A stretch of DNA of 64,000 nucleotides from Laetmonice hystrix (Eukaryota), in NCBI GenBank assembly GCA_965235115.1, contig OZ249447.1, positions 3,224,001-3,288,000 of the forward strand, in the 5' to 3' direction. A program made the translations under genes and the position numbers. The notes under the pieces are model-generated. The model saw only the letters and a list, made by a program, of their open reading frames with translations, made no database searches and was not told the origin of the DNA. Within the stretch, counting starts at the first letter, position 1, and each line of letters begins with the position of its first letter. Below are positions 1 through 64,000 of this stretch, one piece after another.

Positions 1-44
1 ACTTGGATCATGGTGGATAGAAGACGGACGGTTTGTCTTGGTTG

Positions 45-780
45 GACGTCTGACTGCGGGAAGGTTTATCTTGTAGATCAAAGTACAGGTTTATCTCCAT
101 ACTAGCGTCACCCCACATGACGTCTGACTATGGGAAGGGTTATCTTATAGATCAAAGTACAGGTTTATCTCCATACTAGCGTCACCCCACATGACGTCTG
201 ACTATGGGAAGGGTTATCTTGTAGATCAAAGTACAGCTTTATCTCCGTACTAGCGTCACCCCACATGACGTCTGACTATGGGAAGGGTTATCTTGTAGAT
301 CAAAGTACAGGTTTATCTCCATACTAGCGTCACCCCACATGACGTCTGACTATGGAAGGGTTATCTTGTAGATCAAAGTACAGGTTTATCTCCATACTAG
401 CGTCACCCCACATGACGTCTGACTATGGGAAGGGTTATCTTGTAGATCAAAGTACAGGTTTATCTCCATACTAGCGTCACCCCACATGACGTCTGACTAT
501 GGGAAGGGTTATCTTGTAGATCAAAGTACAGGTTTATCTCCATACTAGCGTCACCCCACATGACGTCTGACTATGGGAAGGGTTATCTTGTAGATCAAAG
601 TACAGGTTTATCTCCATACTAGCGTCACCCCACATGACGTCTGACTATGGGAAGGGTTATCTTGTAGATCAAAGTACAGGTTTATCTTCATACTAGCGTC
701 ACCCCACATGACGTCTGACTATGGGAAGGGTTATCTTGTAGATCAAAGTACAGGTTTATCTCCATACTAGCGTCACCCCC
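45..780. repeat. 74-bp tandem repeat, about 10 copies
   Basis: Unit GACGTCTGACTATGGGAAGGGTTATCTTGTAGATC...CACCCCACAT starts at 45, 119, 193, 267...; near-identical copies ending in a C-run. Confidence 0.97.
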
Positions 781-1232
781 CCCCCCCCTGGTGACTACGT
801 GCACTCAGGCTAATTCCTTACAGTCGACACTTCGGAACAGACTTAAGTGTTTTTTAACAACCAAAATACTTGAACAGATTTGTAAATGTCAGTTTCTTTG
901 CCAAGTCTGAAGAGTACTGTTAGATAATTTGAGGTCATGAGTTCTCCCACGCTCGTTGGTGTCTAAAATATCTATATATCTGTTTTAACCAACAGAAAAA
1001 CTGTGACCAGAGACCAGCGGCGATGTAAAACAGGACAGGGTGAGCCTGTAGCAATTACAGGGTGAAGTGGGTACATATTAAATCTTGACTTTGAGCCCAA
1101 CCGTAGGATTTTGGGGAGTTCTTGTTTTTCTCTAATAAATCTTAACTAAAAGCCAAGCAAATTTTAAGAAGTTTCTATTACCGTTATCATGATTAGTATC
1201 TGACATGAAAGATAAGCCAGGAATGCGGGAGT

Positions 1233-1733
1233 GATTCATTGTTTATCATCCGCACTGTGTAAGATATGATAGGTTTGTCGTTCACGGAGCTGTAATTATC
1301 AGAATAATGGTGGAGAAATTCCTGACCCGGAGGGTTCATTGTTTATCATCCGCACTGTGTAAGATATGATAGGTTTGTCGTTCACGGAGCTGTGATTATC
1401 AGAATAATGATGGAGGAATTCCTGACCCGGAGGATTCATTGTTTATCATCCGCACTGTGTAAGATATGATAGGTTTGTCGTTCACGGAGTTGTGATTATC
1501 AGAATAATGGTGGAGGAATTCCTGACCCGGAGGGTTCATTGTTTATCGTCCGCACTGTGTAAGATATGATAGGTTTGTCGTTCACGGAGTTCTGATTATC
1601 AGAATAATGATGGAAGAATTCCTGACCCGGAGGGTTCATTGTTTATCGTCCGCACTGTGTAAGATATGATAGGTTTGTCGTTCACGGAGTTGTGATTATC
1701 AGAATAATGGTGGAGGAATTCCTGACCCGGAGG
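1233..1733. repeat. 100-bp tandem repeat, 5 copies
   Basis: TTCATTGTTTATC... recurs at 1235, 1335, 1435, 1535, 1635. Confidence 0.96.
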
Positions 1734-2912
1734 ACTTGTTGAAGTCTACAGTCAGCTGATATCAGCCGCCACAGTTGTGGTGATACACAGCTTGGCTGAC
1801 CCTCAGGTACGCCTGCAGGTCATGCAAAACATGACAGCCACACAGGAGCTAGGTAATCAGCCAGCCAACCGTGGCTACTATATGACAAGATCCTGACAGC
1901 AGGCACAAAGGAATTGGATCAGGACAAAACTGCCACTCGCAGGTCTTTGCATGCATTCAACCTTTAAGTTACAATTGACACCAGCAAGTATTTGTAGGAC
2001 CTTTTGGTGGGACAAAGGGAGAGGGTGTGCTGTATGAGGTGTGTGGGGCTGTGAGACCATTCCCGCAGGTAGTCAGTGTAAATTGCCACGAGGTAGGCAA
2101 CAGCCATATTACGGTGTCACAGTCGTGGTCACCCATAATATATGTGGTCAGAGGTGTCTCATGAAGGGTAGCCACACTTGTGTTTTTGACGGTCCATCAG
2201 GAATGTTATCCTACCAGGAACTGCGAGCACTCGGTTGTGTCGGAACTGTAGCACTAGCACACGGAAGGTTGTCATTGGACCGCACTGACAGGTGGATCAA
2301 AACTTGTCAACCACCTTCAGGTAGAAAAAAATGAGTTTTTTAACAAGGACAGGTGGCAAGACCGATCTAAGCGTCTGTTAATAGAGGTGAATAACAGCCA
2401 CCTCTCTATTAATGTGCTGAACCGACTTGTGCATTACCTTATTCATGGTCAGTATTATCGGTCTATCAGAAGGAGATACATTTTGAAGGGAAATAGTTAT
2501 TTCACAAATAAGCCCTGAGACTTGGTGTTGAAGAAACAGTCCACCTTAAAGAAAACGGTTACATTGATTCATAAATTGGGCGGGCTTTGAACAGAAGCTC
2601 TTTGTAAATCTCTTTTCAAATGTCATGTGTGACTCTCAGGTCCTCCAACCAAAGATTGGAAATGCCAATCATTTCTACTAGATGGACATGAATGTAGGAG
2701 AGTTAGTAAACATGAAAAAACAACCCCATTTCCTACAGTACCAACGATTTCTTAAAGGAAAGCATTGAGGGGAGGTATTAAAATCGTTGCATGGTCTGTC
2801 AAGGCGAGGTGTAATAAAGACAGGTATATATATTTCTGGTGCGGTCCCCCAGTGGTAACTACTGAAATGCCCAGCAGGTTGGGCCAAGGTCAGGGTCAAG
2901 GTCAGGTGATTA

Positions 2913-3532
2913 TGTCGTACCGACGAATTTTAGGCTAAATTTTCATTACATTATTTGGTAAGAGTTTTCTTCAAACCTTATTCGTGTTAAACTTCAGTTT
3001 GCCTTAAGCTTTATTCTTGTGTCATACAGCAATCTAGACAGTGTAATGCCAAATGACATTGTGTTCTTTGATGGTGTGGATGGCAGCTTTGATGCCAGAA
3101 TTGTTCTAACAATAGTAGAAGGACATCTATAGGTGCACAGTTAGAGAACCTTAATCCCCGTGTTTTAGCACCTCTTTGATCCCGTGTCCAGCGTCAATGT
3201 GTCCGTTTCACAACTGACTTCTATCTCCTCTATGTCTTTGTTCAGTCAACCGTGTTCAGTCATTTGAGTCTGGCACAAAGATAATTTCAGTACAAGCAGG
3301 CTGCCCACTAAGGGCTTGGGCCAATAGCTGGCCAGGATTATTTTGTTCTATTTGATTGGCCGGTTTGCGACCAGCCATTTTCCTTATATACTCATGTTAT
3401 ACCTTGAAACTTCACTTGGAATTTTATAATGACACGACAATAAACTACAGCTCACATCAACAAGATTGTCGTCCTTCTGCTTGACACTCAGTTTTCTGGA
3501 TGTTGTAAGGTGAGCCAAGTGGCCTTACGATA
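2913..3532 (+). repeat. 5' LTR (620 bp)
   Basis: No difference from 4860-5479 found by eye; imperfect terminal inverted repeat TGTCGTA/TACGATA. Confidence 0.95.
3321..3444 (+). promoter_or_regulatory. LTR U3/R signals: CCAAT, ATTGG, TATA-like box, poly(A) signal
   Basis: CCAAT 3321-3325, ATTGG 3355-3359, TATATA 3385-3390, AATAAA 3439-3444 in the classical LTR order; repeated at +1947 in the 3' LTR. Confidence 0.65.
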
Positions 3533-3533
3533 A

Positions 3534-3551
3534 TGGTGGAGAGCCCGGGCA
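3534..3551 (+). other. Primer-binding site, tRNA-Ala-like
   Basis: TGGTGGAGAGCCCGGGCA, 1 nt after the 5' LTR; 15/18 match to the complement of a metazoan tRNA-Ala(AGC) 3' end as I recall it (TGGTGGAGAATGCGGGCA). Confidence 0.7.
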
Positions 3552-3625
3552 GTTAGCACTTTTTAGCTGCTGACGTCCCATATGTGAGCTATCACCCAGA
3601 GGACAGAACCAGCCTGAAGACAACC

Positions 3626-4762
3626 ATGGAGGGATTTCTTCCCACACCTGTTGTGACATTCCTAAATGGAGCTAGAAACCTGGGAGTGTCACTAAGCTGG
3701 AATATTACCAGTTCACAGGGGAAGAACTCTGTACTTCTAGAATGGAGTATCCAGCCAAAGTACAGCTCCACTGGAAAGTCCACCTGCCACAAGTCTCCCA
3801 GCAGAAGACAGCGGGATGCCCAGCGGTATCAGGCATGGAGAGAGAAGCAGAACCAGGCAGCCACTAAAACAGCGCCTAGGATTCAACAGGAGAAAACCCA
3901 GAACAGGTCAGTTAACAAGGCCAAGAACAACAGGTCAGTCAATGGTCCAAATCATCAGAAGTCAGGAGGTGGACGTCAGAAACATCAGAAGAAACGACAA
4001 GGGGTGCAGCACAAGTCAACGCCTACAGTTGTCACCCATCCACCTCAGGACCAGATCCTGCCTCCTGTGGTGGGTGCCATATCACTGGATCCAAACCCTT
4101 CTAGATCAACGAGATCAACACAGACAAACAGGCAGGTCACGGTCTCCTGTGAGGTACAAACCCCTCAACTCAATGTGGAATCTAAAGATGTTCAAACTGT
4201 CTGTTCATTTACTGAGTCAACTAACAGCAGCACTCAGTCTGAACCAGTGGGCACAACCAGTGTGCCAACCCAAACCCGGACCAGCAGGGGTGATCAGAGT
4301 ACCCAGACTGAGGGAAATCACCCCCAGAAGACAAGACAGTTGTTGACACCCATGTCTCTCAAATCTAGTGATCTGGAATTTCCAGATCAGCACTTCATTG
4401 ACTCTCTAGTCAGGAATAGAAGTGATCCGGGGACACTGCCCATTCTGCACAGTTCAAAGAGAAATCAGGACAAAAGAATCACCTTGAAAGTGGCATATGG
4501 ACAACAGACATATGAGACACCTAAGTATGATTTTTCAGGTGTTGCTGCCACTAAGGAGACTTTGATAAAACATTTTCAGTTATCTGGCATATATCCTTCA
4601 GCATGTTATCTTCTTACAAAATACAGAGGACAGCACTATATTGTACCAGATACAGTTTCTTTTGGGCAGGTGAAACTGGTGAAACATGATAGTGTACTTT
4701 CTGCGACGCTCATAGTTTATAATTATGGAAAAGGGAGTTATGTTGTCCAAGACCACCAATAG
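3626..4762 (+). CDS. LTR-element-encoded protein of unknown function, 378 aa (N-terminal Trp domain, basic linker, 6 TQT/LC8-type motifs, putative C-terminal ubiquitin-like domain)
   Basis: Uninterrupted, non-repetitive ORF filling the internal region; first in-frame ATG at 3626 in good Kozak context (CAACCATGG); TAG at 4760-4762; no RT, IN, PR or CCHC motif visible. Confidence 0.8.
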   Translation: MEGFLPTPVVTFLNGARNLGVSLSWNITSSQGKNSVLLEWSIQPKYSSTGKSTCHKSPSRRQRDAQRYQAWREKQNQAATKTAPRIQQEKTQNRSVNKAKNNRSVNGPNHQKSGGGRQKHQKKRQGVQHKSTPTVVTHPPQDQILPPVVGAISLDPNPSRSTRSTQTNRQVTVSCEVQTPQLNVESKDVQTVCSFTESTNSSTQSEPVGTTSVPTQTRTSRGDQSTQTEGNHPQKTRQLLTPMSLKSSDLEFPDQHFIDSLVRNRSDPGTLPILHSSKRNQDKRITLKVAYGQQTYETPKYDFSGVAATKETLIKHFQLSGIYPSACYLLTKYRGQHYIVPDTVSFGQVKLVKHDSVLSATLIVYNYGKGSYVVQDHQ

Positions 4763-4845
4763 AATGAAATTGTCCACAAAAAAAAAAACATGGTAAAAGG
4801 ACAGCTTAAAACATATTTAAGTAAGAGCCGGGACGTCTCTTTTTC

Positions 4846-4855
4846 AAAGAAGGGG
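4846..4855 (+). other. Polypurine tract
   Basis: AAAGAAGGGG, 4 nt upstream of the 3' LTR. Confidence 0.75.
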
Positions 4856-4859
4856 CACC

Positions 4860-5479
4860 TGTCGTACCGACGAATTTTAGGCTAAATTTTCATTACATTA
4901 TTTGGTAAGAGTTTTCTTCAAACCTTATTCGTGTTAAACTTCAGTTTGCCTTAAGCTTTATTCTTGTGTCATACAGCAATCTAGACAGTGTAATGCCAAA
5001 TGACATTGTGTTCTTTGATGGTGTGGATGGCAGCTTTGATGCCAGAATTGTTCTAACAATAGTAGAAGGACATCTATAGGTGCACAGTTAGAGAACCTTA
5101 ATCCCCGTGTTTTAGCACCTCTTTGATCCCGTGTCCAGCGTCAATGTGTCCGTTTCACAACTGACTTCTATCTCCTCTATGTCTTTGTTCAGTCAACCGT
5201 GTTCAGTCATTTGAGTCTGGCACAAAGATAATTTCAGTACAAGCAGGCTGCCCACTAAGGGCTTGGGCCAATAGCTGGCCAGGATTATTTTGTTCTATTT
5301 GATTGGCCGGTTTGCGACCAGCCATTTTCCTTATATACTCATGTTATACCTTGAAACTTCACTTGGAATTTTATAATGACACGACAATAAACTACAGCTC
5401 ACATCAACAAGATTGTCGTCCTTCTGCTTGACACTCAGTTTTCTGGATGTTGTAAGGTGAGCCAAGTGGCCTTACGATA
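4860..5479 (+). repeat. 3' LTR (620 bp)
   Basis: Copy of 2913-3532, followed by TSD ATTA. Confidence 0.95.
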
Positions 5480-6474
5480 ATTACTTGGCCCGGGTGAAGC
5501 CTGGGTAGTGTTATCGTCTACGTCCAGCCTTGAAGACTTGAACTTTGACCTTGACTTATACAGGCACCCCCGAGGTGGCAAGACTGGCTGGCCTGTGTGC
5601 AAGTTTTGTCACTTTGAGGGATCCGTTAAACTTGTCACCGCTGTGTTATAAAGTGCCCTTAACACAAACTGATCGTTACAAATGGTGTCATACTGTGGGA
5701 ACCGTCTCAGGGAGGGCTCCAGGGGTTTCCGAGCTAGGGGTTCTACATCTTACCCCACTGGTGACGTGGGGTTGTAACACGGATCACCTTACTACCTTGG
5801 TGTTCATTCGACCGTGTCGGTTTAAATCACAGCCAGGGGATCAGTCACCGTGATGTTGGGGTTTCTTAATGACGCCTGCTCTCTGTAAGGTGGCATTATA
5901 ATTATTGCACGTTTATTTTGGGCGTGTTTATGATATCTTTTAGCGACCTGTAGAAACTAGAAGGGGTTTTGGTTTTACCAGGGTTTTACCCCATCCTGGG
6001 TTTATGTATGTGTCCTGAAATCTCACAACCAGAGGTCGGAATATTGGACGAAATGACAAAAATATGTAGCCCGAAGTGATTGCAATTCTAACAGAAGGTG
6101 TTAAGAAGAACTCAGGTAGACCCCAGCCACTCTGCAAGATCTATTTCAGAGACAGAGAGATGGTGGAAGGTAGGACCAGATTCTCCCCAAATTAAAAAAG
6201 GACGATTGGGGGTGGTTGCTACCTGTTTCCCACATGTGGCTCACCTGGACAGGTAGGGATGGGCGATCAGATAAGGAACGCCTTGCTCAGGGGGGTGTGG
6301 CGTCCATGGGTCAGCGGGTAGATCGGGGTGGTAGATAGGGAGCCAGGGGGTGGGGTTGGCAGGTGTGGGTAGTGGGGGGGTGTGTATGCCACTTCTTACC
6401 TAGTCTGTCTGGACGTGCCTCCAGACACCCCAGTCCCCACCTCACCCCAATAATTAAAGTCGGTCATACCATCC

Positions 6475-6703
6475 GAACTTACACTACCACCATGACACAA
6501 TCCCCAAGTCATGACTTATGGTCCCGTCATCTGCCTTCTAGGCCACCTTTCTAACACAATATACCAGTTATTGAGGCAGTTATGGTGAACTTACACTACC
6601 ACCATGACACAATCCCCAAGTCATGACTTATGGTCCCGTCATCTGCCTTCTAGGCCACCTTTCTAACACAATATACCAGTTATTGAGGCAGTTATGGTGA
6701 ATT
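6475..6703. repeat. 112-bp tandem duplication
   Basis: GAACTTACACTACCACCATG... at 6475 and 6587. Confidence 0.92.
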
Positions 6704-9700
6704 TACGCCATGTCGGCCAAGACGAAAACATGACAGGGCTTGGGTGCAGGACCTTATCTCACGGCCCCGCGGCAATGATAAGTCTCTGCCACCAAACATC
6801 TAGCCGCTAATTATGGTTCCAAAAAGGTCCACTCGAGCATTTTTTTCACCGTAACGCCAGTTGCTATTTTAATGGCATTTGCTAACGATTCCTGGTAGTG
6901 CACCGTTTTTTTTTGCACCGTACGTTGATTGGTCCCAACCAGAGCTGCCGTACCCTGTCAGGTATCTCTACAGCCCTGAGGCCAGACGCGGGTAGTGAAT
7001 GGTCAGGGGTTGCCCCTCTATAGAAAACTTTCATACCATGACTTACCTGAAGGTTAGAGCATATGTCCTGCTGGACAACGGTAAAGATCGGATTTCTGAT
7101 TAATCTCCAGTAATTTGTACCTGCTGGGTTTGAGTTTCACCTGAGACGGGAGAGTGTGGATATGAATGGAACTAATTAAATGTTAATAGATCTAGCCACG
7201 CGGGACCTGCCAGGGCGGAGCTGAGATCAGAATTAAGATAAATTCTGCGTTGTCGTATGACTTTGTGTTTTAAAATGTGAATGTGCAATGAGCTGTGTGG
7301 GTTGAAGTGTTTTGTATACTACAGTGCCTGTGGCAGGGAAGGGTGCCAATCGATGTGTATTGTTTGAATGGGCCTGGCCACTGACGTACGGGTAGGGTAG
7401 TGGGGCTGGGGATGGGGCGGACTGGACGCTCGCCCAGCGTTTACAGTGGGGCCACTGATACAATGGAGGTGTAGAAACGAAACGGCCAGGTATGCTACTT
7501 CAGGTGTATGTCCGGCCCTTTGTCCAGCCCAGGTGTCAAAACTCTCCTCTCTGATTTCTTTAGAAGTATCCCAGAGTTCCCTGAGGTGTTACTCCAGAAA
7601 TTTAACTCAAGTGTTGATCTTTCAGATGAGTGATAGAGGTATCATTTTCCTGAGAACTCGCAGCCACCTGGTTGTAAAGGTCAAGGTATTTTCTAGGACA
7701 TGCTGCCTCTACCTTCAAATTCTTGCTTTCTTTCCTCCCGGCCTTTTCCTAGACACAACATTCCCGGACCGTTTTACACAGATAGCAAACAGAACCAGGT
7801 GGAGCCACTGAACCAGTTAGAGTACAGTATATCTCAGCGGACCAGAATATACCATAGCTGTTAAAATTTTACCTCTCTGAAATTATGTCAGTTTGGTTAT
7901 TAAATCAATATTTCATACATTTTAAATCGAACTTCCAGTCTACCTTTATGTTATCGATCGAGTTGATGATATTTTTTTAGAGCTCAAAGATATGGTATAT
8001 AGCTTTGTTCTCGGCGTATTTTCTTTCCTCTCAACAGTACAGGGATATGACAGATTCTCTGGCAGGAATATGGAGCGGTGTTGAAAGGATTAGGACGTAC
8101 AAATTGGTGGTCTATGTGTTTTTTATCTGTTACATGTGTGGTACGGCAGTCATGTGTCAAACGTAAAGTATTCCCTGAGAGGATGGGTCTGGCGGTGTCA
8201 CGGGAATGGATGACGATCAGATGTTGTTGGAGAAGTTAGCCCAATGAGACCTGAGACTGGGGGCGGGTTATTGTGAGACAGCTTCTATCATCATTGGTCT
8301 CTGGGTGTCATCATTCATACTAGATCATTGGTGTGGTTTTACATACCAGCGGCCAGTGGAGATTGGTGAAATATTGCGGATCTTGTGATCCATGGGTATA
8401 AAATTTTATAAGTTGGTACAAATTGAAGCAGATATACGGCTTCATTCGTACTGTTTGTTGTTTTGCGGGGCATGGTATCGTTGAATTTAAAAATGAAAAA
8501 GAGAAGAGCAAAAATATGGATCTTCCTATGATGTTTTCAGTCAGGTGTTAGCAGATGTTTCCGTTCATGTTGTGGGAAAAAATGAGAAGGTGTTTGAGAT
8601 TTATGGGACTGTAAGTGCGCGAGGTAGTAAGTGGCGGCCAACCGTTACCGACAGGGGTTGAGATATAGAGGCCCAGTGTCGGGTAGGGTTCCCGGTGGTG
8701 GTCGGCCAGGCCCAGGGCACGGAGACCCCAGCGGCCGGTGCGGAGCGGGCGATAATTTCATACCTGGGTGATGTTGGTGTTGAGGTAAGAGATGGTTGGA
8801 ATGGGTCGGGTATGGTCGGGGTAGCACCACCTGGGGCACGTGTATACCCTGAGTGGACCCGCAGGCGGAGATATCTTGTATTCTCTTACCATAACTCAAC
8901 CCAGCTGTGTACGTTGTCACTGGGTAAGTTATGAAGGTAACTGTTACCCGCTCAGAGGGTACACATTTTACCCTTTTCGTGGTTGAGGGTTTTACCATAT
9001 ATCTGGAAGGCCATTGTTGATGCCTCCTGAGTCTGGTACAACAGTTACATCGTTTACCTTCTAAATGTTTGAATGATTCTGAAAGAACTTATTTCCATAA
9101 CAGAGGAGGCAGAGGCAATGCTGCAATCCCTATAGTTGGGTTACATTATACATGTGTATTATAAAAATGTACCTTTGATAAAAGTTCGGTTCTGATGAAT
9201 GAGATATATGTGTATGTTTTGACCTTGTCCCTATTGTTACCCTTGGCAGGCTGCACCAATATGTTCCTGTCATAATACACTTAGCGAACATTAGCTTGAT
9301 TAACGACACATGGGCTGTGACATGAGGATAATTAACGAAAAATGGAAAAATTAGAAAAAGGCCCCCAAAAAGTTGCCCATGGCCTGAGGATACACGTATC
9401 ACATATGTCTTGGTACTTAGCGTCATATATAATCTGTACCAGACTCCGTGGTTTACGACAAGGGCAGATGTTTTTACACATATAGAGACGACATCATTAG
9501 TAAGATTCCTGTCTGCGAGTGTTAGATCGGCAGGGGTACAAGACTTAGTCAGGGGTGGTGAATGTAGTAGAAAATAGGCCCCAGTCACAGGGGAGATTTG
9601 GAATTCCTGTTACCGGCAAGAGGTGACATTGAGCAGTTGGTTCTCTGTGAAGTTACCGTACATTATATTGTCGGTCACGCTCCGTGGCTGATTAGACCCA

Positions 9701-12700
9701 TGTGTGCCCTGTGATGTCTGGTTCCGCATGGCTGAGTGTGGATGACGCCAGCCGCCGCACACGATATGTGTGTGAGGCCAGTCGACAATCGATTTACCAT
9801 TGGTGTAGAATAATGTCGAGAACCTGGAGATGACATTACTGATGATAACATCGACCCTCGGCTTGGGCTACACTATAGAATCACTTCTCATGTTTCACCC
9901 AGAGACCAATTTATTCGTTTCTCATTCTTTTTTTACCATACTCAGCTGTTGACTCGCGATACCCTCTCAGGGGCAGTTGTCCCGTATCCTAAATCATTTA
10001 CCTATAGTCAGATACATTGTATCATGAAAGATCTTTACTGTAAACTTATTGGTTCTATGTCATTTATCTTAGTTAAAAATAGACGGGTATTGTAAATTAT
10101 GATATACTGCCTGCGCTGACAGGGTTAGGAGAGGGGTACAGTTATTATCAGTACCCTGATAACATCATCCCTGGGTGCTGACTGACCAGACACCCCGCCA
10201 GCCGTACCCCCACACCCCTTCCACCCCACCCCAACCAGACACAGAGGGATGTCACTGACCAGTGGTCAGCTGAACGACCAGGTGTACGTACAGAGGGATG
10301 TCACTGACCAGTGGTCAGCTGACGACCAGGTGACAGATCTGAACCTCCAGGTGTACGTAAAGATAACCAGAGACGCTACAGGTAATATCTCCAGGTGTCT
10401 CAGAACAAGGTTGTCATTCTACAGTCGACATAACGGTGCCTAACGACCAGGTATACCTTACCCCGCCTTGGGTACACCGGACACTCGCTCCTCCTGTCTA
10501 CTGTATGAAGGTACCAAACTGTATGAGGTACCAAACAGTCCTGTCTACTGTATGAGGTACCAAACAGTCCAGGAAGTCCGTGACGTATCGACAGCTGGGA
10601 GTTCCGGGAAATGAATCATCTCTTTGATGTGGACAGCTGGTTAATTACAGGTGAGACCATGTGGTGGTCAAGATATAGGCAGACCGTATCAGTGGGTTAA
10701 TTGGTCATTAACATTCGTAGTTTTAACGGGTCCTCTACTCTGCTACTTCTCGGATATTAAATGACAACAATCAGTAATACTGTAGTCAATCTATTTTAAC
10801 CGTATATTGATGCCTGGAAGCTCTACTGAGAGGGGAGACTCTAGGCATACGTGCTAACTGCAAAATGAGTAAGACTGAGAAAATTGTGGAAGGGAAGATT
10901 TGTTTATCCTAGATTCAGTAATCTTAAGGGTCCATATATTCTGACATGCTGGACGTGTTAATATCTGGCATCACCTTGTTGACAGCTGTCGATCAGACAT
11001 GACTGAAGACTATTCCTCATGTCATGAAGTCTAGGCAGGTGATGTCTGCCTTTGTCTGCCAGAGAAAGTAGAGAAAAATGTTTTTGTTCACAGGGTGGAT
11101 ATAATGGCGGGTCAGAAGTCGACAGTTTCCGTGATGCCTTGGGCCGGTGCCTGGGGGAGGGGGCCCGGGGCGGGGGTGTCAGGGAGGCAGGGGGTATGTC
11201 AGTGGAGAGTCAGACCTTGTAGGGTCTATGAAAATAAAGATATTAAACCATCCCAGTGTGCTGCTGGAGAGACCATAGTATGGAGATATAGGGGAGGTGA
11301 CCTGCCCAGCTTAGCCCGGACCCTGACGGTGAGGGAGGCGGGCAGGCAGGCAGCAGGGCCTGGCCTGGTGGCAGCAGGGCCTGGCCTGGTCTGTGTTGAG
11401 GCCCCTGACGGCCCATAACTTGGCATGATGAGGCTATGCTCGTGTTAACATGACGGCCCTGCTCTGCCCTCGCTTTGAGCACTTTACAGGGGTACAAGCT
11501 GCTCCGTGACACCTGGGGTCAGATGTCAAAGACAATTTGCAGACCCAGAAAATAGTGGGAACAGCTGCAAAAATTATAGGGGGAAACTCCCCCTCTCCTG
11601 TACCACCACCACAATGGTACCTTCCTAGGCATAGATCCCCGTGGAGTAGGGGTAGAATTTTCCAACAAATTACTAACAGTTGAGGGAGACGAATATAAAC
11701 GACAAGGGGGGAGTCAGACGTTTTGTGAGAGAAGGACTTGGTGAGTGATGATGGTGACACGAGACTTGATGTTACATGAAAGGAGACCGGTGATGTATGA
11801 CTCAAAGAACGCATTGACCCGCTTTCTGCTGGCCACGTGATTCCTGGCGAGGCAGACATGACTTTGTGAAATAGGTGTTCACAAGTTGAAAACAAAACAT
11901 GTTGCTAACATACCTCAAACAACAGTCTTCAGTTTACTTTTTATCGGTGAGGAATGAGGAAAATAAGTGAGACTATTATTGTGTTGTAATTTCTAAATAA
12001 CGACAAAAAGTCGATTCATTTTTGGGCAAATTGACAGCTTAGAGCCTTGTTTGTCTGGTCATTTATTGGTGGTTTACTCAGCGGATACAAAACAGGCGCA
12101 TTCAACCTGATGGCAGGGGACTGTGTTTTCCACAAATATGGCTAATCTGTTTGTGATGGTGAGCCCCGCCGAGGGCTGGAACACCATGCCAGAGTGGGGG
12201 AGGAGAGAAAGCAGAACGGAGCTTTGTCAAACTGTTTGCCTTCAGTCTGGGTTTAGGGAGGTCGGAGAAACTATATCTTTGAGCATACACTGGTATGAAA
12301 GAGAACCGGCATGGGGTGCAGGGGTGAGGGAGATCTAGGGCAGACAGACGCAGGCCCACCTTGGCGTTCAGGAACGCTCAGAGAAATGTCAGGGGTTCTC
12401 TCTGTTTTTGTCGTTGGTGTCGTTTTGACGAGCCGACATATTCTGTACAGAGACGATCCGAGCCATGTTTTCCTTCATGTTGAGTAAAGAATTTGTTTTT
12501 GAGAAAATCACTTTACCATGATAAGTCAGCGTTTAGTACAAAGTCAACATTTTCTCATGCGAGAAACATAAATTCATTGTAAGATGGAAGGACAAAATGT
12601 TTTCTTTTTCATCGGCAGATGTCTTTTGATCTCATAAATGCTTCCAGATTTACCCCAGATATTAAGACTATCGTATGACACTGACTGGAGGCGACACCGA

Positions 12701-13272
12701 GGGTGTCGAGGTTTAATGGTCATATGAAACTGGTCCCAGAGACCCAGGGACTAATCGTCCCTAATCCACGGCGTCTATACCCCCTAGGTGGTGTACTTGT
12801 CCTAAGGGGTTCTGCTGTATCATTTGGTCTTATTTACGCTCGTGTTCTCACCCTGTCTGAGAGAACCCCCACCCCACTGTTCTCTGTTGGGTGGATCCCT
12901 GCAGGCTACTGGTGGGTACGAAGGGCCCGCAGAGGTAGCCTGGGAGGAGGGGGGGGGGGCGGAGTGAGATTTACTTTAGGCAGTGGTATACACAAACCAG
13001 ACGATGTTAGGTCCCCGGTGCAATGTGAGAAACCAGCCCGAGGCGAGCAAAGCAAGTAGTGCTGGAGATTTCAGAGGTCTGAACAGATGTAGGCCTAAGC
13101 AGTGTCGCTGAGTCTGGGAATCATTTGAAGGAGGTACAGGAGGATGGTGCCGGGTATGGGTGGTATGGGGCACATCTAAGTCCAGGAAATGATATAAGAT
13201 GTAGGAAATGTTGTACCTGTGAAATAAAAACCCTTGCACTGAAACACTTATCACGAGATATTCTCAATGGTG

Positions 13273-13436
13273 CATAACTCCCAGGAAGGACTGTGGGTTG
13301 CTGGTTGATGTTGTGACAGGCGTATCCCTGTCATGTTTCTGTAATCTGAGTTATGTAACTCCAAGGAAGGACTGTGGGTTACTGGTTGATGTTGTGACAG
13401 GCGTATCCCTGTCATATTTCTGTATTCTGAGTTATG
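13273..13436. repeat. 81-bp tandem duplication
   Basis: TAACTCCA(G/A)G...GAGTTATG at 13275 and 13356. Confidence 0.9.
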
Positions 13437-13572
13437 AGGATGATGGAGTATCACCATGTGTCGGGGAGGGAGAAGTCAGTCGTGTCCCTCAGCGGGGTCC
13501 ACTACGGTACCCAGCAGGGCGTGGGGAGTGGGTAGTGGGACCCTGCCGGGACTGTCATAGGAACATGGCCCG

Positions 13573-13826
13573 TCGGGTATTCTGACGTCGTCTACCGGCA
13601 TCGTGACGTCGTCTCTGGGTATTGGGACGTCGTCTCACGGCATTGTGACGTCGTCTCACGGCATTGTGACGTTGTCTCCGGGTATTGGGACGTATTTTCG
13701 GCATTGTGACGTCATACACTGGTATTGTGACGTCGTCTCCCGGCATTGTGACGTCGTCCCTGGCATTGGGACGTCGTCTCCGGGTATTGGGACGTCTTTT
13801 CGGCACTGTGACGTCGTCTTGGCATT
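13573..13826. repeat. 20/21-bp CpG-rich minisatellite with GACGTC core, about 12 units
   Basis: Units such as CGGCATTGTGACGTCGTCTC and CGGGTATTGGGACGTCGTCTC. Confidence 0.9.
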
Positions 13827-14584
13827 ATGAGAGAGAGAGGGGAAGGGGTTGAGCTCCCGGGGAGGGAAGGGTGCGGATAGCAGCCCCGGCGGGCAGCCCC
13901 ACATTCCGGCTGCATGTAGTGGCCAGGTGTCCAGCCCCGCCCCACTGTAACTGAACCCACCTTCTAGGAGATTGAGTGGGGGTAGAACACGCATACCCCC
14001 ACAACCCCAACCCCCAACAGGCGCCTGGATGTGGGCGGGTTTCATAGACGGGCCTTTCACGTCCAACTATCTGGTGGCGTCTTGAAAACTCATTTAGGGG
14101 CCCGACAGACTAGTCTCGGCCTCAAATCAGTCTGGCTAAAAAACATTTGTCAGAATTAGTATATAGATTAGAAGTTGGAAGTGTACATTAACTATTAGAA
14201 TTGTAGTAATCAGGGCACCCTAGTTTTCAATTTCAAAAATTGATTAAGGCTGGCGGGGGACAAGTCTATGATCGGATATTATAAACGGACTCTAGTCTCC
14301 TTGGTCTGTGTGCAACGAGACCAGACGTTGGTCTGTGGCAGGCTTGTACCCGACACCATCGTCAACAAAGGTGAAGGAACCTTACGTTGAAATTTTTGCC
14401 TGAACCGCCTCTTTAAGAGACCAAAGTCGGGTTGTACGGCGGGGTACGGTGGACACGGTGATGTGATGTGAGGGTGATTGGAGACATGGGTAATCGGTGA
14501 CGACAGCCAGAGGTCAAGGGTGGTTGGTGATGATCAATGATACTGGGTGAGTGTCCGTCACTAAAGGTTTTCACACCACTCGCT

Positions 14585-15797
14585 GTGACCAGACTCAGCC
14601 AGTGGACTGGAGTCTGGAGCGATGAGGGCCGGGTGCTCAGTCAGGGCATAGAACTGTACTCCAGTACAGTTCTATGGTCAGGGCCAGGGATAGGTTGATG
14701 TGACCAGACTCGGTCAGTGGACTGGAGTCTGGAGCGATGAGGGCCGGGTGCTCAGTCAGGGCCAGGGATAGCTCGGTGTGAACGGTATGGAGCTACTAAT
14801 CTAATGATACAGTTAAATCTGACCAGTATTGTCGTTGGTGGTAGACTGGTTGGTCTGACCAGACTCGGTCAGTAGACTGGAGTCTGGAGCGATGAGGGCC
14901 GGGTGCTCAGTCAGGGCCAGGGATAGCTCGGTGTGAACGGTATGGAGCTACTAATCTAATGATACAGTTAAATCTGACCAGTATTGTCGTTGGTGGTAGA
15001 CTGGTTGGTCTGACCAGACTCGGTCAGTAGACTGGAGTCTGGAGCGATGAGGGCCGGGTGCTCAGTCAGGGCATAGAGTATAGGTTGGTGTGAATGGTAT
15101 GGAGCTACAGATCCCCTAATGATACAGTTAAATCTGACCAGTATTGTGGTTAGTGGTAGACTGGTTGGTGTGACCAGACTCGGTCAGTGGACTGGAGTCT
15201 GGAGTGATGAGGGCCGGGTGCTCAGTCAGGGCCAGGGATAGGTTGGTGTGACCAGACTCGGTCAGTGGACTGGAGTCTGGAGTGATGAGGGCCGGGTGCT
15301 CAGTCAGGGCCAGGGATAGGTTGGTGTGACCAGACTCGGTCAGTGGACTGGAGTCTGGAGCGATGAGGGCCGGGTGCTCAGTCAGGGCCAGGGATAGGTT
15401 GGTGTGACCAGACTCGGTCAGTGGACTGGAGTCTGGAGTGATGAGGGCCGGGTGCTCAGTCAGGGCCAGGGATAGGTTGATGTGACCAGACTCGGTCAGT
15501 GGACTGGAGTCTGGAGCGATGAGGGCCGGGTGCTCAGTCAGGGCATAGAGTATAGGTTGGTGTGAACGGTATGGAGCTACTGATCTCCTAATGATACAGT
15601 TAAATCTGACCAGTATTGTCGTTAGTGGTAGACTGGTTGGTGTGACCAGACTCGGTCAGTGGACTGGAGTCTGGAGTGATGAGGGCCGGGTGCTCAGTCA
15701 GGGCATAGAGTATAGGTTGGTGTGAACGGTATGGAGCTACTGATGTCCTAATGATACAGTTAAATCTGAAGAGTATTGTGGTTAGTGGTAGACTGGT
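14585..15797. repeat. Composite satellite of a 78-bp monomer A and a 77-82-bp monomer B
   Basis: A starts at 14585, 14700, 14855, 15010, 15170, 15248, 15326, 15404, 15482, 15642; spacings 115, 155, 155, 160, 78, 78, 78, 78, 160. Confidence 0.93.
14647..14676. mobile_element. 30-bp palindromic insertion with 7-bp TSD (P-superfamily-like termini)
   Basis: CATAGAACTGTACT-CC-AGTACAGTTCTATG flanked by GTCAGGG twice (14640-14646, 14677-14683); host unit is 115 bp = 78+30+7. Confidence 0.6.
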
Positions 15798-17305
15798 ATG
15801 TGATCGTATCATGGTGGGGAGGAGCAGGGTGGTCGGTCAGCATTCCGGGAGGATGAACTGCCGTGAAATAGGGGCAGGTTAAACAGTGCTAATAGAAAGG
15901 TGGCATGGGGGTAGAGTTGGTCCATGGATAGGGGCATCGTTCTGTCTAAGTTTACCTCCACTGGCTGTAGTTTAACCACCTACATATATCAGAGGGTTGT
16001 AGGGGGTAATATATGCGGCAGGGTAAAGGGGAGCTATGGGGGTCGTTACATGGGTGACCTGGGGGTAAAAGATGGGGTGAAGGGTGATGAGAGAAATAAA
16101 AGAATACCCTTCAGATGTCTGTGGAGTTATGAGTACGTGCTGATACTGAAGGTAGAGTGAGATACCGAACCATGCAGACTAGTCGTGCTGAGATACCGAG
16201 TCAGTGTTCCGATGCCTTGTTAGGCGCTGGGTGTAATAGAGGGTTGAGGAAGTGGGGTTGATGTAGGGGCTGGGGTTTCCTGTAGGGGTTGGGGTATCCT
16301 GCTGAGGAGACGGGTTGAGACAGGTGAAGAGGGGGAGGAGTAGCTGTCATTATCAGAACCTAGGAATGACGACGGCAGGGACTGACAGTGACATATGACT
16401 GTTTAATCTGTGCCAAGAATTACTACACGCTGTCAGAACTTTGCTGGTTACCCTTAGGTCACTGGTCGGTTATATCATAGACCGGGTTCAGCTGCGGTAG
16501 GTTACATACACCATGTTAGTCCCACGGTCCTGGAGGTGCTAGGGTCAATATTTATTACATGATCCTTACCTATAAACTGTGTGTATCCAGGTAGGTTAAG
16601 TAACTGTTAAGTATCCATACTTAGTCGGTTTCTTAATATATCCTATCAGAATCCACGGGTTGCCTGGGCCAGATAAGTCAACATTGGTAATTGGCTTTGC
16701 TATGAGAATAATTAGCAAGGAGTTAGAACTATAGACTTAAGGGCAAAGCTAAGTTAAAGTACATAAGTCTAATAACACAAGAAGAGGTAGTTAGTTCAGC
16801 ACGGTAGAGTCGTGTTGAGAGCAGCTATGTGTGACCACGGTTAATACTTCTAATCAAACTTTGATGTGTTTGATACCTGAACGATGAATGCTTGTTGTCA
16901 TTTCTTATCAATGTGAGCAGTGCTTACATTTTGCGGACAAAGAGGTGATTTTCCCCGTGACATCACACAGACTCTGTCTATCCGTTACACCTTGGGTAAA
17001 TATTAACAGGAAGCAGTCGTGTCAGCCATTACCATGCCAGGCCAGACTAATCGATAGGCAGTGTTTGCATAGACCAGCTCCCATTGCTGGACTAATCGAT
17101 TAGTTACCATCAGCCTGAGAGGGTGAAGCATTGAGGGATGTCATGAACACCACCCTCTCTCAGCATTCCCGCTCCTCTAAACCAACGTTTTTAGGTCTTG
17201 ATGAGTTTTCCATTTATTAATTAGCACCAGGGTCTGACTGGATTCTGTTTACAATGGAAACATTGCTCTCCCAGCACCACGTGACTAGCCTCCCAGTAGA
17301 CAGAT

Positions 17306-17521
17306 CACGTGACCGTCAAAGTGAGCACAGTTTTAGACCTCACGACACAGTCGGGATCCGAATGGGTTCTGTAAGAACACGTGACCGTCAAAGTGAGCAC
17401 ACTTTTAGACCTCACGACACAGTCGGGATCCGAATGGATTCTGTAAGAACACAACACCGTCAAAGTGAGCACACTTTTAGACCTCACGACACAGTCGGGA
17501 TCCGAATAGGTTCTGTAAGAA
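17306..17521. repeat. 72-bp tandem repeat, 3 copies
   Basis: CACGTGACCGTCAAAGTGAGCAC... at 17306, 17378 and about 17450. Confidence 0.92.
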
Positions 17522-17554
17522 CTAATGCATATAATTTGTCTGGTCACAATCCAT

Positions 17555-18355
17555 GATACCTCTCTCGTAGACTCTTTGTGCTGAGCTGGGTACTTCTCTG
17601 GTAGACTCTTGTGTTGAGCTGGATACCTCTCTAGTAGACTCTTTGTGTTGAGCTGGGTACCGCTCTCGTAGACTGTTGTGTTGAGCTGGGTACCGCTCTC
17701 GTAGACTGTTGTGTTGAGCTGGGTACCGCTCTCGTAGACTCTTTGTGTTGAGCTGGGTACCGCTCTCGTAGACTGTTGTGTTGAGCTGGGTACCTCTCTC
17801 GTAGACTGTTGTGTTGAGCTGGGTACCGCTCTCGTAGACTGTTGTGTTGAGCTGGGTACCGCTCTCGTAGACTGTTGTGTTGAGCTGGGTACCGCTCTCG
17901 TAGACTGTTGTGTTGAGCTGGGTACCGCTCTCGTAGACTGTTGTGTTGAGCTGGGTACCTCTCTCGTAGACTGTTGTGTTGAGCTGGGTACCTCTCTCGT
18001 AGACTGTTGTGTTGAGCTGGGTACCGCTCTCGTAGACTGTTGTGTTGAGCTGGGTACCGCTCTCGTAGACTCTTTGTGTTGAGCTGGGTACCGCTCTCGT
18101 AGACTGTTGTGTTGAGCTGGGTACCGCTCTCGTAGACTCTTTGTGTTGAGCTGGGTACCGCTCTCGTAGACTGTTGTGTTGAGCTGGGTACCTCTCTCGT
18201 AGACTCTTTGTGTTGAGCTGGGTACCTCTATGGTAGACTCTTTGTGTTGAGCTGGGTACCTCTCTCGTAGACTCTTTGTGTTGAGCTGGGTACCTCTCTC
18301 GTAGACTCTTTGTGTTGAGCTGGGTACCTCTATGGTAGACTCTTTGTGTTGAGCT
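17555..18355. repeat. 33/34-bp minisatellite, about 24 copies
   Basis: GTTGAGCTGGGTACC(G/T)CTCTCGTAGACT(GT/CTT)TGT units. Confidence 0.96.
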
Positions 18356-18356
18356 A

Positions 18357-18760
18357 AGTTGACTCCACCAAGGAATTCCTAACGACCTCCCGGTAAAGTG
18401 TGTGGGGAGAAGGTTTTCGTGGAAGTTGTCATTGTTGAACATGGAGATGTTTGTGAATGTCACATTCCTGTAGAACCGAGAGACTGTCAGATTGTTGTCA
18501 GACATTCAGATTGTTGTCAGACATTGATGTGTCCGTGTTGGCAGTGGTCGTAGTGACGGAATGTGTGTTTGATGGATCATGACACGAACGGGAACTCCCG
18601 CTCTGCATTCATTGTGTCGATAAAACTCATGTTAACAACTGTTGAGTATGTTTAATTGTTAGGATTGATTACTGATTAATAGTGCGTGATAACTTCATGT
18701 GTGAACAATGCTGGGTGCACAGAATGGTTGCGGATAATGTACGTTCTCCCATCTCTCTGT
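18357..18760 (-). mobile_element. Possible decayed CR1/L2-type LINE ORF2 fragment (end of APE plus linker)
   Basis: Minus-strand translation SMSDNNLTVSRFYRNVTFTNISMFNNDNFHENL...IPW resembles the SDH..I...ITYR.FK.FN...F..DL...W pattern following the endonuclease; short and degenerate. Confidence 0.4.
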
Positions 18761-19161
18761 TACGCTGTTCCTGAGTCTGTTAATCAAATAAAGGTTGCTT
18801 AGAATCTGGTATCAGCTGCTTTAAGCTGCAGCGTTTTATTGTATTTATCAAGGATTTACAATTTTATAAAAAGGTGGCGTTTACTTGCTTATCAGTGTTT
18901 GGCACATCAAAAAGGTTTTTTTTATACCGGTTGTGTTTTAGATCCCAGTGCATGGTGACAGAACTATTTATTCTTGCTGGCCCTGTAGCTGTGGAAACAT
19001 TTCTGGCAGTGTCAGACAGAAAGATGTTGTTCGGTCCGGGTTGATGATAAGATGTTATCCTGGATGAATTATACACTGAATGGCGGCGAGTTACACACGT
19101 CCAGATTGTAGGGTAACGGAGCCGGCAGACGGTATAGGATCACATGAGTCAGAGACGATTG

Positions 19162-21114
19162 GTTTTGTTCTCAGCAGACTGCTGGTAGGTGTTGTAAAAA
19201 TATAACTTATAACAGTTTATATATAGTAAAACCGTGCATATATTTGAATCCATTTGATTCTCGTCCTGTGGATGAGTAGGATGACTAGATGACCTCGCGA
19301 GTATAACTTGCCCAGGTGTTTTGTTCTCAGCAGACTGCTGGTAGGTGTTGTAAAAATATAACTTATAACAGTTTATATCGGGTGGATAAAAAAAAACGCC
19401 CCGAACTTTAAACTTTAATATTTCAATAACTTTGCATTATAATTCAATAAAATTGCTCTTAATATAATTTCATGATATTATCTCTTGTATGTTAAAGTTT
19501 CCGCTCAATAGCTTTGATATTAATCCCGTGGCGCTAAAAACAAAAATCAGTGTCTAAAAACACAATGCCGGAATTAGGTCAAATATCATGCAGCTGCCAG
19601 GTGTCCAATTTGATACCTGTTTGATGCACCGCATTGTACTTTGGGTAAAAACATTTTCAATATTTAGTTTTTGCATGTTTTACAATATGTATAATGTTGT
19701 GAACCACTAGATATAATAAATTATGTCCTATTCCTAGTACTTCTAGAGAAACCCAGATGTTTAATGTGCCAAACCCTACAGAGAAACTGCAACATTAGGA
19801 CGATATGACTGTAAGCAGAAGTTTAAGGGAAATCGTATCATTATCACGTTTAGCAACACGTTCAGAACGCTGCTTATTTCCCAATAATGGGAAGATAATT
19901 CCCTATCATAGATCAGGAAGTGCTTTGGCGATGTAAAAAGAGACTGAGAGCAGTATGAAGTGAAAACGGGGGACCGATTGACACCTACTCTAGTGTGAGG
20001 CCAGGGACTCTGGTGCGACTACCACTCACTTTAGGCCGGCATTGCGCTTTTGTACAATGATTTTTGTTTTCAGCGCTACGGAAATATTATCCAAGCTATT
20101 GAGTTGTAACATTAACAACTAAGAGACAACATCATAAAGTGATAGTAAGAAAAATTTCATTGAATTACAATCAAAACTTTTTGAAATATTGGAGTTTAAA
20201 GTTCGGGGCGTTTTTTTTTATCCACCCGATATATAGTAAAACCATGCATATTATATTTGAATCCATTTGATTCTGGTCCTGTGGATGAGTAGGATGACTA
20301 GATGACCTCGCGAGTATAACTTGCCCAGGTGTTTTGTTCTTAGCAGACTGCTGGTAGGTGTTGTAAAAATATAACTTATAACAGTTTATATATAGTAAAA
20401 CCATGCATATATTTGAATCCATTTGATTCTCGTCCTGTGGATGAGTAGGATGACTAGATGACCTCGCGAGTATAACTTGCCCAGGTGTTTTGTTCTCAGT
20501 AGACTGCTGGTAGGTGTTGTAAAAATATAACGTATAACAGTTTATATATAGTAAAACCATGCATATATTTGAATCCATTTGATTCTGGTCCTGTGGATGA
20601 GTAGGATGACTAGATGACCTCGCGAGTATAACTTGCCCAGGTGTTTTGTTCTCAGTAGACTGCTGGTAGGTGTTGTCAAAATATAACTTATAACAGTTTA
20701 TATATATAGTAAAACCATGCATATAAGTGAATCCATTTGGTTCTCGTCCTGTGGATGAGTAGAATGACTAGATGACCTCGCGAGTATAACTTGCCCAGGT
20801 GTTTTGTTCTCAGCAGACTGCTGGTAGGTGTTGTAAAAATATAACTTATAACAGTTTATATATAGTAAAACCATGCATATATTTGAATCCATTTGATTCT
20901 CGTCCTGTGGATGAGTAGGATGACTAGATGACCTCGCGAGTATAACTTGCCCAGGTGTTTTGTTCTCAGCAGACTGCTGGTAGGTGTTGTAAAAATATAA
21001 CTTATAACAGTTTATATATAGTAAAACCATGCATATATTTGAATCCATTTGGTTCTCGTCCTGTGGATGAGTAGGATGACTAGATGACCTCGCGAGTATA
21101 ACTTGCCCAGGTGT
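19162..21114. repeat. 156-bp tandem repeat array interrupted by a MITE
   Basis: CCATGC recurs at 20401, 20557, 20715, 20871, 21027; partial units at 19162-19377 on the other side of the insertion. Confidence 0.95.
19378..20229. mobile_element. Tc1/mariner-type non-autonomous element (852 bp, TA TSD)
   Basis: 49-bp TIR TCGGGTGGATAAAAAAAAACGCCCCGAACTTTAAACT(TT/CC)AATATTTCAA with 2 mismatches; the host (TA)4 becomes (TA)2+(TA)3; no transposase ORF. Confidence 0.88.
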
Positions 21115-23200
21115 AACCTGTAGATTGAGAACGAATCACATCACGCCATGTAACGTCAGTCTACTACAAACGTGTAGATTGAGAACGAATCACATCACGC
21201 CATGTAACGTCAGTCTACTACAAACGGAGGGGATCCTGTATAGTTTGGATCTCTGCCAGCTGGGAGCCAATGTACCGCTCCTTGTGGAGGGAAGCACTCG
21301 CCAACCCCTCAATTAACCAAGACGTTCTGGGGGAGAGGGATCAGTAACGTGTCCTTGGTGTATATATAGGACCGAGTCGTGTGGTTATTAAACCACTTGG
21401 ATCATCTCTCGGTCTTTGATCAACGGTTGGGATTGACAGTCTGGAGACATCAATATTGTCAAGGTTCCTCAACGTTTGTGATGGCTGATTCTTCCCCCTC
21501 GAGGATTCATATTCTTGTACCCTCTGTAATTTCTGTGGTGTTTTAAAAATCATATTATGAATATTGTTGGGAGTATATTGAAACGGTTCAGTATAGGTGC
21601 AGTGTACACGTACTACCTCCAGCGGTGGTCTGGATGCTGATAGAGAATGGTAGAACCATTGGGGTGTGAAACTTCGATCAGTGTGTGAGTCACCAAGGTG
21701 CAGTGAGTTCAGACTGAACCGACTGCCTTCTGTGTCTGTCTGAGTCTGGTAGTCAGATACTGTTGACCTAAATACCATCTTATCATAGTTTACACCATGC
21801 TACCTGTAGGCTATGGTTATACTCTATATGCTTATCTGACTGGTTGTTCGTTTTCACTCTATTCTATCCTACCTGTTAATTATGATAGCTTACTTTTATT
21901 ACAGGTAGGTAGAGAATGAGGATGCAAACCTCTGGTTGAACATTTTTTTATTAAATCCAGCTCGAGCAGATGGAGCGATCATTGGATAGTAATCATAACG
22001 AACGATTATCTTTCTTAAACTGAACAGCCAATTACCCTGAAAATTGGTCATTTTAATTAATGTTTAAAAAAATGCACCAGCCACTAGTGACCACCCAGGT
22101 GTGTTTAATCGATGAATTTAGACAGATGTGGACTTTGGTCGACCAACTGTGAGTAACGGGAAAAATCAACCGGCCTTGTTTGTAGAGTGGCCACTTTGGC
22201 TTCAGTGAATGGCAATGAATGCTAGTCATGTTCAAATGCAACTTAAGGAACATTGATAAAAACTGGTGGCCTTAAATTGTAGCCAGCGGCGACTGCTACC
22301 GTACTGGTAGGCACCTTCAACAGGTGTGCTGAGTGGCGGTGTATGTGACCGTGAATGATAAAACTTGGCTAGACTTCAGACACGCCGGGACGTGTTGAGG
22401 GAGTTTATAGTGTAGTATAATGTTCCTGAGGTTTATAGTGTACAGTGGTTTGATAGTACAGAGACGTCTAGTGAGAGGGGAATGTGGCATATCGCAAGGA
22501 ATGCTGATTTATGGTGGCCGTGGGATTCTGTGCATTCAGTGCTATCATCCGCTGAGGTTGTGATCAAGCAGTATGCTGCACAATGCAGGAAAAGCGGGGG
22601 TGATTTAGGTTAAAAGGATGCAGGGGTATTTTCATCTTTGTTTTCCGGGAGTTTGAAGGATGAGAGTTGGTAGACAGGTGTTGGGGTTGGGACTCCGGGG
22701 TTGGTACACTGACCAAGGTGAAGTCTGGGGCCAGGTGTGTCAGGGGTTGATACCTATTTAACTGCTCCGTCAGCGTCCCACCACCTGGAGGAGGAGGGAG
22801 GGAGGGAGAGAGGAAGGAGGAGGTGGGGAGGTGCATGGGTTGCTCCAGGGCGTGGTTTGACAGAAGGAGATGGGCAGCCACAGCCTGGAGCCTTGTCCGG
22901 ATGGATTGACCACGGGCCGGGCCGGGCCGGGCACGCCTGGTCGGCTGGCGGGCAGGGAGGTAGGGAGGTCCGGTAGGCGGGGAAAGGTTGGGCCAAGGCA
23001 ATGCACACCTCACACCTTTCTAAGTGAACCCATGTACAGATCTGTATCCAGGGTCTGGACTGTGGTTACATGGGGCGGGGAGGTGGGGTGGGGTGGAGGT
23101 GTATAGGCAGATAAAGAGGTGGTAGTATAATGGGGTCAGTCTGGACGTGGCAGTGGGGTGAGGGCAGTGGGTCGAGGGCAGTCAGCTGTCTGTGGTCATC

Positions 23201-23488
23201 CCAGGGCCCAGAGCAGGGCCAGACTCGGCCTAGAGCAGAGCCAGACTCGGGCCAGGGCCAGGCCAGACTCGGCCCAGAGCAGGGCCAGACTCGGGCCAGG
23301 GCCAGGCCAGACTCGGCCCAGAGCAGGGCCAGACTCGGCCTAGAGCAGAGCCAGACTCGGCCTAGAGCAGGGCCAGACTCGGGCCAGAGCCAGGCCAGAC
23401 TCGGGCCAGGGCCAGGCCAGACTCGGCCCAGAGCAGGGCCAGACTCGGCCCAGAGCAGGGCCAGACTCGCGCCAGGGCCAGGCCAGAC
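23201..23488. repeat. GC-rich minisatellite, 21-27-bp variant units
   Basis: CAGGGCCAGACTCGG(C/G)C(C/T)AGAG and GGGCCAGGCCAGACTCG variants. Confidence 0.92.
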
Positions 23489-23778
23489 CACCGATTAAAA
23501 GTCCCCCTCCCATACCTGTGAACCACGTGTCTCGACCTTGTCCTCTCCGACTCGCCCTCCATAGAGTCCAACCACTTGACCTATATTCAAACTTGACCTA
23601 TATTCAAATTTGTGTATTAAAAGGAAGTGCTGGCTCAGGTAATGAGGTCAGTGAATGAAAGGTACCACTTTAATTGATTCATTATCATAAACATTCCCAC
23701 TGAGCGAGGGGCCAGAGTATGACATAATTATTACACACCTGTACAACCTCTCACCTTCTGAGAAACTCAATTTGTTAA

Positions 23779-24305
23779 AGGGAGTCGTAAAATTCATTTT
23801 TTTCGATTTATGGCAGTCTTAGAAACATATGATTCGCATACCTTGGACTCCCAGTAACATCATGTGAGACTGTTATGGCCCAGCGACCAGTATTTAGTAA
23901 GGAAAATATGCCAAATCTCTCGCACATACGTAGCTCAGAATTAGCGAGTGGCCCACAGGATATTTGAGTTGGCCGCGGTCGGGCGATGATGAAGCGTGAT
24001 CACGTGACTTCCGGGTGTACATGCGGTATTTAGGTCAACATTAGACTAGAGGGAGATTCCCTTCCACACCCGGAAGTCACGTGATCACGCGTCATCATCG
24101 CCCGACCGCGGCCAACTCAAATATCCTGTGGGCCACTCGCTAATTCTGAGCTACGTATTTGCGAGAGATTTGGCATATTTTCCTTACTAAATACTGGTCG
24201 CTGGGCCATAAGAGTCTCACATGATGTTACTGGGAGTCCAAGGTATGCGAATCATATGTTTCTAAGACTGCCATAAATCGAAAAAAATGAATTTTACGAC
24301 TCCCT
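23779..24305. mobile_element. Fold-back MITE, Kolobok/T2-type (TTAA TSD, AGGG...CCCT termini)
   Basis: 240-bp arms (23779-24018, 24066-24305) with about 3 mismatches by eye and a 47-bp spacer; TTAA at 23775-23778 and 24306-24309. Confidence 0.88.
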
Positions 24306-25459
24306 TTAATTCTAAGAAATTCCTCGGATACTACAAAATGTAAATTGCAGATAAACCAGGCATTGACCTCAAAGACTATTACAGATTTAGCCATATACCT
24401 GGAAGCTGTAACAAGGGATGCGGTTGTGTTATTTTTACTAGGACGGTTGAAGAACAGCACCTCTGGGATTGTACTAAATCAGTATCAGCTGTATAATATT
24501 AATCAAGTCAGGTCATGAATATGGTATCCTGCAGGCAGTGAATATTCATGTTGACTCCGACAGCCGTTACACTTGAAATGTCTACAAATGGTGTTATAAA
24601 ACTGGACACGGGTGATTCCAGGGCTAAATGATGCAGTCTCACTGACTTGATAAACAGTATGTTCACATAAAGTCCAAGAAAAGTGATATTCCTGTGGAAT
24701 ATGACACGAATAAACACAGTTGTGATGTCCGTTTTTGTAGCTAACCCAGTGGTGATGTCCGTTTTTGTAGCTAACCCAGGGATCAGCGACCTGACACAGG
24801 TTCAGTGCTGGCGGGGTTGGTCGTTATTATGATTTAACGATACGGGCGGACTGTCAGGCCTAGGCTCCCGGGACTCTCGGGGTGGACAGGTTAGAGTCGG
24901 GGCCAGGATATATGGCAGGCCGTAACCCTCATAACACTGTCATCAGTAGCGCCACTACCTCCGCCTCAGGGGAGCGTTCTCAGCGCCCGACAGGCAATTA
25001 CTGCTCGCACTGCTATCCATAATGTGGGAGTTTGAAAGGCTCTTCAAAACTTTTATGAAATGTCCCCTTCCCCAGCAGCCATTTCAAAATGATGTTACAT
25101 AACCTGTAAGAATAGACAGATTCCCCCTGTGCCATTATAATGTATCATTACCCCTGTTTCATATAATATAGGCCTATATTCAGCCAATTCATATAATATA
25201 TATAATTCCCTTAGTGTCATATAATATATGATTAGGCCTGGCCCGGTCACAACAGGAATCAGATAATAGCCTAATGTCTCTAAAATGTTAATGAATGTAT
25301 TTACGGAGGTCTCAGTGAAGTCGATGTTAAGGTTTCACAGATGGGATAAATGAAGGATATGTTAAGTAGGCCTCAAGTAGGCCTGTTCCTGTAACAGTTT
25401 GTGTCAGACCAGTGTGGTAAAGTTTTATATTAATGTTTTCTCTGTGTTCTGTGTTACAG

Positions 25460-25812
25460 ATGGAATAAACGAGGTGAAAGCAACATGTCGTCTGTTTGTC
25501 CGTCTCGTCACGGAGGACATGCTCTACACGAGCGTGACGTTACGTCTTAACGCCATCACACAGACAGCGTTCCTCTCTCCTCTCTACCACCGCTTCGTGG
25601 CAGCACTGGCGTCTATCATTCCCACCACCGAGGATAACATTTACGTCATCAACGTCAATGACGACACTGACGTCACGGATAAAATACTTAACGTCAGTTT
25701 TAGTGTGCGACAAAAGGTTGAGAATAACCGGGATGTGTATTACTCACCTCAGTTTCTACGGGAACGAGTTTACCTACAGCGCACCCTGCTGGCCAAGTTG
25801 TCAACACTGGAG
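25460..25812 (+). CDS. Celsr: Celsr/Flamingo internal exon: end of cadherin repeat plus atypical CADH9/Flamingo-box region
   Basis: (D)GINEVKATCRLFVRLVTEDMLYTSVTLRL...FLSPL...NDDTDVTDKILNVSFS...YLQRTLL matches CELSR DGIHSVTA.C...TDDMLTNSITVRL...FLSPL...NDTDV..ILNVTFS...YLNRTLL; acceptor TTACAG (phase 1), donor GAG|GTAAGT (phase 0). Confidence 0.96.
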
Positions 25813-27756
25813 GTAAGTGTCCTTGTTACCTGATATATTCCAAAATTTGCATACGTCATAGATCTCATTGTTTTCTCCAGCGTTTCAGTTCAGTTCAACT
25901 TTGGAGGAATCCCAGGGACGTGTTAGATTCTCTGTAATTGTATCTGAGGCAACAAATGGCCAACTTGAATTTCTCCAGGCTGAGTAGGGTCAAAGGTTAG
26001 GTGGTTAATGGGGAGTTGCCCCAGCTTGGGTGTTAAAGCCAATATGTGGCTTGTCATTCAGAATGGAACAGGAGGATTGATGGCTGAGAATGAAATCAAA
26101 ACGCTGAGTTTACAGTTTCCAACACGTAACCAAGCTCCTCGTGACAATAAAAAGATCTGTATCCCATTGTTATGAGTAAGGTGATCCCATTGCGTAGATC
26201 CTTAGGTGAGCTGGGACTCTCGGTACAATATTTAATAACCATCAAGTCAAAATAGGGATACAGTTTCAACTGTTGTGTGAGGAATAGTTGCTGTACTGAA
26301 AGAGTGAGCCAAGCTGGCGGTTGTTGTATTGAGGATGGGATCAGGTTTAGTGAGGGGATCTTTGTCCCGAACATTATTCATTATCTTTACTCCTACCTTG
26401 ACGTGTGCGATGTCTCACAGATGTGAGATTTAGAAATACGTCAGACAAGGATGAACTAGCTACAGTGACACGTTGACGGAGGAGTCAGCATCTGCTTTAG
26501 GAGGTAACCGATTTCCCGATGACAGTGGGGGTCAGCCTCTGGTTGAGGAGGCAGCCAATTTCAGGGTTCATGTTGCCGTAGCCGTCTCCGAGTCAGCCTG
26601 TAATGTTGGGATCCAACTGGGGAGGTCGGCGCCATGGCCCTGAGCTGACAGGTGACAACATCCATTAATATTAGCTTTGGAAGAGGAGACTGCTCACGAA
26701 TAAGGTTTCAGTGATCACCCCCTCCGTGCCCCGTACCCTCACCCCAGTTCTCACCCCCATGTAGGGTTTATTTGATACAGAAAGTTTAGATCCGAACCCA
26801 GCCGTGCGATTTCAGGCCCACACTGGGTAAATCTCAGCAGTATTTCAGATCATGTTTCACAGCTAAGCCGCTTAGCATACAGAGGCAGTGGGATGTTTTT
26901 TTCACTTAGGGTCAAAAAGGGGGGTAAAAGTAGGAGTCCAGGTCCTTCCACCCCCGCCCCCAACACGTGACTGGGCTGAAGATGGTGGTAGACAGATGGT
27001 TCACGTTAGCTTGGGAAGTGTTTGAGCCGTGTTCGAGCATCCAGACTGTTACAACTCGGTGAGGGCAATCGGCCATGTCTGAGCGGAGTGTTGGGGGAAA
27101 CTCCAGCCTTTACTGGACTCCTCCCACAGCAAACATACCGACATGTTATTACAAACACGACCTACCCCAGCCGGCGACCGACCTACCCTGGCCGGCGGCC
27201 GACCTACCCTGGCCGGCGGCCGACCTACCCCGACCTCAGACCTCCGTACCCTGCCGGTCCCTCGGCCCCAGCCGGCTCCGTCGCCGCCCAGCCTCACGGC
27301 CACACTCAGTGGTCTTATAAAACGCTTCAACTCATTCCAGACATGAGGAATTCAAACTGATCTTTTCAATCTTACTCCATTCTTCTGAAATATTTGCGGA
27401 CTTAGGCCTGCCATCCCTATGTGTTGAAATGAAGTCTTTCTGTGTCTCAAAATAGATGTAGGCCCAAATAAAGTAATCTGGGGTGAGTTTACTCAAATCA
27501 ACACCAAGATTTATGGTGCTGGCAACAGGCCTTGCAGCACTCAGCAGGTCAGTGACTGTCGGGACTCGGTGGTCACTGCTCGGTGGTCACTGCTCGGTGG
27601 TCACTGCTCGGTGCTTCAGATCATGATTCCCATTTCTTGAAACCACTTGTTTCCAGGTCAGTTTGGGTCGGTGACTTTAGTATGGTTGACATCTGTTGAT
27701 GATAGGGCCTTCGGTATGAAGGTCAGGGGTCGTTGAAATCTGTCAGGTCTGACCAG

Positions 27757-27969
27757 GCCCCGGTTTCAGAAAGGCTCTAAGCAGCAAGTTTGAAGTTAAG
27801 AAGGGCTACGGTGGCCCATAAGGACACAGACACTGTAACTTTCTAAAATATTACCACCGATGAAAATCAATCTAGAATGTTAAAAACTGTAAAGGTTTGT
27901 GTCACTTTGGGCTGCCGTAGCTCTGCTTAACATAAAGCTTGCTGCTTAGAGCCTTTCTGAAACCGGAGC
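27757..27969. mobile_element. PIF/Harbinger-type MITE (213 bp, CAG TSD)
   Basis: TIR GC(C/T)CCGGTTTCAGAAAGGCTCTAAGCAGCAAG (about 32 bp); CAG at 27754-27756 and 27970-27972 fits the CWG TSD known for animal Harbingers. Confidence 0.78.
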
Positions 27970-28119
27970 CAGAACCCCATGTCTACAAGTATGGATGGTG
28001 TCTCAACCCCTGGGGTTCTGGAAGTTTGGGTAGGAAGCGAATACATCCATACAATCCAATTACCCAGTCTTGAAATGTACAGACATCACATCATTGTTTG
28101 ACTGTACTTGCAATAAGTG

Positions 28120-28795
28120 TCCAGTCATCCAGGCCAGGATCTAGACATAGTTGAGGCCGATCTCCCACCGCCTAACCTCAGACTGAGTGAGCTTTGAGTT
28201 GATGATGGAGCAGTCATCATTTGTTGGTGAGCAGTCATCCAGTGTTTGTGAGGCCAGGATCTAGACATAGTTGAGGCCGATCTCCCACCGCCTGACCTCA
28301 GACTGGGTGAGCTTTGAGTTGATGATGGAGCAGTCATCATTTGTTGGTGAGCAGTCATCCAGTGTTTGTGAGGCCAGTGTTTGTGAGGCCAGGATCTAGA
28401 CAGTGTTTGTGAGGCCGATCTCCCACCGCCTGACCTCAGACTGAGTGAACTTTGAGTTGATGATGGAGCAGTCATCCAATGATTGCGAGGCCAGGATCTA
28501 GACATAGTTGAGGCCGATCTCCCACCGCCTGACCTCAGACTGGGTGAGCTTTGAGTTGATGATGGAGCAGTCATCATTTGTTGGTGAGCAGTCATCCAGT
28601 GTTTGTGAGGCCAGTGTTTGTGAGGCCAGGATCTAGACAGTGTTTGTGAGGCCGATCTCCCACCGCCTGACCTCAGACTGAGTGAACTTTGAGTTGATGA
28701 TGGAGCAGTCATCCAGTGTTTGCGAGGCCAGGATCTAGACATAGTTGAGGCCGATCTCCCACCGCCTGACCGAGGAGTGAGCTTTGAGTTGATGG
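28120..28795. repeat. Modular tandem repeat, about 110-150-bp units
   Basis: GAGGCCAGGATCTAGAC...GAGGCCGATCTCCCACCGCCTGACCTCAGACTG...TTTGAGTTGATGATGGAGCAGTCATC repeated with indel modules. Confidence 0.93.
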
Positions 28796-31333
28796 ATGAC
28801 CTTGTGGTCTCACCACTGACGGTCAGAACCGTGCCGCGTGCCACGTTTGACCTTCAGTTGGTCCTTCGCCATGGCACGTGGTGATATCATATGTTGAGTT
28901 GACCACCTATAAAATCCATTTAGCATGAAGTCCAAACGACCCCAGACATGTCAGACTACGTGAAGCCTTCGGGCCTTTGGCATCCAGTGAGAAGATTTGT
29001 TTTTCACCAAACTTTGGGGTAGTTTGTCCTATAAATGGACGCATTTAGATGAAAAATTGGAGTTGACCGGGCTGGGGTGTTACCTTTAGGGTCAGTGGTT
29101 TGGGAGGTCAAGGTCATGACAAGGTCAAAGTGTAAGGTGACAGGTTATTGAGATCAGAATACAAAGGTCAATCACTGTCCAGGTTTGTAAGTCATGTGAG
29201 ACCCAGGGGTATTGGATGACAGTAATCGAAGCTAACTTGACCAAACACCACGGTTTCTTGTGACTCTGACCCAGGTTGCATAGGGTAAAATTATAACTCC
29301 AAAACATATGATTGATCTGGGTCAAATGTACGGGTGACAGACTGCCTTCACAGAGGATATCTGAGAAGGAAATATGTTCTGTAAGTAGAATTCAGTGCCG
29401 AGTCATGTAAGTTCTCCCTGTCTCGTATAATGTTAAATATCTACCAACATATCGGAGTAATCGAATTCCAGGTGATTGAGATAGAAGAGGGACGAACGCG
29501 CGTTATTTAATACCAGGACGCGTGCTGTCAGTTATGAAGATTAATATGTTTATGGCTATGTTTAGCGACTGGTCACTAGGTCAGTGTGGTCAGTAGTTAT
29601 AGAGTGGACACCGGGTGGACAGGACGGGAGCTGTTAACACACCCATGATCTGGGAAATCTCCGGGAGTGGTCAAGGAAAGCTCTAATCGGACTTCATTGA
29701 TGGGCAGCTGATGGACAGCATTGAAATGGTCGCGGAGAGAAATAAAACATTAGCTGGACACGAGTTAGAACATTAACGGGAGCATTAGTGGGAGCATTAG
29801 GCAGACCTGTATGTGGAGGTAATCGTGGTATTAAACGGGCTCTGACTGGGGGTTGGGTCTAATAGAGAAATAAAGTAGTAATAGTCGTCAGAATGAGATA
29901 CTTGACCTCCTTCCAGGGGGCATTAAACGGATGGTCGGCAGCTCATGGTGAGACAGAATCTCAAGCATAATTCCATCTTTCCTGATCTGTCAAAGTGTGT
30001 AGTCAAAGAAAAATGAAAGAAACGAAAATTGAATGTGTTTAGTGGTGACTTGTTAAGTGATAAAGAATGAGTTATCTGTGGCAACACGTGGCAATTTTAA
30101 CGCATTATTAGGAATCCTGTGATCATGAGGTAGAACGTGCAGTTAATGAGATTATGACTTGAAAGTGGGTTCTGTCGCGAGGAGGCAATGATGAAGAGCA
30201 GCTGCTTCTGTCACCGGGAGGCAATCCAGCCCCATTATAACGGAATTACAATGGAGTCGTTGTCATGTTTCTGATTTGTCGGCGCTTTCAGTGGTCTGTA
30301 TTGTTTCGTGCTGGATGTGTAATTACCACACACCCTGACATGACCACACTCGCTCTGCTCACCAATACTCGCTATTGATTGGTTACCCACTCGTCACAGT
30401 GCATGCTGGGATATCGAGGGGAGGCCTGTTGTCACATCTGTCTGTGTGAGGTTGTATTCTCGTTAAACCCGCCGTGGAATCTGAATAGAATCTGAAAAAA
30501 TGTCGGCTGTCGGATTGCTTCCAATAATATTATTCCCGTTGTGGGATCTTCTTTTTTTAAGTCTGAACAGGGCGTATAGAATAGGAAGTATAAAAAATGC
30601 CTCCTTACGCATTCCCTTTTCTCCTGTTGTGAGATCTGTAGGCATAGAAATGGATTTGAGCGGTGGATTTCCTCCACAGAGCGCCCAAGGTGTCCACGGT
30701 TCCCATGATAATCGACTCGGCCTCATCCGGTCCACCTGGCCCCAATTAGTCAGAGAACCTGCCACCAGGGGGCCACAAGATCTCCAGTTGGATGACCACC
30801 ATGAGGGAGCATGGCTGAGGTTGAGGTCCTAATTACGAGGACGAGAGGCAGGAAGGGTGGGTGCGAGCAGGCCACATAAACTCAACCAACTGTTTAACTT
30901 TACTAAAAGGTCGCCTGGGCAGGCATTCAATGTGTTGAAAGTTGTTTTATTTATTGAGTTGTTTGAGCTGGCCCCTTACTTACGTGCCCATTGTGGTCTT
31001 GGGTTAATGGGAGTCCGAGGTAGGAATGTAAGGAGGAGGAGAGGGCACAAATAGAATAAGTGCCACTTGAAACTGTGGAGACCATGTAAGACGAGGAAAG
31101 TGAAGCAGCGGGGTGAAGCAGCGGGGTGGGCAGTGTTTGACATTACTCACTTACTCGGTACACAAAAGGTGGAGGGTCGTTTAACCTGGATTAATTTCTC
31201 ACACAGGGTCCGGTATTTCATGACCTCATTTGGAACTGTTAAGTTAACTACCGGCCATTTAATTTCAATGAATTTTCATGACTTTACAGAATTCTGTAAT
31301 AAACCACTGACGACTGATTCTACAGTTACGAGT

Positions 31334-31421
31334 CTGGGGCTCGTTTCACTAAACACTCGTTAACAAGAAGAAACTCGTACATTTTGCGTAAAATAGGAGT
31401 GTTTAGTGAAACGGTCCCCAG
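31334..31421. mobile_element. 88-bp Harbinger-like mini inverted-repeat element
   Basis: CTGGGGCTCGTTTCACTAAACACTC ... GAGTGTTTAGTGAAACGGTCCCCAG, about 25-bp arms with 2 mismatches; flanks CTG/CAG are not an identical TSD. Confidence 0.55.
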
Positions 31422-32481
31422 ATCTTTGTAATAACACCATGAATGGGTTGAGGCTGATTGAGAAGATTGAAGTGAAGAATTAGTTGGATCACTCTGGAGA
31501 AAGTGTCCTCACTCCGAGAATATGTAATAAATCATTGGCTCGTGCACATGACGACGACATTCGTCATGTTAGTACGGCCAGCTGCCGCCAGGTGTTGAGG
31601 TTCGAACACGGGCCATGACAGTAGTCGTCAACAGGTAGAGTTAGCGGGGTGGTAAGTGACCAAGGGGTCTGGACTGGGTATGGTCAGAGTGGTGGGCATA
31701 CCTGCTGCCTGGGTCTGGCTAATATAACCTAGGCATAGTGGACAGGGGGCAGGTCGGGACCAAGGTATGAGAGGTCATAGCAGTATGTCAATATTGTAGT
31801 TGGCGTTCGTACCCTGCTACCCCAAGCGGGGCAGGTGGTCAGTGACAGCCTGTGGTCAAGGATGGAGGAGTGACCATTGTCCACTAGGGTATCATCAAAC
31901 TGATTTATGGCATGTGTCTAGATGGAGATCTACAGTTGAGCTATGTAAACTCACCAACCCAGGGAAAATATGGCAGGACCTGATAAGAATTCCTATAAAT
32001 GCTACCTTTTTAATCTATGTACATATTGGCAGCTGTTTGTTTACTCTTAGTGAAGGAAATTGGGTCTAGTACTGCCATTGTCAGTTACAACAGACCGGTT
32101 TTCATATGTTGAGATATAGAGGAACACTAAAGGAAATTTTCATCACCATAGAAGGCTGTGTCTGTATGTTTCAGCAAGAAATATGAGACTTCTCACGTAG
32201 TCATGGGAGCATTAAGGGAACGGACAAAATAACTTCTTCAGTTTAAAATGATACAGAGAATGTGTGTTTGTGGTTTAAAACCATCTCCACATCATGTTGT
32301 GACTGTGAGCTGTACATTTCCTCAGTGACATTATCATTTACCATTTATAAGATCTGAGAAGCTGAAGGTCACGAGTAGAGGTCACGTAGCCAGGTCATTC
32401 TTCCATTGTCAAATTCCCACGAAATTGAAGGTAGGGTTTAGATTCCGGGGTTGGGCTAGGAATAATAAGGGAGGTCTAGGT

Positions 32482-32582
32482 ACCGGAAGTAGGTCCCTAC
32501 ATGTTGAGTTCAGACCCGGAACCGGAAGTAGACCCCTACGTGTTGAGTTCAGACCCGGAACCGGAATTAGGCCCCTACATGT
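32482..32582. repeat. 39-bp repeat, about 2.6 copies, carrying ACCGGAAGT ETS-type sites
   Basis: ACCGGAA(G/T)T at 32482, 32521, 32560. Confidence 0.85.
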
Positions 32583-35500
32583 CAGGTTTAGGAATAGTGA
32601 CAGATTTTTAGCTCCTCCAATCAGATTTTGTGTCGATGTTACCATGGAGACCTGGCCGTAGCCAATCCCAGGTAATTACCCCAGCCCTCTCTGCCCAATC
32701 ACTAGAAGCCGCACCACTGCCGTGTATTAAGGTGTGCAGTCGGCTTGGCCAAGGTTAATCACCATTAAGTCGACGTTATGGCGGCGTCCATTGCGACTTT
32801 GACCCATATATTAGCCAGGATCCCGGAATCTACGACCAATCCATCCTGGCTGTTAGTCAGACTCACCTGCAGTGGCAAGCCCTACAACCCACAGCTTCTC
32901 CAAACCCCTATGTTGTAAATTATACATCAGCCTGTTATGGTAGTCCTACCTGTGAGTGTTCCGGTATGTAATTATGTCAGACCCGGATAGAAATTTGGGA
33001 GAGGAGTGTTTCTGAAATACAGATCGCCAGGGTGATGTTGTGTGACTGGTGATTAGTTTGAATAGACAACAAAGCACTAAAATGACATGCAACATATCAT
33101 TATGCAAGTCATTATTTATTTAAAAGGAAATGAAAGTGAGATGGCTTTAAACATGCATTAATCAGGCCGTGTTGCTATTGGTGTCCTGATATTATGGACG
33201 CGGGGGAAGGGGGGGGGGCTGCAGGTCCATTCATGCTAAGTTAAAAGGTACCAATGCTATAACATATATTATTAGGTACAGGTCTTTGTTACTCTGTGAT
33301 GACTCAGTGTAAGAACTCAGGGACTTGGCGAACTCCAAGTGAACACGTGATGCTGGTTGTCATAGCGACAATGTGCAGATTGCTGCAGAATCCCACTTGG
33401 ATCCCACAGCAACAGATGACACTCTGACACGCAAAATAGTGATCGGGCTCCGATAAGTGGGACACCTGTGAAGGTTTACAGGTCGATGTAAAATACGGAT
33501 CGGGGTCGGACACGGACACAGGGACCGAGTGCGACCTACGACTTTACTCTCGGTTGTGGAGACAGCACTACGGTTGTTAGGACATATATAAAAGTGGTTA
33601 TTATCAGTTGAGTGACCCAAGGGTGTATCTATATGAGACAGGACCTCTCTGTGCTGTCGGTAATTGGTGAAAGTTCCAGTCGTTTTGACCGGTACGTTAG
33701 AGAGTTCTAAGTGGTTTCTTTGTTTAGTTGTAACGGGTTCCAACAAACGGAAGAGTACCGTAGTACATGTACAGACTTACACCTGTATCGTCACGAGTGA
33801 CCTTAGACAGGAGGGGGTGCCGACAGGAAACAGAACAGCCGCCAGGGAGGATACATTTCGGGATTTTGAGTATAGATATAGGATTTTAAAACTGTTGAAC
33901 TCAATGGAGGTGGTATTCCCTGATATTCTATCCAAGTCCAAGGTACTAGGTAATAGAGGTGCACGTCTACCCTGAGGACATCACCATGGCAACGCCCTCA
34001 TCCTGAGCCAAGGATTATTCCTTGTACTTGTACACCCCCCCCCCCGCTCCTCCTCAACATTTAAGTGAACATCAGTTAGATCTAAGATCCACTGCCTCAA
34101 CAGGAATTGTCCTTTGAAAAGTAGGCCTACTTTCTGAAAGGATGTGGGAGCATTGAAATTAAAGGCGAGCCAGGCTTTCAGTGTGATGTGAGCAAGGCCT
34201 TTGATGTGGTTGAGGGTGGAGCAGAGTTAACTAAAACTTGTGTCGGGGGCCATAGTTTGGTGGATGGTGTAGAGGAGGATGAAGGAGGTATTCATCAGTC
34301 ATGATGTTATCAGTGCTGTGGATCCTGTTGACATGAATGTTACACAAGTTGAAAGTGAGAGGATTCTATAGAGGGTTGGGAGTTGGGGGAAGGGGTGGTA
34401 CCCTGTGTGGTGTCCTTCAGTGATGGGTTGTGGCAACCATCATCCGTCACCTGTCGTCTGGTGGACCCCCACGCCCACCCTGGAGCTGCACAAAGTCCTT
34501 GAAAATGGCTGTATTATGGCTTCGGAGTTATGCTTTGGTATTTTTAGGACCCTTTAGCCTCTCAAAAAATAATAAAATTGAAAAATATAAAAAAATCAGT
34601 CATGTTCCCAGGTCTGTAAAGTTTTGGACGTATGCGACTTCAGTCTCTTCCACCCTTAATGAAATCCTTTCCGATGATGGACGGGCGTTCATTGTATGAG
34701 TGTAAAATGGCGTAATGACAGGTCGAAATGTTTAAAACCTACCCACCTTAGTCTGACAGATGTCTGTAATGCTGTCTACCACCCACAAACACTGCTATGA
34801 TAAATCTCTTCGTGTCGTTTATTGTCACTCTCAAGGGGGAAGAAACTTCTGGTGGAGACGAGCAAATTAGTATAATAGTATGGCATGTAAATGAGTGCTT
34901 GGTTTGTAACGAAAGTTCCAGGGTTTATTTTCCTTCGATGAAACACTGATGATTTCACAACGTGTAATAGGGTGCTGTATGTTAATATTATTGGCAATAA
35001 AAGACACAAAAGTAGCTCAGTAAGTGTCCGCATGACAAGGAGTCGTTCTCACGGAATACCTTCACAGAGCTATCAGTCCTAGTTCACACAGTGTCCTGCT
35101 GGGTGTACTGAGGACTTTAAAATATCATGGTGTGAGACCTTAATGTACAATTGTAACCCAGCCCCCATATCCCTCCCCTGAATACACACTGGTTATTAAC
35201 AAGTTAATCACAATGCTGGAAGGCGTCAGCAGGCCTCAATTAATGCTCATTACGGGGGTCATTAATGGTCAGTAGACCGGTCAGTCAGACAGTGCCCTGC
35301 CCAGTGTCAATCACCATCTGGGGTCGTTGTGCTGACCAGGCCTTGGTGTTGGTCATTTAGGTCGATAACCAACGTACAAACGTTATCATTGACAATGATC
35401 AGTGGGTCTACCTGTCCTGAGGTATGTAGGTATGGGTTACGCCCTCTGGCGGGTAAATGACGGGGAGAGGTTAAACATATACATCGTTTTCTCCTGACCC

Positions 35501-38500
35501 ATGTATATTTAGGTTGGGGGAGTGATTACAGTAGTTTGGTTTTATTGTATGTAGTCTCGCTAATTCCACCGAGCTCAGTTGGAAGCCGCCGTTTTATGTG
35601 ACCCAGGTCACCTTATATTTTATTCATTGACCAACAAAATGATGTCTGATGATTTTATTGGTTGTTGGCGACCAAGATAGGAATATTTTATTTGATTTTC
35701 ACCTTAGAACAGTTATTTTAGCTGCTATCTCTGTCCATTATCAAGTGTGGATCCTGATGGAATGTAGGGAAGTAGATTTTCTGATGCTATGATCTGATGT
35801 CGTTCACAGGTGTGAAATAGACAGATAAAAGCCAGGTTACCAAACCTATCCCCCACCTGGACATGCTGGTTGGCTGGCTGCCCTGGGCTGGGGTCGTTTA
35901 CCCTGCTCCATGGGGTACCAATAGACCACCGTACCTCCTTACCACAGTCCCTGCTGCACGTCATGTTCCCATCATCCCACTGGACACCCACCCATGGTGA
36001 ACCATTAGAGCCACACGTGGGGTATGGGTTTGAGGGGTACGGAAATAGGGTTCGGGAGAGATTAACCCTCAACACCGACAGCGTCATAAAACTTAACTTC
36101 CCCTCCGAAAGAAAATCTCAGGAATAGGTTTTCTTCACGAATTCTTCAGGAGACCAATTTGTTTACAGGGTAGCACTTGAACAAGTAGGCATAAAAAAAA
36201 AACAAATTGAAACTCATCCACTCGTGGGTGACTAAGTTAAGACAAATTTTCTGCAGAAGGGGGCTGCAGTGACGACCCCTAAGACATGTCCGTGAAACAA
36301 CCTATTAATACCGGAAGTATACAGTTCGGTGTTCTAGCGTTCGCAGGTGCGTGCCGAGCGTTCACGCCGAGATAATGTCGGACGGAATTGATCTAAACTT
36401 GGATTCCGTGATGTGGAGACTGTGTGGTCTCGGGAGGTGTGTGTGTGGGGGGGGGGGGGGGGTTCTCACAGTAATATTCCCACGGGTTGAGGGTAGGGGT
36501 GGGGAAGGGGAAGGGTTATAAGGGTACCAGAGATGGTGGTAGTAGAATGTCAAGATCTCTGGGGGTACGTTTTTAAGGAGGGTCTAAGGACCTAGAGGTT
36601 CGGTTTTAAGATGAGGTTTTGGCTGTCGGAATTTTGAGAGATATTTAATTTATACCACCTATGTTCGTAAAGAGGTTACCAGAGGGGATCGACCTACAGG
36701 AGAGCCGGGGCACACTGTCTCCTCCAGCGCTCCTCCAGCGCTCCTCCAGGGTGGAGATCGTCCGTGTAGTGACAACTCCGTGTCTGTACCACCTGTCCTA
36801 GTCGACATCTTCCCATCACCATGTCATCCAACCAATCTCAACCCTCCTGGTTACCAACTGACCACCAACCCCTCCTCCTGTCGCTCACACCCCCTCCTCC
36901 AGTACCGTGTGAACGGACGGCTAGAACCCCGGTGTCACAGTGGTAGGGCGGTCACTCACCATGTAACCCATGTTATGAGTGGGAGGGGTCGATTCCTGCT
37001 CTAGAGGTATGAGAGTGTATTCAGACACCAAACGGGGCCGAGAACTGAGGAATATTATTCTGACACAGAAGGAAGAATCCTGTTATCCTTTGATCCTGTA
37101 TGGGAATGTTGGATTTTGTTCTGATATTCAACATCTATAGGATGCCTTACTTGATAATAGCGGGGGTTGTCCCCAGGCTACATGTTAGACACATACAGGG
37201 CTACATATTGGTATATAGTACTGAAATAGTAGTTTAGAGATGTCAGGGTGAAACTTGAGACATTAATCTGGATTTCTAATTAGTAGTTCCCACCTTATCT
37301 CGCGTATACTTGGATTACTGGGGCGAGCCTGGGGCGGTTCATTAGGATAGACATCGAGTTAACAGTTGGATCAGGGTGCGGTCGAGGGTTTGACCCCAGG
37401 GTACAGATGCTAACATCACACCCCACTGGTGACGCTGATCACCATGGCAACTGGTCACGTGACACGCCGAGATTTGAGGTTTGGTGGGATTCCTTGGTCA
37501 CGTGGCCGACACGACCCCGCAGGGCCCCTACCCACAGCCCCTGACACCAAAGGGGGTCGGGATATTTTAATGACATTCCAAGGGTTGATTAGGGTCGTGG
37601 GGTTGATTAAATCATCCCTTCATCATCCACATGGGGCCTGTCAAAGCATCCATATATCCATCAGTGAAATCCATTGAACATCCTTCATCGGACCCCTGAA
37701 AAAAGAGGAGGACACACATTTTTAACATGACATTCACTCGTACTCTGTCTTCAGCATTGCCAGACTATCGGCCGACAGAAATAATCGGCTTATCATTGAT
37801 GCGTTTAAAATATTGTCTTTTAGAACCTCATTTCCTGGAGCCTTTCCCATGGTTGTAGTTGGGGTAATACATTCTGCTCACGTTTGAGTAATTCTTAGAT
37901 CCCACAGATGTGGGGGGTAGGTTTAACAGCCGTGGGAGTGCTGTGTGCTGATTGGTCGGCTTCTACCACCAGGAGGCGCTGTGAGACGCCGATAAGTGGC
38001 GTCCTTTGTGAAGACACACGCCGGTCACCGGGCCGAGTCAAGTTTTGTTTGACCCCCTCGGTCAAAGATCAAAGATGTTTAGTATTAAACTTGGCCGCTA
38101 GGTGGTGCGGCGATCATTGTACGGGATAGTAGTCTGATGGAGAAATGTTCCTTTCCAAGTTTAAAGGTCTTTGATAATCGAGGCTAATCTTAAATTCCAA
38201 CATCAATGCCATGGAGAACAACAGCCTTTTCTTTTAATTAATGTGAGGAACTTTATTTCAAGCTTTTAACGCCTGAAAATATATCCATTGTGAAACTTTA
38301 GATCGTAATTTTCTGTATTCAGTTGTAAATCAGAATGGTTTGACAGTCACACGTCCCGTTACCTTGGTGATCTTTGGCTGCAGTGACTGGGTACGGGAAG
38401 GGTTGGGATGGTTACGGAGAGGGGTAGGGTGACCCATATCTACAGGGGAGGGTTGGGACGACGCCCCCTGTCTACCTTTACAGATGTCGGCCAGCTGTTG

Positions 38501-39710
38501 CCTGGTGGCAGGAAGATCAAAGACCAGCTGTTTGGGTCAGCGTCCCCACGCCCTCGTCTAATGACGGACTAATGAACGTCGCGGCACTGGGCTGAACATT
38601 TCACACAAAGGATGTAAGTGTCTGGTTGGAGGACCATCATCTAGGCTACATTAATGTATTATTGGGTGGGGGGGGGGCATCCGGGAAGGCTAACATGGAA
38701 GGAATGCAGAGAATCCAGGAAAAGTATGATTTGAAAGTGAAAAGGAAAAGGGGCAAAAGTCATATAGAACCTGGGTCCATTCCCTCGTGATCTACTGCTG
38801 CTGGGCTGACTGCATGCTTGTGTCACATATCGTCTACTTGTTAAGTTGTTTCTGTCACGGTGAAGTTTTATAAGGATGTTGTAAGCGGTATGTGGTAAAG
38901 TTTGTTTTACACAAGCTGTGTGTCAGTGACAGGGAGTTTGGGTTGAGACTACCATGTGTCAACATCTCCAGTCTGTTGGTGCCTGTTGATGAGCGGTGTC
39001 AATGATCCTGATCACTCCACCAGACCACTCTCAGACACTGCTCCCATTGTCTCCCCCTCGTCTGCAGTCCTCCAGGGGTCAGGGGTTAAATCAACCAGAC
39101 ACAGGGTCCTGACACCTTACAGTAGGAGGGTGAGGATGGACTGATAATGAGGTGTAACGACCAAACCAGACCGTGTAACCACTGGCTATGGAAATCACAG
39201 GGAAAAGGGTAAAAAACAACCAGAAGTTTGAGACCATTCAGATGAAAGATTGCGACAGTGCTGGTGATGTAATGGGTCCATTATTTAAGGGCAGTGGTAG
39301 TATTCACCTATTGTATTGGCTAGTATATTTTGTGTATGAATGTATTGATTGGTGATAGTGTGGGAGGGGGAACTAGTAGACTTCCACTGTGTATAGTGAC
39401 AGATCCTACCACGGTTACAGCTCTACCAGCTCTATCTGAGCCAGATGAACGTCTCCTCTAGAGACGAGTACCAGTAACAGGTATGGATGGCCGGGTGATA
39501 TGATAGGATTCTAGAAGCCATGGATAATGTGACTTTCACACGCTGGATTCCTGGAGTGACAGCACTTGGTTAGCAGCCAGCACTCCCTGAGGTTTGGTAG
39601 TCATGATTTAATCACAATAAACGGGGGAGATTATGTTGTGCCGGCCTTGGGCTGCAGTGAGTCTTTATTCGATTGATTTATCACTGGCTGGCATGAAACT
39701 TAGAGCGGAC

Positions 39711-40014
39711 TTGTCTGCAGGTGGTGAATGCCGTCCGTCTCCAGAAGGTTGTTTGTCTGCAGGTCGTGTATGCCTCCGTCAGCAGGAGGGGGTTTGTCTG
39801 CAGGTCGTGTAGGCCTCCGTCAGCAAGAGGGGGGTTGTTTGCAGGTCGTGTATGCCGTCCGTCAGCAGGAGGCGGTTTGTCTGCAGGAGGTTTATGCCTC
39901 CGTCAGCAGGAGGCAGTTTGTCTACAGGTCGTGTATGCCGTCCGTCAGCAGGAGACAGTTTGTCTGCAGGTCGTGTATGCCTCCGTCAGCAGGAGACAGT
40001 TTGTCTGCAGGAGG
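39711..40014. repeat. 41-bp minisatellite, about 7 copies
   Basis: GTTTGTCTGCAGGTCGTGTATGCCTCCGTCAGCAGGAGGCG units (39751, 39792...). Confidence 0.93.
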
Positions 40015-43000
40015 TAGAGTCTGCCAACATCTATAGACGGTATGAGAGATCGGTATGTCCTCAGGTGGATCAACAGGAGTCCTCCACACGTACAGTGGAA
40101 CCTGTTGGACCTCAGCCAGGGCACCTGGTCATTGCTCACACTCAGTTTATTACCTGGAGGGAATGTCTGTCACACCGGGTGGTCCACTTTAGGGCTACAC
40201 TGCCGCTGAGATCATCGGGGGAATTTTCTTTGTTTTTTAAACGTCGCTTTTTCAGAAGAACCCCTGAAAACAGAAGGGGAAAAAGTCAAATGTTCAATAT
40301 TGGTTGTTAAGGATTTGACTGTTTGGCCTGAGGCATCGCTGTTGACATTTCCAGTTGAGATTACCTTTCTGATTGGTTAGAGATGGCATTGATGTCCTCA
40401 GGGGTTAAAAGGAATGTTGTTTAAGGCAGGACGCACCTGTAAACACAAACTCTATCTTTAAAAAGCGTAGTATGGTGTGTTGGTTAATGTAAATTGGAAT
40501 AGATAATTGGTGGCTGAAACAATTTAAACATCAGGCAATGAGCCCAGGAAACAATTGTCTAAATTTGTATATTTTTAGAAATGTTGACATTCAAGTTATT
40601 ATGAACCAAATTGCATTCAATGTTTTAATTAGAGTAACTCAGAGATTAGCCTGGGATAATTAGGGTATAATCAGTGTCAAACTGTCGCTCATCACATTGG
40701 GCCGCAGTAATCAGGATGAAAAGTTCAATTATCCAACAAGTGATCTGTTAATCTCATGTAAACCACCTACACCTGGAGATAAAGATCACAGACTCGCCTC
40801 CGAGTTCGATGGATTAACGGATTAATGACAGAAAGGCAATCGGTGATTCACTTCATTGGGCGGTAATTTACATTGGAAATCTCTCTGTCACCGATTTGTT
40901 CTGGGTTTATTCTGATTAATGGTAATGTATCTATTTCACAATTACTCCATGTATTTTTGTACCAGTTGATCACACTGTCATCTCTACTAATACAAGAACC
41001 ATCAAGGTCAGATCAGATCCATGGCCAAACACTTATTGAAAGATGATGATCTGAGCTCGCCTCATGAAACGTCCAGGTATTGGAGGTATATCATCACAGC
41101 CAATCAGAAGTGATAAGCTTGAGCTTAAGCAAGATCTTAAGTTTTTACCAACTTGGCCCTGTACAGGTATCTTAATTCCATCGCTGTGAAGTGTTTCAAT
41201 AACACAGTGGTCATCTGAATCTATACAACAGGGTTCCCATCGTACCATGACATCAAACATTCAATTGCCTTCAGAAATTGGTGAGGTCTTTTGAATAGCA
41301 AACATTGCCCAGCGTTGTTAAATTGAAATCAGTTAAGCCAAGTTAGAAATACAATCTTGTTAGCAGGTGCTCTTTGTAGTTTAGATTGCCGTATCCATGA
41401 AAAGATCAGAGGAGATGCCCCGTCCAGTACTATTGAAAACCATGGTGAAGTGTGAAAATACCCTTGATTGCCCTTTAGCTGAAGAAGTGCAGCATAGCCA
41501 ACTTGGAGAGTCTACTTTGTAGTGAGTAGCAATCCCATTACGCCTGATCGTTTAATGAGGTGTGAGACACATGGTTACCTGACAGGAGGAGATCAAAGGG
41601 AAAGGCCAGGTGAGGGAATGAGTGACCAGCAGGTGTGACTCAGGAACCACTGATCACAGAGACCTCCGTGTTACCACCAGGCGGTTGGACCGACTCACTG
41701 ACAGACTTTGTCGTGATTGATGAAGTAATCAAACTGATAACTTACCCTCATTAACAATCCACAGGGTCCAGGGGTTGGAATAATTACCAGCGGCATACAG
41801 CTGCTGGTTTATTGTCTATCGTGGGGGCAATGGCCGGGTGGAGACACTGGACATCGCTGTCAAAGTTTGGTCAATCAGAATCCGTCTTGTCAATGTCAGC
41901 AAGCGATTCCTGGAACCTTGTCTGTGGATCAAGAAAGTGGGCAGTTGAGTTATATATTATGTCAAAGATTAGTGTGTAAAGGGTTTCCAGGTTCGGTCCG
42001 AGTAGATACATGATGTAATGTGTGACATTGTGCCGATACGGTGACGACAGGCAGTTGGAGGACTGTATAGTCAGACTGTAGCCAGAAATAAAGGCTGTAA
42101 TTGGATATCCACCGTTCAGGTCGGCCTCTCTATGGTATTGGTTTTGTTAGAATGACGTGGTGATTGTTTAACCACCAAATGCAACATCTTTCCAACTGAC
42201 TAGATTAGTGTCAAAGAAACCTGAGCCCTCTGAAACCAACATGTTTTGTCGTGTGGAGTAATAGAGAGAAGCATTGCCCTCGAATAGCAACAGGTTTCGC
42301 GGGGTGTCGGCTGATATAGCGATGGTGCAGTGTTTCGTGTCCACTGGCAGTGTCAAGCAGAGCGACCGGCTGACAACAAAAGGTGGCTGGTCTCCAGGTG
42401 GACGCTATCCGGAACGGGCCTCTCAGAAAAAGAGGTCAGTAAGGGAGGTCTCTTCAGTTTCCGGTCAGGCAGGCGTGACAAAGCTGACCGCCCCCGTCCC
42501 CCCGGGGCCTGGGCCTGGCCTGCCGCCGGCGGGGGCCTGGGGGCCGGGCGGGCATTAGAAAGCTGCCGATACAAATGGAATGGGGAAAGTGAAAAGGACC
42601 TGGAGCTGTTTATACCTACTTGATTGCCTTGACTACACCAGGGGGCCCTAAAGAACAGCGGTATCGATGGAATGGGCATGTGTAGACAGACCTACTCTAT
42701 GGTTTAAAGGAATGTGAGAGACACGGGACATCTAAGTGTGATCTACCTTGACTTAGTCATTTATCATTATGGAACATTGAATTGAGTATTGAAGGAAAGA
42801 CGGAAAGAACCAATTTTTAGAAGATGGTGGTAAGGAATTTTTCAAGACACACAGAAACTCCGAATTAACTTTAAATTGGATGTTTGGACCGTAACAGGAC
42901 ATCAGGGTAGCTTGATAACTCTTTAGTTCACTGAAATAACAGACTGAGATTAGAGATTCAGATCTCGATCACTTATACACTGCCATACAAAGTGGGATTA

Positions 43001-43070
43001 GATCCAATAGACGGACGTCTAGATGTATTGTTAAACTAACCCAGGAAAACATTTCTACTACCAGATTAAA

Positions 43071-43230
43071 CGTGTCACCCAATCTGGAGGTGGATTGGAT
43101 TTACTGTAAACGTATCACCCTATCCGGAGGTGGATTGGATTTACTGTAACCGTATCACCCTATCCGGAGGTGGATTGGATTTACTGTAACGTATCACCCT
43201 ATCCAGAGGTAGATTGGATTCACTGTAACG
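43071..43230. repeat. About 40-bp repeat, 4 copies
   Basis: CGTATCACCCTATCCGGAGGTGGATTGGATTTACTGTAA units. Confidence 0.9.
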
Positions 43231-43384
43231 TCCTCACACACATTATAGATAAGCCAACCTTTTTGTTGTGGCGTTGAGATAAGCTACCAGCAGGTGCTCT
43301 GGTTGGGGATCACCTTCCTGTTTGTGGCAAGTATTGTTCGTTCACCAGAGACTGGGGAACCGCGACAAAGACAACCAATGGCCA

Positions 43385-43565
43385 CTGTAGTATTATATTT
43401 TACAGTCTCCCGTAAACAATGGTGGAAGTGTATGCGACTGCTATATTTTACGGTCTCCCGTAATGGTGGAAGTGTACCCGACTGTTATATTTTACAGTCT
43501 CCCGTAAACAATGGTGGAAGGGTATGCGACTGTTATATTTTACGGACTCCCGTAAAGAATGGTGG
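43385..43565. repeat. 45-49-bp repeat, 4 copies
   Basis: TATATTTTACAGTCTCCCGTAAACAATGGTGGAAG units. Confidence 0.88.
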
Positions 43566-44140
43566 GATTATATATACTAGTGTTTATGGATATCGTGATG
43601 ACAGTTAGAGCCTCCCCAACCCTGGTTATTGATTATGGTGGTAGAGGGTGCGGATGTAACGTTGTATTGTATTGTCTACTGCCCTATATGAGTGTGGCCC
43701 AATAGGAGCGCAGTCAGACAACCCATGGTAATTGGTGGTCATTAAAGGTGTTATATAACTCATGAAACTTTGAGGGTTTGATGCGGTGTGTTCAAACTGT
43801 CAGCTAGTGACAGAACGTGGTAGGGGGACTTACTGTTGTATACAGTTGAACAATAGTGCTGTCCAACAAAAGGCAGATGTCAGCATTGTTTGGTTGGGGT
43901 GTACATTACTGAGCCCTGACTGAGGTGTGATAACAAGTTGTGACCGAGCACGGATTATGTCATTGTATCGTGGGGAATGGTAACAACTGAATACACGAGG
44001 CCGCTGTGGTACGACCATTATGTACTCAGCTTTGTCTCAGCAGTCCTGCATTGGAATTTAACAAACAAAATGGCAACTACGTTATGTGTCGCTCTGGGGT
44101 CAGAGAGACGCGGTAGTTGTCTCAAAATGATCGACACCTT

Positions 44141-44354
44141 CTTGAGGTCATTACCTGTGGGTAGTAACTAATAACTCAGCTGTAGGGTTAGCATGTTGGC
44201 AGGAAGGGTGCAGTTAGTGTTAGGGGTCCATGAACTGTTAACTTTGTCTTGAGGTCATTACCTGTGGGCAGTAACTAATAACTCAGCTGTAGGGGTAGCA
44301 TGTTGGCAGGAAGGGTGCAGTTAGTGTTAGGGGTCCATGAACTGTTAACTTTGT
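44141..44354. repeat. 107-bp tandem duplication
   Basis: CTTGAGGTCATTACCTGTGG... at 44141 and 44248. Confidence 0.92.
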
Positions 44355-46123
44355 TCATGTGGTCTGGACTGATTGACCGTTACTGACAGGGGTGCCCAGC
44401 CACCAGAACTAAGTACGTGGGAGATTGCTCTGTTGGGTGGCCAAGGAGTCATGAATCATGCTTTGTTACATGCGACATGGCAATAATGGGATCATAAGTA
44501 ACATGTCAGTGGGATGACCTTGGGGTCATGGGTCACAGGTCACTCATCAACAGGTGCGTGATGTATACCCCCTAGAGACCGAGGAGGTCAGAAGGCAGAA
44601 ATAGGTACATAATTGGGGAAAAACGGCACTGCAAGAGGAGCGTCTTCCCGTCCCATCATCAGCATACCTTGGGTCGTTTTACATGCCGGGTATAGGTTAG
44701 TGGGCATTAAGTTTGGAAATTGAGAGCCTACATGCTTTATGGCCAAATGGGGATTTTTATAAGATACATCTGCGGATAGTGTGGGAGGGTCTGTGTCGGT
44801 ACTCGGGGACCGTTTCACAATCAGCGATGGTCCATCAGAACGGCGACGGACAGTCTGCCACCTAGTTGGGGGGCCTGGTATTTTAGGTTCTTCGCGGATC
44901 CGATCATTTGTGAAACGACCCCCTTGCCCAGCACTGAGCAGTGTAGGTGTTGCCTGGTGGTGGTGGTGGCCGGTGGTGGTGGCCGGTGGTGCGGGAGACG
45001 TCAGTCACGTACCATCAGTCTCACTAGTGTCCCTCTCCCCCTCCCAGTTCGGTGAGAGGATTACCCTCCGTACACCACCCACCTCCTCAGTGAGAGATGT
45101 CCCGCCGTGAGGTGTGACAGGTAGACAAGGTGGGACATCTGTCACACCTGTCTACCCAGCTCATCAATACCAACGTTACCTGAGGAACTCCCGGCAAATT
45201 CTGACACGTCATGCGGTCTCAAACATCATTTTGTTTTATTTATTTATTCTTCACACAATATCATGTAAGAATATCTTGCCTGTCTCTGGTAGAATTTGTT
45301 TGACGTTTCCTATTAATTTGGAATGACCCTTTTTTAAAGTCCCACATCATGTAAACGTTTAAAATCACGGAGGATCAATTTGTTGCCACTATTGGGTTTG
45401 TTTTTGCCCGGCCTTGTTAATGTAAAAACCAGTAAGCTGTAGGTAGATGTACAGTGGGGTTGTCTGAGGACGGCAGGCAGCCTGGGTGGCCCAGTTGATC
45501 CCCTAGACTTTTTCAAATCTTACTAACGGCCGGCAGCCATTTGATGTCAGTTGTATTTAACGTGTGATTTCACTGAGGCAAGCACCGAATGGTTGACACA
45601 TTTCAGCACGAGACTTTTTGAGCTGTTTGGGATGCCAAGATGCCAGATATTTTCATTTGCTCTGTGTGTTTCTTACATAGCCTACACCACTAAGGGCAGC
45701 AGTTTGTCCGGTCCCTGGCCTTAAATTAGAATTGCTACTTATTTGGTGAAATGTGGAATTGATCGAATGGAAGTTTATTGATGATTGTCTATGGGAAACA
45801 GGTGGAATTTTGGGAGGAACGAAATAATGCATCATGTGAAGTGTATTGATACATGTATTTTGGATGTCTTGGCCTTGAATGGTTGTATCATGTATTCTCT
45901 ATCCAATGAAAAGTTGTTTATACCAAGTGTAATTCCATCTGCGGCCGTTAAATGTAGTTTTTATGTTTTACTACATGTTCGTGGCACATTCAAGTTAAAA
46001 AAAACCAGCCTGGGTTGTTATTGAGAAGAGGGGAGGTGCAGGCGGTCTGCCTGTACACCGCGGTCTGAGCAACGTTACCAGCCACACAGAGCGGGACTCA
46101 TGGACCCTGGCCCTCCCCAGAGA

Positions 46124-46812
46124 GGTACATGGGTCGTGGCTGGCAGTCTTAGGGCCGACTCCTAGCCGGGATACACGGGTCTTGGCTGGCAGCCTCAGGG
46201 CTGACTCCTAGCCGGGGTACACGGGTCGTGGCTGGCAGCCTCAGGGCCGACTGCTAGCCGGGGTACATGGGTCGTGGCTGGCAGCCTCAAGGCCGACTCC
46301 TAGCCGGGGTACACGGGTCGTGGCTGGCAGCCTCAGGGCCAACTCCTAGCCGGGGTACACGGGTCGTGGCTGGCAGCCTCAAGGCCGACTCCTAGCCGGG
46401 GTACACGGGTCGTGGCTGGCAGCCTCAGGGCCGACTCCTAGCCGGGGTACACGGGTCGTGGCTGGCAGCCTCAGGGCTGACTCCTAGCCGGGGTACACGG
46501 GTCGTGGCTGGCAGCCTCAGAGCCGACTCCTAGCCGGGGTACACGGGTCGTGGCTGGCAGCCTCAGGGCCGACTCCTAGCCAGGGTACACGGGTCGTGGC
46601 TGGCAGTCTCAGGGCCGACTCCTAGCCGGGGTACACGGGTCGTGGCTGGCAGCCTCAGGGCCGACTCCTAGCCGGGGTACACGGGTCGTGGCTGGCAGCC
46701 TCAGGGCCGACTCCTAGCCGGGGTACATGGGTCGTGGCTGGCAGTCTCAGGGCCGACTCCTAGCCGGGGTACACGGGTCGTGGCTGGCAGCCTCAGGGCC
46801 GACTCCTAGCCG
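46124..46812. repeat. 46-bp GC-rich minisatellite, 15 copies
   Basis: GGGTACACGGGTCGTGGCTGGCAGCCTCAGGGCCGACTCCTAGCCG. Confidence 0.97.
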
Positions 46813-47164
46813 AGGTGGTTTACAATTGGTAAAAGCTCACGTACTCAAACAAACCGAACAACTCCTTCAACCAATTTCCTTTGTTTCCGTCTCCCCTGTG
46901 TAATATACGGTGAGACTGTAACACGTCTGAAGGCTGAACTTCCCCAGACAGACCCTGACGGTTGGAAGTCACTGCCTGTGTTTATGTTACACGTGGATGG
47001 CAGAAATCAATCGGCGTACGTTCACATCGCTTGATATTGTTGGTATTACGGATAAGGAGTCTGGATAGATTTGTCATCAGGGCTTTACCTTTCAACGCCT
47101 AGATGAATAATGTAAAAAAAGTGGGAAATCATTGGCGAGGTGACGCCTTGGTGACCTGGGAGCT

Positions 47165-47461
47165 CTATATCTGGTATTATGGGGACACTTCTAACTCCCT
47201 GTATGGGTAGGGATCTACATCTGGTATTATGGGGACACTCCCAACGCCCTGTATAGGTAGGGATCTACATCTGGTATATGGGGACACTCCCAACGCCCTG
47301 TATAGGTAGGGATCTACATCTGGTATATGGGGACACTCCCAACTCCCTGTATGGGTACGGATCTACATCTGGTATATGGGGACACTCCCAACTCCCTGTA
47401 TGGGTAGGGATCTACATCTGGTATTATGGGGACACTCCCAACTCCCTGTATGGGTACGGGT
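47165..47461. repeat. 49/50-bp minisatellite, 6 copies
   Basis: CTACATCTGGTATTATGGGGACACTCCCAACTCCCTGTATGGGTAGGGAT. Confidence 0.94.
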
Positions 47462-48388
47462 GCCCTTGGCGAACATACATTTGCTTGTAGAGGGGGAAGT
47501 CATCCTTTAAGACATGTGGGTATCAAAGCGTGAGGTCATCCTTTAAGGCAGTAATCCTCTCAGTTGCGATTGTAGTAAGGTGTTACATAAAGCTTGGTGT
47601 TGGCGAGCAGCGTTTGTTGTTCTCAGGTGTACATCTATGTGACAGGTATTGTTGGTATGTCACGACCATAAAGTACCAGGTAAAGTGGACCACGCTTGGC
47701 GGGACACCTGACAATACGACACCTGTGGAAGTAATAGGATACAACTCTACATATAGTACGACTTGTCACTGTCACAGTGAGACGCACTGCTTGAGATCAT
47801 CTTAACCCATGCACTGGTCTTTTAAACATCATGGTGAATTGATCTATAATATTGGCAGCCCTTAGGGCTTTCACTGACAAAAAGTCACATAGGTAAATCA
47901 CAGTTCTTTGGGGCATAGTACATCTTTGATTTATTTATAATAGCAATATTATGTAGACGGTGGTGATTTTTTGGGGAAAACTTGTTGTTGTACGAAGATT
48001 GTTGGCAGTTCATTTTAAGATAAGAATTTGACTACATAATAGAGACCAAGTGAAGAGGGAGGTCTGGCTGGCGTTGTATTCTACCAGGGAGTGATAGGGT
48101 GCAAGAGCTTGACACGAGGATAGAGAGAAACAGAGACAGTTTAATGAGGGGGATCGGATCAGAATTGTGGATTGGTTGGTTCCCCATTAGAACCGATACC
48201 TTATTTATCGTAGCCTTGGAAACAACCCCTAAAATGTGTGTTGCTACGAAAAGTCTTCATAGCATTAGTTGACTAAACTTGGCCTGTGGAATTGATCAAG
48301 TATGTGTATAATAATTTAGAAGTGCGCCAGAAGATGTTGAGAGGTGACAGTGTTTGATACTAAGTGTGATTTCATCTTATCCCACCAG

Positions 48389-48563
48389 GTCCTACCGTTT
48401 GACGACAACCTTTGTGTCCGAGAACCGTGTCTGAACTTCGAACAATGTGTCTCCATCCTCAAGTTTGGCAACGCCTCGTCATTCATTGGTTCCGACACCA
48501 TGTTGTTCCGGCCCATCCATCCAATCAACGCCTTCGCCTGTCAGTGTCCGCGAGGGTTCACAG
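48389..48563 (+). CDS. Celsr: Celsr/Flamingo exon: EGF-like 1
   Basis: VLPFDDNLCVREPCLNFEQCVSILKF...LFRPIHPINAFACQCPRGFT(G) matches the CELSR VLPFDDNICLREPC...LFRPIHPING.RCRCPPGFTG signature; acceptor CACCAG (phase 0), donor G|GTCGGT (phase 1). Confidence 0.96.
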
Positions 48564-49127
48564 GTCGGTTCACTTTGTCCTTCACCTTGGCACGTTCAAA
48601 GTTCACTCTGTCTCTCTGTACTGTATGTATATTGGAAATAACATCATGTAGATCTGGGCTGGCGTCCTTCATACACCATGCAATTTGTTGTTGCGATTGT
48701 TGTGTACACCGAAAATTTGATACACCTTAAAGAACATGTAGCCATCCAATCGTGACCTTCAAATTGAGCTCCTTCCTTGAAGGTCAGAATCGCGAGCAGT
48801 TTGCATTGAAAAATTGCATTGTGGACGACAGTTATTTTTATTAGTGCAGATCACATGGTGCTGGCTCTTATAGAACTGGTAGACAGATGTACTCGTTGAC
48901 ATTAGATTTCAACAGATATTTTGGGGGTGTAGATTTTAAAGATTCTTGAACTCTTGATTAATGTGTTGCCGCCAGCTCTAAATGACTCATTACAAAGTCG
49001 TTGACGAGGTCAGTAAGAACATGTGGGCCCAGCCTGAGTGCAGGTCGTGGGGGTGATGGGTTTAGTATGGGGGTAGGTGATGTATGACATGTGACCCGTG
49101 TTATATGTGTATGTATGCCACCTGTAG

Positions 49128-49253
49128 GTATGGAGGCCGAGTACCTGTGTGACACAGAGGTCAACCTGTGTTTCTCCAGTCCCTGCGGTGGTAATGGCAC
49201 CTGTCAACGTCACGAGGGTGGCTACACCTGTCACTGCAATACCGGATTTACAG
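49128..49253 (+). CDS. Celsr: Celsr/Flamingo exon: EGF-like 2
   Basis: (G)MEAEYLCDTEVNLCFSSPCGGNGTCQRHEGGYTCHCNTGFT(G); the YLCDTEV insertion is of invertebrate Flamingo type; acceptor CTGTAG and donor G|GTACGT, both phase 1. Confidence 0.95.
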
Positions 49254-51416
49254 GTACGTCACAGTATATGGTTGATAATTACGTCACAACACTATTCAAT
49301 GAACAGTTACGTCACAATAGCATTACCGTCTACGTCAGAGTTAGGTAAGAGTTACGTCACTTTAACGAAAACGTCACAGTACTTTTACCAGGGACGTCAC
49401 CAAATACGTCACACTACTATGTAGTTGAGTCAGAATGCAGACATAAAGTCCAAATATACTCTGCGTCCACAACTCCACCAAAGACCCAAATGGTACTGCT
49501 ATTGATAGGAGAGTTCAGTATGTCATGGATGCAGGAATAAAAGAATCCGTCAGGTACATGTACACTGACTTTAAATTGAAATGATGACGTCAGAGACAGT
49601 CGTCGTGTACATCTGTCTGTGGTTATGGCCACTGATGTGGCCCCATAGTCTCTGAACTTTGTCATAAATAATTTGGTTGGTTTTGTAGAAAAAGTGGCTC
49701 CACTCTTGTCAGGGGATCTCCATATTTCATTCAGAATATCAAGAAGGAGTGAAATCAAGCTTGTGCTGTTAGGTTGATAAATGTTTAGCTTTCACAAAAA
49801 GTGAGTTTTTGTTTTTTTCATTAATTGACCTCTTCCTTGATGTGGAGCTGTGACAGAGTAAAGTGGAACATTTGACCTGATGGTTTATATTATACTAACT
49901 TTGCCTGCTACACCCAGTTACGACTTTGTGTTTGAGAAACATAACTTTGGAAACCATAAGCAGATGGTAAGCAACTTCTCCCGAATACATGATTGCGCTG
50001 GGATTATTTGTGCCCGGCTCACTCTGAATTCATGTCAGTCAAATTCCGTGTTTTATTCGCTCTGAATTTCTTTCACTGAAAACGGAAAATGTTGTGGATT
50101 ACAAGTGGTCACACAATGTAAGTTAAGAAAGCTCAATTCCAATCAGGTTTTAAGGAAACAACGTCATTTCCTGCTGATAGATGGCGCTTGGGTGGCTGGA
50201 ATATCAGCAGTCACCCTATTACCAGTCTTCTCTGCCCTGCCCCAGGACCTGGCATTCCCTGGGGCAGAGGTCAGTCAAGTCAGGCATTGTCTCGCTCAGT
50301 TAGAGAGTCCAAAGTCCATGAATTCTGAGACTAGGGCGGAAAAAAACCGGCCATGATTAGAAACAGGGGGTCATTTATCCTTCTTTAGACCAGTGAGTTT
50401 GATTTTTTAAATCCTGTAAAATAAAAACGACATTGTTTTTTTTATTATAAACTGGATATTTTTATGTTATCGTAGCATAAAGAAAAACTTGTGTTTGGGG
50501 CTGAGGATTTATAAGCTTACATAAAATACTCTGCGATTTTATGTATGACCTCGATAACAATTCAACCCATGCAGATACGGAGATACCTGTATAATAGGCC
50601 CCCTATGCAAGGCTACTGTCAACATGTACCAGGTTTTTGTAGGAATAACAAACTATTTTTGATTAAAACGGGCCATATAATACCTCATGCATGAAAGTGA
50701 CCGACAGTCTTCAAGTGGAGGTGATATATGAGGAATGCACCAGTAAAAAGTACGGACGACTAACAGCTGTGTGGGGGTTGATGTTGGTACCCCGCTCCCT
50801 CGCCCTGACCTGGGTGTGACCGCATAGACCCTGCCCACCAACAGGTCCTCTTACTGCCCTCACACGCCCTTGTCGTACAACCAGGCTGAGGGCAGTCAGC
50901 CCACAGCGGTTCAGGGATTCGTGTTGTCAGAACGAGGCGCGAACATTCTCTAGGGTTGTCTACTGAAAACATTGAAAATTTTAAAATATATCTGTGGGAC
51001 AAAAAGAAACCTGGTACCAGAAGATCGGAGGAGTTCAGCAAAACTTCTTGAAGGAGATAAATCCTCAATTAGAGTTGTTGATCAGTATGCAGGGCGTACC
51101 CCATGGGACAGCACAGGGAGAACCCTGAGATGGGAATGGACCAACTGTTGCATCTTCAGGGAGCAGTTAGTAATTGGGAAAGGGACCTTTAGTCAGTCAG
51201 GATCCCAACTTGCTCATGATGTTTGCACGGAACCAACGAAAATACCAGTAGGCTCTCGGTCTGTTGGCGCTGTGTGGACTGGAGTATTTGTTAATTAGTC
51301 GGATTAATTAAGAGATAGACCCTGAGAGACGCAGGACCTGTGAAAGTAACAGATGCGTGTATGTGGAGGCGGAGGGGGGCGGGGTGAGTCAAGATAGTGG
51401 AGGTCTTATTGGTGCC

Positions 51417-52130
51417 ATGCGACCCACAGAATGAACACACATGTGACCCCCAGAATGAACACACATGCGACCCCCAGAATGAACACACATGCGACCCACA
51501 GAATGAACACACATGCGACCCACAGAATGAACACACATGCGACCCACAGAATGAACACACATGCGACCCACAGAATGAACACACATGTGACCCACAGAAT
51601 GAACACACATGTGACCCACAGAATGAACACACATGTGACCCACAGAATGAACACACGTGACCCACAGAATGAACACACATGCGACCCACAGAATGAACAC
51701 ACATGCGACCCACAGAATGAACACACATGTGACCCACAGAATGAACACACATGCGACCCACAGAATGAACACACATGCGACCCACAGAATGAACACACAT
51801 GCGACCCACAGAATGAACACACATGCGACCCACAGAATGAACACACATGCGACCCACAGAATGAACACACATGTGACCCACAGAATGAACACACATGTGA
51901 CCCACAGAATGAACACACATGCGACCCACAGAATGAACACACATGCGACCCACAGAATGAACACACATGCGACCCACAGAATGAACACACATGTGACCCA
52001 CAGAATGAACACACATGTGACCCACAGAATGAACACACATGTGACCCACAGAATGAACACACATGTGACCCACAGAATGAACACACATGTGACCCACAGA
52101 ATGAACACACATGTGACCCACAGAATGAAC
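51417..52130. repeat. 24-bp minisatellite, about 30 copies
   Basis: GACCCACAGAATGAACACACATG(C/T); one unit near 51655 lacks 2 nt. Confidence 0.98.
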
Positions 52131-53470
52131 ACCAAATTAACACCCTTTCGTTACCACAAACCTTGATCATGAATCCGACTGGATTTTGGGCTGTTTTTAA
52201 AATTAAAACCGACACCATGTCATACAAGCCACAAAGACTTGAATATAATTTCAGAGAATATACGATTCAGTCGTCAGGTTATCTGTTCTGTAACTGTGGT
52301 CGGAGGGTGTGGCTGTTTCAGGGGTATTTTATGTAACCCCGATATGGGGTATTTTTGAAGGGTGTGACACTGATCGGGGTAGACTGTGTCCCCATATTAC
52401 GGAGCTGCCTGCCACCGTATCCAATATAAAGGGTCCAGTGATTGACCATATCCAGATGTTGAGGTCTGTATACCCTGTTACAGCCAGAAAACGGTCTCGA
52501 TTAGACACAAATGTTTAGGTCACGTTTATGGTAACACTGTTGCATTTCACCATTGCAGTAGAGAACCAAGGTTATCTGAAAAAGTAGATATGTTTTTATA
52601 TTTAGTAATTAGATTTAAAAAAGAAACGAAATGAATGGTGACATATATAGAGGGAGAATGAGGTACTCTAGCGGTCTGGTCTGTATCCTTGGTGGTTGTC
52701 ATGGTAACAAGTGATTAATACCCCCTTATTACCAGTATTGTCGACGACCCGTGGAAGAAGTCGGCCAGCTGACGGTCTCAGGTTCCACGTTCTGTGTGAA
52801 CCCAGTTGAATATTGCATTGTACAGAAGTGTTGAAGCCATACATGAAACCTGTGCTGTGAGCCACCGATGACAGCAGTGTATAGTGTTGAGAAGGCTGCA
52901 GAAAGATGAAGTGGACCTTAGTTTTCCAGGTTACATGTATAAAGGGGGATGTTAAATGTCAGGGGTAGTCAGGATCTATTGTAATCTTAAAGGTGGATCA
53001 GATTCTATCCTTTAGCCTCTACGAAATTAGGAAGCACGGAGTTCGTCCTTTAAGAAACAATTATCACACATTAGTTTGATTTGTGACACAAATTCCAGGA
53101 GAAAAAACGTGTAACGGTTTTCCGCAAGGATAAAATGATCTTTTTGTCCTTGAGCGCTGTAAATGTTGATTACCATTAGGCAGGCCTCATTGTGAGATCA
53201 AGAGGAAAAGCTCAGAGTATTAAAGGCGCCTGACGCCAGGTCGGAGCGGTGTTGATCCTTGGAGAAACGGGAAGAAAAAGGAAGGATTACTACTGGGGGC
53301 TGTGACAGTGATGGGTGAAGTGTTCTGGACAGGAATGGGCCAAGAGGGACAGGAGGGGAGAGAGGAGAGAGATAGGATCATTAATAAACAGCTTTTGTTA
53401 CATCTCATGGGAAGAACAATCGGAGCTTATATGAAAGCCGATATTTCCGGAGGAAGGGTGTGGCGATATG

Positions 53471-54878
53471 GGAATATTGTAACATCTGCTGCTCGGGATA
53501 CTGGAATGTTGTAACATCTGCTGCTGGGGATACTGGAAAGTTGTAACATCTGCTGCTGGGGATACTGGAATGTTGTAACATCTGCTGCTGGGGATACTGG
53601 AATGTTGTAACATCTGTTGCTGGGGATACTGGAATGTTGTAACATCTGCTGCTGGGGATACTGGAATGTTGTAACATCTGCTGCTCGGGATACTGGAATG
53701 TTGTAACATCTGCTGCTGGGGATACTGGAATGTTGTAACATCTGCTGCTGGGGATACTGGAATGTTGTAACATCTGCTGCTGGGGATACTGGAATGTTGT
53801 AACATCTGCTGCTGGGGATACTGGAATGTTGTAACATCTGCTGCTGGGGATACTGGAATGTTGTAACATCTGCTGCTCGGGATACTGGAATGTTGTAACA
53901 TCTGCTGCTCGGGATACTGGAATGTTGTAACATCTGCTGCTCGGGATACTGGAATGTTGTAACATCTGCTGCTAGGGATACTGGAATGTTGTAACATCTG
54001 CTGCTCGGGATACTGGAATGTTGTAATATCTGCTGCTGGGGATACTGGAATGTTGTAACATCTGCTGCTGGGGATACTGGAATGTTGTAACATCTGCTGC
54101 TGGGGATACTGGAATGTTGTAACATCTGCTGCTCGGGATACTGGAATGTTGTAACATCTGCTGCTCGGGATACTGGAATGTTGTAACATCTGCTGCTGGG
54201 GATACTGGAATGTTGTAACATCTGCTGCTGGGGATACTGGAATGTTGTAACATCTGCTGCTGGGGATACTGGAATGTTGTAACATCTGCTGCTGGGGATA
54301 CTGGAATGTTGTAACATCTGCTGCTCGGGATACTGGAATGTTGTAACATCTGCTGCTCGGGATACTGGAATGTTGTAACATCTGCTGCTGGGGATACTGG
54401 AATGTTGTAACATCTGCTGCTGGGGATACTGGAATGTAGTAACATCTGCTGCTGGGGATACTGGAATGTTGTAACATCTGCTGCTCGGGATACTGGAATG
54501 TTGTAACATCTGCTGCTGGGGATACTGGAATGTTGTAACATCTGCTGCTCGGGATACTGGAATGTTGTAACATCTGCTGCTGGGGATACTGGAATGTTGT
54601 AACATCTGCTGCTGGGGATACTGGAGTGTTGTAACATCTGCTGCTCGGGATACTGGAATGTTGTAACATCTGCTGCTCGGGATACTGGAATGTTGTAACA
54701 TCTGCTGCTCGGGATACTGGAATGTTGTAACATCTGCTGCTAGGGATACTGGAATGTTGTAACATCTGCTGCTGGGGATACTGGAATGTTGTAACATCTG
54801 CTGCTGGGGATACTGGAATATTGTAACATCTGCTGCTCGGGATACTGGAATGTTGTAACATCTGCTGCTGGGGATACT
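53471..54878. repeat. 32-bp minisatellite, about 44 copies
   Basis: GGGATACTGGAATGTTGTAACATCTGCTGCT(G/C/A). Confidence 0.98.
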
Positions 54879-56251
54879 TGTTACGTATACGATGGAGCGT
54901 TCTTCAAAGAGATCTTGAAATTAGGTCATTATCTCAATGAGCTTGTGGAGATAACAAAGTAATTCTGAACAAGAAGACAGACATCAAAGAACGCAGGAAT
55001 TGGGTTCCACCCGAATCCTGTCTGACTGAATTAACCCCTGACCCCGTCTATCTAACCCCGCCTTGTACTCGAGGCAAATCGTGGGGGTAATTAAGTATTT
55101 CAGTCGACCAAGTACATAGCCCTGGGGTATGACAGTCGCTATTAGTGGGGGTAGATCACACAGCCTAAGTACAAGGACTTAATTTGACCCCTGGCCAATT
55201 AACATAGCTGTAATAGTGGTAAGAAAATGTAAATTGGAGTTGAGGGTGGCTTGGTAAATACAGGAGCTGGCAGTGAAGGTGAGGGTATAAGTGGTGCCCA
55301 CCCAGATAGGGGGTTCTAATCGGGCAGGGGGTGGTTCAGGAGGGGGAGGGGGGGGGAGATGAACGCTATGTCTGGAACCGTTACGTCATATCACCACTGG
55401 TCGCGCCAAGCATTCATTAACCAAGCATTCATTAACCCGTACCGCTTGGAAATTCAAGCAGGAAGAATTGAGGTGTTGTCATAAGCAATATGACTTTGCA
55501 GTGTGATACCTTATACCGCTTAAAGCCGTGCACAGACCAATCGGTGAGAGCTATATTTAGGATATATGGAGCGCCCCTGGAGGGGGAAGTTGCCAACATC
55601 ACATGACAACACCTCACATGCCTGTTTTAAATTACCGTGGTAACCAGTTATGTGAGAGTGAAGTCTGTGCTCAATGTCAATTATTAAAAGGTTCGGCAAA
55701 GTCTGTTAACTTAATCACACAGCAAACTTTCCCCATCCACAAAAAATGGTCAAAATCGATGTAATGAATTCATGGATAGATTGGGTAGCCGACTAAGTTC
55801 CTTTCCAATAATTCTCCTCTCGTAATTTGTGTACATTAGTGTTTGTACTGTTAAATAGAAGATGAAATCGACAATTGAAATGGGCAAATTTGCATTTCTT
55901 TTCTTGGAGTCAGACAGAGGTCATCCCGTTGTCATGGGTCGCCTCGTGCTCAGCCTCGTTATGATATCAAAGACGCATCCACTGTGGGTAAATACAGCTG
56001 TTTGCTGAAGGAGGATTGTGTCAGTGTAGAGGGCCGGGTGGAGACGCTAGGACCGGCGTTCCTTCCTTCTCCACGCCAGCTGATTGAATCCCGCATACAA
56101 ACACGCTATCCGCGCGTCCCCGTCCAGTCAGCGTTCGCTGTGATTCATGGCAGACGACAAATGGAACGGAGCGTTCGTACGTCCTCCTGGGACGCGACGT
56201 CTCCCCGGACCAGCGTTCGCTCTGTGTACCGCCGTACGAACGCCGTCAACA

Positions 56252-56268
56252 CAGCGCCCCCTGGTGTC
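56252..56268 (-). promoter_or_regulatory. Candidate CTCF site
   Basis: Reverse complement GACACCAGGGGGCGCTG is a near-perfect match to the CTCF core CCACCAGGGGGCGC; motif match only. Confidence 0.45.
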
Positions 56269-56670
56269 CCCACGGCCAATAGACAGCGGCACTCACACGA
56301 CAAACGGAGAGCACTTTGTGATTTTGTCATTTGCCGTGGAAAAATGAAAAGTGTGGGATGTTCAAGGGCAAGTGTTGTCAAGGAGTTCCCATGGTAACGA
56401 TGGCTGTGGAGATGAATGACATGAGTCATAGAGAATCTGGATGGCAGTTAGTGGAGGTTGACTTGGGTGACATTGACACGGCTTATGTAAATGCCATGGA
56501 GAATGAGAGAGAGAGGGGGTACATATTGAGAGAGAATGAGACACATCATGCTGAGGTAGGACTCCTCCAGCAGAGGTCAGACAGGCTCGGAATCTGATCG
56601 GAACTCTCCATGTCAGACTGGGAATGATGTTTTCTTGATATCATTGTGGATAGAGAAAGTTCGCCTGGTA

Positions 56671-56940
56671 ACAAACAGCGCCAAGATGTTGAGGTGGTCT
56701 CCACCAACCTCCTGAGTTGATTGTCAATCTCTCCACCCCATTAGTAGGGCTACAGCCATGCGAACAAACAGCTCCAAGATGTTGAGGTGATCTTCACCAA
56801 CCTCCTGAGTTGATTGTTAGTCTCTCCACCCCATTAGTAGGGCTACAGCCATGCGAACAAACAGCTCCAAGATGTTGAGGTGATCTCCACCAACCTTCTG
56901 ATATGATTGTTAGTCTCTCCACCCCATTAGTAGGGCTACA
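56671..56940. repeat. 93-bp tandem repeat, 3 copies
   Basis: ACAAACAGC(G/T)CCAAGATGTTGAGG at 56671, 56764, 56857. Confidence 0.93.
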
Positions 56941-57547
56941 GGTTATCAATGGTAGACTGGACTCTACAGAAGGACCCTGCTCAATGAAAACGCTTTCAAT
57001 ATGGTTTTCATGACTTTATAGGGTAGATAAATCTCATTAAAATTGATTTAAAAATTCTTCATTCTCGCCGTCTTGATCTGAAGTTGGATGTTTTTTTTCA
57101 TTCTTTGGTTGAGTCAGTACGTAGAAACAAATTGAGAGAAGATTAGATAAAATCTCAGGGACAATATTGATCTGTTACACTAGTTAAATAATCATTAAGT
57201 GTGGGAGATCTATCATTTCGCAATGATAGCTTGAACCGTTTCTTTGAGAGTCGCGCTGTAAATTCAAATTACCAAACACGGGACATTTTGATGTCATAAC
57301 CATTATTCTACTTCCTCCTTAAATCAGAAACTCCTGAGTCGATATAAAAAAGATGGATACATTAGTTTGTTGGTAAGGATAAGAAGGTTGTTGTCAAGGA
57401 TACATTGATCACCAGAGAATGCCGGGATATTCTGGCAGGTATTGATGTCATCAGGATGCTGGTTGTAAATAACCATGGCAACATGTTTTTTATATCATCG
57501 GTATTAGGGTATACATCAAACAAGGTTTAAACCCAACTCGCCACCAC

Positions 57548-57866
57548 GTGTGTTACTGAACCTTTCTCCTGTGTGTTTAATCGTGTTTCAACCCATCATA
57601 TAAAATAAAGTCAGGTTTTTCAAACTCTTGGTGACGTTAGGGATTCAATGGGACGTGTGTTTAATACTGAACCTTTCTCGTGTGTGTTTAATCGTGTCTC
57701 AAACCCATCATATAAAATAATGTCAGGTTTTTCAAACTCTTGGTGGCATTAGGGATTCAATGGGATGTGTGTTTAATACTGAACCTTTCTCCTGTGTGTT
57801 TAATCGTGTCTCAACCCATCATATAAAATAATGTCAGGTTTTTCAAACTCTTGGTGACAATGGGAT
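57548..57866. repeat. About 112-bp tandem repeat, 3 copies
   Basis: ACTGAACCTTTCTC at 57555, 57666, 57778. Confidence 0.92.
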
Positions 57867-58225
57867 GTGAGCATGAGAAGATGTCGATCGTTCTCATCGC
57901 CTTTATTTAAATTTAATCCTGTCCATTCCAATGGATTAACACTTTAATTATTCTCACCATTCACCAACCAATGCTCGGGCTGTCTGTTAGTAAAATCGCT
58001 GTCGATTTAAAAAAGTATTTGGGGTTTCGAGCTTCCGTAAAGATTTATGGCATTAAGTATATTTTTCATCAGATTTATTTACGACTGGCTGAGCTGACAA
58101 TGCCATTCATTTACAAATGGCCTTTCTTTATTGTCAAGGTAATGAATCAGGAATGATTTGTGATATTTACTGTGCCCCTTGAAGGATAGAATTCGAATTA
58201 ATCATTATGTTTGTTAATGTTTCAG

Positions 58226-58535
58226 GTGAAAACTGTGAGATCGACATGAGACACAAGAAGTACACGGCTGGCTGTCCGTCTGACGTCTGTAAATCTGGAT
58301 CTCACTGTACGTCCCTGATCCGGGGTGGATTCCGGTGTGAGAAATGCCCGGATACCGGCGCCGGTAGTCTCGCCCCGGATAGTGAGGACGGCAGTACGGA
58401 GAAGTTCTGTATTGACTGCGCTGATATTGAACATCACACAAAGTTCTGTGAACTCACTACACGTAGCTTTCCTAAAGGTTCCTTCCTCATGTTTCCCTCC
58501 CTCAAACGGCGGCATCGATTCACCATCAGATTGGA
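58226..58535 (+). CDS. Celsr: Celsr/Flamingo exon: EGF-like 3 (with insertion) and start of laminin-G1
   Basis: (G)ENCEID...CPSDVCKSGSHC..LIRGGFRC...FCELTTRSFPKGSFLMFPSLKRRHRFTIRL matches CELSR CEVTTRSFP..SF..F..LRQRFHFTISL; acceptor TTTCAG (phase 1), donor GA|GTAAGT (phase 2). Confidence 0.95.
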
Positions 58536-58923
58536 GTAAGTAAAAACAATATTTTATCTCGTTTTATTTTGTAACCATGTTTTTGTACTGATAATGTTAT
58601 CTGGGTTACAGCTCAGTTTGGAGTTGAGAAAAATGTTTCACAGGTGAGTTATACACCAAGCTAGTACCTCCCCCCTCCGGTACCTGGCCCAGCGTCCCCA
58701 GTGGACGCCTCCCCACACATCAGACGCCGGCCCAGTGTACCGGTGTGATTTAGTACCATTACCGACCACCGCGGAGACTGTAGGTCAGAGATAGGTGGCA
58801 GACGGGCGGGTATAACGACCCTGCTCCCTGACCGCGCCCACCGCGGGAAACGAGTAATCTGCCAGACCGGACGATCTGTGAATGGCTACTAGATGATGGA
58901 GGATAGACAGCCACAACTTATCA

Positions 58924-59743
58924 CCACAGTTTCTGTAGGAGCATTTCCCCAGGCGGAGATCTTGTCATGTCGTGGTGTGTTTCTATGAACACTGGTTGAG
59001 TTTATAGCCTGCAGCAAGGAAACACCACAGTTCGGACCATGTCCCCAGGCGGAGATCTTGTCATGTCGTGGTGTGTTTCTATGAACACTGGTTGAGTTTA
59101 TAGCCTGCAGCAAGGAAACACCACAGTTTCTGTAGGACCAGGTCCCCAGGCGGAGATCTTGTCATGTCGTGGTGGTGTGTTTTCTATAAACACTGGTTGA
59201 GTTTATAGCCTGCAGCAAGGAAACACCACAGTTTCTGTAGGAGCATGTCTCCAGGCGGAGATCTTGTCACGCTGTGGTGGTGTGTTTCTATGAACACTGG
59301 TTGAGTTTATAGCCTGCAGCAAGGAAACACCACAGTTTCTGTAGGAGCAGGTCCCCAGGCGGAGATCTTGTCACGCTGTGGTGGTGTGTTTCTATGAACA
59401 CTGGTTGAGTTTATAGCCTGCAGCAAGGAAACACCACAGTTTCTGTAGGAGCATGTCTCCAGGCGGAGATCTTGTCACGCTGTGGTGGTGTGTTTTCTAT
59501 GAACACTGGTTGAGTTTATAGCCTGCAGCAAGGAAACACCACAGTTTCTGTAGGAGCAGGTCCCCAGGCGGAGATCTTGTCATGTGGTGGTGTGTTTCTA
59601 TAAACACTGGTTGAGTTTATAGCCTGCAGCAAGGAAACACCACAGTTTCTGTAGGACCATGTCTCCAGGCGGAGATCTTGTCATGTGATGTTGGTGTGTT
59701 TCTATGAACACTGGTTGAGTTTATAGCCTTCAGCAAGGAAACA
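58924..59743. repeat. About 85-90-bp tandem repeat, about 9 copies
   Basis: CCAGGCGGAGATCTTGTCA...GTGTTTCTATGAACACTGGTTGAGTTTATAGCCTGCAGCAAGGAAACACCACAG units. Confidence 0.95.
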
Positions 59744-62700
59744 TTTCCATATACTACTACTACCTCCGTCCCGCTGACTCCAACAGGTCGGGGACCAACT
59801 GAAGCCGGTTTAACGCTTGGTCAGTGATTACCATAGTTTGAATGGAAACATATTAACCTCGGAATAAAACCACAATCATGCTGAGTCTACATTGGGTATA
59901 AACTGGCGATACATTCACAGTATAATGATAGATGCTGGCATGCTCCCAGAGCGTATTGCTGTAGATTTGATGGTTTGGTATCCAGCCAAGCCGTCACGTT
60001 ATTACTGACGTTAGTTGATAGGTTATATGACTGATGTGACCTGGTTGTATCAAGGTACAGTGATGTGACATTTGTACGTGAAGCGATGTGTTTGAGATTG
60101 GAGAGAGAAAGCTTGGCTGTGTGGAATGACCAGATGAAAACAGTAATGGCTTCTCTGTGTGTCTCACAGGTGATAGACAGGATGGGTGGCCGGCCACGGT
60201 CCTATCAATGATTCAACCTCAACCTCCCACATCATGCATAATACCCAACCCCAGCCACGCCCAGACACATTTGTCTGCCATTTTCTACCATAATATCTCT
60301 CTGATTTTCTCTAGCAAATATATTCTTTGTGAATTACAGCGGTGGAGATTAATGAGACAGACACAAGAAGTTTTTGTATGTTCAGTGCGGTGTGATGAGA
60401 GCCCTTCACAGCCTGACGCTAGTAAATCACAGTCCCTCTCCAACCAGTATACAATCGTTTTTTACTGCCTTATTGCACCACCTTGATGGCGTTCCTACAA
60501 CCGCGTGATAATTCTTTAAGGCTCTTAAGAACGCCAGTTAATTGCGTTTCTTGGTCTAGTGGGCGTTTAATGTGGATTAATACGTGAATATTCTTTGAAC
60601 TAATCCTGCTGAAAGTTAGACTATGACGTATGTTTCCCGGGATGTGCTCCGGAGGGTGTCGTAATGTGCGGGAAATGATTCTGTAACATTAGGGTGATGG
60701 TTATATCGATCCACGGGTCCTCCGGATGGAGACTCAGAGCTGGGTTTATTTGTGGGCAATGGTTTCATGGCCGCCATGATAAAACAGTCACAGAGAGGTC
60801 ACACAGACGCTGGAGAACGGTGCGGCGCCTCTGGAGGGTATGATATATAGGACGCGAGGGGGCGCCACCAGCGAGCGGAGGAGGTAATCTCAGGGAATCT
60901 GTTAGCGGGAGGCAATGAACTCATCCAACCAGCTTTAGGTGCTCCTTTTTACCCTCATATAGAAGTTATAGCTTGATGTAATGAACTGTCCCTGCACTAC
61001 AGAATCACACACTTATAACATTCATATGCGCGCCCACCTTTCAAAGAAGATGGGTGGATGGTGGAACCCACGTGTGGAAAGGAGTTGGAACGATTTCTCT
61101 CCGTTGCTCACCACTGTTCTAAGACTGTTGGTATCATAATCTATTAAATCCATCCCCCTGGCAAACACAGGTTCTGACCTTGAGGCCGTACATCTCACCT
61201 TATCTCGGCATCAATTAAGGTTCAGTCTCCCGCAGGTAGATGGCGCTGCTCTTACCTGGGGCTGAGTTACCTGTGACGTCACAACGAGGCAGACGTTGTC
61301 GTGTTACACCACGGGGGAAAAATGAATCAGTCTCGGGTCTCGCCCTCCAGGTGGCGCCGTAGTCGTCCAGGTGAAGGTCATTGAGATAAGCCGAGATAAC
61401 GTGTCGGGGTAAAGAGCGGCACCCCTGCAGGGTAAGAGTCATCACCCCTGGCAGCTTACACCACGCGGGGTGATATGGTGGTATATGAGGTACTGGTACT
61501 ACCTCATGCCATGCAGTCTATACCATTGAAAGTTTGAGACTTTTTCCCCCATAGGCCTATTATTTAGACATGATTCTTTTTTGTGTGTGTGTTAACAAGC
61601 ATTTGATGTGTGTTGTTTTTCTTCTAGACTGTCAGGTTTTAGTAACAAGACAGGAGAAAAGATAAAGTGCATGTCATGTTCGAGAAAATCTCGCAGTTAA
61701 AGGAACGTTTTGGGCTCGCGAGGGATTTCGGGACTCGTGATGATAATACAGCCTGGCCAAAAGATAAAAGTTTTTTTTTTTAATCATCTATAGAGGATTT
61801 AGTGATGGAAAAGTCAGGAAATTATCAAAGGACTAATATAAGGGTCGATCCGTGTGAGATAGTTGTGAGTGTGTTACATGACATGTGGCAGTTGTGTTCA
61901 CCGAGTTGGTTTCAATGTAAACGAAGAAACACGTGTTTTGGAACTCCACGAGGGGTACTTTATGTTTGTAAAGTGTAAAGTTTTAGTTTCGTTTTACCCC
62001 TGACTCCCCAGCGTTCCCGGTTTATGGCATGTTGTTTATCAGGGGTAGGTAAAGGTTGCCCCGTCGTTTACCCCCTCAGATAAACAGGACTTCAAACAGA
62101 GGTCAGTCAGAGGTGTCTCAACCCCAGGGACCGTACCGATCTCACCTCAAACATCTCAGTCAATCCATCTGTTTTATAGTCGAGATATTTTGACGGACTG
62201 CAGCAGAGAGTGGCGTTAAATCATATGTAGAGGTTCATGACAAGCGGTCTAAAGTTGTGGCTTCTCGGTGTCATGTTATGAGAGAGTTTACTAGGAGCTC
62301 TATGTCCGTGTTTCTAGGTGAGCGGACCTAACATTATCGGGTGTGTCGTGGCAGCCGAAGAGATCAGTGGGAGCCGGGGAGCGGAAGGAGGGGAGGGGCG
62401 TACATGGGATTTGATACACGTGGGTACACAACCCCCCGTCTCTCCAGCTGACATCTCACACCCCCTGGTCCGCTCCATCTGGTCAGACAGACGGTTTCCG
62501 ACAGCTGCCCACCATTACCACACTGTCCACAGTAATCAGATAACCGGCCAGTTATCGTGGAGAGACTCCAGGAAAGTGTGTGGTATTTCATGTACCGTTT
62601 GGTCGGTTTATGGCGATATTGGTATAGATATTATCAACTTCTGAGGTAACTGAGACGTCTTTCATGTGACGGCGGCGTGGATTGGATACCTCGCCCCCCA

Positions 62701-63264
62701 GAGCGAGGCTGATTGGTGATAACCAATCAGAACGTCTGTCTGTCAGGGTGCATGAGGGCAAACAAATATGATACAGGTCTGGTGGTAAACACCCCGTGAG
62801 AGGGCGCTGTCAATTGGCACCAATGTCGGGGTTGTTAGTGCTAGCAGGGTGTGTCAGTGTCCAGGTGGGGGTTTTACCCCATCCTGGCGGGTAACATCAG
62901 TCAGGAGGGCGAGGATCTAAACTCACGGTATAACCCCATGAAGTGAGGAATGTGAGAGTTTGAACGTCACGTTGAAATGATCTCGTGGGATGTTGGAGGC
63001 CAACTCTATTCTGAGGCCATCAGGGTTTTTATCAGCCTAACCCGGAGGGTGTCCTGGAAATAATATGGTTATATTGTAAAGTGACGGTTACAATACCCTG
63101 AGTAGCGTTTATCCCAGGCTGGGGACTCACAAATCAACGGTCGGTTGGCATGGTTCCCCATGGCAACACCGACACGACATTTGGTGGGTAGAAGTGGTAA
63201 GTCTATCCCTAATTCTAGCCCCAAACTTCGGGCCCCAACACCTGGAAAGATAACCATATAGTGT

Positions 63265-63692
63265 CCACCATGTTTGGGTTGTCGCCTGGCTGTTGCCACC
63301 CAGACCCACAATGTTTGGGTTGTCGCTTGGCCGTTAGCATTCCTACCCACAATGTTTGGGTTGTCGCTTGGCCGTTAGCATTCAGACCCACCATGTTTGG
63401 GTTGTCGCCTGGCTGTGACCATTCAGACCCACCATGTTTGGGTTGTCGCCTGGCCGTTACCATTCCTACCCACAATGTTTGGGTTGTCGCCTGGCCGTTA
63501 GCATTCAGACCCACAATGTTTGGGTTGTCGCCTGGCCGTTAGCATTCAGACCCACAATGTTTGGGTTGTCGCCTGGCCGTTAGCATTCAGACCCACAATG
63601 TTTGGGTTGTCGCTTGGCCGTTAGCATTTAGACCCACAATGTTTGGGTTGTCGCCTACCCACAATGTTTGGGTTGTCGCCTGGTCGTTACCA
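63265..63692. repeat. 41-bp minisatellite, about 10 copies
   Basis: TGTTTGGGTTGTCGCCTGGCCGTTAGCATTCAGACCCACAA (63481, 63522...). Confidence 0.95.
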
Positions 63693-64000
63693 TTCCGATC
63701 AGTGGTCAGTCAGTGGGCGGGCATCCATCACAGTCTACCTGACTGTCGGCAGTTTCCGTGCTCAATCCTCGGGTTCTCCTCCCCTCCGGGACTGGCCGCT
63801 TTATCTGACTACACCACATGGCCAATTACGGCGGGCAAACCCTACAGCCACTTTATTTTATTTGCTGATTTTGTCATTGGGAAGATTGACCACCTGTTAA
63901 AACAGGAACAGGTCACATTGAAAGGGGTGGGTTAAGACGCTTGTAGAGGCGTCGTCTGATCTTGTACCGTTCAACTCACCCGACGCTTATAGTGGACGCC

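Follow-up and report, generated by a model that had tools for sequence, protein, structure and literature searches.

The element described here is a real, very young and structurally complete LTR element that lacks RT and integrase. It probably represents a recent copy from a lineage of non-autonomous LTR elements of small size (about 2.1-2.8 kb) with a single gene, in which a protein unrelated to Gag occupies the gag position.

Anatomy of the element

Self-comparison of the 64-kb window (i.e., the whole stretch of DNA analysed) revealed a direct repeat of 622 nt, with 2913-3534 equal to 4860-5481 and 0 mismatches. With ATTA taken as the TSD, the repeat comprises two 100% identical LTRs of 620 nt (2913-3532 and 4860-5479), enclosing an interior of 1327 nt and giving a whole element of 2567 nt (~2.6 kb); a 3-bp TSD (TTA) with 621-nt LTRs is an equally possible reading. 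The features are as follows.

2909-2912, + strand: left TSD copy, ATTA (read from sequence; same as 5480-5483)
2913-3532, + strand: 5' LTR, 620 nt, TGTCGTA...TACGATA (100% identical to 4860-5479)
3321-3325, + strand: CCAAT in the 5' LTR (read from sequence)
3355-3359, + strand: ATTGG in the 5' LTR (read from sequence)
3385-3391, + strand: TATA-like TATATAC in the 5' LTR (read from sequence)
3439-3444, + strand: AATAAA in the 5' LTR (read from sequence)
3534-3549, + strand: PBS, TGGTGGAGAGCCCGGG (PBS type common to four related loci)
3552-3574, + strand: leader stem-loop (fold energy and compensatory changes)
3626-4762, + strand: ORF of 378 aa plus stop (ORF call; homologues)
3626-3868, + strand: N-terminal module, aa 1-81 (alignment, AlphaFold2, hhalign)
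4118-4309, + strand: six Q-centred short motifs (motif enrichment; low pLDDT)
4367-4759, + strand: predicted C-terminal ubiquitin-like domain, aa 248-378 (AlphaFold2 and Foldseek)
4846-4855, + strand: polypurine tract (PPT), AAAGAAGGGG (read from sequence)
4860-5479, + strand: 3' LTR, 620 nt (identical to the 5' LTR)
5480-5483, + strand: right TSD copy, ATTA (read from sequence)

The PBS-like sequence begins 1 base past the 5' LTR, and the 10-nt purine run is separated from the 3' LTR by 4 nt. With direct LTRs, a TSD, and a PBS and PPT adjoining the LTRs, the element has the structure of an LTR retrotransposon, whereas the protease, RT/RNase H and integrase of an autonomous element are missing, the only ORF being one without a Pfam match. 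The LTR ends, TGT...ATA, read TG...TA instead of the canonical TG...CA, and a U5 end in TA rather than CA is unusual among integrase substrates; in related loci the LTRs end in ATA (L001, L004 and L180) or in ACA (L003). In the LTR of L001, TATA, AATAAA and ~90 nt to the LTR end follow in the same order as in the window element. Neither the LTR nor the interior recurred elsewhere in the 64-kb window, which is free of N; no tRNA gene or Rfam family was detected in it, and Pfam scans of exon-like ORFs gave no match. The reconstructed empty site showed no overlap with another repeat or a palindrome by BLAST. A run of A11 was also observed at 4778-4788, 15 nt past the stop codon.

These results confirmed the first-pass annotation in its two identical 620-bp LTRs, ATTA TSD, PBS, PPT and 1327-bp interior, as well as in the absence of a protease, RT, RNase H, integrase and CCHC knuckle (Pfam and PDB sequence search), and the 100% LTR identity supports the recent insertion that it had proposed. 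Its use of the 4-bp TSD as a sign of Gypsy did not hold, as this length is not diagnostic, and the superfamily is not assignable because, with no pol, neither RT phylogeny nor domain order can be applied. Mis-joined LTR elements do arise in short-read assembly, as illustrated by the circularly permuted contig of L001, and the direct repeat might accordingly be a collapsed or duplicated repeat; such an artefact is nevertheless extremely improbable, given that the repeat is bounded exactly by the 4-bp duplication, that the PBS and PPT adjoin the LTRs on the inside, and that the layout agrees with independently assembled relatives.

The gene, its relatives and the leader

The ORF extends from an ATG at 3626, in a strong Kozak context (ACCATGG), to a stop at 4760-4762. 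It is not a chance reading frame, because a stop-free run of 378 codons is improbable (~(61/64)^378, roughly 1e-8) and because homologues exist. Eight homologues were retrieved at 39-53% identity, and six span the full length (376-421 aa, coverage of 98-99%). Their 90%-identity clusters contained as many as 27 members, dispersed over different contigs. All of these close relatives came from one eukaryotic assembly, ERZ26222911, in which the ORF was solitary, with no adjacent gag or pol, in 5/5 gene contexts examined. Full length was retained by the ORF in at least six subfamilies, and it stayed intact in several that differ by 50-60% at the protein level, with the stop position and the C-terminal domain conserved. 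Moreover, a 2x2 mosaic among four of the homologues (P0002-P0005) shows recombination between subfamilies in which the ORF was preserved. The 378-aa stop-free frame of the annotation was thus confirmed at 3626-4762, and, judged by its homologues, it is a real gene.

In the ORF protein, no Pfam family was detected at E<=10, hence neither Retrotrans_gag nor zf-CCHC, and the PDB sequence search returned only weak, likely chance matches to antibody light-chain constant domains (E >= 0.1). None of the matches from the homologue and profile searches carried a precomputed Pfam domain, and profile searches with alignment A4 and with alignment A5 (600-aa first row) retrieved nothing fused or related to Gag/pol. 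An exhaustive HMMER search gave only 18 matches, and protein-guided locus searches of viral and metagenome contigs gave no relative; P0016 was rejected as a relative, being a spurious repeat protein. Remoter relatives resemble the ORF protein over the first ~80 residues only, at ~25-35% identity there, and their C-terminal parts differ from one another. Both L001 and L004 are complete elements of small size, having one ORF each and units (LTR plus interior) of 2155 nt and 1733 nt, respectively. In L002 and L181, from two Mytilus-type assemblies, the module was present and no LTR or PBS was seen.

The recurrence of the short one-ORF layout in subfamilies of 39-53% identity and in L001 and L004, together with the patterned conservation of the protein (mean pairwise identity of 68% in the N-terminal module and of 51%, with 10% gaps, in the linker; invariant motif residues), makes it very improbable that the element is a recent internal-deletion derivative of an autonomous element and its ORF a functionless gag-pol remnant. 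Internally deleted LTR elements are common, and LTR identity is uninformative on the age of the interior arrangement, but no longer relative was present in the databases searched.

The PBS, probably of the tRNA-Ala type (G3:U70 signature), occurs in the same place in L001, L003 and L180 (TGGTGGAGA) and in L004 (TGGCGGAGA). In these four remote loci with the module, the PBS lies 75-120 nt 5' of the start codon. "Cargo", as the ORF had been called, is the wrong word, since it comes first after the PBS, at a distance of 75-120 nt, and thus stands where gag would. The hairpin at 3552-3574 (23 nt; a bulged C separates 7 bp from the 2 bp next to a UUUU loop) had a fold energy of -9.3 kcal/mol and a z-score of -3.3. 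In an ungapped alignment of the hairpin segments with L001 and L003, 100% of the cells pair, with compensatory changes in 8/9 pairs, a level reached by 0/500 shuffles and compared with 18-44% in slid controls; this count sets aside L004 (another structure after the PBS) and L180 (bulge elsewhere in the hairpin), and a whole-leader MAFFT/RNAalifold alignment did not align the hairpin. A post-PBS stem-loop is common to 3 of the four remote PBS-bearing loci. Because the module, the PBS type and the post-PBS hairpin co-occur in distant elements, the gene is the hallmark of the lineage and not one that was picked up.

Predicted architecture of the protein

The AlphaFold2 model of the whole protein was poor (mean pLDDT 47.6). 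The N-terminal module was modelled (mean pLDDT 73) as a helix (7-18), a beta-hairpin (22-41) and an arginine-rich helix (58-81), and residues W25, K56, P58, R63, D64 and R67 within it are invariant in the family alignment. Comparison by hhalign related the module to P0015 with a probability of 97% (E 2e-11), and Foldseek of the module model yielded no significant fold match. A dsRBD-like resemblance was not significant (Foldseek E about 1-4), and a profile match of residues 8-50 to the antibody kappa constant domain (E 0.004) was rejected as chance, because AlphaFold2 places a helix on part of it, the domain is incomplete and there is no cysteine pair.

The linker (aa 79-247) had pLDDT values below 50, with means of 22-30 in 10-residue blocks over residues 81-240; a cryptic fold may possibly lie inside it. 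Six Q-centred sites are found in this segment at a spacing of 11-14 residues, namely RSTQTN (Q166), CEVQTP (Q178), KDVQTV (Q190), SSTQSE (Q204), VPTQTR (Q216) and QSTQTE (Q227). Five of them match [TVI]QT, compared with 0.73 expected (p=0.0004), and the sixth, with TQS, is a near motif. Wherever a family member possesses a given site, its Q is unchanged; P0006 has lost site 3. The array does not stem from a tandem repeat in the DNA. The remote relatives P0023, P0019 and P0015 likewise have periodic [TVI]Q[TC] arrays; QC, which replaces QT in remote variants, is no established LC8 motif. The LC8/DYNLL motif has been described as [D/S]-4 K-3 X-2 [T/V/I]-1 Q0 [T/V]+1 [D/E]+2 (PMC3078936). The sites lie in predicted disorder, as LC8 motifs do, and SKDVQT and DQSTQTE fit several flanking positions too, suggesting that the array comprises candidate LC8/DYNLL binding sites.

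Known multivalent LC8 partners include Nup159 with 5 sites, ASCIZ with 7-11, and Chica and Bassoon with 3, of which Nup159 and ASCIZ provide the precedent for an LC8 ladder (PMC5963919). Like these four proteins, the ORF protein has a run of TQT-type motifs in a segment predicted to be intrinsically disordered, and the spacing of about a dozen residues fits a ladder of LC8 stacked between two chains, as in multivalent LC8 partners. In Panoramix, LC8 motifs serve dimerisation in transposon silencing (PMC7861614). Unlike Nup159, ASCIZ, Chica, Bassoon and Panoramix, which are host proteins, the putative LC8 array here is encoded by a mobile element. If five or six of the sites bound LC8, this mobile-element protein would be among the most multivalent LC8 partners known.

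For aa 248-378, AlphaFold2 (pLDDT 60-87) predicted a helix followed by a beta-beta-alpha-beta-beta-beta ubiquitin-like fold, with strands at 285-291, 294-297, 325-333, 336-339 and 357-366 and a helix at 306-316. The top Foldseek matches from PDB and BFVD were almost all ubiquitin-like (UBL, SUMO and FERM-F1), with a best PDB E of 8e-4, probabilities of 0.9-1.0 for most top matches, and target-normalised TM-scores of 0.58-0.71 against isolated UBL/SUMO chains. There is thus moderate support, at the level of predicted structure, for a ubiquitin-like (beta-grasp) fold in the C-terminal domain. In its predicted fold, the segment of residues ~285-366 resembles the UBL of the USP4/USP11/USP15 DUSP-UBL, ubiquilin and SUMO, and differs from them in an identity of 8-23%, no Pfam ubiquitin-family match and a best E of 8e-4.

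Such a fold is typically cellular, and it could be taken to mean that a host gene or gene fragment was captured between the LTRs as true cargo with no part in the replication of the element; the A11 run after the stop (4778-4788) could then be a poly(A) remnant, and the C-terminal parts do vary among the remote relatives. We regard this as quite improbable, given that the module travels with the PBS type, and usually with the hairpin, across elements only ~25-35% identical in the module, that the ORF is full length in at least six subfamilies, and that searches of 1.84 billion representative and 5.8 billion clustered sequences brought up no cellular homologue for either domain.

The homologues, AlphaFold2 and Foldseek are in keeping with the earlier description of an intact modular protein with no recognisable gag, and the check proposed with it for a diverged Gag, a Foldseek search of the AlphaFold2 model, found no capsid among the matches from PDB or the viral structure library. 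An extremely diverged true Gag would make the element an animal counterpart of TR-GAG, with its own capsid and only Pol borrowed. Consistent with this are the gag position of the ORF, which comes first behind the PBS and leader, the presence of a basic helix with a conceivable nucleocapsid-like role, and the existence of TR-GAG elements with a single gag ORF (PMC4350172). It is unlikely all the same, considering that the searches gave no Retrotrans_gag, zf-CCHC or any other Pfam match at E<=10 and no capsid by Foldseek, and that the model has three helices outside the UBL and 170 residues of disorder, compared with the all-helical, two-domain capsid of ~200 residues.

Proposed mechanism and comparison with known element classes

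The element encodes no pol, and we therefore deduce that it depends on an autonomous partner and would be mobilised by it in trans. No autonomous partner was found by profile searches or by scanning metagenome and viral contigs for the pattern TACGATA, 1-2 nt, TGGTGGAGA. All 174 pattern loci were chance matches according to tblastn and inspection, and L077 is similar downstream of the motif yet has an unrelated coding region. For the bivalve biv-TRIM, a partner likewise could not be identified (PMC6934838).

For a single-gene lineage with a non-Gag protein, the following route can be envisaged. The LTR-driven transcript would serve as both mRNA and genomic RNA, and the N-terminal module, with its arginine-rich helix, may bind the element RNA, possibly at the leader hairpin. 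The six TQT-type motifs would recruit host LC8/DYNLL dimers, which would zip two chains into a parallel ladder, so that the protein would multimerise in a Gag-like way and might also be connected to dynein transport, while the ubiquitin-like domain might attach to a protein of the host or of the partner. A tRNA, probably tRNA-Ala, would prime reverse transcription, and an autonomous LTR element would supply in trans the enzymes for both this step and integration. Motifs and predicted structures are the basis on which we propose binding to LC8 and to RNA and a role for the UBL.

Taken further, and quite tentatively, these elements may represent an undescribed protein-coding "satellite" LTR lineage of molluscs or other invertebrates, in which Gag has been replaced by a non-capsid protein with an RNA-binding module acting on the hairpin, an LC8 ladder for multimerisation and transport, and swappable C-terminal adaptors (ubiquitin-like, chromo-like or coiled-coil). 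If true, this would be a novel way for a retroelement to assemble its RNP and to parasitise an autonomous partner, and, if the protein is needed for mobilisation, RNA packaging or trafficking via the LC8 hub and a ubiquitin-like adaptor would replace the capsid. The 23-nt hairpin, the 80-residue module and the six motifs are defined parts with which the exploitation of a partner by a satellite could be studied in animals.

Non-autonomous LTR elements are usually seen as non-coding (TRIM and LARD, the latter being large) or as gag-only (TR-GAG), and the present lineage retains a non-Gag gene across deep divergence. TR-GAGs are plant terminal-repeat retrotransposons with a single gag ORF (PMC4350172). 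Like them, the window element is non-autonomous and shorter than 4 kb, with LTRs, a PBS, a PPT and a sole ORF that occupies the gag position; unlike the recognisable GAG of TR-GAGs, its ORF product shows no homology to a capsid or zinc knuckle in either sequence or predicted fold, and its host is an animal. TRIMs stay below 1 kb, have repeats of 100-250 bp and are non-coding; a canonical PBS is absent from biv-TRIM (PMC6934838). The window element resembles TRIM and LARD in having no pol and in its deduced dependence on a partner, and the TRIM/LARD types named in the annotation are a misfit in size and coding capacity: unlike TRIM, biv-TRIM and LARD, the element combines a length of 2.6 kb (2567 nt), 620-bp LTRs and a clear PBS with an interior that codes for a conserved gene.

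Anatomy of the element and its surroundings

The structural description in the first-pass annotation of a non-autonomous LTR element (LTRs, ATTA, primer-binding site, polypurine tract, 1327-bp interior and 378-aa ORF) was fully present in the window. The element is delimited by a direct repeat of 622 nt (2913-3534 and 4860-5481) with zero mismatches. When ATTA is read as the target-site duplication, two 620-nt LTRs remain around an interior of 1327 nt; the same boundaries accommodate a 3-bp TTA duplication and 621-nt LTRs equally well.

Features of the element (window positions, forward strand)
2909-2912 and 5480-5483: target-site duplication ATTA, the bases flanking the direct repeat
2913-3532: 5' LTR, 620 nt, the direct repeat minus the ATTA reading
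3321-3325: CCAAT in the LTR, read from the sequence
3355-3359: ATTGG in the LTR, read from the sequence
3385-3391: TATATAC in the LTR, read from the sequence
3439-3444: AATAAA in the LTR, read from the sequence
3534-3549: primer-binding site (PBS) TGGTGGAGAGCCCGGG, 1 nt downstream of the 5' LTR
3626-4762: sole long ORF, 378 aa, with its ATG at 3626 in a strong Kozak context and its stop at 4760-4762
4846-4855: purine run AAAGAAGGGG, 4 nt upstream of the 3' LTR
4860-5479: 3' LTR, 620 nt, the direct repeat minus the ATTA reading

The LTRs start with TGTCGTA and end with TACGATA, forming an imperfect terminal inverted repeat with TG...TA rather than TG...CA termini, and the order CCAAT, ATTGG, TATATAC, AATAAA is the layout expected of a U3 promoter, a short R and a U5. 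The complete absence of differences between the two 620-nt LTRs implies a very recent insertion, bearing out the young age proposed earlier. Neither the LTR nor the interior has a further copy within the 64-kb window, which contains no N bases. A second ORF (176 aa, R-rich; 3816-4346, + strand, other frame) is nested in the main ORF across its low-complexity linker and is probably a by-product of codon composition. Inside the element, 15 nt past the ORF stop, lies an A11 run (4778-4788) that may be due to chance or may be a poly(A) relic left by an ancient capture.

The surrounding window is packed with long tandem arrays, at 45-861 (period 74 nt), 1135-1841 (100 nt), 17542-18389 (33-34 nt), 45986-46929 (46 nt), 51320-52257 (24 nt), 53333-54900 (32 nt) and 63224-63738 (41 nt), several of which give long spurious ORFs. 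About 1 kb downstream of the element a 112-nt unit is perfectly duplicated in tandem (6475-6698), and an inverted repeat of 244 nt (23775-24018 and 24066-24309; 99% complementary, arms 47 nt apart) looks like a foldback or MITE-like element. Exon-like ORFs on the + strand at 25399-25833, 48344-48730 and 58207-58539, the last two with cysteine-rich EGF-like stretches, matched nothing in Pfam and suggest that a large multi-exon gene on that strand runs through the window or close by.

The ORF as a gene and its predicted protein

The ORF protein matched no Pfam family even at E<=10, and a PDB sequence search returned nothing meaningful. A search of 5.8 billion clustered proteins yielded eight relatives, all from one ENA assembly, ERZ26222911, whose contigs encode LINE, Helitron-type PIF1, GIY-YIG and pogo-like genes, indicating a eukaryote. 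Six of the eight are full-length (376-421 aa, 39-49% identity over 98-99% of the query). Their 90%-identity clusters range from 1 to 27 sequences, spread over different contigs as long as 1 Mb, and of the 15 members listed for the largest one, 13 retain the full 421 residues. In all five ERZ26222911 neighbourhoods examined the ORF was solitary, with no adjoining gag or pol and the nearest called gene several hundred bases or more away.

An uninterrupted ORF of near-equal length has been kept in six lineages that are 50-60% apart in protein sequence, a divergence at which, by our own estimate, neutral decay would have left many stop codons. Mean pairwise identity is 68% in the first 78 residues versus 51-52% elsewhere, and indels in the family alignment are restricted to the linker. 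Intact ORFs, patterned conservation and linker-only indels thus make an indirect case for selection, and the comparisons point to a real, conserved, multicopy gene.

P0002, P0003, P0004 and P0005, four of the close relatives, pair two N-terminal with two C-terminal types in every possible way, a full 2x2 set; identity is 95-100% within each shared N-terminal segment and 78-100% (mostly 95-100%) within each shared C-terminal segment. The breakpoint falls at alignment columns ~270-285, at the border of linker and C-terminal domain, and P0001 joins the N-type common to P0002 and P0003 to a third C-type. This mosaic shows that subfamilies recombine with the frame kept; template switching between co-packaged RNAs would produce such a pattern, with gene conversion as an alternative source.

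AlphaFold2 modelling on a seven-sequence alignment was poor overall (mean pLDDT 47.6) and distinguished three regions. The N-terminal 100 residues reached pLDDT 73 with a more diverse alignment; the module predicted there comprises a helix (7-18), a beta-hairpin (22-30/33-41), a loop and a long arginine-rich helix (58-81), for which Foldseek found nothing significant (best E 0.9). The linker (79-247), in which T, Q, S and P abound and the net charge is +13, is predicted to be disordered (pLDDT <50; block means 22-30 over residues 81-240). The C-terminal domain (~250-375, pLDDT 60-87) is modelled as a helix followed by beta-beta-alpha-beta-beta-beta. Foldseek searches with it against PDB and a viral structure library returned almost wholly ubiquitin-like domains (UBLs), including USP15/USP4/USP11 DUSP-UBL, ubiquilin, SUMO, FERM F1 and giant-virus ubiquitin-like proteins (best E 8e-4; isolated UBL/SUMO chains give target-normalised TM-scores of 0.58-0.71). 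Capsid, nucleocapsid, protease, RT and integrase were absent from every match list (Pfam, PDB and Foldseek), and the earlier view of the protein as something other than a clear diverged Gag held, with no capsid fold among the structural matches.

Residues that are invariant in the linker group into six sites centred on Q (Q166, 178, 190, 204, 216 and 227; spacings 12, 12, 14, 12 and 11), which read, in order, RSTQTN, CEVQTP, KDVQTV, SSTQSE, VPTQTR and QSTQTE. The Q is invariant wherever a site exists in the family, site 3 being deleted in P0006. The pattern [TVI]QT is matched at five sites, where linker shuffles predict 0.73 (p=0.0004), no DNA tandem repeat underlies the array, and whole-protein shuffles gave p<=0.002 in five of the six close relatives; P0001 has only two strict matches (p=0.10). 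The hub protein LC8/DYNLL recognises [D/S]-4 K-3 X-2 [T/V/I]-1 Q0 [T/V]+1 [D/E]+2, with TQT as the binding epicentre, a natural consensus DKSTQTD and a phage-selected VSRGTQTE (PMC3078936); SKDVQT, DQSTQTE and RSTQT are good matches. Few LC8 partners have more than two sites (Nup159 5, ASCIZ 7-11, Chica and Bassoon 3 each), and in the case of Nup159 LC8 dimers stack rigidly between two chains (PMC5963919). Periodic arrays also occur in remote relatives that are unalignable in the linker region: five [VT]QC sites at intervals of 11-13 residues in P0023 (p=0.0004), four sites in P0019 and three in P0015, the QC variants being only putative LC8 sites. Our literature search found no paper on such an array in a retrotransposon protein; LC8 motifs mediate dimerisation of the host silencing factor Panoramix (PMC7861614).

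The N-terminal module and leader in remote relatives

An exhaustive family-profile HMMER search of 1.84 billion representatives gave only 18 hits, some of them fragments of members of this family and one, a repeat protein, dismissed as spurious. In the remote hits P0015, P0017 and P0019-P0024, similarity is limited to the first ~80-100 residues (hhalign against P0015: probability 97%, E 2e-11), with W25, K56, P58, R63, D64 and R67 invariant and a motif of the form K-S-P-S-x-R-R-R-D-x-x-R. Their C-terminal parts vary, P0024 having a coiled-coil-like stretch and a weak chromo-domain match. One remote member is from NCBI GCA_905397895.1, an assembly that papers assign to Mytilus edulis, which suggests a molluscan distribution.

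Retrievable DNA showed the same element architecture for four remote proteins. Locus L001, a contig of 2210 nt whose ends overlap by 55 nt, is a circularly permuted LTR-plus-interior unit of 2155 nt in which the LTR end CTACGATA is followed by GA and TGGTGGAGAATCCGG; its ORF has a stop at codon 7. In L004 the LTR start TGTCGTAAGG is present twice, 1733 nt apart, and the LTR end GGATCATA precedes TT and TGGCGGAGACCC. L003 reads ...GTGACA, AC, then TGGTGGAGAATCCGGG, and L180 reads ...CTCATAATA, TT, then TGGTGGAGAACC. The distance from PBS to the ATG of the module-bearing ORF is 75-120 nt in every case. A short inverted repeat, AGGTTTG...CAAACCT, lies ~25-45 nt upstream of the 3' LTR in L001 (1500-1525) and L004 (1761-1785; blastn 25 nt, 88%) and is absent from the window element.

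The window element and L001 can still be aligned in their leader DNA (49 nt, 78%), and a stable hairpin lies directly 3' of the PBS in four of the five elements (z-scores -2.6 to -4.4). When window, L001 and L003 sequences were aligned ungapped and scored against the window's own structure, a small sample of three, 27 of 27 cells paired, with compensatory changes in eight of nine pairs; none of 500 shuffles reached the observed pairing, and sliding partners gave 18-44%. Double changes in nearly every pair would be hard to explain otherwise, even with just three sequences and a structure taken from one of them. The co-occurrence of module gene, PBS type and cis-acting RNA element implies a lineage of small one-gene LTR elements rather than a one-off.

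The module was also seen in other settings. At L005 2-2078 (NCBI GCA_013332695.1) no PBS is visible and the context differs: a 327-aa ORF rich in Q, S and P lies ahead of the P0020 ORF, and behind it comes a 62-aa ORF that weakly matches a B-box zinc finger. No LTR or PBS is visible at L002 and L181, from Mytilus-type assemblies (GCA_905397895.1 and GCA_011752425.2); only 633 nt are common to them (9989-10621 and 9988-10620; 84% identity) and the flanks are unrelated, and their module ORFs may be fragments or decayed copies.

Proposed working and classification

In the window element the cis-acting apparatus is complete, enzymes are lacking, and a conserved gene without Gag homology occupies the gag position. 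Its LTR transcript would serve as both messenger and template, bound by the basic module, for which the leader hairpin is the obvious candidate site. Host LC8 dimers could zip two chains via the TQT array, replacing the multimerisation that Gag supplies and perhaps coupling to dynein, and the ubiquitin-like domain may contact a host or partner protein. Protease, RT and integrase would be supplied in trans by an autonomous LTR element, with a tRNA ending 3' in ...GCUCUCCACCA as the primer; its U opposite base 3 presumably fits the G3:U70 identity pair of tRNA-Ala. We hold the structural classification with high confidence and regard structure and mechanism together as the best explanation, probably correct on balance; the LC8 part is advanced tentatively, as somewhat less than an even prospect.

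The first-pass annotation had also taken the 4-bp duplication to fit Gypsy, an assignment not retained here since the duplication alone does not assign a superfamily and no pol is present. The element behaves like TR-GAG elements (PMC4350172), but these are defined by a GAG ORF, which it lacks, and it is neither a TRIM nor a LARD. It is best filed under non-autonomous LTR retrotransposons, among which three features set it apart: a conserved protein that, judging from sequence and models, is not a capsid, an N-terminal module of uncharacterised type, and an array that is a candidate for multivalent LC8 binding.

Follow-up and report, generated by a model that had tools for sequence, protein, structure and literature searches.

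The sole long gene of a young, non-autonomous LTR retrotransposon from the animal Laetmonice hystrix encodes a protein with six regularly spaced LC8-type motifs, whose anchor glutamines are maintained at the protein level by purifying selection. Judging from the motif sequences, the array quite probably binds host LC8, and the reading that we favor, with a rough probability of 0.55, is that it does so cooperatively, joining two chains in a rod that acts on RNA or DNA of the element itself. The element lies in a stretch of 64,000 nucleotides (the window), to which the coordinates given below refer.

The window element is 2,567 bp long, with a single ORF of 378 aa, and consists of the following parts:

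2909..2912, + strand: left target-site duplication ATTA (empty-site joint 2908>5480; the four letters fit either side)
2913..3532, + strand: 5' LTR, 620 bp, with ends TGTCGTA...TACGATA (TG..TA, not TG..CA)
3385, 3425 and 3439, + strand: putative promoter and poly(A) signals of the 5' LTR, namely TATA-like sites at 3385 and 3425 and AATAAA at 3439
3534..3551, + strand: primer-binding site, complementary to the 3' end of host tRNA-Ala, with one mismatch relative to the usual form of the family
3626..4762, + strand: single long ORF, 378 aa, in a strong start context; no Pfam family, not Gag
4846..4855, + strand: polypurine tract AAAGAAGGGG, preceding the 3' LTR
4860..5479, + strand: 3' LTR, 620 bp, identical to the 5' LTR
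5480..5483, + strand: right target-site duplication ATTA

The ORF sits between the two LTRs and not inside one, which corrects the initial annotation, where the protein was called LTR-borne. The insertion is not fixed, because the exact empty site (2908 joined to 5480) is present in contigs from three runs of one other sample. At least 64 matches to the protein were found in the host genome, 51 of them full-length and without stops, and they group at about 95, 72, 49 and 38% identity (lowest about 35%). Both LTRs could be resolved at 39 of 45 distinct fetched loci; 33 of these 39 carry a 4-bp target-site duplication, the LTRs are at least 99% identical at 35 and fully identical at 23. Family members measure 2.5-2.9 kb overall, lack pol, and have one ORF of 363-380 aa each without a Pfam match. 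The window element is a young, non-autonomous LTR retrotransposon and a recent insertion.

Some copies are organized differently. Tandem arrays in which adjacent copies share an LTR were seen at C21:17.97 Mb (L025-L027 and L050), with a period of 2,081 bp, and on C29 (L078 and L079). Contigs of runs X1 and X3 contain an LTR form that misses 489 bases (window 3021-3509 and 4968-5456) bounded by GT..AG; the gap resembles a removed intron, its short side being supported by 23 letters only. Matches to the tRNA-Ala 3' end cluster densely at G000:C6:11.20-11.26 Mb and C20:0.35 Mb, and on C6 and C5 the matches that were checked belong to tRNA-Ala genes (AGC and TGC).

The six in-frame motifs were borne out in the ORF at 3626-4762 with the spacing first described, 12, 12, 14, 12 and 11 residues, the anchor Gln codons beginning at 4121, 4157, 4193, 4235, 4271 and 4304. 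Residue numbers count here from the Met of this ORF; the earlier numbering (180-241) designates the same Gln residues but was counted from an in-frame GTG at 3584, an offset of 14. The sites are:

4106..4129, + strand: site 1, STRSTQTN (Q166), passes the positional rules
4142..4165, + strand: site 2, VSCEVQTP (Q178), passes the positional rules
4178..4201, + strand: site 3, ESKDVQTV (Q190), hydrophobic residue at +2
4220..4243, + strand: site 4, TNSSTQSE (Q204), non-canonical TQS anchor (TQT, AQT or TQC in some relatives)
4256..4279, + strand: site 5, TSVPTQTR (Q216), Pro at -2, predicted weak
4289..4312, + strand: site 6, GDQSTQTE (Q227), passes the positional rules

Although all six motifs are present, they are unequal. 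Under our own coding of the positional rules given in PMC6607443 (no internal Pro, no aromatic residue at -2, no large hydrophobic one at -4/+2, a large one at -3), sites 1, 2 and 6 pass (p=0.046 against shuffles) and sites 3, 4 and 5 fail. The anchor triplet (Gln at 0, flanked at -1 and +1 by mid-sized hydrogen-bonding or hydrophobic residues) corresponds at five of the six sites to a type found among the binders listed in Table S4 of the same source, the exception being the TQS of site 4. Five such binder-type anchors within 70 aa are unexpected when the whole protein (p=0.002), the disordered region (p=0.008) or the array alone (p=0.017) is shuffled, and a looser definition that covers all six sites gives p=0.02-0.03. 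As a control we turned to 10 Gypsy elements of the host genome, and none of 25 ORFs taken from them (20,248 aa) exceeded three anchors in 70 aa (zero in 5, one in 17, two in 2 and three in 1). A tandem repeat in the DNA as the source of the periodicity was rejected, in agreement with the initial annotation, on the basis of both the motif-centered 36-mers, whose pairwise identity is 31%, or 22% once the anchor codons are set aside, and the autocorrelation of the array DNA, which has no peak at lag 36.

Evidence that the periodicity is kept at the protein level, as had been suggested, came from the homologs. We aligned 44 natural copies (50 fetched minus five duplicate loci and the truncated L007) with six full-length sequences from among eight homologs in ENA assemblies, several of them multi-copy and all 39-53% identical; the fragments P0008 and P0009 were left out. 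The anchor Gln is present at sites 1 to 6 in 50, 50, 49, 50, 43 and 43 of the 50 sequences (285/300 in total), and the initial annotation's check for anchors and spacing, whose loss would have spoken against an LC8 array, found both conserved across homologs. Sites 5 and 6 are missing from L031-L037, seven copies that make up a single, recently active subfamily and differ from the others in their C-terminal half, and one site is missing from P0007, so that six sites are not required. Among 13 representatives, pairwise identity is 0.92 in the anchor columns, versus 0.43 in the linkers and 0.39 at the 15 Gln that the disordered region has besides the anchors (permutation p=1e-4), and both CAA and CAG are used at five of the six anchors. 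Uncorrected pN/pS values, pooled over 15 pairs among six representatives, are 0.05 for the anchor Gln, 0.31 for the anchor triplets, 0.63 for the linkers, 0.32 for the N domain, 0.74 for the basic tract and 0.83 for the C-terminal domain; these figures are to be read knowing that the subfamilies are mosaics with common segments, so that neither the 13 representatives nor the pairs are independent, and that pS between subfamilies is near saturation. In the 50 sequences, position -1 varies among T, V, I, S, L, A and C and position +1 is mostly T, variation of a kind that the LC8 groove tolerates according to section 9 and Table S4 of PMC6607443. Site 3 is xQA in 28 of the 50 and site 4 xQS or xQY in 40. 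The open frames of young copies partly reflect their youth.

The remainder of the protein has three further recognizable regions:

3626..3751, + strand: conserved N-terminal module, residues 1-42, predicted with low confidence as a helix plus beta-hairpin; no known family
3791..3859, + strand: conserved basic helix KSPSRRQRDAQRYQAW, residues 56-78, which opens a Lys/Arg-rich disordered tract
4466..4735, + strand: C-terminal domain at residues about 281-370 with a predicted ubiquitin-like (beta-grasp) fold; a folded helix segment (250-280) lies ahead of it, and a C-terminal Gly-Gly is lacking

The AlphaFold model, built on a shallow alignment of 19 sequences, shows the N-terminal helix-hairpin at low confidence, a helix at 60-78 and a confident domain at 250-370; residues 80-246 have no secondary structure and pLDDT values below 50 (about 30 in the array), and the LC8-type motifs are therefore predicted to sit in an intrinsically disordered region. 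Residues 56-135 contain 21 K/R versus 3 D/E, and the basic helix and tract are likely to serve in nucleic-acid binding, as their charge suggests, or in nuclear import. In a fold search with the C-terminal domain, UBL, SUMO, FERM, PB1 and Ras-binding domains made up nearly all of the matches listed, over residues 281-372, with a middling best Z of 8.3 (rmsd 3.0 over 96 aligned residues) and a best Foldseek E of 4e-3. These matches single out no ubiquitin-like subfamily and are consistent with a predicted beta-grasp topology. A conjugatable ubiquitin-like modifier was ruled out, the C-terminal ends varying among subfamilies and none ending in Gly-Gly. The domain is swapped among subfamilies, with 20-40% identity. 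The N domain alone gave a best Z of 2.4 on its low-confidence model, and the whole protein had no usable match in Pfam, in a sequence search of solved structures or in two Atlas searches. A Gag identity was also rejected: the model lacks a helical capsid domain and has a beta-grasp domain instead, Pfam finds neither gag nor knuckle, and comparison with the first ORF of a related Gypsy gave no similarity (probability 0.2%).

LC8 forms dimers, each of which holds two client chains in parallel, and the host encodes canonical LC8, with three full matches to PF01221 and one partial match, on C18 and C1; a host LC8 sequence lies at L051:1498-1764 (minus strand). Motifs of eight residues at spacings of 11-14 leave linkers of 3-6 residues. 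In KANK1 the linkers have 3-4 residues and in Nup159 4-5, both proteins forming rods, and the individually weak KANK1 sites bind cooperatively (PMC12803091), whereas ASCIZ, with irregular linkers, forms mixtures (PMC10046861). A ladder of stacked LC8 dimers is suggested because the linkers of the window protein fall in the range of the KANK1 and Nup159 rods, unlike those of ASCIZ. Up to six LC8 dimers would then stack on two chains as a stiff parallel rod of roughly 20-25 nm (at about 0.35 nm per extended residue), in which weak sites could be rescued by cooperativity within the array. The ends of such a rod would differ, one carrying the basic N-terminal modules of both chains and the other their ubiquitin-like domains. 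The basic end might grip the nucleic acid of the element, preferring the copy that encoded the protein, while the exchangeable C-terminal domain might recruit or decoy a host or helper factor, and the element could thereby be packaged or protected while borrowing the enzymes of an autonomous Gypsy. Action in cis is suggested because a freely diffusing benefit could be exploited by copies without an ORF, yet 51 of the 64 or more matches are open; long-term selection in a helper-dependent element is most easily explained if the protein acts on the RNA or DNA of its own copy. That head and ladder are constant and the tail swappable suggests, in turn, that the partner of the tail, in host or helper, is one that changes. 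A structure prediction with two LC8 chains and two copies of residues 156-235 gave a median score of 0.61 versus 0.59 for one control, which speaks neither for nor against binding. The multivalent, dimerizing scaffold proposed in the initial annotation remains the best reading, with anchors under selection and LC8 present in the host, and binding itself stays a prediction.

Several known systems resemble this arrangement in part. In the linker L2 of KANK1 and in yeast Nup159, several LC8-type motifs, some of them weak individually, are separated by short, uniform linkers of 3-5 aa within a disordered tract, and form beads-on-a-string rods (PMC12803091, PMC12017986). These are, however, structural proteins of the host with measured binding, whereas here a mobile-element protein with predicted binding is concerned, whose array is flanked by a novel N domain and a predicted ubiquitin-like fold. 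ASCIZ/ATMIN likewise has a nucleic-acid-binding N-terminus followed by a disordered region with 6-11 xQT motifs (PMC5963919, PMC10046861), but its linkers are irregular (3-41 aa), its occupancy is heterogeneous and it senses the LC8 level, while the window protein has a regular array and no zinc fingers. Panoramix, in the SFiNX/PICTS complex, has tandem TQT motifs through which LC8 dimerizes a nucleic-acid-binding complex in the conflict between transposon and host (PMC7861614, PMC7919418); it is a host silencing factor with two sites, whereas the family described here is on the transposon side with four to six. Dimerizing region, LC8 site and nucleic-acid-binding domain also co-occur in rabies P, as they do in SFiNX. 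Rabies P, U19 of herpesvirus 7 (two sites, 11 apart) and foamy virus Gag are parasite-encoded users of LC8 (Table S4 of PMC6607443; PMC12017986; PMC3705263), although these sources list one or two sites for each, and the domains they describe are not common with the window protein. As regards element structure, BHIKHARI and ENS-1 are single-ORF elements of the form LTR-PBS-internal-PPT-LTR, without pol and mobilized in trans (PMC12067270); unlike the window element, whose protein is not a Gag, they are described as encoding a capsid-fold Gag. TRIMs such as Helenus also lack pol and are mobilized in trans, and Helenus of animals makes 4-bp duplications and depends on Gypsy, but TRIMs are described as shorter than 1 kb and as encoding no mobilization protein (PMC10886601). 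An assignment to TRIM/Helenus was rejected, the window element having 2,567 bp and an ORF under selection.

The main rival to the scaffold is that the array is a sponge or counter-silencing decoy which titrates LC8 from host complexes, for instance those of piRNA-guided silencing. The six sites per chain would suit such a role, and the C-terminal domain is swapped and poorly constrained (pN/pS 0.83), as in an arms race; in Drosophila, moreover, transposon silencing by Panoramix/SFiNX depends on LC8 (PMC7861614, PMC7919418). We consider it unlikely nonetheless, because a sponge needs strong sites and no fixed spacing, whereas here several sites are weak and the spacing is fixed, so that sequestration, which the initial annotation had also offered, fits less well than a scaffold. 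A sponge would also benefit all elements equally, which makes it hard to maintain under selection, and would face at least three full LC8 genes in the host. To our knowledge, Panoramix is restricted to flies. The Thr, Gln, Ser and occasional Cys at a 12-residue period suit stacked beta-arches, and the xQT units could in principle form a self-assembling beta-repeat (solenoid or amyloid-like) or be sites for another dimeric hub. This appears improbable: the model has no fold there (pLDDT about 30, from the shallow alignment of 19 sequences), conservation is highest at -1/0/+1 and low outside this triplet, and prolines break the linkers. Somewhat less probable still is the dynein link, already raised by the initial annotation and disfavored here, in which LC8 bound to the array couples RNPs or particles to dynein for movement toward the nucleus or germ plasm. 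Foamy virus capsids need the interaction of Gag with LC8 to reach the centrosome (PMC3705263), but in LC8 structures the same client occupies both grooves (PMC12017986), and the predicted protein model lacks a capsid fold.

SQ and TQ are the motif of ATM/ATR-type kinases, and the array might instead be a cluster phosphorylated by them, with Thr or Ser indeed at -1 of sites 1, 5 and 6 in all 50 sequences. We regard this as very unlikely: position -1 is L, V or I at site 2 in 35 of 50 and V or A at site 3 in 49 of 50, residues that cannot be phosphorylated, yet the Gln is kept, and the Thr at +1 is conserved. Chance motifs in the Ser/Thr/Gln-rich low-complexity tract of a passenger ORF could be argued from the composition of the array (39% Ser/Thr), the modest single-sequence p-values and the young copies, but this explanation is largely refuted by purifying selection that is specific to the anchors and holds across subfamilies whose synonymous divergence is near saturation, by the anchors also kept in the homologs of another organism, and by the 25 control ORFs, which have no such arrays.

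As to the source of the enzymes, an envelope-bearing Gypsy group is likely to mobilize the family in trans, because its LTR is common with that of an L013-type subfamily and similar ends and primer sites occur in further Gypsy families. The gag-pol-env Gypsy at G000:C10:9632723-9644325 (minus strand; L124/L125) shares 607 bp of LTR, together with the tract preceding it, with the L013-type subfamily at 93% identity; its LTRs are identical to each other, and it carries a first ORF, a full pol and an 843-aa third ORF that matches Baculo_F (E 1.2e-8). Envelope-carrying elements of this kind have been surveyed in PMC13524379. Searches of the host genome found no autonomous element with the LTR of the window subfamily itself; 13 further LTR loci of this subfamily are solo, truncated or rearranged copies, and all 10 matches to the tract-LTR junction adjoin matches to the family ORF. 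The family profile matched neither the ORFs near 40 other tRNA-Ala primer sites nor the 10 autonomous Gypsy elements of the host genome.

Profile searches also retrieved distant proteins that share only the N domain and basic helix, at 20-30% identity. The profile included the array, which biases the hits toward xQT-bearing proteins, and the relatives are not mutually independent; with this reservation, eight of the 16 examined have at least three anchors in 70 aa, seven of them with shuffle p <0.05. These arrays lie 50-135 residues behind the helix, several at a spacing of 11-13 (13, 11, 11, 11 in P0072; 12, 12, 12 in P0082; 12, 12 in P0081). The other eight have none to two anchors in 70 aa, including all three Mytilus proteins, which are the only named relatives of the window protein; P0083 and P0084 have one each, though their close relatives P0075, P0081 and P0082 carry arrays. 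The C-termini of the distant relatives differ from each other. That of P0067 has a chromo-like stretch (Pfam E 1e-3, below cut-off) and that of P0073 a BEN domain above cut-off, which may be a gene-model fusion; the others received no domain assignment. Scans of viral and metagenome contigs gave 12 and 539 pattern hits, none confirmed. We would tentatively venture, as a possibility rather than an expectation, that these proteins belong to a widespread, undescribed class of animal retroelement cargo in which a constant N domain, basic helix and LC8 ladder at 11-13 spacing are joined to interchangeable C-terminal effectors (ubiquitin-like here, chromo-like in P0067), and with which satellite LTR elements might commandeer the LC8 hub for rigid, bivalent scaffolds, either as a shield for their own nucleic acid or as a means of loading it into the particles of an enveloped helper. 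The same hub serves flies in piRNA-guided silencing (PMC7861614, PMC7919418).

A literature search, with subscription journals and Repbase outside its scope, turned up neither a report of a transposon protein with an LC8 array nor a description of the element itself, which may already be catalogued in Repbase. If the predicted binding holds, the window protein would be a rod-type multivalent LC8 client; this design is already known from host scaffolds, and the new part, within the literature searched, would be that a transposon encodes it, as the only long gene of a satellite and neither Gag nor enzyme. LC8 would then stand on both sides of the conflict between transposon and host. The finding bears on the question why LTR elements that lack enzymes retain coding cargo under selection. 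The natural variants differ in having four, five or six sites and in which C-terminal domain they carry, and so form a series on valency and linker length versus cooperativity.

Other LTR elements came to light during the searches. A second young non-autonomous family (L085, L089, L092 and L111), with identical LTRs of 358 bp and about 1.95 kb of internal sequence, has the same tRNA-Ala primer site and a single, different ORF of about 257 aa with a CCHC knuckle, a basic tract and a coiled coil; this ORF has at most two anchors in 70 aa and does not match the profile of the window family. The L140/L141 element also carries a third ORF, of 860 aa. At L103:5523-8132 (minus strand) lies an internally deleted Gypsy derivative with the LTR-end type and primer site of the window family, which retains part of RNase H and integrase and has a second copy 6.4 kb away. 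Short basic motifs (AxTRSR, NLRS or NLRP) occur near the start of many Gypsy first ORFs (L122, L124, L128-L140), and the same type was noted at the C-terminus of P0085; they recall what we take to be the chromatin-binding sequence of foamy virus Gag. A 497-aa ORF with a dual-specificity phosphatase domain (L107:3838-5328) lies 2.3 kb behind a match to the tRNA-Ala primer site, in a stretch where an LTR pair was not found. Finally, the window contains minisatellite arrays at 45-790, 1235-1740, 17540-18390, 45990-46930, 51320-52260 and 53330-54900, with units of 74, 100, 33-34, 46, 24 and 32 bp, which explain several of its other long ORFs.
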